Source: Cyanophora paradoxa CCMP329 (taxonomy: Eukaryota > Plantae > Glaucophyta). From it: a stretch of DNA of 64,000 bases. A program made the position numbers and the translations under genes. The notes under the pieces are model-generated. The model was not told the origin of the DNA and ran no database searches. It worked only from the letters and a program-made list of their open reading frames with translations. Location: assembly GCA_004431415.1 (NCBI GenBank), contig QPMI01000157.1:1-64000 (forward strand), written 5' to 3'. This document shows, in pieces, positions 1-64,000 of the stretch. Position 1 is the stretch's first letter, and every line of letters begins with the position of its first letter.

Positions 1-3000
1 AAGAAAGGGAGGGGGCGACCTGCGGGAAGCCGTTGCAGACGATCACAAGCGACTTGCGCAGGGGCTTTGCAGCGCCGGTCGTTGCCCTGCGCGAACTTGA
101 AGTTGCGAGCGTAGGCGTCGCCCGAGCGCATCTTGAGCTCCTCCTCCGTGCAGGCCTTCAGGTCAAGGCCCTCCGCCATCATCATGCAGAGCGCCTCCTC
201 GCGCCGTGCTCCGAGAAGGCCGAGCCCCTGGAGGGGCGGTAGACGCAGATGACCCGCGGCGGCAGTAGCACTCGTTCATGATCCCCGTCACCGTCGACTT
301 CCTGCGCTGCGGGGCGTCAGAGAGAAAGGAAAAGGAAAGGAAAGGAAGGGGGCCCGGTGCCAGACTGGCCCTTGATGACGCCGCAGTACTGCAGCTGGCG
401 CCCTCCGCCGGCGCCGTCGAACTCCGCGCGCGGCGCACGGTCGAAGACGGGGCTTGTCGCAGAAGTTGCCACGGCCCGACGGTGTGTTGAAGGCGTAGAG
501 GACCGGCCGCCCGCGTACCCGATCTCGTCCGGCGTCACGTAGCCGTTGTCCGCCAGGTGCTGGGCACCTTGGGCATGTGGGATGAGCATGGAGAGGACGC
601 GCGGGAAAGTCGACGTTCGCCGCCGCCTCCTCGATGCCGTCGGGCAGGCGGCCCTGGATGTAGCAGGTGTTCATGTAGCCCTTGGTACCGCTTCTCCGCC
701 ACACCTCGTGCGTCATGATGAGGACGCAGGCGTCGCCGTTCTTGTCCTGCGGCGTCCGCACACGAAATCTGCGCAAGGGAGGGCATCAGGGGGGTACCGG
801 GGGGGGTAGGGGGTACGGGGCGCACGGGAAGTCGCAGGCGAAGGGGTGGCCCGGGATGACGGGCATCTCGGGGCAGACGTCGTGGAGGAGAGACTTCTCC
901 ACGAATCGGCGGATCTCCCCCGTGAGCACCTCCTTGGAGAAGGTGAACTCGAACAACTCGGGCTTGTCACCGTACGCGCGTGAAAGGCCATCGCCAGCTT
1001 CGAGATCACTCGTCCATCGTTCCGTTGCCGTCGAACTGCGTTGCGGTGACCTTCTCGTAGACGAAGCAGCCCGGCAGCTTCTGCATGAAGACGGGGTCCT
1101 CCCCGGGGGCCATCGGCCGCTTGCGTGCGATTCCCTGCGGGCGCGGGCAAAAAGGGCGTTAGCGGGGCTCGATCCAGGGGAGGGGGGCGCACCGGCCGGA
1201 GGCGGCCAGCGCCTTAAGCAGCTGGGCCACGGCCGCCTCCGGCCTCTAAGGGGGCGGGCGCGCAGTCAAAGGGGCGCACCGACGCAGGGATCCAGGCGCG
1301 CAGCGAGTCCTGGATGGCGGCCTTCTTGCGCGCCATGTTGTCGTCCTTGTGCGTCGTCACTCGGTCGTACCGACGCGTGTCGATCGACGGCGCCGGGATG
1401 ACCGTCGCCGCCAGCTCCACCCGCGCCAGCTCCAGCTTGTTCGCGCGCGGCGGCTCGTCGTCGCTCGCCGTCTGCAGGCCCTCGTCGTAGTCCTCCTCCG
1501 CCCCCGCCTCCCGCCGCTGCCGCTGCCGCTCCTGCCGCTCGCGATCCTTGCGCTGCTGGGCCCGGCGGGAGCGGGGCGCGGAGCGGGGGGCCGGAAGGGC
1601 AGGAGGGGCCAGAGGGGCCGGAGGGGCCGGAGGGGGCATGTGGGCGCGGGGCGTGCCGGCGACCGAGGGGGTGGCCGGCGGCGGGAGCTGTGAGAGGCGC
1701 ACCGGGCTGAACTCCCTGAACGCCGAGGGGTTGCCGCTCGGGCGCCAGGAGACGTCGGAGGCGGCGGGGCTGGCGGGCGGACGGGGGCGGCGGGCGGCGG
1801 GGGAGACGAGGGGCGGCCTGGGCCAGCGTCGCGGGCTCGTCGTCCGAGAACTCCTCCACGGGCGGCGGCGGGGCGTACTCGAGGGAGGGGGAGGGCGGGA
1901 GGGGGTAGAACTCGTCGATGGGGGGCTCGGGGACGAAGTCCTCCGGCCCGGGGGCGGGAGGCGCGGCGTGCCGGGGGCGGGGCGCGGGGCGGGGCGCTCC
2001 GCCGGCTCCTCCTTCACCAGCGCCGCCAGCTCGGCGTCGGGCTCGCCCTCGCGCTCACGCTCGCGCTCCAGCTCCATCGCGTACTCCTCCGCCACCTCCA
2101 GCTCGCGCGCCGCCTTCGCGTCCGCGGCCGCCGCCAGCGCGACCTCCTCCTCCATCTCGCGCTCGGCCTCCAGCTCCTCCTCTGAGGGCAGGGTCATTCC
2201 TAGGCGCCGCTGGAATGCCCTAGGCTCAGAAATTAGGGGCGGGGAGGGCGCACCGGCCGCCTCGGGGGCCGCCGCCTCCATCTCCTCGCCGAGATCGCGC
2301 CGCGCCGCCGGGGCACCCGCCTCCTCCTCCTCGAACCGCAGGTCGATGTAGGCGGCCTTGCCCTTGCCCTTGCCCTTCGCCTGGGCCTGGGCCTGGGCCA
2401 CGCGCATGGCGCGCGCGAGGCCCTCCGCCGTGATCATGCTGCCGCCGGCCCGGGCGCCCGAGGCGGAGGCCGTCGCCTCGCCGATCGCCGCCTGGAAGGC
2501 CGCGGCCATCGCCTGGCCGGCGCGCGGCAGCTCCCGCCCGCTCCAGCTCCTCCTCCGTGAAGTCCAGCGCCCGGGCCGCGGCGGCGGCCTCGGCCTCGCG
2601 CTCCGCCTCGGAATCCGAGTCGGAATCCGAGGACTCCGCGGCCGCGAGCATGGGCGGGGGCGGGAGGCGGCGGCGGCGGCGGCGGCGGCCGCCTTGTCGA
2701 AGACGGGGACGAAGAAGGTGAGGGCGAGGGTGCGCCGCGGCACCACGTACTTCACGGCGCCGTGGATCATGGCCGCCCGTGCGAGTCCGGCATCGAGCAC
2801 CGGCGGATGACCTGCGAGGGGTTTAAATGGCATCTAAATAGTCTAAATAGCATCTAAATAGCATCCAAATAGAAACGGCTGGAAAACGGCGCACCTGCAC
2901 GCGGTCGCCGATGGTGACGCCGGGCACTCGAACTCAGGAACCAGGTCGAAGGCGCAGATGCCCTGGCGCCCGTGCGGTCCCGGCACGTCCGGCAGGCCGC

Positions 3001-3900
3001 CTCAGCACGATGCGGATGGCGTAGGCGTCGGTGAGGACGCCGGTGTCCGGCCGCTCGCCCAGACCGCCGAGCTCTCGTGGCGCGTGATGAACGCGCGGCT
3101 GTTCCGCATGATGCAGCGCGCCTCGACGCCCATGATGCCCTTCGCCAGCCTCTGCGGGCCGGCGGGGTCGGCGGGGAGGGGCGGCCGCGGCTGCACGGGC
3201 GGCCGGGGGCGCACCTCGGGCGTGTAGGCCGGGTCCGAGCTGAGCACCAGCAAGCCAGAGCAGGTGCGGGGCCGCCTCCGCCATGCGGTTGAAGTAGAAC
3301 TCCTCCGGGCCCGCCAGCAGGCCAATCGTGCGCCACTCGCCCTTGGCGATGTGCCGGGCACGGCGCCCATGAGCAGCCGCAGGCGCTGCGCCGCGAACAG
3401 CCGGCGGGCGTCGGCATCGCGCCCGGGCTTCGGCTTGCTCGGCGTGTCGAAGTTCTCTCTCCGTCATGTTCAGCGCCGCGTGCATCGCCCGCACGTCCGC
3501 GTCCTGCGAGCGCGGCGGCGCCTCAGCCGCTGCGAGCGAGCGCGCGAGGGAGAAAGAGGCAGCGAGCACCTCCGCGAGCCGCAGCCGCGACAGGACGGAG
3601 TCGATGGAGAACTGCACCGACGGGCCGGGGGCACCCTCGGCGTTCAAAGTCCGCGCCGCGGCCAGCTTGCGCTTGCGCTCGGCCAGCTCGGTTCTTGCGC
3701 AGCACATCCTTGCTGTTCGGGCTGAACTGCAATGCCATCCTCCAGCGCACGCGCCTGCGCCTCCTTCGCCTGGTCGCTGATACCGGCCTCGAACACCGTC
3801 CAATCGACGCCGAAGCTGTCGCCGATGCAGAGAACGTCGTACAGCGATGTTCTTTCGCCAGCTTAGCCGGGATCTCCGGAGGGAGCGCGAGCCGAGACAT
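1..3900 (-). CDS. Large multi-exon gene of unknown function, with several frameshifts; runs off the window start; could be two genes or a pseudogene
   Basis: Protein-like segments separated by short introns: MSRLALPPEIPAKLAKEHRC; HIAKGEWRTIGLLAGPEEFYFNRMAEA; GAVKYVVPRRTLALTFFVPVFDK; an acidic linker; KPELFEFTFSKEVLTGEIRRFVEK; DKNGDACVLIMTHEVWRRSGTKGYMNTCYIQG. Frame shifts are needed to join them. No domain recognised. Confidence 0.4.
2822..2872. repeat. AT-rich minisatellite, ~5 degenerate copies of CATCTAAATAG, in a probable intron
   Basis: tttaaatgg catctaaatag tctaaatag catctaaatag catccaaatag. Confidence 0.8.
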
Positions 3901-4206
3901 GCTGCTGCGCCGATGCTGCCGCCGGTGCTGCGCGCGCTCTGCTGGGAGTGCTGCCGCGCGCTGCGAAGGTTCTGGCGCCAAGGTTCCAGCCGATTTGAAC
4001 GAGCGGCCTGCATTGCATCGCCGGACTGGGCAGTTCAAAAAAAGCGAGAAACCGACCGGGGTTCGAGCCCAAGGGGGTACGCATTTTGAGGGGGGGAGAA
4101 GCGGGCTTCAAGTCTGAGTCTTTCGCGAGTTGGGGAGGGAACAAGCCAGCGGGGGTACGGACGTTGAACGGAATCCGTTGAGACATCGCGGGCAGTAACA
4201 CTCGCG

Positions 4207-6976
4207 ATGCAGGCGGCGACCTTCCGCTCCTGCGCGAAGCAGCAGCAGCCCGGCGAGCAGGACAGCATAGCCCGCGATCTCGGCAGCCTGTCAGCGGAGG
4301 AGGCGCTCAACGCGATGACCTGCGATAGCGGTTTCAACTCGGCCGGCGTGCCGCGCTTCGAGCCGTTCGGCGGGCTGAAGAAGATCCAGAACACGGACGG
4401 CCACCCGAAGCGCTTGAAGACCAGGGGCCAGTTCACGCCGGTGAATAAGTTCAACGAGGTTCGCGGTTTCGCCCGCGCCGCTTCGGCCCCGGCTCACATG
4501 CCCCGGCTCGCGTGCCCCGCGCGCAGATCGTGCCTTACAGCATTCACGAGCTGCCGGAGCATGTGAAGGCGAAGTACGGCTTCACGCACGGCGATGTGGC
4601 GCTGTTGCTGATGTCCGACAATGCGGCGGCGGGCTGCTTCAACAGCATCGCGCTCCATCGCGATTTCCATCCGCGCGCGATCTTCTCCGGCACTCCGGAG
4701 CAGAGGGAGTTCCTCGCGGACCTCAAATCCGGCAGCGGCGGCGCCCACGGGGTGAGGGCCCTTCCCTGCGCTCGCGTGCCCGCGCTTGCTCACGCCCGGG
4801 CCGCCGCAGCTCTTGATCGCGCGGGATCAGTGCCTGGCGTCGGTGACGGAGAAGGAGAAGGCCAGCCCGTCCGGCCTCGGCGTTCGGTGCGATTACGTCA
4901 TCGTCACCAAGCGCATCAACCCGACGTACGCCAAGAAGTACGACCTCAACTTCGTCTACGTGAAGGAGGGGCCACCGGCCTCGCAGTACACCGTCACCGT
5001 CCAGGCCGGCATCTGCGCCGGCGAGACCATCCAAGGCGCGTACCACGGCGTCGGCACGCTCCCGTCCGGCGGCTTCTTCGACGTCGTTGATCACATGTTC
5101 CTCTCCTGCGCCGATGACATTTACGTGCGCGAGAGCCCGCCCTTTCCCCTTTCCCCTGCCCCTGCGCGCGCTAAGGTCGCGTCCGCAGGTCGGAGAGAAC
5201 CCGAGCGCGGAGAGCCCGCTGGGCTACGCGTACTGGCTGGTCAGCGTGCAGAAGGTGCTCTCCTGCGCGGCCCTTCTGAAGTACGCCAGCGTCTGCGACT
5301 CCGGCATGCGGCCCCAGCTCCAGCTTCTCGTGGATCAGGGCCGGAGCGACGAGACCCGCCAGCGCCACCGCGATCTCGCGCGGACGGCCGTGCTGAAGCT
5401 GGAGGAGGTTCTGCGCGAGGGCCACCCAAACGGGCCGGCCCGCGCCCGTGAGATCCTCTCGGCGGCCATCTCCGTGATCGTCGGCGAGCTCTCGCACACG
5501 GTCCGCCGCCGCCCCGCTTAGCCCGCCTCTCCTCCCTGACCCCGGGCCCTCGGAGCGCAGGAGGAGTCGGACGTTCTCACGGCGCGGGCGGACGAGTTCC
5601 AGCGCCAGGCGGAGAAGATCAAGTGCTGGTACGAGAAGGTGAAGAAGGCGGAGGAGACGGACCTGCGCGACTGGGGCAGCAAGAGCGGCGACGCCGAATT
5701 CGACCGCGACAAGCTCAAGCGCGTCTTCTACTGGATGCGCATCTGCGCCAAGCTGGAGGCGCTGATGGACGAGTGGCACATCGAGGGCGTCCGTCTGGCG
5801 AAGGTGATGATCGCCATGGAGTGGGGCCACGGCCACCCGGCGCGCAAGGAGTGCAGCATGCTGGCCAAGGAGATCGGCCGCCGGGGCCGCTACATCAAGG
5901 AGGTGGCCTACGGCATCGAATGTGCGTCCGCCCCGCCCTTGGCCTGCGCCCCGCGCTCTCCCCGCTCACCCCCTCTCCCGCAGTTACCATCCCGCTCGTC
6001 CAATTCTTCCAGCGCGAGTTTGTGCTGATCCAGGCCTCCATCATCAAGATCGGGTCGCTCTCCGCCAAGGAGGTGGACGAGGCAAGGGACGAGGGCCAGG
6101 CGGAGGCGGAGGCGCGCTGGGACGATGCGGCGTTCAGCGCCGTCTGGGGCGTCGGGGACAACGCGCTCTCGCCCCCGCCCCGTTCGGCTTCAGCGGGCGG
6201 CCCGCGCTGGCGTTCGACGAGCACGGCCTCCCCGAGCTGGCGGAGGCGGACGCCGTCGGCTTCAACTGGGCGACGTTCGAGGCCCGCATCGACGAGAAGG
6301 CGAAGGAGGCGCAGATGCGGCTGCTGGAGGAGGGCCTCGTCCCGGCGCCGGTGCCCGCGCCCTTCCCCCTTCCTCTCCTCCTCGGCCCCTCTCACCGCCT
6401 CCTCCAGCCCCCGGCGTCCTCGGCTCCGGCGCCCTTGGCTCCGGCCCTCTGCCCCACCTACGGAGAGAGGTGCGCCCACGGCGCCGATTGCGCCCTCAAC
6501 GGCTCCCACCTCCTGCCCGCCAAGAAGGCCCGCCTCGGCCTCTTCTCACCCCACCCTCTCAGCCCGGTGAGTGACTCTGAATCGGAGGGCTCGGAGGCCT
6601 ATAGCACGCCCCGCGACCCCGACGCCCCGCCCCACAAGGCCGGCGCCTTCGGCTTCTGTGAGTGACGCCCCCGCGCAGGCCCTGCCGACGCCGCCCGTCG
6701 CCAACCGCACCGTCTTCGTCCAGGTGAGTGCCAGGGCTGCCGCGAGTGGCGGCTCGAGAACTTCTCGGCTCAGGTCCCCGCCACGCAGCAGGCCGGCGCG
6801 ATCCCGGCCTCGCCGCCCGTGACCGTCGACGTCGAGGGCGGTATGTTCGAGATGGAGCTGGAGCCGGCGCCCTCGCAGGCCCTCGCCACCCAGGGCTCGG
6901 CCCGGGCTCGCCGCCGCCGTCCCAGCCCTCCCTCCCGCTGGTGCACGCCAACTCCAACATCTTCGAGGGCTGCTGA
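4207..6976 (+). CDS. Multi-exon unknown protein with a CCCH-like motif near the C-terminus
   Basis: Exons join via short introns: MQAATFRSC...NKFNE / IVPYSIHELPEH... / LLIARDQCL...DDIY / VGENPSAES... / ...KIKCWYEKVKK...YGIEC / ...LCPTYGERCAHGADCALNGSH... / ...NSNIFEGC*. About two single-base shifts. Confidence 0.6.
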
Positions 6977-7173
6977 GGGCCCTGAAACGGTGCGCGCAGG
7001 CCCGTCCCGCCCTCCCAGAGCAAGTGGTCCACAACGCCATAGTGGACGCCATGTGGGATAACAGGGGCCGCCTCCCCCACCCTTCCGCTACGTCTCTATG
7101 GCCCTCCGCGGCCTCGCCTTCCCGCCCCCTGCACCGAGCAGCTCAACCAAATCCTGCGCGGTCTGATTCATTA

Positions 7174-7356
7174 CAGACTCGCCTACCCGGCCTGGGCCTG
7201 AGCTACACCAAGCTACGGTGAGTCCGACCAAGCCCTGTCCCGGTCCCGGGAAAATTTATATTAAGATTCCAAAGACCTGGGACAGAAGTAGTCTGACCAA
7301 GAGACGTGTCCGGACCCTCCCAATAATCATATAGAGTATTGGAAAGGTCCGGACAC
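7174..7356 (-). terminator. Three tandem 51-53 nt stem-loops directly 3' of the YqaJ stop (terminator or structured ncRNA)
   Basis: 7306-7356: on the minus strand a 20-bp stem GTGTCCGGACCTTTCCAATA/TATTGGGAGGGTCCGGACAC, fully paired with two G-U pairs, 11-nt loop. Similar but less perfect hairpins at 7235-7285 and 7174-7226. Confidence 0.6.
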
Positions 7357-8021
7357 TAGAGGAGGGCGTACGACTTAAACTCGCGCAGCGCCGCCTGCTC
7401 CTCGCTGAGGTTCTCTGACTTCATTCGATCGCTGTAGGGCTCGGGCGGCGTGCCCTCCTTGACGTGCATCCAAAATAGATGTAAGCACTTCCTCATGAGC
7501 TTGATGTACCTCTCGTCCCGTCTGACGTACCACGTTTGCACGCGCAGAGGAGTGAAGCAAAAAAGTTCGGCCCACTCGCGGCCCGTTATGTCCAGCAGGC
7601 CCTGGAGCTGGGGCATGTAATAAGTTGGGACCTTTTCGTAGAGTTCTTGTTTGTAGGGGCATTTTATTTCAAGTATACGATCGCTTCCAATCAGCCCGTC
7701 CGGGCTGCCCGCCAGGAAGGGCAGTTCCTTATGTTCGTGCAATCCAGTATGTTGCACGTCCACGTTGTTGTTCGACGTTTTGTAGAGAGAGACCGCGAAG
7801 GGCTCATAGTCATGCCCGTAGGTTAGCGCAGGGTTGTCGAAGTTGTTTTCCTCCGCTATGCCGCTTAGCTCCGCCCAGAGGCGGGCCCTGGATTTCCAGG
7901 GATTTATGCCGCACGCAGCCGCAAAGTTCGAGGCAGTTAGCTTTTCGCGGCGCGCCGCGTGCCACGCCGCGCTCCCCTGTTGCAAGTTCTCGCAAGTCTC
8001 GCAATCTGTATCGGTATGCAT
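7356..8021 (-). CDS. YqaJ-like viral recombinase / lambda-exonuclease family nuclease, intronless
   Basis: Motifs QGSAAWHAARREKLTASNF, GHDYEP, SPDG, LEIKCPY, YYMPQLQG, typical of YqaJ PD-(D/E)xK nucleases. Confidence 0.92.
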   Translation of the reverse strand: MHTDTDCETCENLQQGSAAWHAARREKLTASNFAAACGINPWKSRARLWAELSGIAEENNFDNPALTYGHDYEPFAVSLYKTSNNNVDVQHTGLHEHKELPFLAGSPDGLIGSDRILEIKCPYKQELYEKVPTYYMPQLQGLLDITGREWAELFCFTPLRVQTWYVRRDERYIKLMRKCLHLFWMHVKEGTPPEPYSDRMKSENLSEEQAALREFKSYALL

Positions 8022-8043
8022 GACTTGGTCTCGCAGTAGCGTT

Positions 8044-8053
8044 TAGAATTTCT
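8044..8053. promoter_or_regulatory. Near-palindromic TAGAAWTTCT motif, putative bidirectional promoter element (second copy at 8781-8790)
   Basis: TAGAATTTCT lies 18 nt before ATG 8072 and TAGAAATTCT 17 nt before ATG 8808. The first reads AGAAATTCT on the minus strand, ~23 nt before the YqaJ ATG. Confidence 0.45.
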
Positions 8054-8071
8054 TGATGTGTGCAATTGCAA

Positions 8072-8770
8072 ATGTCGGATGCAGAGGAAGCGCCCAAGGA
8101 CGTGATCGCACAGTTCATAGATCAGGTCAAGGACCTTAGACGCTGGGTGGTAGAGCAGGCCTCGCGACCGAATCGACAGCGCCAACCCTGGCCGGTGCTG
8201 GAGCTGGCCCGGGCAGGGTGGCTGGACAGCCATTACAACTATGGCGGGGCCTCATACGTCCGGAGCCACGACGAGGGCAGGATTATCGACGAGTTCAAGC
8301 GCATCTGGTTCGCCCTGGGCTCCAAGCTCAGCATACTCTCGACCCTCCCGGACCACATTCGCATGCAAATCCTCGAGCGGTACGCGAAGGCAAGGGACTC
8401 GGAATGGGACGACGTAAATTTGCGCGACCTCTCGCGCTTGCGCTCGGCTGTGACGGCGTACGTCACGAACTATGAGTATCACACCAAAAAGCCCCAATTC
8501 GAAGTTGAGCCGATTCCGGCAAATCTGGTACCCCTGGGCTGGGAAGAGTACCCCGAGTACTCGTGGAACAGGGGCCTCAACCCCCGGCGCCAGGCCCTGC
8601 CAGCCCCGCCCGCCCCACCGATAAACGCCCCCGCCCCACGTGACGTCGGGCGAGACATACGCGAATGGGAGGAGTGGAGCAACGACCCGAAGAACTGGCT
8701 ACCCGAGGAGGCGGAGATGCGCAAGCGCGCGAGGCTGATGCCCGGCTACAAGTACCCCGACCGCGAGTAG
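8072..8770 (+). CDS. Intronless orphan protein (~232 aa, Trp/Tyr-rich)
   Basis: Uninterrupted protein-like ORF from ATG 8072, 50 bp from the divergent YqaJ ATG; no domain recognised. Confidence 0.75.
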   Translation: MSDAEEAPKDVIAQFIDQVKDLRRWVVEQASRPNRQRQPWPVLELARAGWLDSHYNYGGASYVRSHDEGRIIDEFKRIWFALGSKLSILSTLPDHIRMQILERYAKARDSEWDDVNLRDLSRLRSAVTAYVTNYEYHTKKPQFEVEPIPANLVPLGWEEYPEYSWNRGLNPRRQALPAPPAPPINAPAPRDVGRDIREWEEWSNDPKNWLPEEAEMRKRARLMPGYKYPDRE

Positions 8771-8807
8771 GGGGTACAGGTAGAAATTCTCAGCGAGCCG
8801 CGAGCGA

Positions 8808-9523
8808 ATGTCGTACGGCGATCAGGAAGCATGGTTCAAGCTACACCGCCTCTTTCCTGATAAATTCGGCAATGCGCGCTACCCCCTCAACCTAATGACG
8901 CGAGTCAACCGGCGGACGAGGGACTTCAAAATCGAAGTGTTCTCTTCCTCTCCCGAGAGCGGCCGCTCCGCGGACAACGACGCTATGGCATGGCTGTACG
9001 GCTTTGTGCAGCCTCGGGTTGGTACTAGCCCGGCCACAGTCGAAATAGAGAGCTACTACAACGATTACGGGCCGCAGGGGGGGTACGGGACGCCCGAGCA
9101 GAATAACGCGATGCGGGGGTAGGCAAAATCATGCTGCGGGCGGCTGTGAACGCGCTGCAACGCTCCGGGCTCATTAGCTCGTCGGACCCGGGCCAGCACC
9201 CGTTGGAGCTCAGGGCCCTCCCAGACGCAGTGGATTACTACCAAAGGGAATTGAACCTGCGTGAGAGACAGGTCGACTATAGGCCGTCCCTAATACCCAT
9301 GGAGGGTACAGTGCAGAACATCATCGACAACACGTACAACGTGGCCGTTCGCTGGCGCAAAGCGGCGGCGGATCTCGTAAAGGGCAACTACAGGGACCTC
9401 GCAAACGAAGACAACCCCGTGGGGGAGTACATGGAGCTGGCAAGCGGGAGCATCGTACCCCGCCGGAGGCCCCCATGGCCCCACCCCGACCTCGAGTGGG
9501 GACCGTCGCACTTCGGCCAGTGA
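8808..9523 (+). CDS. GNAT-like acetyltransferase split by a 1-nt deletion in a G run (sequencing error or pseudogene)
   Basis: Adding one G to atgcgggggtaggc (~9111-9124) fuses ORFs 8808-9122 and 9131-9523 into ...MRGVGKIMLRAAVNAL (motif A-like) followed by LELRALPDAVDYYQR (motif B-like). Confidence 0.6.
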
Positions 9524-10925
9524 GGGGGTACAGCATTCAGTTAGAGTCTGAGCATAGTTAGAGGCCGGAGGCCCCGAGGGGTACGTCGGACGTGTTAGTC
9601 CCCGTGCCTCCCCGAATGCAATATAACAATGCAACCTCCGCAACGCGTGACTCATCAACCTCCGAGGGTTAACAATACATTGACAGCGAAGGGGCAAGCT
9701 CGAGAGCTCAACGCTTCACAAAGGCCCACTTATATACCTAGGGGCCTGCAGCTGCCGCAGTGCATCTGATTTCGCCGTGCAGATAACCCCGAATTATGAC
9801 GCGTGCGTGTATATACTGGCGCGCGCGCGGCGCGCATGCGCGGCGTGCACGTGCTTCGAAAATTCCTTCGACTCATGCATGGAATCCGACCCGAGACGAG
9901 ACGACGACGAACCTTGAAGCTCTGATGCTCGCTGTGCAACGGACATGCCGCCCGAAAATACTACTGATGGTGACTTACACACCACTCGTGCACGCGGTTA
10001 GCGGACTAGCTGGGGCGAGGGCTGCTGGGGCCTTCGCCCCGAAGGAACTGACGGGCTGGGGCGGCTAACAAGGGTCTAGGCCCGGGCCGCGGGGGCGGCC
10101 GCACCGGACGCGGCGGCGGCCGAGGCCTTGCGGGTGGCCTCCTTGCACGCGGCCTGCAAGAGGTCAGGGGGGTGCAGGCGCCGGCCAGGAGGGGCGGGCG
10201 CCTTGTGCATGGACCAGTGCGACCGGCGGCACGCCTCGCCGCAGTACTGCACCTGCCCGCACCCCGAGCAGCTGCGGCTTTTTCAGAGAGGAGGACCTGG
10301 AGGAGAAGGCGGCGGTGCGGGACGCGTTTGAAGGCATTGCCTTCATATAATGGGAAAGGATCAATTTAGTTTTAGTTTTTCGCCAATGGAATGAGAAGAA
10401 GGGAGGCGGGGCGCACGCTGCGAGGTCGCCGGCGGCGCGGCCGCAGGCGCGGCAGGAGGCGGCGTTCAAGGGCGGCTGGTTCTCCGAGCTGCGCGCCGGC
10501 GCCGCCGGCGCGGGGGCCTTCTTCTTCTTCGCGGGGCGGGTCTCCTTGCGGGCGGACTGCGGGGCGTCAAACCAGGAGATTTAGAGGGACTGGAAGGGGT
10601 GCGGGGCTTGCCGGGGCCGGCGCGGGGGGCGCCTCCTCCCTCTCCTCCACCTCCTCCTCCTCCGCCGGGCCGGATCAGTCGGGGGGAAGGGCGCCTTCGA
10701 CACCCCCTTGAAGCCGCAGCAGTGGCACCCGAACTCGCCGATGACCTGCCGGGGGGGGGGGTCCTCACCTGCCCCAGCGCGGTGGCGACGGAGGCGCGCA
10801 CCGCTGCGGAAGCACGCATCGCAGCGACGGTCAGCGAGGCCCTCGAAGGCGCGCAGAAGCGATCAGTGCCACACGCGCTCTCCAGATCCCTGAAGGTCAC
10901 GAGAGTGAACGACCCGACATCACGG

Positions 10926-11368
10926 TGTCGCGGGCGAAATCTTAGGCGGCTGCAGCCTTAGAGAATTTGCCGTTCGTAGAGACCCGGGTTCAATTCCGGC
11001 AGTTCGCTTCGGCGTACTTAGAGACTCGGGCTCGAATCCAGCGGCTCGCTTTTCATATGTCTGAGCCGTCTGACCGGATCATATGATCTGATCATGAGAG
11101 CTTCGGACGACAGCGTGAGGGCTTCAAGAGCCCGGCGCGTGCGTGTTTAGAGGGATTTTGTTATTCCCGGAGATCGGCCTAGTAGAGAGGCTAGAGTAGT
11201 GAAACTCTGTCGGATCACATCTACGAGTACTGTCATACTGCTGAACATGCATCACGCTGGCCTGGGGCCGGTCTCGCACTCACTGCAAGTCAGAGTCACT
11301 CCATAATCTGTTGTCTAGAATCCCGTGCCACCCCTAGGGCACCGGAATGGGGGATTTCTAGCTCAACA
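10926..11368 (+). repeat. 5' LTR (443 bp)
   Basis: Differs from the 3' LTR by 3 substitutions and one 5-bp indel (by-eye count). Confidence 0.95.
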
Positions 11369-11371
11369 TCT

Positions 11372-11382
11372 TGGGGGCTGCT
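11372..11382 (+). promoter_or_regulatory. Primer binding site, tRNA-Pro
   Basis: TGGGGGCTGCT, 3 nt after the LTR, is the reverse complement of AGCAGCCC+CCA, the 3' end of the tRNA-Pro at 28135-28206. Confidence 0.88.
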
Positions 11383-12464
11383 CAAACGCGAACGCTGGCT
11401 CTTCGAGCGAGCGAAGGGGCTAGCTATAGCCGAGCGAGCTTCGTCTCGCGTTCATTTCATGCGCATAGTCGCTGTGCCTTCAGAAGTCGCTGTGCGCTGA
11501 CCAGAACCGTTTCGCGCATTCGTCCAACCCCTTCCCGCTCGGCGCAACCTATCGCGGGTGAGCGGACGCTGTCGCCAGCGCCATCGCGCCTACGCGTTGC
11601 TAAAAGATGCGTATACATCCGGATCCCTTTGCGTTCCGTCCTGGGGTCGCGACTGGGGCTAGCGCTGGGCTCCGGACCCCGCGCGCATGCCGGCCGCCGG
11701 GCGCCACTCGCGACGACGTCGACGTCGCGGCCGCGGCCGGCGGCCGCGGGCTAGCCGGGCTAGTTCCGAGGCTCTAGATCTAGGCGCCTCGCGCGCGTCG
11801 CAGGGCTCAGGGCTGATCGCCGCTCGCTCGGCGCAGCGTCTGCACTGCAGACCGGGCCGTAGATCGGCGGCTCGTCGGCGCGGCGCGGAGCTGCACCTCG
11901 CGCAAGACCCGGATCCGCGGAGCGCCGCGGGCCGGATCCGGAGCGCCGGATCCGGAACCAGCTGCAGGGCGCGCGCCGGCATCCCGGCTGCGCGCCGGCG
12001 GACCTGCGGCCGGGAGCTCGAGCCTGCGAGCGCGTGCGCGCCGGTCGCGGGCGCGCGGCGCGTCGGCGGCGCGCGATCGGGGCCGCCGGGCCGGGGTCGC
12101 GGCGCGCTGGGCGTGTCGCGGCTCGCGCGCGGCGCGGCGGCGCACCCGCGGGGAGGCTGCGCGCGGCGCGGCCGCGGGAAGGCGGTCGACCGTCGACCGT
12201 GAGCGACTCTCGGCAAGAGCAGCCGGCGCTTCGCTGCGAGACCGAGCGCACTTAGCTCCAGTACTAGTGGAGCTAGTGCTGTTGCAAGTGAACTCTCAAC
12301 TCTCAAGCCTCGGAGGCTCGCACTCTAGTCTGCGACTGAACGGGCACGTGCACACGAGTCGACGTCTGAATAAAGTATTCGGAGTCGAGGGGCGCGCGGG
12401 CCTACACTAGTACTACGGCACGCGGTATCGAGCGGCGGGCGGACGTGTCTAGCTCAAGTTCTCC

Positions 12465-13646
12465 ATGGCTCCGAGTACACGGGGCAGGGGCGGAGGCCAA
12501 CGCGGCGGCCACGGGGCGGCTGGCCATGGAGCGCAAGTGCCTGATCCTGTGCCTGCACCAGCTCCGCCCCCGGCTCCAGTTGCACCACCGGTACCAGCTC
12601 CGGCGCCAGTTGTGGCCCCGGCAGCGGTAGCCGCTGCTACAGTCGAGAACACGTTGAAGAACGCACTGGACGCGTTAACTGGCAACCTGGACATGCAAGC
12701 ACGTCACCACGAACTGCGAGAATTCAAGAAGAAAATTCCTCCTTTGACTAATACGCGTACGGGTGTACTGTCGTGGGTCGAGTCGCTGGAACGTTAGCCA
12801 ATTTGTATCCGGCCTCCGACATACACAGAACCCGACAAGACGTTGGCAGAGCTTGCACTGTCTTCGCTGCAGCGCTCGACAAGTGACCCGGTGCATGGAT
12901 CCTTCTGGACGGCTGTGCTGGGTGTCATGAATACGAAGTCGGGCAACGGCGACTTGGACATGACGTCGTGGGCACAAATTCGTGAGCATCTGCTCGGCTT
13001 GGTGCCTGGCAACAAATTCGAGCTTCTGAAGAACACTATCAAGACGGCGGGACGTCGCTTCTCTGCGCTGGAAAATCCATCTGAACTGGATGCGCAAGCT
13101 TTTATAAATAATGTCGTTCTTCTTCGTCGTCTACTCCAGCTTCAAGATTCGTTCTCCGACGAGATGTTGATCGCGGAAATAATGTCGTCGGATTCGATCA
13201 CTTCACCGTCAATGATCAAGCTAACGAGTAAAATTCCGGAGGGCTCCAGAAATAATCTGGCGGAGTGGAGTCGCGAATTCTTCAGTCGAGTTCGGTCGCG
13301 CAACGCGCTCGAGATTCGATTGCAGCAAGCAAGGACTGGCAATTAATTTTCTACTGCAGCGGCAAGAGCTCCTGCTGCTCAACTTTCCGCCTTCCCTGAT
13401 CGTCATCGCCTCGAGGAGGACGACGTCGACGTCGACGAGCCCGACAGCAAGAAGCTGAAGTTAATTTCAAGTCAGGGCGGCGGACAACCTCGTTGGTGCG
13501 ATGAATGCAAGAGCGGTTCGCACAACACTGCCGTTTGCAGCAAGCGACTTCGGCGGGAGTTGGATCAGTTGCAAGTGCAATATTCAGCCTGTCAGCAGGA
13601 GCTCGAGAAATATCGGAGCTCCGGCAGTCTGGCGGGTGCGAAGTGA
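12465..13646 (+). pseudogene. gag: gag-like ORF with two in-frame stops and a C-terminal CCHC zinc knuckle
   Basis: One frame throughout, with TAG at 12795-12797, TAA at 13344-13346 and a final TGA at 13644-13646. WCDECKSGSHNTAVC fits Cx2Cx4Hx4C. Confidence 0.82.
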
Positions 13647-13687
13647 AAGTATACGCCATGGCGGTTCGGTCTCCGCCTGTGAAGCGA

Positions 13688-13862
13688 ATCGGCCTTGGGG
13701 AAAGGAGAGGCCCTTAGGTCTGTTGGTTTGATGTGACGGATTTCAAAATGCGAAATTCGGATAAATGAACAGACCTACTACCCCGTTTTCGACCCTGGGG
13801 AGCACGTTGGTGCGGCCCGTTTTCCTATGAGAGGCCTCTAATGGGCAGTAACAGCACGTCGA
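13688..13862 (+). repeat. Transposon-end-like repeat, copy 1 (inside the LTR element; AT-rich tract continues to ~14240)
   Basis: ATCGGCCTTGGGGAAAGGAGAGGCCCTTAGGTCTGT is an exact inverted copy of 15854-15889; patchy similarity continues for ~175 bp. Confidence 0.75.
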
Positions 13863-14883
13863 AAAGCACAGAAAAGCATTTTCCCGGAAAAAACTAGAAA
13901 GCGCAAATCACATTGGTCCTCCGATTTGTCCTCCAAGTCAAAATTTGAAAATTATTAATTTCGAGAGACTGCACCCCATTCGCTAGAAAATAGTTTCCAA
14001 ATTAACGAAGCGCCACGTGGCCGGCCAGCAAATTTGTACGAGTTAGGGTCGTTGTGTGCCACGAGGTGGGTTTTAAATATACTTGATGTGTTAGTTGAAA
14101 GATTATCAAAATAAACAATTAAGACAGAGCCTTATTACTGCGAATTACATTCGAATGATTCATAGATGATTATAATTAACCACAAAAAGCGCCGAAAGTC
14201 GTTTTCATTCAGCTGAGACGACCAATGGGCCCCTCGGGGCCTGTACTCGCGATCGGTACAATTGCGGCCGATTGGGCCCCGCATCGATATCTGTACCCTT
14301 GCAGCACAATTCTGTACCCTCTCACTTGAGTGTGTACCCTTGCCGAGTGGACCCCCCTATTTCTCCTCCCCCCTCCGGATCCGGGATCCCCCGTAACCGC
14401 GCGCGGTTGCGTATGCGATTTCGCGATCGTGATCGCGATTTCATATCCGATGATCGTTGAGTTTAGCTTGTACATGAGCTTCGAAAATATTTTCTGAGCT
14501 CTAGATGTGAAGCTTTAGTTATATTCTGCCAGTTTCTGATTTTCTCTGATTTAGGTAGTGCAGCCTTCGCGCTGCTAGATTTAGTGCAGCCTTCGTGCTG
14601 CTAGGGCCGTCAGGGCGTTAGAACGCCTAGGCCACTTTTCATTTATACACGTCTTTTGAATTTCGCACGCAGGCATTTCCGAGGTTCTCATATGTAGACG
14701 GCTTAGCTTTTGCAGCCTTCACTGTCGGATTGCTTATCCATATTTTCTGGCCTGGCCTCTTCGTGGTACTGAGGTTTCAGGTCCTGATTTACGTTTACAT
14801 ATGCTAGGCCTCGCATTTTGCTGCGACGAATGTCGCGGGCGGGGTAGCAGGCGCCGAGGACGGCTTTTCTCTGCTGCGACGAA

Positions 14884-15321
14884 TGTCGCGGGCGAAATCT
14901 TAGGCGGCTGCAGCCTTAGAGAATTTGCCGTTCGTAGAGACCCGGGTTCAATTCCGGCAGTTCGCTTCGGCGTACTTAGAGACTCGGGCTCGAATCCAGC
15001 GGCTCGCTTTTCATATGTCTGAGCCGTCTGACCGGATCATATGATCTGATCATGAGAGCTTCGGACGACAGCGTGAGGGCTTCAAGAGCCCGGCGCGTGC
15101 GTGTTTAGAGGGATTTTGTCATTCCCGGAGATCGGCCTAGTAGAGAGGCTAGAGTAGTGAAACTCTGTCGGATCACATCTACGAGTACTGTCATACTGCT
15201 GAACCTGCATCACGCTGGGGCCGGTCTCGCACTCACTGCAGGTCAGAGTCACTCCATAATCTGTTGTCTAGAATCCCGTGCCACCCCTAGGGCACCGGAA
15301 TGGGGGATTTCTAGCTCAACA
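14884..15321 (+). repeat. 3' LTR (438 bp)
   Basis: Near-identical to 10926-11368. Confidence 0.95.
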
Positions 15322-15714
15322 ACGGCGGCTGAACGGCATGCGCAGATGTGCGTGCTGCGGGGGCTGCCCCCGGCGGGCCTCACCGACATGGTCCGCGAGA
15401 CGGTCACGGACGCCAATCCGGAGCTTTCGTGCACGTCCGGATCCCGGATCCGAGTGCGATCGCGATCGGCCATGGAAGCGCGCGCGAGTTAGAGCTCTAT
15501 ATAGCTAGCCTCGGACGCGCGCGGCTCGGTCACGCACGTGCACGGCCGCGGTGACTCCAGCCTACCAGCCGTGACAGAGGCTTTTTGCAATTTCCATCGG
15601 CGAAGGGGAAGCAAGCTGGAACTTCGGAAGCCAATGACATTTGCGCTTGTCCGTGAATGGGGCGATTGAGCTTTTCGGCCAATGGCGATCGGGCTTCACG
15701 CGAACAATTTCGTT

Positions 15715-15889
15715 CGTACGTGCTGTTAGTGCTTGTTAGAGGTGTCACATTTGAAAAGTAGCGCCGCCATCGTGCTCCCTAGGGTCGAAAATGGGTACCT
15801 AGGTCTAAAAATTTTGTCTATAAAATCAATTTGAAGTTTGCCACAAGACGGGCACAGACCTAAGGGCCTCTCCTTTCCCCAAGGCCGAT
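15715..15889 (-). repeat. Transposon-end-like repeat, copy 2 (inverted)
   Basis: 36-bp exact inverted match plus shared blocks agaccta, ttttcgaccct.gggagcacg.tgg, cctctaa, taacagcacgt. Confidence 0.75.
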
Positions 15890-16567
15890 CAGCACTGGCC
15901 TATAGCTAGTAGCATGCAACTGGCCATGGGCCGCGAGGTCCGCGACGTCGACGTCGGCGTTCCGATCATCGGATCCGTGCCGGCGCTGGATCCCGAGCTT
16001 GAGTCCCAACCGACGGCGACCCACTCGCGGGACCAGTCGACGTCGGCGCACGCGTGCGATCCGCCGCCGTCACCGCGGAGCTCGAGCTAGCGCTCGCGAT
16101 CGAGCCTGCAGCTGGGCGCGCCGGGGTACAGCGCCTATAGCTAGCATATAGGAGCCTTCGTACGCGTGCACGTCCGATCGAGATCTAGACGTCTGACTCC
16201 GCAGCGTGCTCGTCGAGGATGCTGCCGCGAGCTAGCTAGCTTGGCCGCCGCGGCGCCGCGCGCTTCGCTCTGGCGATGGCCGCGTCCGCGGTACTTCGAT
16301 GTAGGAGATATCGCCGGCGTCGGGCCGGGCCCACGTGCAATCCGGAGCCTGGGCGCGCCGGGGTACAGCGCCTCGGAGCCTTCATGCACGTCTGAGAATC
16401 GGCAGCGTGCGCGTGCTCGTTAAGTATGCTGCAGTTGCCGCCCCCGTTAGCTGGCGCCTAGGCGAAGGCCGCCGCGTGCGCCGACCTTCAGCTCCTCCGA
16501 CCGGTTGGATCCACCTGGAGCTGGAAAGCCGAGAGGCCGGCCGTGAGCCCGGGCGAGCCGCTGAGGC

Positions 16568-19500
16568 ATGGCAGACGCGCCTGGCGAGCCGCGCGGGCGG
16601 CCGCTGGCGCTGCCTCCACTCACGGCTCGCTCGTCTGCCGAGCTTAGCGGACCGGCGGAGAGAGCGCCCGCGGAAGCTGGTGTAATTACTAGAGGCCAGC
16701 TGGTTGAATTCGAAGCGGCCCCCAGCGCGGCCACGCCGACGCCAGCTGCGCATGCCTTAGGATCCAGCACCGAGCCGGCGCCGGAAAGCCTGCAGCCGAA
16801 CGCGCTAGCTGGCGGCAGAGAAGGAGAGGAGGGTGCGAGGAAAGGCGCCGCAACGGGCGCCTTGTCCTCGTCTGCGGCCGCACTGGAGCCGGAGCTCGAA
16901 GCGGGGCGGCGGCCGGGGCGGGCGGGGACGAGCCGCTCGTTGTGGAGGCGGCGCCAGGCGGGGCGCGTGGAGGCGGAGATGGAGTCCCTCGCGACGAAGG
17001 CGCAGCAGCGCAGCGCCTTCCTCAGCTACTCCCGCTGCAACAAGGCGCGCGCTGGCCGGCTGCCGGGCCCTCCCCTCTGACCCTCTGACGGATCTCGAGC
17101 TGACGGCGGGGCGCGCCGGGCAGGAGTTCGCGGAGCGGCTGGTGGAAGCGCTGCGCGGGCAGTCCCTCTCCTGCTGGGCCGACTGGCAGGACATCCCCGC
17201 CACCGTCCGCCCCGCCCCGCCCAGGCCGGCGGGGCCGCCTCCGAGCCCTCGCGTCCGCGCGCATACGCAGGCGGACTGGCGGGCGGCCATACGAAGGGGG
17301 ATACAGGTCTCCGAGAACGTCATATTCCTCCTCACGCCGGTACCCCTGCCGCCTTCCGCCTTCCGCCCTTTGTCCCCTACCCACCGCCCCTCCGCTCCCC
17401 ATTTTTCTTGTACTTCTTGTACCCCAGCCGAGTTACCCCCAGCCGTCAAATTCTCCCGGTCCCCGCCGTCTCATACATCCGTTCTCGTACCCCTTAACCC
17501 CCAAAATGTCGCCGGCCCCCTCTGTCCCCCATCCTCATCTGTCCCCCATCCTCATCTGTCCCCCTCCTGTACCCCTGTTCCCCTCTCTCCCCCTCCCCCC
17601 CGCCGACCTCGAGCCCGCCTCAGGAGTGGACGGCGAGCGCGGAGTGCCGGCGCGAGCTCGCGGTGCGCCCCCCGGTCCCTCCCTCGCCCCGGCCCGCGAA
17701 AGGCCGCCGCCGGATTCGAACCCGCTTCTCCTCAGGCGGCGCTGGAGGAGGGGAAGCGGCTGGTACCCGTCCTGCACGCCCCCTGCGAGGGCGTACCGGA
17801 GGCCCTCCAGGCCATCAACTGGGTACCCCCTCCCGGTCCCTCGCAATGAAGCGTAGTACTAGTGGGGTATGGCGCGCTGCGGGGGCCTGATCATGAGGGG
17901 CCGGGGCCGGGGGCAGATCTACATGCGGGAGGGGGACGACTTCGAGGCGGGGGCGGCGAAGCTGGCCGCGGCGCTGCTCGCGGATGCCGCCTACGTCCGT
18001 GTCCTCACCCGCGCCACCGCCGCCTGCGCCCAGTGGCCCGCCCCCCGCCCCCGGCCCACCCCCAGCCCCGCCCACCGCTCCCCGCCCCCGCCTCACCCTT
18101 TCGGCCCTCGCGCGGGCGGCGGCGGGGCAGGGAGGGGGAGGGGGAGCCGGAGAGCCTGCTGATCGGGGACGACCGGGAGGTGGAGGCGGCGACGGCAGCG
18201 CTGCAGCAGTCGGCGGCCGACGAGCGCAAGCGCCCGCGGGCGACGCCGGCGGTGGTCCGCTACGTCGGCCTCAGCCGGCGGCGGGTGCGGGCGCGGGAGA
18301 AGCGGGTGCTGGCGGCGCTGGGCGCCCTGGCGGCGCTGGCGGCGCTCCTGGCGGCGGGGCCCTGGCCGCCCTCGTCTGGGCCCTCGTCAACCGCGCCCTC
18401 GCCGAGGAGGCCCGCGCCGAGGCCGCCGTGCGGCCCCGCCCCGCCCCCCGCCCCCGCCCCGACCTGCTTCGCGCCACACCTGCGAGCGCCTCTTCTCCCG
18501 CAGGCGGCGCTGGAGGCGCAGCTGGCGGCTGAGAGGGCGCGCAACTACACCGCCGCCGTCACCGAGGCCTCGTGCGCGCCGCCCGCCCGCCCCGCCCCCG
18601 ATCGCCCCGCGGCGCGCGCTCGAGCCGGGGCGCGAGCAGGGGGCTCGGGGCGACGGCTGCGTCGTACGGGGAGGCGTGGGCGGACATCGCGCTCGCGTAC
18701 GCCGTGGAGGCGCTGCGGGCGGCGCACGCCGTGAGCCCGCCCCACGCCGGCGTCCGCCGCAGCACGGCGAACACCCTCCGCTTCCTCCTCTCCCGCACCG
18801 GCGGCGCCTCGCTCCTGCGCCGCCGCCGCGTGGTGGCCGCCGCGTGCCCGGGGGCGCCGCTGGCGGGGCGGGCGATCCCGCAGCGCCTCTCTCTCGCCCC
18901 GGACGCCTCCGACCTCATGGTCCTCTACTCGGACGGCCCGCCCCCGCCCCCGCCCCCTCCACCCGACCCCGAGCCGCGAGCGCCGCTGAGCCGTCGGCGC
19001 AGGCGTGGTGATGCGGTGGCGGGGCCTGAACGCGCTGGCGGCAGCGCGCGAGTACGAGGCCCCGGGAGAGGTCGTCCTCTGCCCCCCCGCGGGGCGGCCC
19101 CCGACCCCCGCCGCCCTCCTATTCTCCGTCAGGTCCGCTCCCCCCCTTTCATTCCAGCTCGCACCTCTACGCGCTCAACAATAGCTAGCTCATGTTCTAG
19201 AGCTCGTGTTGAGCCCAGGACTCCCCGATCGGACCTTGCAGCTTCGTTATCGTTAGCTTCGCCCCCTGACCTGGACGCCTGTGCGGGGTACCGCTGACGG
19301 GGGCGGGGCGTGGGCAGCCCGGACCGGGGTCACTTCGTGGCCCTCACGTGCGTCACGGGCACCTGCCTCGACGACGGCGGCGGCACGCCCACCTCCTACT
19401 CCACCGTACCCCCCCTCCGCCCCCCCCCCCTCCCGGCGCCTCCGCCTGATCCCGGCCCTCCTCAGATGCACGTGGCGCTGGTGGACGCGCGCTCGAAGAG

Positions 19501-22500
19501 CATCGTGCGCCCCGCCGGCGCCCCGCGCAGCTCCGGATCCCGTCGCCGCGCCCCCGGCCCGGCCCTAGGCCTGCTCAGCAGCGCCCAGGTGGTGAGCCGC
19601 ACCATCCAGGGGCAGCCCGTCGGCTTTGCCTGGACGCACCGCGTGCGCCCCGGAGCCGCGCCGGCGCCCCTCTCCCCGAGCACCGAGCGCGGCGGGGGCG
19701 CGCGCAGGGCCAGCTGCTGATGCAGGACGCGGGGAAGCTGATGGCCTTCCCGCTGCCCCTCTCGGGCCCCGCCGTGGAGGCCGCCGAGGCCGCCGCGCCC
19801 CGCTCGCCCCGCGCCGCGCGCGCCACCATCTGGCCCTGCGCCGCCGGCTCGGTGCCCGCCCCCTCACACCCCAGAGGGCTTCCCGCGCAACGCTCCGCGG
19901 GGCGCAGCGGTTCATGACGGTGGCGCCGGGGCTGGGGCCCGGCGACCCCCTCGCCTTCCTCCTCCACGACGTCTCGCGGGCCGCCCCCGGGGAGCTCGAG
20001 GCGGCGGCGGGGCCCCTCGCCCGCTTCGCCGCCCTGCGCGTCGCCCCGCGCTGGGCCCTCCGCCTCTCCGACATCGCCTCCGCCGCCAGCGGTGCCCGCC
20101 CCGCGCCGCGCCCCAGAGGGACGACGCATGCGACGGGGGCCGGGGCGGGGCGGGGGCGGGCAGTGCGGCTGCGGGAGTCGGACTGCGGCGTGCTGGCGGT
20201 GGCGGTCCCCGGCGCCCTCCACTCGCTCCTCCTGGACCTCTCCGCCGGCCTCAACGGCACCGGCACCCTCCGCCACGACACGGCGCGCAGCGCTCATAGG
20301 CACTCCATTAAAATATATCGCGACGCGACGGCGCCCCGCAGTTCGCGCCGCGGGGCCGCAACTCGTTCACGCCGACGGCGCTCGCCTTCGGGCCCCACGG
20401 CGCCGGCGTGCCGCCCTACTTTGCCATGGGTCCGCCCATCGCTGCCGCCCGGCGGCGGCTCGTCTGAGGGGGGCGGGGGCGGGGCGCGCAGGGACGTCGG
20501 AGGGGGCGGCGGCGCTGCTGGCGGTGGACGCGAGCGGGGCCGGCCCCGCGCTCGCCGCCGCCTCCGCCGCGCGCCTCCCCAACGCCCACACGTACGACGC
20601 CAGCGAGGCGCGCCCCGAGCTCCTCCCGCCCCACTCGCATCCCCGCCACCCCCGCTCACTCCCCGGGGGTGCGTGTAACTGCACAGGTGGTGAACCTTCT
20701 GGCCTTCCCCTCCCCCGACTTCCTGTACGCCGCCGACCAGGCCGGCATTGTCACGGGCGCGCCGTTCCCCCTCCTACACCCCCTTGCAGCGCGATCTGAG
20801 CGGGGGCCGCGGGGGCAGCGCACGACTCGGAGGAGCCCTTCAACCCGGGGCTCGAGGGGCTCCCCTCCCGCCTCCTCCGCCACGCCAAGCGCCTCACCGA
20901 CATGGCGCGCGCGTACCCCCTCCCCCCTTCCCCCTCCCCTTCCCCCCCTCCTCCCCCCTCCCCCCAGCTGAACGCGTCGGGTCGGGCAGGCGGCGGATGC
21001 GGCGGGGGACTTCTTGGCGACGGCCGGCTCGGACGGGGCGGTCGGCCTCTGGCGCACGCGCGAGGCGTCGCGCGCGGGGCCGGCCCCCGCCGAGGGCCGC
21101 CGCTTCTTCCTCACCCTCGGGGAGCCCCTCCTCCTCCTCCACAAGTTCGATGCCGAGGCGCGCCCCCTCCGCATCCTGCTCCACAGCCTTTATCATTTTC
21201 TCTTCGCTGCTCGTTCCTCACGGGGCGGGGGCGCGGCAGCTGCGGGGGGCGGCGTCGGTCTTCTTCGCGCGGGAGGACGCGTGGCTCGTCGCGACGGCCA
21301 ACGAGGCGGCGCACGCTTTCGACATGGCCGCCGCCCGCGCCACCTTCGTCCGCCCCGCCGCCCCGCCGCCCCGGCCCCCGCCGCCCCGCCGCCCCGCCGC
21401 CCCGCCCTCTCCGCACGCCTCGCCTGATGGAGGGCGGGGGCGGGCAGGAGCGGGAGGGGACGAACCTGCTGCAGGCCCCCGCCTTCGCGCTGGGGGAGGC
21501 CTGCGCCCCCGGGGCCCTCCGCTGGCTCGCCCCGCACCCCGCACCCTCCCTCGGCGTCCTTGCCACCTGGCCCGCCCCGCCCCGCCCGCCCCGCCCCGCC
21601 CCGCCCCGCCCCGCCCGCCCGCCCCGCCCGCCCCGCCCGAGCGCGAGCGCGCGCCGCTTCGGAGTCTCACGCGCGCGGCCGCCGGCGCAGGTGCGCCTCG
21701 GCCGGCTCGACCTCCGGGGTCTCGCTCTTCGCCCTGCCGCCGCCGGGCTCGCCGGCCGCCCTCGCCGCCGCGGCAGCCGGGGCGCTGCGGCCGGCGGCGA
21801 CGCTGGGGGCGGGGGACGGCGCGGGGACCCCTCCGTCGAGTCCGTCTGCTTCCTCCGCAACGGCCGCGCCCTCCTCGTGGGCCGTGCGCGCGCCCCCCTC
21901 CCCGCCCGCACCGCGCCTCCCACGCGCACCGCGCAGCGCTCCTGTTCGAGCTGGAGGGGCGAGCGGGCTGCCGGCCTCGGGGGCCCCCGCCCCCGCGCTG
22001 GACCTGCGGGCGGCGTACGCGGCGGCGGCGGGGCGGCTCGGCCTGCCGCCCCTCGCCCCGCCCTTCCTCGGCTCCGCCGCCTCCCCCGACGGCCGCCTCC
22101 TCTCCCTCGCCGACTCCGAGGCCCGCCCGCGCCCCCGCCCCGTCCTTCTCTCGGAGTCCGCGCCTTCTGAGGGGCGGGGCGCAGGGGACGCTGGCGGTGT
22201 TCCGGGTGGAGGCGGGGGCGGCGGGCGGGGCGGCGCTGGTCCTGCGCGTGCCCCAGCTCGATGCCTTCTACCGCTCCCCCGCCGTCCTCGCCGCCTTCTC
22301 CGCGGGCCTCCTCGCCGTGCACGCCCCGCCGCTGCGCGCCGCCGCCGACGGCGCCGCCCTCTTCCTCTGGCGCACAGGCTCCCTCCTCAACGCCACCGGC
22401 CCGCCCGCCCCCGCCCCCTCCTGCCCGCCCCCTGCCGCTGAGGGCGAGGGGGCGGGCAGGGCTTCTGACGGAGCCCGAGCTGACGATGCGGCGGCGGCCC

Positions 22501-23343
22501 GAGTGCCCCGCCGTCAAGGCCGCCGCCTTCAGCCCCGACGGCAGGGCGCGCCCCGCCGCCTCGGCGCTAGCTGCCGGCTGACAGGGTCCCGGCGCGCCGC
22601 AGTGGCTGGTGACGGACGACGCGGCGGGGCGCCCGTGCCTCTTCCTCGCCGCCCCGGCGGGCGCCCCGGACGGCTGGCCCGTGTGGAGCTCGGCGGCCGT
22701 CGGGCACCTCTCCTGGGGCTCCCAGTTCGCCAAGTTCAGCCCGGACTCCCGCCACGTCCTCATCGAGTGCGCATGCGCGCCCTCCCGCCCCTCCCCCGCC
22801 CCCTCTGCTTTGCGCCCTTTTCATCAAGCTTCCTGTGCTTGAATGAAGATCTCACGCTTCCTCCCTCGAACTGATCGCTACCCCTCGAGCTGATCGCGCG
22901 CACACCGCGGGGCCGGGCGCAGGTCGGTGGTGGTGGCCGGGGCGATGCGCTTCGTGCTCGACTCCGCGGGCTCCCCCGTCGAGGAGCCCTGGCTCTACTA
23001 CACCGCCCCCGACGTCCGCGGCGGGGCCCACAGCGCCGACGGCGCCGCCGTCGCCGTGCTCTCGGCGCGGGACCGGACGCTGCGGGTGCACGCGACCGGG
23101 GTGGCGGCGCTGGCGCGGCGCGCGTGCGCGATGACGCGGCGGCCCGTCGCCGACGCCGACCTCGAGGCCCTCTCCGTCGCCGTGCGCCCCGCCCGCCCCG
23201 CGCCGCCTCTCGGGCCGGGCCCTGACCGCCGGCCGCCCGTCGGGCAGGGCACCGGGGCCGGCGACCTGGACGAGGGGCCCTCGAGCGCGAGCGCGACCTC
23301 TGCAGCGTGCCCCGTGGGGCCCTGGATCGACTCCGTCCCCTAG
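16568..23343 (+). CDS. TIR_2 domain - transmembrane helix - WD40-like repeat protein
   Basis: Spliced TIR: SAFLSYSRCNK/EFAERLVEALRGQSLSCWADWQDIPAT/ADWRAAIRRGIQVSENVIFLLTP/EWTASAECRRELA/AALEEGKRLVPV...LQAINW/IYMREGDDF. Then a hydrophobic stretch VLAALGALAALAALL, and WD-like motifs LATAGSDGAVGLW, SPDGRLL, FSPDG, FSPDSRHV. Confidence 0.8.
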
Positions 23344-23944
23344 CGCTCGATAGTATAGCTAGCTAGCACGATGAGAAGTTTTGAAGCTTGAACAGATCAC
23401 GCGTATACGTACGCATTGCGCATATACATGTATCGCCCATGCCGGCCCGGCGCCGGGGCCGTGGCCCGCGGCCATGGCCATGATATAATTATATAAGTAT
23501 ACGATGGATCCTCGGATCGCGAGGCACTGAGTCCTGAGGGGTTCATGATCATGATTCAAAATTAAAGCGCTGCAGCTGGCACTGCGCGGCATGTACATGT
23601 TTCGATCCATCTTGGTATCGACGCGTACGGGCGCATGTGATCATGTGATCGTGACCTCGACTGATTGTTTCTCGATAACAGAAATTCGATATCAAATATG
23701 CAAGAGCGCCAAAATCTGCGACGTTACCTGAAAACTATAATACGGCGCGCGCACGGTTAACGAGACCTACAGCTAACGAGTGCGTGGGGGTTCGAGGACG
23801 CAACGGGCTCGACCGCGAGAAAGGCCCCGTCGCTCGGGGAGCGTCCTCAGCAGCCGCTGCAAGTTTTAAAGTTTCGAGAAGGGCGCGCGGGGGCGCACGT
23901 GGGCAGCGGTCCCCGCCCGCCGCCGCGCCGCGCCGCGGCGTCGT

Positions 23945-25446
23945 TTAGATGCGCTGCGGGCCCGGGGCCGCCATCGGGTTCGCGCCGTAGGGCTGGGCGG
24001 GGTACCTGCGAGACTTCAGCGAGCGGCGAAAATCACAGCGCTTGGCTCCCAAGGGCGGAGGGCGCACCCTTGCGGGTAGCCGGCCGCAGGGCCGGCCGGG
24101 GGGTAGCCGGCGGGGTAGCCGGCCGGGGGGTAGCCGGCGGGCTGGCCGTACATGGGCTGACGGGGGTGCCTGTCAGGCCGGGCGGAGGGGGCGCGGGGCG
24201 GGGCGGGGCGGGGGAGGGGGGACCTGGGGGGGCGGGGGCGCCATGGAGACGGGCTGGCCCATGGGGACGGCGACGGCCGGCTGGGCGACCATGGGGGCCA
24301 TCACCACCGCCACCGGCTGCTTCAGCGGCGGCCTGCCCCGCCCGGCCCGCCGGCGTCAGACGAGAAGAGCGGGGCTGCCGGGGCGCGTCGAGCGAGAAGA
24401 GGAGGGAAAAGGGGGCACCGCTTGCCCTCGCGCACGGCGAGCTCCGTGCCGTGCTGCGCTTGCACTGGAGGGGGGTCAGAGACGAACCCTCGCCTCGCCT
24501 CACTGGGGAGGGCGCTCACTGCAGGCTTGCACGGCGCAGTACTGGAGGTCCGCCGCGCACGAGATGAGCTGCGCCACGCTGCGCGGCGGGGCGCGTCGGG
24601 CTCCGGGGCGGGGCGCGCGGGGCTCCGGGCCGGCCCGCACCTGCCGTCGACGAAGATGGAGACGATGCAGGCGACCCACGAGCAGATGCACGACGTCCAC
24701 AGGATGCAGTTGCTGCGCCCCGGCGCCCCCCCGGGCGCCGGAGTCACGAGGGGGCCGGCGGGGGCGTGCGAGCGCGCGCGCGTTCGGGGGGAGGGACGGC
24801 GCACTCGCAGGGCGTGCTGCGCGCGGGGCGGGCGTCAACGAGAGACGGCGGGGAGGGCGGGGCGGCGGGCGCGCACTTCTGGAGCATGTACTTGCCCTGG
24901 ATGAGGAGGCGGTTGCCGGAGACGGCGCAGCTGAAGCAGCACGCGACCTCGCACGCCAGGCAGCACTCCGGGCACGACTTCGTGCAGCTGTGGCAGTCCC
25001 CGCAGCTGCCCCCGCCCCCGCCCCGGCTCGCCCTGCCGCCGCCGCCGCGCGGGGGAGGGCGCGCACCAGGCACAAAGGCCGGCGCAGCATCGGTAGTTGT
25101 TCATGTTTCCTGCGAGCCGAGGGCGTGGTGAGTGAGGGAAGTGCTCGCGGGACTGCCCAGCCGCACAGCAGCCAGGCAGACTCTGAGAGTGAGCACGGAC
25201 CGTCGAGGGCGCGGACACGATGGTCGTAGGCCGCGCAGCACGGGCAGAAGCACGCGAAGCAGCTGCGCGCCGGGCCGTCAGCAGAGGCGGCGCGGACGGT
25301 TGGAGCCCCCCGGCGTCTTCCTCCACAAGGCGCGGGCCGGGAGCGCGCGCGGTGATAGGAGATGATTGGAGCGCGTAAGATAGCTAACGCCTCATAAGAT
25401 AGTGCGTGGAGCGGCGAGGGTCCCGAGGCCCCGGAGCGTCGCTCAT
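23945..25446 (-). CDS. PLAC8-family Cys-rich protein with a GYP-repeat tail
   Basis: CFACFCPCCAAYDHRVRALDG/NMNNYRCCAG; CPECCLACEVACCFSCAVSGNRLLIQGKY; QAQHGTEL; PAGYP repeats. Confidence 0.78.
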
Positions 25447-26028
25447 GCGAAGGGATCAAAAAGTAACGCCGGCGTTAAACATGCGGGGCGTGATAGGACC
25501 GCGCCGCTGGGAGGCAGGCTATCGGAAGGTGAGATCGATTGTAATCTAAATCATCTCATGCGTTCGGGCTCGTCGTCGCACGCACCACTCGCCCGGGACG
25601 GTCGTGCACGTGTCTATGGCGGGAGGGCGGGAAGCGGTTCAGCGATTTCCAATACGCTGAACGAACCGGGGCACATCCAAAGAAAAGCACCGCACCGCAC
25701 ATGTCAACCTGCCTGAGAGGGAGTCAGCAAAAACCGGACTCGGAGGGCGGCGGCAGGCGGCTGGGCCTTAGCGAACCACTCATTCCTGAAAACGTTCTGG
25801 AGAACATCGGCACGGGTCAGGCGGCGAAGGCGGAACCTCGGACGGAGCGACGGAAGGCGTTACCTTATCTGCGCGTCGGGCGGCGTCAGGGAGCGCACAG
25901 AGGGTCAGCAGAGCGGATAGCCGAACGCCGGCCAGCGCACCTCGCTTGACCGGCGGCATTTTCGGTTATTCCACGTTTTGGGGGGAAGAGATAGCTGGGG
26001 GGTAGAGGAGGAAGAGAAAGAGATACTC

Positions 26029-30399
<4,371 letters not shown>

Positions 30400-30837
30400 G
30401 TTGCTTGTTCTCGTTGTGAGCCCCTGTATACGTAGGTCCGTGTCTTCTCCCACTTTTTGCAGAATGCACAGTGCTAGCCTTTCCCACAGCCTGATCATGA
30501 CAGCTGCATGGCACATGCTTGCACTTGCTACATCATATGCATCAATATTTAATATTGCACATATGCACACATGCATGTTCGAAGCTGCGCATGCAGCTGC
30601 AGCCACGAACATGTATTCGACCAAGCTGAAGCTCAAGTGATCTAGCTAGCCATATGCATAGGCCTCGCGTACATATGCATGTGCCGCACTGCGGCAGTTC
30701 GTATTCAGTACTAGTAAATCACATGTACATGTACATGTACACTAATAAGGCACATATTCGAAAGAATGCATATATATACTTGGATGCACGCACAGAGACG
30801 ATGTTCGTAACATAGATCGAAATCAAGCTTAACCTAA

Positions 30838-31514
30838 CTAATGGACGGCATTGCTGCTGCTGCTGCTTCTTTTCGTAGATCCTCCGCTGCATTGAGCAGT
30901 GTGGAGGACGCAGAGAGAAGGTGCTGCGAGCATCATCAGATCGCCAAACACGGCAAAGAACGGAGGATGAAGAAGACGCGCCTTTCGCTTCAACGCTAAT
31001 CTTACACCAAGATCACGGGCCTGTAATTCTTCTGGTGGAGCTTGCTGGAAGACGTGGTGAAGCGTTAGATGCTCGCCGCCAAGTAGCATCGACAAGAGCG
31101 ACAGCATAAACTCGAGCTCAACGCGCGCATGCCTGCAAGGCGGGGACATCAGACGCGTGCCATAGAGCGAATGAGGGCGACGCTTACGTCAATTCCTCGA
31201 GGGGTCCTGTCCACGGGAAGGTCTGCTTCAGTGGGTCGACGGGTGGCACGTCGGAGGCGCTCTGCAATCCACTCTGTCGCGCTAGGTCGAGCGCTGCGTA
31301 ATCGATCTTCCGAAGTTGTGCGGACAGATCTTCTTCGGCTGCATGCTCTCTGCACGGCGCCTGAGAAGCAGCAAGCCGCGACGGGACAAGCGCCTACGCA
31401 CGGCGCGAGCGTCTCAGTCTCTCCTTCGTAGCAGAGAATCTCGCGCTCAATGCGCGGCTGCATGATCAGAAGCGGAGGACGCCGCGCGGCGTCCTCCTCC
31501 ATCGGCGCCGACAT
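30838..31514 (-). CDS. Small unknown spliced gene; exon structure uncertain
   Basis: MSAPMEEDAARRPPLLIMQPRIEREILCYEG followed by a GT donor; downstream exons not resolved. Confidence 0.35.
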
Positions 31515-32055
31515 TCAAGATTGATGTGACTCCGGGGTCGCCGAACTTCACAGGCTGCTCTTGTTCGAATTGCTGATGTTGATGCGTAGTACTAGTGAGC
31601 TTGCAAATGGCCTTTTGATCTGCTTGCTCTGCCAGCTATGTGCGCAAGCATATACCCCCCCGGCCCGAATCTCGAGACCCCGGCCCAACCTCTCCCCCCC
31701 CCAAAAAATTAATACTGGGCCCCCATGCCAAGGCATCAGCCTCCCTCAAGCTTTCAGCATTCCATGCTCTTTGATTCACCCTTCAGCAAAGATTCCTACG
31801 TGTGCAAGCACTTTAGCAGCTTCGAATTGCAAGGATGTGGAACCATGGCCAAAAAGAATTGCAAAGTTTTAAGCCTAAGGAATACTGCTTGATCACGAGA
31901 ATGAGAAGTGTATACGTATACATGGCGATGGACTGTCCCTTTCGAGGGAGCGGATTTTGCAAGACTGTACAGCAGCTGAAATGGTTGAAAAGTCAAAACT
32001 AGGTAATGGTCTTGATGAAACGAAGTCGAAGGGCCACAGCCATGTGGGCCGGTAT

Positions 32056-33042
32056 TCAACGCGAGGCCTCGAAATCGACCGCGGCCATCTGCAGAATAAA
32101 TGAGGCAATGCAAACGAGACATGCGGACCAAGCGGCAAGGGACACGCGCACTGTATTCACAAGCGAGGGGAAGCCAAACTTGGCGACGAGCTGGGCCAGG
32201 AGGTTTGACGGCACGCAGCCAGTCGAAGTCGCGTCACACTTCATTCCTGCCCGAGCTCGTCGTTGGCGGGAGGCCGGCTGGCGGTGGGAAGGGATCGCAC
32301 CCTCGGGGCAGCAGTGGTTCTTGTCTGCACAGCACTCCGCCTTGGGCGACGGGCAGCAGCTGTAGGGAGTACGTGTGACTGCACCATTCAGCCCCGAGCT
32401 ACAGGAGCCGGCCAGCACGCACCCATACTTCTCCTTGGGCTCTGGGGCCGGCTTGGCGCCGGGCGACGGCTTGGGCTCGGGCGCCAGCGGGCAGCACGTT
32501 GACCCCTGTGCAATTCATGAGTTATGCAGCCGTATGTTAATTCGTGATAAAATCAGACCTCCGGGCAAATCGTGCGCTTGTCTGAGACGCCGCGTCAGCA
32601 GCACCAGCGCATTGCGGGGGGCGACGGGGCGATGCTGCACCAGGGCACTCGATCGTAGGCGTGGCAGCGAACTTGACCATGGCACTCATCTCCACGTTCG
32701 CACCCGGAAGCAGGCAGGAGCTTGCGGTCGATCCGCACTGGTAGCCGTTCGGACAGCAGTGCCTGCATAGCGCGTCAGGGGCGGCCAAGCGATCTGAATC
32801 ACAGATCATAGAGCGGACAGGTGATCTGGGCAGCAGATCGCATCTGGCGCGGGGCAGCATCCAAACGTCCCCTTCTTCTCGAGCTCGCAGCACGTCGTCT
32901 GATCGGGGCACGCGGACTTCTCTGCTCCAAGTCAGCGACGAAACCAGGGGTCAAAACGACGCGCACGGTCGGGGCAGACGACGAACGCGGAGGCAACCGA
33001 GGCGATCAAGAGCGCTCCTACGAGCAACCAGCAGCGAGACAT
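32056..33042 (-). CDS. Secreted protein with two granulin domains
   Basis: Signal peptide [20 protein letters not shown]; [40 protein letters not shown]; [24 protein letters not shown]. Confidence 0.9.
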
Positions 33043-33211
33043 CTTGAAGCGGTTGCGCGCCTGCGACCCCTCGACTCGCTTTTGACGCACTACCCCCCCA
33101 AGTCGCTGGCGGCTGTCCGCGTGTGTGCAGGCCGCTTGCAACACCCCTAGCGACGCGTGCATAGAGAGTTCAGCTTGTCTTGGAGCGGCTAGTTTCCTCA
33201 CAGCGGCGGCG

Positions 33212-35299
33212 ATGGCCGGGATTCGAGTCCAGCCGACGAGGGTGTCGCAGCCCCAGCCGAACCCGGACGATGTCGTCGTGTGCTTTGATATCAGCAAGCG
33301 CGAGACACATCACCCTGCCCAGGGGTTCAAGCAGATGTGCAGGAAGCTGAAGTTCAAAATAACAACGTGAGCTCGCCCACGCCCGCGAACGGCTGCCGCG
33401 CGGTTGCGCTATCAGCATTCACTAGCTTAGTTGGTCTTCTGTCGATAGCTACGGCGCCTGTGCGTAGCTGGTCGCTAGCTGACCTATTTTCACTTGCTCG
33501 CAGGAACAAGGATGAGATCACCCCCAAGGTGCTGAGCGGCGTGCATCTCTTCGTCATGGGTGGACCTACCGATCAGATCTCATCAAAAGAGGCGCGCTCC
33601 GCTCCCGGCGCGCTGCAGCGGACTTCCGCGACCTCCGTAGCTAACACGCTCAGCGCAGTTCGAGACGCTCAAGGGCTACCTGAACATGGGAGGCAGCGTG
33701 CTCTTGTTCCTGGGCGAGGGAGGCGAGGGGAAGTTCGGCACGAATGTCAACTTCTTGCTCGAAGAGTATGGCATCATGGTGAACAACGACGCGGTGATCC
33801 GGACAGTGTACTACAAGTACCTGCATCCGAAGGTTCCTCCGCACACGCGCAGCGCGCGCCCGGCCCCTCGGCAGCGACTCACGGACCCCGCGCGAGCAGG
33901 AGGTCTTCATCAACGACGGCGTCGTGAACCGCGCCATTACGAAGGCGGTGAACAACGTGCACGGGAAGACGTTGGAAAGATCGGGCAGCATGCGTGTCGG
34001 GTTCGCGCGCTCTGCCGCGTCGCCGCTCACGTTTCCTTCCTCACGCCCCTCGTTCCTTCTGGCAGGTCCGCCGGCGCCTCCAAACCGTCCGCAGAGAACG
34101 TCCTCAACGATGATATCAAAGGGTTAGCACGCGCGAAAGGTGTTGCCACGCGCGGGCTCACCGCTGACCCGCGGGTCCGCTCAGGGGCGTCACGTTCGTT
34201 TACCCCTACGGGGCGACCCTGTCCGTCCAGAAGCCCGCCATCCCCATCCTGGCCACCGGCCAGATGTCGTACCCCCTCAACCGTCCCATAGCAGCCGTCT
34301 CCTCGAACAAGGCTCGCCCCCGCCGGCGCCGCCCCCGCCGGCGCCGCCTGCCTGAGCGTCGCGCAGCAAACGGGCAAGGGCCGCCTACTGGTGCTGGGCT
34401 CCGTTCGCATGTTCGACGACCAGTTCCTGGAGCTCGAGGAGAACTCGAAGCTCATGGTGCGGCCCCTTCTCCTCCGAGACCGGCCGCACCCGCCCAGCCG
34501 CCGCTTCCCTCCGCGCCCCGCCGAGCCGGCCCCGCCCCGCCCCGCAGGACGTTCTCTTCCGCTGGCTCCTCGGCTCCGACGGCATCGAAATGAACTCTGT
34601 GGTGCGAGCGAAGGCGGAGCGAGCGCCGGGCGGGGCGGGGCGGGGCGCAGCCGGCCCCGCGGGGCGGCGGGGGCTGAGGGGTGCGGGGCGGGGCGCAGGA
34701 CGCGGACGACCCGGACATCAACGAGTACCACCACGTGCCGGACACGGGGGCGCTGGCGGAGCGGCTGCGGTGCTGCCTGCAGGAGAGCGAGGAGCTGCCG
34801 CGGGACTTCACGACGCTGTACGACGAGAAGCTCTTCAAGTTCGACACGAGCCTCATCCCGGAGGCCGTCACCCTCTACGAGCGCCTCGGCGTCAAGCACG
34901 AGCCCCTCACCCTCATCCCGCCCCAGTTCGAGACGCCCCTCCCGGCCCTCCAGCCGGCCGTCTTCCCCCCGGCGCTGCGCGAGCCGCCCCCGCCGGCCCT
35001 CGACCTCTTCGACCTCGACGAGCACTTCGCGAGCGAGAAGTCCCGCATGGCCACCCTCTCCAACAAATGTGCCCCAGGGCCCCACCCCCCCGCTCCCGCT
35101 ATCTGGCGCTTGCTGAGATCTTCCGCCCGCGGCAGGCACGGAGGCGGACCTGGAGTACTACATCCGGGAGAGCGGGGAGATCCTGGGGGTGACGCACAAG
35201 CTGGCGGCGAACAGGCGGGAGGCGAAGCACATCCTCGAGTACGTCTTCACGCAGCTCGTCCAGTGGAAGAAGCTCAACCAGGACCAGGCCCTCGAATAG
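33212..35299 (+). CDS. IFT52: Intraflagellar transport protein 52
   Basis: GEGGEGKFGTNVNFLLEEYGIMVNNDAVIRTVYYKYLHPKE, FVYPYGATLSVQKPA, SYPLNRPI, HEPLTLIPPQFETPLPALQPAVFPP, LFDLDEHFASE. Confidence 0.95.
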
Positions 35300-35607
35300 C
35301 ACCCCCGGCCCCCCGGGGGCCCCCGCCCTCTCTCCTTTCCACCCGCCCGCCTCCCCCCGCCCCCGCTTCCACCTCCGCCGCGCCCCTTCCCAGCGCTCTC
35401 CCCCGACCTCGCCCGCCCACGCGCCCCCTGTCCATCCCTCCGTCCTTCCCGCGTTTCTGTACATGCGTAGGAGCCATCGACATCGCGCGGCGCCCCCGGA
35501 ACGGGGCGGGCGGGGCCTAGAACGGAGCGGGCGTCTGCGGCCTGGCCTCGACGCGCGCTCCAGCGGCGCCGGGGGAGAGGGCGCGGGAAGGGGGCGGGCG
35601 GGGGGCC

Positions 35608-38600
35608 TCAGAAGGCGAACGAGTCGAGGGCGTCGAGCTCGAGGGGGTGCAGGGGCCGCCCCATGGCCGCCGAGTCGCGCGGGGCCTCCTTGGCCTCCCC
35701 GGGGGCGATGTCGGCGACCTTGCCCGGGTTGCACACGACGGCGGCCAGCGAGGCGCGCGCCTCGAAGAGCGGCGCCACCCGCCGCGCGCACACGTCCTTC
35801 AGCGCCGCCGGCGTCACCGCCTGCACCGCCGACGCGGGCCGTCGGGAGGGGGGGCGACGCGGGCGGCGGCGCGGGGTACACGCGCCTGGACGGAGCGCAG
35901 GAGGGAGGCGTGGTAGGAGAGCCCGACACGCCGCAGGTGGTGCAGCAGACGCTGCTGGGCCGCCTGCAGGGGGTACGCTCGCTCGAGGGGGGTACGGCCG
36001 CTCAGGAGCGGGGGGTACGGCGCGCCTTCTCGAGGGTCTGCTCGCGAGCGATGATCCCATAGCAGACGGAGGCGCGCGCCGCCGCCGCCCGCTCCGCCTC
36101 GAACTCGGTCTGCCGTACCCCCCTGAGCGCGGGCCCCGCACCCCCGCGGGGCCGGGGGCCCGCACCGCGCCGGAGGCGAAGTCGCGGGCGATCTTGGCGG
36201 CGAGGGGGTACGCCTTCTCCGGGGACCCGGACTTGAAGAGGGTGAAGTAGATGGTCCCCTCCTCCACCTGCGCGGGCAGCCGCTCAGGCGAGCTCGAAGA
36301 GGGGGCGGGGGGCAGGCGGGGAGGGGGCGAGGGGCCGGGCCTCGGGGCGGATGCCGTAGGAGTACGAGAGGCCCTGCCCGCGGATCTGCTTCCACAGCGG
36401 CCCCTCCATCGTCGTCAGGTACTGCGGCCCGCCGCCCGTCAGCCGCCGGCTTCACCGTAACGCAATCGATCATCTACGGTGCTGGCTCGTCTATTAAAAC
36501 GCCGGGCCCTCGGATGCAAGCCGCGACGCATTTGCGGTCTATAGCAATGCGGTGCGACGGGGGGCGGGGGTCTGGGGCGGGGACGGCGCGCCTCGAGGAG
36601 GACGAGGAGGGCGGGGAGGTCGGGGTCGTCGAAGCCGGCCGGGCCCGCCGCCGCCTGCCGTGGGGCGAGGCGTGAGAGGGCGCGCGGCGCGACGGGGGGA
36701 GAAGACTCCGAGCTTGGAGCCGTCCGTCTATGGGCCTTCTTTAGCCTTCTCTTAAATTCGGCGCGCCTGGGCGACGAAGGAGGACTCGACGGCGCCGAGG
36801 GCGACGAGGAGGCCCGGGCGGGGTGCAGGCGCCGGGGCCAGCGCCCGCAGGAAGTCCCGCGTCCACGGCAGCGCCGCCGGGCGGCCCGCGGCGGGGCGCA
36901 CCCCCGGCGGCAAGAAGTCCCGCGTCCACGGCCTGCGCGCTGCCCTCAGGGCCGGGCGGAGGGCCCGTGCCCCCCTCCGCCGCACCGCTTGGGGTTCTCG
37001 AGGGTGAACGCGTTCGCGGAGACGTGCACGCGCATCGTGTCGGGGCGCACCAGCGCCGCCCGGAACTCTGAGGGGGAACGAGTGAGGGGGGTACAGGATG
37101 TGGCAGGGAGGGGAAAGGAGGGGGGGGGGGGTCACCCTCGAAGTCGGCCCAGGCGGCGTGCGGGTCCGAGTCGACGAGCTTCACGAACTCCTGGAGGAAG
37201 CGGGCCTGCGGGGAGGCGCGGGTTCGAGCCCCGCCGGGACCCTTTATCCCCCGAGCTTCGGACCTGGCGGACGAGGCTGCGGGCAGCGAGCGTCAGGAGG
37301 CAGAGGCAGAAAGGGGAGAGAGGGGGAAGAGAGGAGGGGCGGGCCTGGCGGCGCCGTGGTTGCTGAGGGGCCCCTCGGGGCGGGCGCCGGCGGGCCCCCA
37401 CCCGACGAGCGCCTCGCGGAGCGCCCCGTGCACGACCTGCGCGCCGCCCCCGGCCGCTCAGAGCGAAGACGGCACAAGAGGAGAGGGGAGAGGGCGGACG
37501 GCGTAGCCCTCGCGGCGGCGCTGCTGGGCCTCGCTGAGGAGCTTCTGGGCCGCCACCTTCAGCCTGCGAGCGGCCCCGGCGTGGGCGGGCCTGCGGCTGC
37601 GGCTAAGGAGGCGCGCGCGGGGGCCGGCACCTGTCCGGGGGGAAGAGGGGCTGGAAGAGGAGCTCGCGGAGCCAACGGACGGCGCGCCCGTACTTTCCCT
37701 TCTCCACCTTCACCCGCACCTCCACCGCCTGCCCCCTCCCGCCTCAGCGGCGAGGCGCGGGGAGGGAGAGGCGGGGAGGGGGCGGGGCGGGCCTGGGGGA
37801 AGGCGCCCGGGGAGAAGGTGCCGCCGCTGATGCCGATCGAGGCCGAGGTGGAGAGCGTGTCCTCGTTGAGCTGCGCCCGAGGGAGGCCGGCGCCTCAGCG
37901 CGGGGCCGGGGCCGGGGGGGCGGGGCGGGGCGGGTGCGGGCCTCGGAGACGACGCGCTCGTGGTCGACGGGGCGCCCGTCGCGCACGACGCCCGCCTTGA
38001 AGAGCGCCTCCCCGTACAGCTGCGGGGGGGCAAGGCCTCAGCTTCGCGAGGGGGAGGCGAGGGGGCGGGGGGCGCCTGGAGGAAGGGGCGGAGGCGGGCG
38101 GGGAGGGCGGTTGTGTCCAGAAGGACCTCCACCACCGCAAACTCCGACTCCACCTCTGCAAAGGGGGGGCACGCGCTCAGAGGGGGGGGGGGGGGGGCGG
38201 GGGAGGGGGGGGAGAAGGGGCGGCCGGGGCGGGCGCACGGTCGAACTGGGTCCAGACGGGAAGGGCGCCGCGTCGTCCTCCGCCAGCCGCGCCTGCGCGC
38301 CCGGCCGCGGCGTCACGCCGGGCGGGGCGGCGGGGTGGCGGGGCGGGGCGGGGCGGGGCGCACGGCGAGGCGGGCGGCGAGGGGCCCCGCGTCGGGCCCG
38401 AGGTCGGCGAGGGCCGCCCCGGCGCCTCGCTCCGCACCGTCGAGACCTGCCCGGCGGTCGCGTCGCGCGGGGGCCCGAGGGGCGGCGCGGGGCGGGTGCA
38501 TCGAGTCCGGGGGATCGCTCGCCTCGAAGAGCGGGACGCGGCTGACGTCCGGCACAGGGAACGAGGCTGCGGGGCAGCTCGGTGAGCGGGGGGCGGAAGG

Positions 38601-41472
38601 CGGGGGCGCGAAGAGGGGGGGGGGGGGGGGGGGGGGGCGTGTACCGAGGAGGGAGGTGGGGATCTCGACTTCGTTCGCGGCCGTGGCGGCCTCCAGCGCC
38701 GCCTTCAGCTCCGCCAGCTTCGCCTCCCCTGGGGGGTGGCTCGGCCGGGGCACGGTTTCGAGGGGCTTGCGGGTGTGGGGTACCGAGGGCCTTCGCCTGC
38801 GCCTCGACGCGGGCCTTCTCCTCCGCCGACATCTGAGTACCCCCGGGTCGGAAACGGGTACCCCCGTTCGCAATCCGGACCCGGGTGCGGCGCACGCGCT
38901 CAGCGAGGGCCTTGCTGGGCTTGCTCGAGACGGAGACGACGGGCGCGTTGAGGACCCACCTGCGGGCCGCCCGTCAGAGATGGGCCGAAGGGGACGGGGC
39001 GGGGGGTAGGGGATGAGGAGGGGGGTACGCGCTTGTCCAGGAGGGCGGTCCAGTACCCCGGCTCCTTCTTCGCGAGGGCGTCGAGGCGCCCGAGCTCCGA
39101 GGAGGCCTCGGCGAGGTCCGAGCCGGCCTCCGGCCCGTACAGGAAATCGTTCACCTGCGGGCGAACGCTCGCTCGCGAACGGGGCCCGCGCGCGTGCGCG
39201 GGGCGGGCGGGCGGGCGGGAGGTACGCGCGATGCGGAAGGTGAGGGCGCGCCAGGGGGTCTCCTCGAGGGTCGCGAGCCGCTTCAGGCGGCGGCGGTGGA
39301 GCACGGCCGCCAGGCGCGCCGCGTCGAGCCCGGCCTCCCGCACCCCCCGCAGCGTCTCGAAGAACACCCTGCGCGCCCCGCCCGCCCTCGCACTCGCACC
39401 GCGCCCGCGCGCGCCGAGCCGGGCGGGCGGGGTACGCGCTTGCGGCAGTCCTCCATCTTCTCCACGGGCACGCCCTCGGCCACCACGTACTGCGGGGTAC
39501 AGTCCGCGAAAAGAGGGGGGAACATAGGGGGGAGGGCGGGGCGGACGGTGGCGGTGGGGGAGTGGACGAGGGTGCCGTAGTCGACCTCGGAGGCGAGCGG
39601 CTCCTCCAGCTCCGTCAGCGCCTGCCCCACCCCCGGCGTCAGCACGCGCCCCCGCGCACGTTTCTGGGGGCGGGGCGGGCGGGGCGGGCCTTGCGGAGCG
39701 GGGAGACGGCGGAGTCGGTGAGGTACTCCCAGAGGACCTCGACCGCCATGCGCTCCTCGAACGCCTGCGGGGCCGCCCCCGGCTCGACGCCGGCGCGGGG
39801 CGCGGGGCGGGGCGGGCGGGGGCGGCGGACGGCGTAGGCGGGCCCGCGCCAGGCGAAGTAGAGGGCGCCCACCGAGTCGTCGTCCGCCGGGAACTCGCCC
39901 TGCCCCGCCCCGAGCTCGCCCCGGGAGGCGCGGCGGCGGCGGGGTACAGGGAAGGGACGGGGCGGACGAGGACGTCGACGGGGGCGGTGAGGGGCAGCAC
40001 GGGGTTCTGGCTCCACGGCCTGCCCGCCCCGCCCGCCCCGTAAGCCCTCCGCGCGGTGGGGCGGGGCGGGGCGGGGCAGGGACCTGGGGATGGGGGGCAG
40101 GGGCCCCTTGCCGGCCACGCGCTCCTCGAAGGGCAGCAGCGCCGCGAAGAGCTCCGCCGGGTCCACCTGCGCCGGCGCAGGCGGGGGCGCCCCGGGTCGC
40201 CCGGGGGAGGCGGGGCGGGGCGGGGCGGGGCGGAGCGCACGGTGCCGACGAGGACGAGGCAGAGGTTGTCCGGCCGGTAGTAGCTCCGGTGGTAGTCCTT
40301 GACTGCCCGGGGCACACGCGTCGGGACGGGAGGGGGTACAGGGGAGCGGAGGCGCGCGCGCGCACTCTTCTGGGCGGTGAGCTCGCGCAGGTTGGCGCAG
40401 ATGCCGCCCGTCTCGTACTTGTACCTGTACCGCGCTCAGCGCGGAGGGGAGCGGGCGCGGGGGGGAAGGGGGGCAGAGGCGCGCGCCCGCAGTCGCCGGG
40501 CCAGAGCGCGTGCAGCGCGGCGCGGAAGGCGCGCGAGGGGCCTGCCGGGCGCCAGAATCAAGCCGAGGGGCGAACAATCGGGCCGGGGCGGAGGAGGGGG
40601 CACCCGTGTTCTCGCGGGCCTGCATCTCGCAGTAGACGACGCCGGCGTTGGCGCCCTCGCCGTTCACGTGGTGCACCTCCGTCAGCACCCCGGAGTCCGT
40701 CATCGTCGCTGCCGCCGCCTCCAATCAGCGCCGCCGCACCGTGGGGGCGCGGGGGGTACGCACGGTAGAGGATGTGGTCCAGGTAGACGGGGAGGAGGGA
40801 CAGGAACCCCTGCGGTGAACGCGCGGCGGCTCGACGGCGGTCGCGTCCGGCGCGAAGAGGCGGAACGGAGCGGGGCCAGCGGCCGCACCTGAGCGCCAGC
40901 GGTCTCAAGCGTGTACGCCGTGTGGTCCGTGTCTGTCCACGCATCTGCCGCGCCCGGCGGTCACGCCCTTTTTCGCATGAAGCGCGGCGGGCGCGGCGCA
41001 GCCGCCGGGGCGCGGCTCACTCGTGCCGCGGGCGAGGCATCGGTTCGCGACGCTGTCGAGAACGCCCTTATAGGGATAGAGCTCCGACCCGAGAAAGACC
41101 TGCCGAGGCGCGTCGCACCAGGGCGACCGCTGTCAGGGAGGGGGGCGGCGAGGCGGGGCGCGTATACGTACGATGTGCTCGAGCGTGTGGGGCAGGCCAT
41201 CGTCCGAATGATCCTCCGTAGCGAGCGCGAAGAAGCTGGGCGCGCCCGGCGCCCGCGTACGTCAGATTCGACGCCGCAGTGCATACTCGATGCAAATGAA
41301 CCGCGCACCCGTTCACCAGTGGCCCAGGGGCGCTTGCGAGGACGACGGAGAGACCGGTGCGCTTGCTCCGCCACTTGGTTACGGGCACGCGGTCTTCGGC
41401 GGTGAACGAGGTGAGAAGCTCCCACGAAGCAGGCGTCGCCTGCTTCGAGCGGGCGAAGATGTCGGACGGCAT
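35608..41472 (-). CDS. M16 (insulinase/presequence-protease-like) zinc metallopeptidase
   Basis: DDGLPHTLEH (HxxEH), AWTDTDHTAY, LLPVYLDHIL, TEVHHVNGEGANAGVVYCEMQAREN, YKYETGG, DYHRSYYRPDNL, EGPLWKQIRGQGLSYSYG; many introns. Confidence 0.9.
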
Positions 41473-41862
41473 CGCTTGGTGTGCTAGGTCGCCGGTACCC
41501 CCACGCGGCGACGCCCCCCGAGGCGTCCTGGCTTCGAAATGAAGCGGGCGGGCCGCTCGAGCCCGGGCGCTTATAGGGCGCGTCCATCGCTCGATCTGCC
41601 CCCGCCGCCACCCCCAGCGCCGGAGCCGGCCGACTCTCCGCCGGAGCACGGCCACGGGCAAGAAGGCTACCTGCGCCCGCGCTCGTATAGCGTTGCAGCA
41701 TCGTCCGGGAGCGCTGACACCGCCGAATGGATCCTGAGGTGCGCCGCCGCGTAGCGCGCTTGCCAACGGCACCCGCTCACGCTGCCCGGCCGCAGCCCGC
41801 CTCTAAGCCCCGACGACCTTCAGCTAGATGTTGACATAGAGACCGAGCTGCACAGGCTCTCG

Positions 41863-44164
41863 ATGCGGACGCACGATCACATCGTCGAGCGGGGTGAGAA
41901 CAGCTGGAGCACGACCCGGGCCCACATCCTCGAGCTGCAGACGCCCGAGCGCTCGCGGCCGCCCGCGGCGCGCGATGCGGGAAGCGGCTCGCCGCGGCAG
42001 CAGGCGGCGAGCCCTGTGGAGGGCCTCAACCAGTACCGCCTGCTCTTCTCCCCTTCGCGTTCTCCCCCGCCAACGTCGCCGGAGATCCCGCCGCCGCCGC
42101 CGCCGCCGTCTATGTTCGACGGCTCGCCGGATGCGCGCAGCGAGCTCGACGCCGCGCGGGCCGTCGCCGCCTCGCTTCGCGCGGCCCTCACGCAGAAGGC
42201 GCGGCCCTCTGGGACCCACGCGGCGCCGAGCCGCGCCGCGCTGAGAAGGGGCCGCCGCAGGAGAACGACATGCGGCGCATGCAGGCGGCGCTGGACGCGG
42301 TGGAGGAGCGCGGGAACGAGGCGCGGCAGGCGGCGGCGCAGGCGGCGGACGAGGCGGCGCGCCTGGCGGACGAGCTGGCGGCCTCCCGCGAGGCCGGCGC
42401 CCGCACCGCCGCCGAGCTCGCCGCGGCGCTCAACGAGGCGGCCCGCCGCGAGGGTGCGCCCGCGCCGCGCCGCGCCGCGCCGCGCGAGGGCGCCTCACGC
42501 GCGGCTCGGCGAAGGGGAGGCGGAGCGGGCACAGGGGAGCTGCGGCAGGCCCGCGAGGAGCTTGCGGCCGCCCTCGAGGCCCTCACCGGCGTCTCCGTCC
42601 CCGTCCGCCCGCCCCCGCCCCTCCGTAGCAGCGCTCCCCTCCGCCCGCCCGCCTTCCGACCCCCGCGCCCGGCGCCGCCGCGCAGGCGCCGGCGCTGCGG
42701 GAGGAGCGGGACGCGCTGGCGGCGGAGGCGGGGGCGCTGCGGGGCGAGCGGGAGCGGATGGTCGGCGAGCTCGACGCCCTCCGCGCCGCCATCGGTCCGC
42801 CCGCCCCGCCCGCCGCCCGCCCGGGCGCTCTCCGAGGGCGGGCGGGGCAGAGGAGGAGGTGGTGGCGGCGCAGCGCGAGCGCGACGAGGCGCACTCTGCG
42901 CTCCTCGCCGCCCGCGAGGCCGCCGAGGTGCGCCGCCGGGGCCCGGCGGCGGGGCGGGGCGGGGCGGGCGAAGCGCGCCTCGCCCTTTTCAGATGGGGGA
43001 GGAGGGTGTCTCACCGGGGGCGGCCGGCAGGCGGCGGACGGGAGGCGGCGGGGGAGCGCGCCGCGGCCGCCCGCGAGCGCGAGGCGCTGCACGTGGAGCG
43101 CGACGGCGCGCTCGCCGCCGCCGCCGCGGTGCGCCCACGCCCGAAGCAGAGAAACGCGCAGCGCCGCAACGCGGGTGCAGGCGAGAGAGGAGAGGGACCG
43201 GGCGGCGCGGAGGCGGGCGAGGCGGCGGCGGCGGCGGCGCGCGAGCGGGAGGCGATGCGCGCGGAGCTCGAGGCGGCGCGGGCGAGCCTGGAGGAGGCGG
43301 GCCGCCCCGCCCCGCCCCGCCCCTCCTGCGCTCGGGAAGCGACGAGGACGCTCGGCAGGAGCGGGCGGGGCGGGAGGCGGCGGGCGGGCGGCGGCGACGG
43401 AGGCGGCGGCGCTGCGGAGGGAGCTGGAGGCGGCGCGAGCGGAGGGCGCCGCGGTGCGCCCGGGCCCGAGCCGCGCGCAGCGGGGCGGGGCCGACGGCCC
43501 CTCGGCTCCGCGCGCAGGCGGCGTCGGAGAGGGAGGCGGCGCGGGCGGAGCGGGACGGCCTCCGCTCCGAGCTGCGCGCCGCCCGCGCAGAAGCCGCCTC
43601 CGTGCCTTCCTTCCCTCGCCCCTCGGACCCTCCCTCTCTTCCCTGACGCGGCCCGGAAGGCGCGGGAGGAGCGGGCGGCGCTGGCGCGGGAGAGGGACGC
43701 CCTCCGGAAGGAGAAGGAGGCCGCGCGGGCCGAGGCCGAGCGGCTGAGGAGCCAGGCGCGCCGCACCCGCCCCTCCTGAGCCGAGCTTCGCTGAGCTGCG
43801 CGGGCGCAGCCGGTGCCTGCGGCGCGCGAGGGCGCGGCGGCGGCGGCGGCGGCGGCGGTGGAGGAGCGGGCGAAGATGCAGGCCGAGGCGCAGGCGGCGC
43901 GGGCGGCGGCGGAGGCGGCGACGGCGGAGGCGGCCGCCGCGCGGGCCGAGCACACCAGGGTGCGAAGAGGGCGGCCTGGATGCTTCTCGCCCCACGCCCG
44001 ACGGGCCTGCCAGGCTGCACAGGAGTGGGAAGCGAAGCGAACGGCGCTGGAGGCGGCGGCGGAGCGCGAGGCGGCGGCGGCGGCGGCGGCGCGCGAGGAG
44101 GCGGCGCGGGCGCGGCAGCAGGCGGCGGCCGGCGACGCGGGGCGGCGCGGCTGCGGGAGGAGGC

Positions 44165-44195
<31 letters not shown>

Positions 44196-46949
44196 ACCAA
44201 GGCGAAGGAGGCGGCAGAGGCGCGGGCGGGGGCGGCGGAGGCGGCGCTGGCGGGGCGCGGCGGGAGGCGGAGGCGGCGATGCGGCCGCTGCGGGAGCGGG
44301 GGCGGCAGCTGGAGGAGGCCCGCGCCGAGGCGGAGCTCAGGGTGCGCGCCGCCCCCGCCGCCGGCCGCTGCGGGGCGGCGGGCGGCCTCACGCGGGGCGG
44401 GCGGGGCAGGCGGCGGCGGCGGAGCACGGGCGGGCGCTGGCGGAGGCCGAGGTCGCCCGCCTGCGCCGCGCCCGCGAGGAGGTCCGCCCTCCCCGGGGCC
44501 CCCGCCGGGGCGGGCGGCGCGGGGCCACTCTAGGGCAGAACCCTTTGGCCTTAGAGCTTTGCGGCCCTGGGCCCGAGGGCGGACTTCGCTTTCCTGGGGC
44601 GCGGCTGACGCTGGCTGTCCCGCGGCAGTCGCTGCAGCGGGCGGCGCGGAGCGGGGACGAGGCGAGCGGGCTGCTGGCGGCGGCGGAGGAGGAGCTCGGG
44701 CTCGCCCGCCACGCCCTCTGCACCCTCGTCGCCGAGCGCGACGCCGCCGCCGCCGCCCTCGCCGCCGCCGCCGCCTCCCGCGACCGCGAGCTCGGCGGCC
44801 TCCGCGCCGAGCGCGACGCCGCCCGCGCCGCCGCCGAGCGCGCCGCCGCGAGGCCGCCGACTCGGCGGAGCGCGCCCGGCGCGAGGCGCGGCCGCCGCCG
44901 CCGCGGGGGCCGCCGCCGCCCTCGAGGCGCGCCTGCCCGCGCTGGAGGCGGCGGCCGCGGCCGTCGAGGCGCTCGCGGGGGCGGCGCGGCAGCGGATGGC
45001 GTCGCTGGGCCGCTGCGGGAGCGGGCGCGGACGGCGGAGGAGGCGGCGGCCGCGGCGCGGGCCCGGGCCGACGCCGCCGAGCGCCTGCGCGAGGTCCGCG
45101 CCCGCCCCCCCGAGGCCCCTCCCCTGCCCAGGGCGCAACGGGCCGGGGCGCAGGAGTCGATCTCGCGGGCGGTGGAGGCGGTGGCCGCGCGGGAGGGCGA
45201 GGACTCCGCGAAGGTGGCCCCTCCGCCTCGGTCGCCCTCCCGCCCTCTCAGCGTCTCACTCCGCGGGGCGCAGATGGGCGTGGCGGCGCTGCGGCTCTCG
45301 CAGCTCCAGGAGCGCATGGAGGGGCTCCTCGCCGCCCCCCACCCGCAGCCCCCGGCCCCGGCCCCGGCTCCGCCTCGGGCCCACCAGCAGGCGCATGCCG
45401 CGGCCCGGGCCTTCGTGGGGGGCCCGGAGACCCCGAAGACGACCCTGGGGGCGTCCTCCCCGCCCGACGCCGAGCCCGAGGAGGAGGCCGAGGAGGACGG
45501 GGAGGCCGAGGAGGAGGCGGACCCGCTGGCAGGGGCCGTCAGGGAGGCGCAGGCGCGCCTCGCCCAGGCCCTCGCCGCCGCCCGGTCCGCCCCCCGCGCC
45601 CCCCGCGCCCCCTCGTTCCCCCTGACGCGGGGCCCCGCAGGTCCTCCGCGCCCACCCGCTACGCCGCCGGGCTCACCCCGAAGGTGCCGGTGCTCCGCCT
45701 CCTCCTCAGGGACCTCCCCGCCTGAAACCGAGCCGGCAGTCGGCGGGGCGGTCGCGGGCCCCCGGCCGGTCGGTCTCGGCCGAGCGGCCCTCGCGCCGTC
45801 CGGCGTCGGCCGGGGAGCTCCCCCGCGGAGCCCGCCCCGGGCTGTGCGCCCCGCGCCGGCCTCGGAGGACGCCCCGAGACCGCTCGCGAGCTGCGGCCCC
45901 ACCCGGGCTCTCCATCGCCCTCCCCGCCCCGCCCCCGCCCCCGCCCGCCGGCACGCCCTCCCCCTCCAGCGCCTCCGCCTCCGCCTCGACGCCCTCCCCC
46001 GGCCCGGCGCCCGCCTCCTCCGCCTCGGACGTCTGGGGCCCGGAGCGCGCCTCGCTGCTCAAGTTCCTGCGCGCGGGGGGCCCCCTCTTCAAGCACGACT
46101 TCAACTCCCGCACCGCGAAGGCCCGCCCTCGCTTCCCCCCTCCCGTAGGACCCGCCGCCAGGATCTGAGCTCGGCGCACGCCAGGGCGCGAGGCGGCTCC
46201 GCTGGTTCCAGCTCTCCGAGGACGGGGCGTTCCTCCGGTGGGGGGACCTCCCCTCCACAGACCGCCCAGGGCCCCTCCCCGCCTCCTCCCTCCCCTCCTC
46301 CGGTGCCCGCGAGGCCCCCTCCTTACCCTTGTGCTTTCTCACGCTCCTCGGCAGCGAGCCTGGCGCACGTGAGGGAGATCTCCTACGGTTCGCTGAAGCG
46401 CACCCGCTCGCCGCTCCTTTCGCCCTCCTCCCACACCCGCGCCCAGGGCCCCGGACGGCGACCTTCCGCCAGCTGCGCGCCGTGGCGCCCCCCTCCGCGA
46501 GCGACGAGCCCTGGCAGGCGCGCCCCGCCCCCGACCCCCGCGCCCCGCGCCCCCCGTGAGACTCGCGTGCCCCGCGCAGTGCTTCAGCCTCCTCTTCCCT
46601 ACTCGCACGCTGGACCTCTCCGCCCCGAGCGCCCCCGCCCTGCGCTCCTGGTTCATGGTCCGTGCCCCGCCCCATGTTGGCTCACCTCGCGGCGACGCCC
46701 TCGCGTGCGCAGGGGCTGAATCTCGCGGTTCAGGCGGTGCGGCAGGCCTCCGCCGCGCAGCCCAGCGCCGAACCTGCGCCGGGGCCCGGGCCCGAGGCCA
46801 TCGCCTCGTCCGCGTCGTCTGCGGCGCCGCGGGGAGGGGCGGGCGCCCTCTTCCGGCCCTCCCCCTCGGCAGAGGCGTACCTGCGCGCGCAGGCGCACAT
46901 CCACTCTGTCCTCCGGGCGTCCCCTCAGCCGTCTCCCCACTTCGTCTGA
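41863..46949 (+). CDS. Long Ala/Glu/Arg coiled-coil protein with a C-terminal PH-like domain
   Basis: Heptad-rich exons, then FLRAGGPLFKH...RRLRWFQLSEDGAFLRW...VREISYG/PRTATF...CFSLLFPTRTLDLSAPS...RSWFM/GL. Confidence 0.75.
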
Positions 46950-47518
46950 GCTCTCTGCAATACCCATAAGCACGCTCCTCTGCGGATGCATATGCTGGCT
47001 AGCGCTGCCGCCAGTTCAGGCTCGAGCTCTGAGCCGCGCCCGCGCGCATGCGTGAAGCACTACGAAGAGACGACGCGACGGGATTCCGATCTAAGCTTGA
47101 GTATGCGCATCCGCACTGCGGCGCTAGCGCTGCGGCCGCGGCGAGAAACTGATCATGAGGACCGCTCGCTTCGTATACGTACCCCGTTGTCCGCAGCAAA
47201 CTGCGTACCCGGTTCGACCGTGCACCGTGCACGAGTTCGCAGCTGAACCGCACGAACCGCGAAGAGGATCACAAACCGCGCATTGAGAGCGAAGTGAGAG
47301 GCTGTGACCCTCGTCTCGCGCCCGCTCGCGGCGAGGCGAAGGCAAGTTACCACGTTCGCCTGGGCCTCGATGCAGCGCCGGGTGCAAACGGCGATCAGCA
47401 ATCGTTCGACGGTTCGAAGATAGCCGCTAGATTCGAGCCGCCGGCGTGGCTACGCAGCGGCCTACACAGTGGCTACACTCCCTTCAGCACATTCGCGCGC
47501 GACTGTGCACGAGCTGCT

Positions 47519-49847
47519 ATGGCGGTGGCGCGCTGGAGTTGCACCGTCGGGAAGGCCGAGTATAGACTGACCGCCGTCGATGCCGTGGACGACACCCTGG
47601 ACCGCCAGGGAGTGCAAGCGCACGGCTGGCTCATGGCAGGGTGCGCGCTCGCTTCCGCTGCGCCCTCGGGCGAATGCAGAGGCCGCGCTCTCCTGCTCAC
47701 GGCGCCGGCGCTTCCGCAGACCCGGAGGAGTGGGCGCGTCGATGCCCGCCTGGCCGCCTGCCGGATTGCAGTTCAGGCAGAAGATCTTGTTAAAAAAGGC
47801 AAACGCGGAAATCATAGGCAAGTGCGCGGTTATCTGCGGCGCACTCGCGCTCACGCCGCCCCGGCGCAGAGGGGAGAGTTACGGCGGTTGCTGTTGTTGC
47901 TGCGACGAGCGACGACCTCCCGAAAATTCCCATCTATCCGAGGGAGGAAGACAGGGAGGAAGACAAGAGCTTCTTCTACACGGAGATGGCTGGTTGCCAG
48001 TACATCCTGGTGGATGGCCGGGGCCGGGAGAAGGGGACGGTACATCGGCGGCTGACCGACCGCGGCCTCCTGAACGAGGACCTATTCACCCTGCACCCCT
48101 TCTTCTTGTTCAGCGAAAGCAACGATTGGTTCTTCCTCGTCGGGGCCGAGATCTCGGCCTCGCCCTCCCCTCCCCCCGCCCCCGTGCGCCCCTGCCCCCG
48201 TACCCCTTTGATCCCTCGCTGCTTCGCGCTGACGCGCGGCTCGCTCCGCAGGCGTCTTCGAACTCCGCTGCCCCCTCTGCCTGGCCCCTCGCCCCCATCA
48301 GCCCGCCGCAAGGCGGCAGTACCCCCCGCAAGGCCTCCGCCGCGGTCCCCGTCAGCCCGATTCAGCCGCCCTCGGAGGGCGGCCGCGCCCCGTCGCCTCC
48401 GCGGCACCCGCAGCCGGCCCCGGCCCCGGGGCCATCCTCGGCGGCCAGCGCGAGCTCCACTGCGCACTCTACCCCCGCCCGCCGCCCCGGCAGCCCGCCC
48501 CAGACGCCGGCCCCGAGCCGCGGTACGCCGAACGGGAGCGCGCCCGGCTCGTCATCGAGGCCGGAGGAGGGCCGGCGCCGCGACGGCTCCCCGCGGCGAA
48601 GCGCGCCCGGCCGGACGAGCGCGGCGGAGGCAGCAGCAGCACCGGTGGCGCCGGCGGCGCCGGCGGGCGGCGGGCCAGTCCCCCGCGGAACAGGAGCAGG
48701 AGCCGCAGCCCGAGCCGCAGGAGCCGCAGCCGAGACCGCAGCCGAAACCGCAGCCGAGACCGAGACCGCAACAGCAGCCGGGGGGGCGCCTACGATCGGG
48801 ACAGACAGGACCGGGACAGCCGAGACGGCAGCCGAGACCGGGACCGGCGCGACAGCAACCGGGGCGGGGCCTGCGCTCGGGACAGTTGGGACCGGGACAG
48901 GCGGGACGGCGGCGGCGATCGGGACCGACGGGACGGCGACCGGGGCACCGGCGGCGGCGATCGCTGCCGGCGCGACAGCGGACGGTTCACTGGCGGCGAT
49001 CGGGACGGCCGAGACAGGCGGGACAGCGACAGGAGGGACAGCGACGGGCCGCGGGAGGGCCCTCGGGGCGAGAGCGGGCGGCGGCGCAGCGATGAACCGA
49101 GGGAGGGCGGCAAGCGCCCGCGCAGCCGGAGCCCCAGGGCGCGGAGCCCGACCCGGCCGCCGCCCTGGTCACCGCGCGCGCGGAGCCCCCCTCGTCCTCC
49201 CCCTCCTCCTCTGCTCCTCCCGGTGTGGCCGGTCGTGCCGGCGGAGCAGCTGCTGCCGGCGGCGGGCCTCTACGTCGTCCAGAACGGTGACGGCATCCTC
49301 GTCGACGACGACGGGTTCGTCCCCGACCGTGGCTAAAGATCGATTAGGCGACGAGCGGGCTGAGCGCCGGCGCAGGGCCTTCGTGGCGTACGTGGAGGCG
49401 CCGGTGGCGGCGCGCTACGGGCTGCGGCCCGAGGTGGACCGGGTGGAGGGGGGCGCCGTGCTCCTCGGGGGGGTCCTCCTCCTCGTCGAGGTCGCCCGCC
49501 ACGGGCCCCACCCCCCGCCTCTGCCCCCCTCCCCGGGCGCCTACCCCCGCCGCCCCGACCCCGCCGCCCCCCACGTGCAGCGCGCCCTGGCCCTGCGCCC
49601 CCCGGCCGCGGGGAACGCCGACCTCACCCTCGTCGCCGGCCTCGCCCGCGCCGACCCCGGCGGCGGCCTCTCCCTCAGCTTCCGCGCCGCCGGCTTCCGC
49701 CCCCTCGCCGCCGCCCCGGTGCCCTTGCCCTCGGCGTACCCGGGGATGGTCCCGGGCGCCTACGTGGAGCTGATTATGCACATGGCGCCCCCGCGCTCCT
49801 TCGAGGTCGTGCTCGCGGTACCCCCGCCCCCTCCTCCCCCCTCCTGA
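47519..49847 (+). CDS. Unknown protein with a central RS/RD-rich low-complexity region
   Basis: After a 1-nt shift near 48620-48690 the frame reads RSRSRSPSRRSRSRDRSRNRSRDRDR..., flanked by globular-looking exons. Confidence 0.55.
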
Positions 49848-49925
49848 AGTCCAAATCGAACACAAGATCCTGGTCTCTTTATGCACGTAGGCGTGTACAA
49901 TGGACGGTGGGAGGTGCCGGGGGGC

Positions 49926-52900
49926 TCAGCTGATGGGGGAAGGTGTGCGGCCACGCGAGACGGGGCGGATGCGGCCGGGGGAGGAGAGCGGGGAGGGGCC
50001 CGTGCCCGGGGCCAGCTGCCCCGTCGATGGCCTCCTCTCCCCCGCAGCTGCGCCGCCCCTCAGCGAACCGAGGCGAGCGCCTCGCGAATTGAAAGCAAGG
50101 CCGCACCTTCGGGGGCCAGCGAGGGCCGGCGCGACCCGGCCGCCGTGCCGGGGGCGGAGCCGGCGGCGGCGGCCCCCGAGACGCTGCTCCGCCTACGCAC
50201 GGCGGCCATGCCTGCGCCCCCGCCCGTCGGCGGCGAGCGGGCGAGGGAGAGAGAAAAAAGGCCCCGCGGGGGATCGAACCGGTGCCGGCGACGTGCTCGG
50301 AGGCCTTCTCGGGCCCGCTGTTGCGGCGCCCCGCGGCGCTCGTGGCGCTGGCCCGCGACGAGCTCGGCGGGCGCTCCCCGTCGCCCACCCCCAGCGTCTG
50401 CCGCCGGCATCGAGTGAGGCGAAGGCGGCGCGGGGAGGAGATGCGGGGGGGTACCGAGACGCCGGCGAGGAGGGTGTCGGCGACGGCGACGGAGGAGCGG
50501 CGGCGGCCGGCGGGGCCGCCGGGGGCCCCCGACTTGGAGCCGCGGCGCTTGGGCTTGGCCTTGGGCTCCAGCATCTCGCTCGTGAGCACCTTCCCCGAGA
50601 GCTTCTCGATCTGGTCCTTCAGGTACCTGGGGGGTACGCGTCAACCGGGGCCGGGGCGCGCGCGTCGAACAGGACCCGGGCGAAGCGCACCACATGTCGA
50701 TCTCGGCCTGCTTGCGGGCCTCGTCCTCGGCCTTGAAGAGGCGCTCGGCCTCCCCCAGCTGCTTGTCGCACTCCGCCTTCACCGCGTCGTAGTCCTGCTG
50801 CCGCGTCCTGCCCCCGCCCCCGTCAGGCGGGGCCCGCGGTGGCGAGATGGGCGGGCAGCGCCGCGGCGCGCACCGCATCTTGCGCTGGTAGCGCTCCCGC
50901 TTGTCCGTCGCCAGCTGCATCTTCGACTCTGGGCGAGAACGTCAAGCCCCGCTGCGCGTACGCCCCTGCAGAATCGCGCGCACGGAGGAACCGGAGGCGC
51001 GTCTCCGCCTCCAGGCGCATCCTGCGGGCCCCCGGTTCAGCTCCGGGACGGGTGCGGCAAGAGCTCGTCGAGGCGGGGGCACGCGCTTCTGGAGGTCCGT
51101 GGCCTGGTCGCCGAGCATGCGCTCCGCGACCTCCTTCTCCACCTTCGCCTCGTCCAGCTGGCGCTGCAGGAGAGGCGGGCGATGGTTCGCGGGGGGTACG
51201 GGTGAAGCGGAGCGCCGGGCGCGGGGGTGGGGGGCGCGCCCTGAGGTCGGAGATGTGGGCGTCGACCTCGGCGCGGGCGGCGTCGGCCTCCGCCTGCGCC
51301 TCCTCCAGCTCCTCCTCCGCCCGCTCCTTCGCCGCCACCTGCGCCCGCGCGTGAGAGAGGAGCGGGGGCGGGGGAGGGGGCACAGCCGCGCGCCTCCTCG
51401 GCCAGGCGATTGCGGGTCTCCGCGAGCCGGACCTCCTCCCACCTGCCGCCGGCGGCGGGGGCCCCGTCAGCCGGCGCCGGGCCGCGTGCCCCCCCCCGCC
51501 CCCCGTGCCAGCGCACTTGAGGACCTCGATCTGCTTCTTGAAGCGGTCGGGGGCGGCCTCGCGCCACTTGCGGGAGTTCTCCTTCAGGCACTTCTCGATG
51601 GTCTGCGCGTTCTTGTACGCGATGTCGTTGAAGCCCAGGTCCAGGCTCACCTGCGCCCGCCCGCCGGCCGGGGTCAGAGGCGCGTCGGGGCGGGGCGGAG
51701 CGGCGGGGCGGGGCGGGGCGTGGGGGCGGGCCAGGGAGGAGTTGGACTGGAGGGCGAGGGAGAGCTCGTTGCCGGCCTGCTCCCGCAGGCGGTTGTTCCG
51801 CAGGCTCATCGCATGCAGAGCCCCATTCCGCGTCAGCGCCTGCGCCAGCGCCACGCCCCCGTTCTCCCCGATCCGGTTCGAGCCTGCCGCCCCGGGTGAG
51901 GGGCGAGGGCGCGGAGGGGAGGAAGGCGAAGGAGGAGGGGGCGGACTGAGGTCGAGCTTGGTGATGGAGGCGTTGGTGGTGAGGGTCGTCGCGAACTGCG
52001 TGGCGCCCTCGTCCTGCAGGCTGTTCGCCCTGCGCCCCGCCCAAGCCGTCAGCCGCGCCCCGCGACGAGCCGGCGGGGGGGCGGTGGCGGGGGGGCGGGG
52101 CGGACGAGAGGTCGAGGATGGTGATGGCGATGTTCTTGCGGAGGGCCTCGGCGAGGTCGTGGGCTCCCCGCCCCTCCAGGCCCGTCGCGCTCACGAGCAG
52201 CGTCGAGAGCACCGGGTTGTCCTTCAGCGAGAACGCCAGCGCGTGGTACGTCGCCTGCGCCCCCCGCTCGCCCCGCCCCGCCCCGAGCGTGTTTCCGGGG
52301 GGGCGGGCCCGCTCGCCTGCCCGAGGTCGTTGCGGCTCAGGTTGAGGGTCGTCAGCGTCCGGTTCGTCGCCAGCGCCGCTGCCACCGAGACAGTTCAGGC
52401 GGGAGGGGGGAAGAGATGGGGGCGGGGGTGCTGCGGCGCACAGGCGAGGAGCTCCCCCCCCTCGGGGGTCAGTCGGTTCACGGAGAGGTCGAGGGTCGTG
52501 AGCTGGCAGCCCTGCGCCCCGCACCCCCGCCGTCAACCTCTACCCCCCGCTCTTTCCTTCCCCCGGGGTACAGTACCATGCGGACGGAGGAGGCGAAGTG
52601 CTGGATGGCGGCATCCCCGATGAGGTTCCGCGAGAGGTCCAGCACCTGTACCCCCGCGGCTCGGAACGAGCCCCCAAAAGGCGTACCCCCGCTGCACGGC
52701 ACCTGGAGGGGGCACTTGGGGAGGACGGCGCCGATGCAGGAGGCGCCGTCGTTGCCGATGCCGTTGGACGAGAGGTCCAGGGTCAGCAGCGACGGCGACG
52801 CCCGCAGCGCCTGCCCGGGCGGCGTCAGGCTCGGGGTTGGCGTCGAGTGCGGGGCGCGGGGGCGGGACCTCGGCGAGGTGGATGGCGCCCTCGTTGCCGA

Positions 52901-54122
52901 TGCCGTTGTTCGCCATCGCCACGCTCGTCAGCACCCCGTTCCCCTTGATCGCCTCCCCGATCGCCCCCGCGCCCTGCCCCGCCCCGCCCCGCCCGTCGCA
53001 CACCGCCCCGCACGAGCGAGCCCGGCTGCGCCTGGTGGGGCGGGGCGGACCTTGACGCCGAGGTGGTTGCGGGAGCCCTCGAGGGCGCCGACGTCGAGGG
53101 CGGTGAGGGTGCGGTTCCTGCGGACGAGGGCCGAGGCGAGGGCCCCCGCCCCCTGGCCCCCCAGGTCGATCGACCGCAGCCGCAGGTCGATCACGTTGTC
53201 GTTCCGCTCCAGCAGGTCCGCCAGCGCCTCCGCCCCTGCCCGCCCCGCCGCCCGCGCCCGTCGGCCGGCGGCGAGGGGGAAGGGGCGCGGGCGGGGCGCG
53301 CACCGGCGTCCTTGAGGACGTTGCCGCTGAGGTCGACGACGGTGACCGACGGGTTGGCGGCGAGCGTCGCCGCGATGCAGGCCGCCGTGAGGGCCCCGAA
53401 GCCCGCCTCTGCGCACGGAGGGCGTCGGCAGGGCGCCCCCGCGCGGCCCGAGGCCGCTGGGCCGGGTCGGGGACGACGCCGGCGCCGGCGCGCACCTCGC
53501 AGGCTGAAGAACTCCGGGGTGCAAGACTTCTGGAAGGTCTGGATGAAGCGAACCTCGCGCTCTGAGGGGCGGGGGCGAGCGGGGGCCCGTGAGACCGGCG
53601 GCGGCGGACCCACGGCGGCGCCCCTCACCCTCGTTGATGGGGAGCTCAAGGTCTGCGATGCGGCGCGGGTGCGGGGCGTGAGGCCGAGCTTCGAGCAGGC
53701 GGCGGCTCGCGAGGCGGGCCGGCACCCTCGCATTTGGCGGCGTAGATGGCGCGGAGGTGCGCGTACGGCACGCCCTGGATGAGATCGTTGGGACCGAGCG
53801 AGGCGAAGGGCGAGCGGTTGTCGTCCTGCGGCGGCTGCACCGAGCCGCGCCGGTCGCCGGCCGCGGAGACGGAGGCCCGCCTCGGGGCCGCCCCCTCCGC
53901 GGCCGATGGCCGCCGCTCCTGTTTCTTGTTGAAGGAGCTCGACTTTAGGGGCTCCATCTTCGACTTGGAGTTGCTGGAAATGGGCGGGCGGCCCGCTGCG
54001 GCCGTTCCCGGCTTGGCAGGCGCCGGTGCCGGTGCTGGCGGGGGCGGTTCGTCCGGCATCTTCAGCGCTATGTACGAGCTCTGCCGCTCTTCTAGTTGGC
54101 GCGGTGCCACGAATTTGGCCAT
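49926..54122 (-). CDS. Ribonuclease-inhibitor-type LRR protein with a C-terminal coiled coil
   Basis: Repeats such as VTVVDLSGNVLKDAG, LLTLDLSSNGIGNDGA, VLDLSRNLIGDAA, SLDLGFNDI; the 3' end is approximate. Confidence 0.85.
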
Positions 54123-54592
54123 GACGGCAAGCTCGCTGAATCGAGGACTGTCTAGCTAAGGCGCCCGGCTGCGATGGGGGCCTCTCAAGGCCCCACCTAT
54201 GAACCTGATGCGCCCAGGAAGCGCAGCTAGGGCTGTACGGCGGGTCGTTGGGGGCGGCTCCGCCAGGCTGGAAGTGGGGAGGTTGCGAGGAGGTCGATCT
54301 CAGCGTTTGGCGGAACTGGCTGATGTGCCTGTTCAGCTGGCGCTACTCGAGGTGGTGTGCGCTCTTTCCTCGAGGTGTTTCTGATCGGACAATTTTGGGT
54401 ACCGCAAAAGTTCTAACCGGTGGCCGCAACCAGGACCGGCGACGGCTCACAAACAGCTCTGTTCAAGCCATATATAGCTAACTTTATAGGCTGTCACCGG
54501 GCCTGCTGTGACAGCGCCAGGCGCGGGCCCGGCCTCAGCGGCCTGGCCAGGCTGGCCTCCCTTAGCCGCCGGTTACAGCTTTCGTGGCTTCC

Positions 54593-57110
54593 ATGGCACA
54601 ACGTGCGCCCGTCCAGCCACTTTGCCGTATCGCCGGTGCGGTGCTGGATGTGGCTTGACCGCAGCTTGCGCTCGCAGCGGTGGAGCACCACAAATGGAAG
54701 GACGTGCTCGGCGCGTACGAGCGCGCGTTGCAGAAGAAGAAGGCGGAGTCGCAGACCATCCAGGAGAAAGTGAAGCAGATCCAGGAGGTCAAAGCGACGC
54801 CGTTCATGCTGCACGCGCGGGCCGCGCCGCCCACGCGGCGGGAGTCGGAACCCTTCGTGGACACGGGCCTCGAGGGGCGCGACGTCGCCGTCCTCCGCGA
54901 CCCCACCGGCGAGGAGCGGCCCTACTGGTCCGCCCCGCGCCCCCGACGCGCCCCGGCCCCCCGCCCCGCCCCGCTGAGGCGGGCGCAGGGAGGGCGGCCT
55001 GGGCCCGCAGCTGCCCGAGTACGAGTGGACGCCCTCGCCCTCCGCCGGGGACTCCGCCTCCCAGCCCAACGCCTTCGTGCGCCCCGCCCGCCCCGCCCCG
55101 CCCGGCGCGCGCGCCGCCCGACGCCAGCGGGGTCCGCAGGAGGTGCTCAAGCGCTACGCGTCGGTGAAGGAGGAGGAGCCGGCGGCGGCCGCGCCGGGCC
55201 CGGCGGCGGCGCTCCCCGCCTTCCAGTCGCGCTCCATGAAGCCCCCCCGCAAGCCGCCCCGCCGGGACCCGCCGGCAGCGCCGGCAGCGGCGGCAGCGGC
55301 GCCGGCTCGCGGCCGGGGTCGCGCGGGGACGGGGCGGGGCAGAGGGGTCGGGGACGGGCGGGGGCAGAGCGGGGGTCGGGGGGCTCGGGCGGGGGCAGCC
55401 GCCCGGGAGCCGCCAGGGCGCCGGCTCCCAGCGCTCCAGCGGCAGCGGCTCGCAGCGCGCGACCACGCCGCAAGCCGGCTTCTTTGACGACGGCGCTGGG
55501 GCCGGCGCCGGCGCCGGGCCCGAGCGAGGCGCGTCGGCCGGCGCCGGCTCGCAGCGGGCGCGGCCCGGCTCCCGCGGGCCCCTCCCCGCAGGCGCCCCCG
55601 GCTCCGGTGGCGGGGGGCGCGGACCCGGCTCGGGCTCCGGCAGCCGCGGAGGCGCCGGCTCGGGAGGCGGCTCCGTGGCCGGCTTCGCGGGCATCGCCGG
55701 CGCCCTCGGCCGGCCGCAGTCGGGCGCGTCGGTGCCGGGCTCCTCGCGCGGCGTCTTCGGCTCCGCCGCCGAGGGGTACGGCGACGGCGGCGAGGGCTCG
55801 GACCCGGAGAGCCCCCCGCTCGGCGGTGCGCCCGCGCGCCTCGCCCCCGCGCACCCCATCTCACGCCGGCGCAGCGCTGGAGTGGACGGGCCAGTGGCCG
55901 CCGCCCCTGCCGCACGAGTCGGAGCTCGGCCCGGGCCCGCGGGGCGCCTCGCGGGGCGCCTCGCGGGGCGCCGGCTCGCAGGGCCGCCACGGCGCCGGCT
56001 CCGGCTCCGGCTCCCGCCCGGGCCCCGCCTCGGGCCTCGGCTCCCGCGCCGGCAGCCGCTCCGCCTCGGGCCTGAGGCCGGGTAGCCGGGGCGAGGCGGC
56101 GGCCTCGGGCGGCGCCGGCGCGGCGGCCGGGGTCGAGCTGGCGCTGGCGCGGGGCGCCTCGGCCTCGGCGGAGGCGGGGCCGGCGCGGGGCCACACGGCG
56201 GAGCGGGAGGGCGGGGCGTGGCGGGGCGCTCGGCGGGCCTGGCCGCCCAGTTCCTCGAGTTCGAGCTGCGCCGCATGGCCCGCGCCGCCCGCACCCCCTC
56301 CACCCCCTCCCGCCCCTCCTCCCGCCCTCCCTCCGCTCCCGCCAGCGCCCCCGCCGCGCCGGCCCCGGGGCGGGGAGCCCTCCCGCCGGGCCGCGGCGGC
56401 CTCCGCTGCATGACGCCCGACTCGGCCTCCGTCGCCTCCGCCCCGCGCCTCCCTCGGCCCCGGCCGCCATGGCCGCCCGCCGGGCTCCCCGCAGCGGCGG
56501 GGCCCGGCGGTGCAGACGCAGCCCTCGCCGGCCGCCGCCACCGCCCTCGCCCTCGTGCCCCCGTCCCGCTCCCCGCGCCCCCGCCTCCTGCTCCTCAACC
56601 CCCGCCCCCCCCGCCCCCGCGCTTCCGCCTCTCCCGCCCCTCCCCCGCGCCCCCGCCCCGCCCGCTCCCCGTCCCCGTCGGTGTCCCCGCCCGCCTCGCC
56701 CGCCCGCCCCCGGGGCCCGGCGGCCGCCCGGCGGCCGACCTCTCGTCCGCCGCCGCCCTCCTCCTCGCCTCCCGCCCTCCCGCTCCGCCTCCGCCCCCGC
56801 CTCCCCTCCCGGCCCCGCCCCGCCCCCCGCCCCCGCCCCGATCGCGAGCCGCCGCCCAGCCGCCCCCGGGGCCGCCGCCGGGGCGCCGCTGGCGCGGCCC
56901 CACACCCCTTCCTTTTCCCTTCTGAGGCCGCGGTCCCAGGCGGCTACTGCGGCGGGGGCCCCGAGCCTCGTGCGCGCGACGCAGCCCGTCGCGCTCAGCA
57001 GCGGCGCGCCGCCGCGGCCCTACTCCCTCAGCCCGCTGGCTCAGCTGCAGCGCGCCCCGTCCGCCCCCCACCTGCCCCTCCCCTCCAGCCTCTTCCCCAT
57101 CTCGGTGTAG
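54593..57110 (+). CDS. Unknown Gly/Ser/Pro-rich protein with a short N-terminal coiled coil
   Basis: MAQ/LALAAVEHHKWKDVLGAYERALQKKK...EERPYW/EGGLGPQLPEYEW..., ending SSLFPISV*. Confidence 0.6.
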
Positions 57111-57295
57111 CCTGCCCTGAGCTCGAGCCGTACGCGTGGCAACTGTGTCTATATATAATCGAATTGATCGAGTCCGAAAAGGTATTTCAGGGGGTACGAT
57201 AAGTTGGTGGCCTTCGGCCAAAAGTTCGGCGCAAGCCGTTGTGGCTTGAGCTATGAGCTTAAGCTTGAGCCACGAAGCTTGATGGGCTCTTCGTT

Positions 57296-57386
57296 GAGCT
57301 TGAGCTAGAGCTCAACGAGCTTGAGCTAAAGCTTAACGAGCTTGAGCTATAGCTTAACGAGCTTGAGCTATAGCTCAACGAGCTTG
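57296..57386. repeat. Tandem 21-bp repeat, 4.3 copies, each with an internal palindrome
   Basis: GAGCTTGAGCTA(G/A/T)AGCT(C/T)AAC x4; degenerate copies from ~57244. Confidence 0.9.
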
Positions 57387-58158
57387 TTCACGAGCTTGAT
57401 CATCCAGCTGCGGCTTGTGCTTGTTAGTTCCGAGTTGAATTAGTTCCGAGTACCCCACCCTCGCGATCGATGTCCGCGCTCCTCTCCTGGCGCGTGGGGG
57501 CGACTTTGATGATGTTGCGCATCAACTACATCCTCATTGGACTCGCGAACATCGATATCGGAGTCCCCCGCGCTTCTGTATTGAGCGTCGTGCTGAGCGA
57601 CACATTCGCGATCAGATGGTTCTTAGTGATCATGCTGTTTTTGAAGCCGGAGTCGCATTTCGACGGCGTATTTTCAAGTTTTGAGAAAATGGTCTGGAGA
57701 TATGAATCTTCTCCACCTTTTTAGCGTCTTTGCGGGGCGTGCAATACGTTCCTTGTGCAGCGAGACGTACGAACAGAACTTTGTATGAGATCTAGAGCCA
57801 GGAACTTAGAATCAATTAACGGCTTGCGCCGAAAATTCTCGTTTTTCAGGGGGTACGTGAGGCTCGCGCACGCCACATCAGCTAGCTATATAGCGATAGC
57901 TAGCGCTGCAGGCTAGACGACCCGGTCGTCTATTGCAATCGTGCTAGCGCTGTATACGTAGTGTTGCACATGTCCTAGGGTCGGAAGGTCCGACGCGTTT
58001 GATCATGAGCTAATGCTTCTGCTCATGATCACCTGATGTTGCAGCTGTCGAGTCCTTTTCATCTGGCTACCACGACCGCGACCGCGGCCGGATCATCGAT
58101 CATGGGAGGCGCTCGTTCGGCTCCAGTCGATCCACGACCTTCGGCTCCAGCACGCACA

Positions 58159-61100
58159 ATGGAGGAGCAAGCACTTGCGCATGCGCATGCAAGCGATCGC
58201 AAGACGCGTGCGCAGAAGAGCGAATTGCCGGAGAGCACGGGCTTGCGGCAGTATATCGAGTTGTTCCGTTTGCCGAATGAGGTGGTCTCGAGCTCGGAAA
58301 GCGCAACGTTAACTGGCCCGTTGCCATGGCCCCAGGCAATCGCAGCAGACAGCACAAAGCAGAGGCGGTGCCGCTTCAGCACGAAAGGGCCCTTCCAGCT
58401 CGCTACATCCGCCGACTCGGCCTTCTGGGTCTCCCGTGCGGCCCCTCCCTCTTGCTACCTTCGGGGGCGCGCGCTTCCGCTCCTTACGCTCACCAGAGGC
58501 TGGCCGGCTGTTCCGATGGAGGCTGACGCTGCTGGACGCCCCCGGCTGCGACGAGTTCGAAGAGGAGCAGCTGCCGGAGCTGCCGGTGTCGGGCCTCCAC
58601 CACGGGGCCCGCGACCGGCTGAAGCAGGTCGCCTGCGGGGCCAACTTCGTCTTCGCTCTCTCCGAAGAGGGCGTCCTCTTCGCGCGCGGCAGGTGGGTCA
58701 TCCGGGACAGAGGGCGTCCATTTGGGGCCGTAGCTGACGCTCCCGGGGCGCACCCGGGTGCAGAAACGAATCGGGGCAGCTGGGCCAAGACAGTGACGTG
58801 CCCCACAGTTACAGCCAATCCTTCCTGCGTGTGCCGTACAAAGCGCCGGTGGCGGCGGTGTCGGCGGGGCACGCCTTCGCTGCCCTCCTCACGGCGGGGG
58901 GCGAGGTGGCGACGTGGGGCGACAACTCTTACGGGCAGCTGGGGCACGGCCCGGCCGTCGGGCCCCTCCTTCGCCGGCCAACGGCAGTGAAGAGCCTCCA
59001 GCAGTGGAAGCCCTGCGTAAAACTTGCATGTGGTCCACATCATGTCGTCGTAATTGACACAGAAGACAATGTTATCGTGTGGGGTTGCACAGGCTTGCCT
59101 CGCTCTGACGCCGTGCGCCTGACCTTTGCTAAAATTTTGTGGCTCTGGCCTCAATCGATATCGTTATACTTTGCTGCAGGATCGGATGCGGGCGGTCCCT
59201 GGAGTGGTGCCCGGGGCACCGCGCGACGTTGTTCAGGTCGCCTGTGGAGGCGCCATTGGTGTCGACGGGCACACTGCCCTTCTTACTGGTGCATGCATAT
59301 GCCGCCGGTCCCCTTCGCGATCGGATCAATCCTTCAAAATCTACTCATGTATCTTTCGGACCTTGATGCTCAGCACATGGCAAGGTGTTCACATTCGGAC
59401 GCGCTGCCGAGTGTCAGCTCGGCCACCACTACGGATTCTGGGAGGCGCCTTGTTCTCAAGTGCAGGTCCGGATCCAGGATCCGATCATCCCCCCTTGAAC
59501 TTCTCCCAAATGAATGCCAGCAGATGGTAACAAGGTTGGTCCGGCTCGTGACAACCGTCTCTTGCAGTGCTGGCGCCACGTATCTGCGTGCTGGTGCATT
59601 CTTGTCTGTTCTACATATACGTATACACTATATGACCTAGTCAGTCTATGACCATGTTTATCTATGCGCATGCAGAAGACGGCGAGCTGTACCGTTTTGG
59701 CTCGGGTCAGTACGGTTTACAGCAATTAATAACTAATGTGCGTGATATCAATCGTCAAACATATATCGGCACGACTTGTTACATCAGGGCATACTTAATG
59801 CATTTGCCGCTTGACACGTTCACGTGCACGTGCGCAGAACCACGTGGCAGACATTGTCTCCTCCAGTTACCACACCATCGCAATCTGCGGTTTGCATTAA
59901 CACTGACAGTTGTATATTAACGTTGCTTGCCATTCGACATATAACAGCTCTTCCTTGCATGCGCATGCGCGTGCACAGTTGTCCGGGCGCACGCAAGGTT
60001 GCAGCAGACGGATCCAGATGCAGATCTTGCAACGAAGCTTCAAAGCGCACATTTCAAGTTCGAAATCGAGAAGGCTCTTATACTTAATAGTGTTGAACAA
60101 CAAAACGCCACGGTTTGTGGCTGGTTTTCCTGATGCTGTTCCGAGATTAAGTTGCTTCGAGTTTTAAATGTTTCCCTCTTCATCTTCAGAATTCTTCGCA
60201 TGCTTCGAACTCGAATTATGCTCCAGACGTCGATCCTGCTGCTGTGCAGTTGCATGCAGCTTCTGCCCGGCTTGCAGTTGAAGGTGAGCACGCCGAAAAT
60301 CAAAGTCTGCAGCTCTATTTTGATTTTAAGTAGTGCCGACCGATCCGCGAACCATGCGTGTGGCGGATGTGTCCGAGTGGCTTCGATCTCTTGATCTTGG
60401 AATGCTCGCGGCTTCCTTTGAGAACAATTGCGTGGATGGGATGGTGCTCTTAACGCTCACCGATGCTGACCTCCAGGGGGAACTCGGCATCTCGTCAAGC
60501 CTCATCCGCCGCAAACTTCTAATGAAGGCTAGTTCTTTGTTCGATTTTACGGTTTCAATTTCTCTGGTTTTCTCATACACTATTTGTTTAAATTACGTTC
60601 TTTCAGATCGGCGAGCTCGCGCAACAGCATAATCTTTCATCAGAGCGGCCTCGTGATCAGAACACTCAGGCTCACGCGTACGATCAGCGGCCTCAAGCTC
60701 TGGCAATTTCAATGCGCTTGCTGCCACCGGGGTGCTTGGTGTTCAATTGTTACCAAATTCACAATTCGAAACGTAACTGTCAGATTTGAGTTTCATGTGT
60801 TTCTGTCATATCGTCGTGCTGGAGGCTCTGATCGCTCCCACCTCCTTCGCGAGCGTCTCGCTGCTTTGGGGTTTATGCTTTCTTCCCCCTGCTTACAGCT
60901 GATGATTGCAATTGCTTTACCTGATGGATATCTGCAGGTACCGAGTGTTCATGGATGTCTCAGAGCTTGGACAAGGCACATTCGACCAGCAGCTTGTGGT
61001 AATTAAATTGTGCTCGATTCTCCACGAATTATTTGTCTTGACGGTGAAGCGCCGGTTTCAGACAAAGCTGCAGGCGTCAGTGCTTGTGGTGGCGGTTCTC

Positions 61101-61489
61101 ACGCCAGGAGCGTTAGATCGCTGCCGGATCTCTGCGGTGGGCTCGGAGAACGATTGGGTTCGCAAGGAGCTCACCGTCGCCTGCGAAAGCAAGAAGGCCG
61201 GCCGCTCTGCTCTCCTCTACTCTCATCGCCGCTCTAAAATATTGAACAGGCCATAGTTCCGGTTCTCGACCCGAGATTCGAATGGCCTGTCGATTTGCCT
61301 GCCGAGATCCGCGACCTACCTCGACATCAAGGTTAGCAAATCAGATTGCAATCGATATTGATCATGATGCTTCTGTGAACACATATATACCTTCGTACGG
61401 CAGGCGTTGTGTGGCAGCACGACTATGTCGATGCGTGCGTGGTCAAGCTCTGCCAGTACATTCAGAGCGCTGTCGACGCCGTGTCATAG
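58159..61489 (+). CDS. RCC1-repeat - SAM - SARM1-like TIR protein
   Basis: RCC1 repeats (QVACGANFVFAL, VSAGHAFAALLTAGGEVATWGDNSYGQLG, LACGPHHVV); SAM (VADVSEWLRSLDLGMLAASFENNCVDGMVLLTLTDADLQGELGI); TIR (VFLSYRR...DWVRKEL...IVPV). An alternative in-frame ATG lies at 58102. Confidence 0.85.
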
Positions 61490-61786
61490 TGTTGACTACG
61501 TCCATATATATATAGATTCCTTTGCTCCTTCATTTATATATATATATATATTATATTGTGTCCTTTGCTCCTTATATATATGTTGCAATTGATTGATTTG
61601 AACCCCATGCACATGCAATATGCTTCATGGCATGTGCATTAATCAAAGAGCACACCAAATCCCCTCCCCTCCACACCCTCCGCTTCTTCCCTCCCCTCCC
61701 CCCCCACCCCCCCCCCCCGCCCCCCTCGCGGGTCCCCCCCTCTCCCCTGCGGATCCCCGCAATCGCCCGCCGCCCTGCTTTGGGCG

Positions 61787-64000
61787 GCGCCGCCCAAGCG
61801 GCGGGAGTCGGAGCCCTTCGTGGACACGGGCCTCGAGGGGCGCGACGTCGCCGTCCTCCGCGACCCCACCGGCGAGGAGCGGCCCTACTGGTCCGCCCCG
61901 CGCCCCCGACGCGCCCCGGCCCCCCGCCCCGCCCCGCTGAGGCGGGCGCAGGGAGGGCGGCCTGGGCCCGCAGCTGCCCGAGTACGAGTGGACGCCCTCG
62001 CCCTCCGCCGGGGACTCCGCCTCCCAGCCCAACGCCTTCGTGCGCCCCGCCCCGCCCCGCCCCGCCCGGCGCGCGCGGGGGCCGTCTGACGCCAGCGGGG
62101 GCCCCAGGAGGTGCTCAAGCGCTACGCGTCGGTGAAGGAGGAGGAGCCGGCGGCGGCCGCGGCGGGCCCGGCGGCGGCGCTCCCCGCCTTCCAGTCGCGC
62201 TCCATGAAGCCCCCCGCAAGCCGCCCCGCAGGGACCCCGCCGGCAGCGCCGGCAGCGGCGGCCCCGGCGCCGGCTCCCGGCCGGGATCGCGCGGGGACGG
62301 GGCGGGGCGGAGGGGCGGCGACGGGGCGGGGCAGAGCGGGGGTCGGGGGCCGGGCTCGGGCGGGGGCAGCCGCCCCGGCAGCCGCCAGGGCCCCGGCTCC
62401 CAGCGCTCCAGCGGCAGCGGCTCGCAGCGCGCGACCACGCCGCAGGCCGGCTCCTTTGACGAGGGGCACGGCGCCGGGCCCGAGCGGGGCGCGTCGGCCG
62501 GCGCCGGCTCGCAGCGGGCGCGGCCCGGCTCCCGCGGGCCCCTCCCCGCCGGCGCCCCCGGCTCGGGCGGCGGGGGGCGCGGACCCGGCTCGGGCCCCGG
62601 CAGCCGCGGCGGCGCCGGCTCCGGAGGCGGCGCCGGGGCCGGCTTCGCGGGCATCGCCGGCGCCCTCGGGCGGCCGCACTCGGGCGCCTCGGTGCCGGGC
62701 TCCTCCCGCGGCGTCTTCGGCTCCGCCGCCGAGGGGTACGACGACGGCGGCGAGGGCTCGGACCCGGACAGCCCCCCGCTCGGCGGTGCGCCCGCGCGCG
62801 TCGCCCCCGCGCGCCCCATCTCACGCCGGCGCAGCGCTGGAGTGGACGGGCCAGTGGCCGCCGCCCCTGCCGCACGAGTCGGAGCTCGGCCCGGGCCCGC
62901 GGGGCGCCTCGCGGGGCGCCTCGCGGGGCGCCGGCTCGCAGGGCCGCCACGGCGCCGGCTCCGGCTCCGGCTCCGGCTCCTGCCCGGGCCCCGCCTCGGG
63001 CCTCGGCTCCCGCGCCGGCAGCCGCTCCGCCGCCGGCCCGAGGCCGGGCAGCCGGGGCGAGGCGGCGGCCTCGGGCGGCGCCGGCGGGGCGGCCGGGGTC
63101 GAGCTGGCGCTGGCGCGGGGCGCCTCGGCCTCGGCGGAGGCGGGGCCGGCGCGGGGCCACACGGCGGAGCGGGAGGGCGGGGCGTGGCGGGGGCGCTCGG
63201 CGGGCCTGGCCGCCCAGTTCCTCGAGTTCGAGCTGCGCCGCATGGCCCGCGCCGCCCGCACCCCTCCCGCCCCCCCTCCCGCTCCTCCCTCCGCTCCCGC
63301 CAGCGCCCCCGCCGCGCCGGCCCCGGGGCGGGGGAGCCCCTCCCGCCGGGCCGCGGCGGCCTCCGCTGCATGACGCCCGACTCGGCCTCCGTCGCCTCCG
63401 CCCCGCGCCTCCCCTCGGCCCCGGCCGCCATGGCCGCCCCGCCGGGCTCCCCGCAGCGGCGGGGCCCGGCGGTGCAGACGCAGCCCTCGCCGGCCGCCGC
63501 CACCGCCCTCGCCCTCGTGCCCCCGTCCCGCTCCCCGCGCCCCCGCCTCCTGCTCCTCAACCCCCGCCCCCCCGCCCCCGCGCTTCCGCCTCTCCCGCCC
63601 CTCCCCGCGCCCCCCGCCCCCGCCCGCTCCCCGTCCCCGTCGGTGTCCCGCCCGCCTCGCCCGCCCGCCCCGGGGCCCCGGCGGCCGCCCGGCGGCCGAC
63701 CTCTCGTCCGCCGCCGCCCTCCTCCTCGCCTCCCGCCCCTCCCGCTCCGCCTCCGCCCCGCCCTCCCCTCCCGGCCCCCCGCCCCGCCCCCGCCCCGCCC
63801 CCGATCGCGAGCCGCCGCCCAGCCCGCCCCCGGGCCGCCGCCGGGGCGCCGCTGGCGCGGCCCCACACCCCTTCCTTTTCCCTTCTGAGGCCGCGGTCCC
63901 AGGCGGCTACTGCGGCGGGGGCCCCGAGCCTCGTGCGCGCGACGCAGCCCGTCGCGCTCAGCAGCGGCGCGCCGCCGCGGCCCTACTCCCTCAGCCCGCT
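61787..64000 (+). repeat. 5'-truncated direct duplicate of 54824-57037; continues past the window end
   Basis: Near-identical including introns, with scattered substitutions and indels. Confidence 0.92.

Follow-up and report, generated by a model that had tools for sequence, protein, structure and literature searches.

The glaucophyte alga Cyanophora paradoxa CCMP329 carries and transcribes a gene in which RCC1-like repeats, a single SAM domain and a SARM1-type TIR domain follow one another in one open frame. The gene occupies 58102-61489 on the forward strand of the window (the 64,000-nucleotide stretch of contig QPMI01000157.1 that was analysed), is divided into 17 exons and encodes 738 amino acids. 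Its TIR domain retains the catalytic glutamate and most of the BE/AE interface residues of SARM1, and its closest paralogue has a different architecture. The interpretation we favour, to which we give about an even chance on the present analysis, is that the gene could encode a gated, NAD+-depleting switch used in defence or in response to damage.

The exon model was built from three-frame translation and a splice-site listing, and public contigs were then aligned with 57000-62200. On the forward strand, exons 1-6 lie at 58102-58435, 58497-58692, 58809-59112, 59180-59288, 59374-59465 and 59524-59593; exons 7-12 at 59676-59737, 59838-59889, 59979-60112, 60190-60283, 60334-60527 and 60607-60731; and exons 13-17, which encode the TIR domain, at 60784-60870, 60938-60998, 61062-61196, 61250-61331 and 61404-61489. 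Joined, they give 738 codons with one stop, at the end; 14 introns are GT-AG and two are GC-AG. Fifteen of the 16 introns are represented by joints in RNA-type contigs: that of intron 1 in two runs, and those of introns 3-16, including all four TIR introns, in three runs (X15, X17 and X19) from three studies, so the gene is transcribed in each of them. None of these joints is present in the genomic-type run X1. The label “RNA-type” is a guess on our part: the runs are taken as RNA because they contain spliced joints that the DNA-type run does not have. The RNA joints set the donors at 60113 and 60732 and ruled out 60074 and 60678. Intron 2 (58693-58808) is absent among the joints listed; three in-frame acceptors are available to it (58793, 58808 and 58814), and alternative splicing or retention is possible over 58693-58850, where RNA contigs break off and accumulate. 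A local mis-join is excluded by a single genomic contig that runs unbroken over 57806-61659. A pseudogene or a contaminant is ruled out by the intact frame, the spliced introns and the genomic contig over the locus.

A first-pass annotation of this DNA had proposed one gene from RCC1 to TIR, and the contigs bear this out at the level of assemblies, if not of a single molecule: the RCC1, SAM and TIR exons very likely lie on one mRNA. The joints that link RCC1 to TIR exons are all in frame, and RNA-type contigs overlap across the region (X15 record 10 contains exons 3 and 4; X19 record 19, exons 4 and 9; and X17 record 18, of 1061 nt, exons 9, 11, 12 and 15). Such contigs are assemblies, not molecules, and their joints may derive from either of two tandem copies (see below). 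It is highly improbable that two transcription units, one for RCC1 and one for SAM-TIR, merely look like a single gene. Among the contigs aligned with the locus, no RNA-type contig spans the whole gene, and in X19 the depth is 68-76 in the 3′ contigs as against 19 in the RCC1 contig; but the joints of introns 3-16 occur in frame in all three runs, X19 record 19 and X17 record 18 link exons across the intervening region, depth is about even in X15 and X17, and stop codons are absent between the RCC1 and SAM-TIR parts.

At the 5′ end, RNA contigs extend upstream to 57850. Together with an ATG scan, they place a 5′ UTR at 57850-58101 (forward strand), as far as the contigs reach; it holds one intron (about 57986-58044; both X15 record 9 and X17 record 15 pass directly from 57985 to 58043) and a two-codon upstream ORF. 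The start had earlier been placed at 58159, and this was revised: 58102 is the first long-frame ATG of the spliced RNA, lies in frame 57 bases further upstream and is inside the RNA contigs, and is therefore preferred. The N-terminus that results, MGGARS (58102-58119, forward strand), fits MGxxxS, the N-myristoylation consensus, and on this pattern match the protein is possibly myristoylated.

The RCC1-like repeats extend over 58390-59990 (forward strand, exons 1-9), and about six and a half of them are visible from Pfam, PDB comparison and inspection by eye. Pfam RCC1_2 matches exon 3 (E 9.9e-13), and exons 2, 4 and 5 give weaker RCC1 matches; the first repeat, those in exons 6-8 and the closure of the ring were read by eye, without a Pfam match. 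The best PDB matches of this part are HERC2 and UVR8 (E 3e-32 to 1e-24), and it also matches eukaryotic RCC1 clusters in Atlas. On the count by eye (~6.5 repeats), the repeats probably form one seven-bladed propeller, although a single-exon model had low confidence (pLDDT 38). No ARM domain was matched in the Pfam and PDB comparison, in which exons 2-5 match RCC1 instead. The UV-B photoreceptor UVR8 is marked by three GWRHT tryptophan motifs. A UVR8-like photoreceptor was considered here and rejected: the equivalent positions read GHAF, GPHH, GHT and YHT, with no Trp.

The SAM domain, in exon 11 and the start of exon 12 (60354-60625, forward strand), is identified by Pfam SAM_1 (E 2.5e-11 on 60336-60527), PDB matches and alignment; the first-pass annotation was thus right to place SAM and RCC1 upstream of the TIR, and all three share one open frame. 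The best PDB match of the SAM is liprin-beta (1.6e-9), followed by the first SAM of SARM1 (3.3e-7). There is no second SAM: in the linkers on either side, exons 9, 10 and 12 give no Pfam match. In the alignment, the middle part of the domain is acidic and its last helix basic, features that would suit head-to-tail polymers; with one SAM, an octamer as in SARM1 cannot be assumed.

The TIR domain spans 60784-61462 (forward strand, exons 13-17) and by sequence is of the SARM1 type (clade 8). Taken singly, its exons are not recognised by Pfam, and the assignment comes from PDB comparison, alignment with SARM1 and a paralogue, P0001. All 19 PDB matches of the TIR pieces are SARM1 or TIR-1, and P0001 gives E 1e-29 on SARM1 versus 0.03 for the next TIR. 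The TIR peptides reported from the first pass, that with the catalytic Glu included, are all present, in five exons over 60784-61489. The TIR exons were aligned one by one with SARM1 proteins, and human numbering was carried over through alligator SARM1 (P0043). In the joined frame the catalytic glutamate is residue 674 (codon 61167-61169, forward strand), which aligns with SARM1 E642 and is invariant in 123 of 123 non-redundant relatives. Kept along with E642 are the active-site Tyr, Arg and Trp residues (Y568, R569, W638 and W662) as well as L579, D594, G601, F603, D627, C629, H685 and Y687. In SARM1 itself, activity or function is sensitive to Y568, D627, C629 and W638 (PMC8266388), and residues tested at its BE and AE interfaces are D594, E596, G601, L579 and H685 (PMC8635717). 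Four of these five interface residues are kept in the algal TIR (D594, G601, L579 and H685); the one notable loss across the interfaces and the SARM1-specific loop is BE-interface E596, which is Ser here and in 4 of 123 relatives. Other substitutions are N679 to Gln (29 of 123 relatives), K628 to Arg, E686 to Asp (32 of 123) and H640 to Arg, which is also what most relatives carry there (96 of 123). The helix after the SYRR motif is of a bacterial-like type, and the C-terminal motif is of the eukaryotic SARM1 type. On these residues, the TIR looks catalytically competent.

Relatives were sought with single exons or natural open frames, with P0001 as a stand-in for the full TIR. Searched against the whole library, the open frame 60939-61196 gave five proteins, of which the best was P0001 (C. 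paradoxa tig00020830_g14506), a protein with a signal peptide, an ectodomain, a TM segment and a TIR, without SAM or RCC1. Summed over the exons, P0001 scores 468 and the runner-up 317, which makes P0001 by far the nearest relative; its identity is 43-74% per exon. Further searches brought in animal SARM1, proteins with SAM-TIR or ARM-SAM-TIR, and a large number of bacterial-like TIR proteins without SAM, some of which are confirmed as bacterial by name or gene context; RCC1 families were absent from the matches listed. In trees of SARM1-type TIRs (145 columns, quick searches, unrooted), the window's open frame, represented by 65 TIR residues, groups with P0001 at SH-aLRT 99. The best trees exclude this Cyanophora pair from the eukaryotic SARM1 group (support 96, 93 and 97); its placement as sister to that group has a support of 25. 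AU tests on a reduced set of 43 rows, without the long P0155, P0139 and P0048 among others, do not reject nesting of the pair inside eukaryotic SARM1 (p 0.49 and 0.39). The TIR phylogeny proposed in the first pass as a check gave the pairing with P0001 firmly and put the pair outside SARM1 in the best trees. The domain may be called SARM1-type, but orthology with SARM1 is not established by these trees.

This bears on how the gene arose. The first-pass annotation had described a SARM1 with an RCC1 propeller in place of ARM; a TIR of the right type, the Glu, a SAM and RCC1 repeats do stand on one gene in a unicellular alga, while the further step to a SARM1 with its ARM exchanged is not supported by the single SAM, by P0001 as nearest relative or by the best trees. 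A true SARM1 orthologue, descended from an ancient eukaryotic SAM-TIR ancestor with RCC1 replacing ARM, is on balance an unlikely origin. Among the fetched proteins, the closest match to the algal SAM is the first of the two SAMs in animal SARM1, with which it has an extra residue and the last-helix pattern in common, although liprin-beta outscores SARM1 in PDB. The C-terminus of the TIR is of the eukaryotic type, whereas helix A is without the SQL/SEL motif that is present in 14 of 17 eukaryotic rows. ARM/one-SAM/TIR proteins do occur in metagenomic samples (P0003), and AU tests do not reject grouping with these (p 0.49) or with two-SAM SARM1 (p 0.39), but the best trees keep the pair outside and the nearest rows by path are SAM-less, bacterial-like TIRs. 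Because P0001 is nearest, the pair falls outside SARM1 in the best trees and the helix is bacterial-like, shuffling of a locally expanded TIR would explain the gene at least as well as a swap of ARM for RCC1.

No other RCC1-SAM-TIR protein was found in a limited search for the architecture, which the first pass had advised across eukaryotes: none appeared in word-based searches (the best 120 of 246 matches, all 101, and the best 120 of 256; proteins of 123-1088 aa) or among the five whole-library matches to 60939-61196. These blanks weigh little, as fusions outside the length windows and distant kin escape such searches, and the gene's own protein was also not returned. About 330 fetched proteins contain no RCC1 similarity, 76 metagenomic RCC1 loci have no TIR or SAM nearby, and a scan of prokaryotic genomes and viral contigs with the paralogue's TIR found nothing. 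Four contigs named as human-gut or gut metagenomes were set aside from the analysis. Three metagenomic loci came to light along the way. Two short contigs carry intronless SAM-TIR frames (L001:85-1791, encoding P0003, with ARM; and L002:1789-3657, encoding P0209) that belong to a single-SAM SARM1-like group beside animal SARM1. The third (L003:1-9278), bacterial-like, holds four TIR genes (TIR-NB-ARC-WD40, TIR-TPR, P0015 and TIR-FGE-sulfatase), of which at least one has a SARM1-type TIR, and is a candidate defence island.

Set against known systems, the protein resembles animal SARM1 and C. elegans TIR-1 in its C-terminal SAM followed by TIR, its N-terminal repeat domain, its TIR type, its catalytic Glu and most of its BE/AE interface residues. 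Unlike them, it has an RCC1 beta-propeller and not ARM, and hence no known NMN/NAD+ allosteric site, one SAM as opposed to two, and a bacterial-like helix A. SARM1 has been described from a choanoflagellate (PMC6040629) and “clade 8” TIRs from amoebae, green algae and dinoflagellates (PMC13142454). With such non-animal proteins it shares a SARM1-type TIR with Glu in a unicellular eukaryote (P0003 also has one SAM), but those fetched are without RCC1 repeats. Glaucophytes are not named in the excerpts available of PMC6040629 and PMC13142454; the atlas of the latter used EukProt, which includes Cyanophora proteins, though the available part of its text and table does not name them. Bacterial SARM1-like TIR proteins (P0015 and P0025) share the TIR family and the helix-A pattern, and differ in that their TIR is usually N-terminal and they have no SAM and no introns; P0015 sits among TIR-NB-ARC-WD40 and TIR-TPR genes. 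The closest TIR of all, that of P0001, belongs to a membrane receptor without SAM or RCC1. Dictyostelium TirA probably has RCC1 repeats as well. An antibacterial role is documented for TirA (PMC5758549), and its published TIR, inspected by eye in the supplement, is without SARM1-specific motifs, so the pairing of RCC1 and TIR in Dictyostelium and Cyanophora is probably convergent. Dictyostelium TirE (DDB_G0278125) is likewise a cytosolic protist protein in which RCC1 repeats accompany TIR; it differs in having two diverged TIRs, and the excerpt that describes it does not mention a SAM (PMC13142454). An RCC1-bearing TIR protein is also drawn, without being named in the legend, in a figure of TIRs that produce cADPR (10.64898/2026.04.20.719644).

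The gene lies in a lower-GC stretch (57100-61700, 49-66% GC per kb) between flanks of 84-86% GC, and other low-GC islands interrupt the 70-85% GC background at 7050-16000, 23300-23900 and 29000-33600. It is contained in a 6963-bp unit (54819-61781, forward strand) whose first 2.2 kb recur: 54819-57037 is repeated directly at 61782-64000, 6963 bp away, at 95% identity with 51 substitutions and 58 gap columns. Because of this recurrence, a tandem copy of the gene is probable, with its start near 65065 (58102 + 6963). The second duplicate starts within the open frame of a GC-rich, low-complexity neighbour gene, without its 5′ part. In a patch at 58549-58609, just before the second RCC1 repeat, RNA contigs from two runs carry six differences that the genomic contig does not have, at about one third of the depth; it may represent a second expressed copy or allele, perhaps the tandem copy. 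GC content also changes along the gene: introns 1 and 2 (58436-58808) are 68-70% GC and the later ones (59113-61403) 32-55%, which may point to a mosaic gene, host-like in its 5′ part and low in GC in its 3′ part. Just upstream, 57185-57857 is a multi-copy element with a 14-nt direct repeat at both ends and a 21-nt tandem array (57296-57386), covered by short genomic contigs with loose ends at 57197 and 57835; it is possibly a small mobile element beside the promoter. The motif GGGGGTAC has 32 copies over both strands of the window, above base-composition expectation, and possibly reflects intron donors read on the opposite strand or the end of a repeat.

As a gated switch, the protein would be soluble, perhaps anchored by a myristoyl group (a guess), and would work like SARM1. 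At rest, the propeller might hold the TIRs apart, or the protein might be too dispersed to assemble; both forms of gating are conjecture. A ligand, here supposed to be a foreign or damaged protein or a metabolite, would bind the propeller, and the SAMs would then cluster the protein head to tail. By analogy with SARM1, the TIRs would build a two-stranded assembly in which the active site is made, and Glu674 would cleave NAD+ to nicotinamide and ADPR or cADPR. We suppose that cleavage could be enough to arrest or kill the cell as a defence or damage response. The gene itself would be a product of domain shuffling, in a family of SARM1-type TIRs that has expanded in Cyanophora. P0001, with its signal peptide and TM segment and without SAM or RCC1, fits the idea of one TIR reused with different front ends, and a recent tandem duplication fits a fast-changing defence family.

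The same gated enzyme could instead turn over slowly and produce a second messenger (cADPR or an isomer) for a channel or other effector, without NAD+ collapse or death, which we regard as rather unlikely. In E. coli, most of the eukaryotic TIRs that were tested produced cADPR and left NAD+ undepleted, and one TIR each from Dictyostelium purpureum and Guillardia theta makes cADPR, although the Guillardia TIR also depleted NAD+ (10.64898/2026.04.20.719644). Against the NAD+-depleting switch also stands the introduction of a preprint, which describes TIR-driven cell death in microeukaryotes as without prior evidence (PMC13142454). One SAM and the change of E596 to Ser could mean weaker assembly, in keeping with a messenger role; against it, the studied members of the SARM1 type deplete NAD+, and a receptor for such a messenger is not in the window. 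It is somewhat less probable still that the gene is a young product of shuffling without a regulated job, or a low-activity scaffold, with RCC1 as a captured fragment of a host gene. No relative with the same architecture was found among the matches listed, and the GC shift after the first two introns is as in a mosaic, but one frame has been kept across sixteen introns, catalytic and interface residues have survived a divergence of about 35% between the gene and its nearest paralogue, and the gene is transcribed in three studies.

The element of surprise is moderate, as publications already describe protist TIRs of the SARM1-like kind and amoebal proteins that combine RCC1 with TIR. The combination of RCC1 and SAM with a SARM1-type TIR was not found described in the literature searched. 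A full-text literature search found no paper on Cyanophora TIR domains; for glaucophytes, which branch deep in the plant lineage, immunity appears to be undescribed. If the enzyme is active, it would make it possible to test directly whether NAD+ destruction of the SARM1 type is in use among single-celled algae, and whether SAM-TIR can be gated by a beta-propeller in the way that it is by ARM. Two wider questions are touched by this: whether SARM1 came from bacteria in one ancient transfer or in several, and how SAM-TIR is kept in check. A bolder version, tentative and somewhat unlikely, is that Cyanophora independently built a SARM1-like switch, in which a myristoylated RCC1 sensor of a pathogen protein or metabolite would free a SAM-driven TIR NADase, the one effector to which several interchangeable sensors (LRR, ectodomain, RCC1) would be coupled. 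If this were true, glaucophytes would possess an undescribed receptor-enzyme immune system, and the gene would be a natural test of what can replace SARM1's ARM gate.
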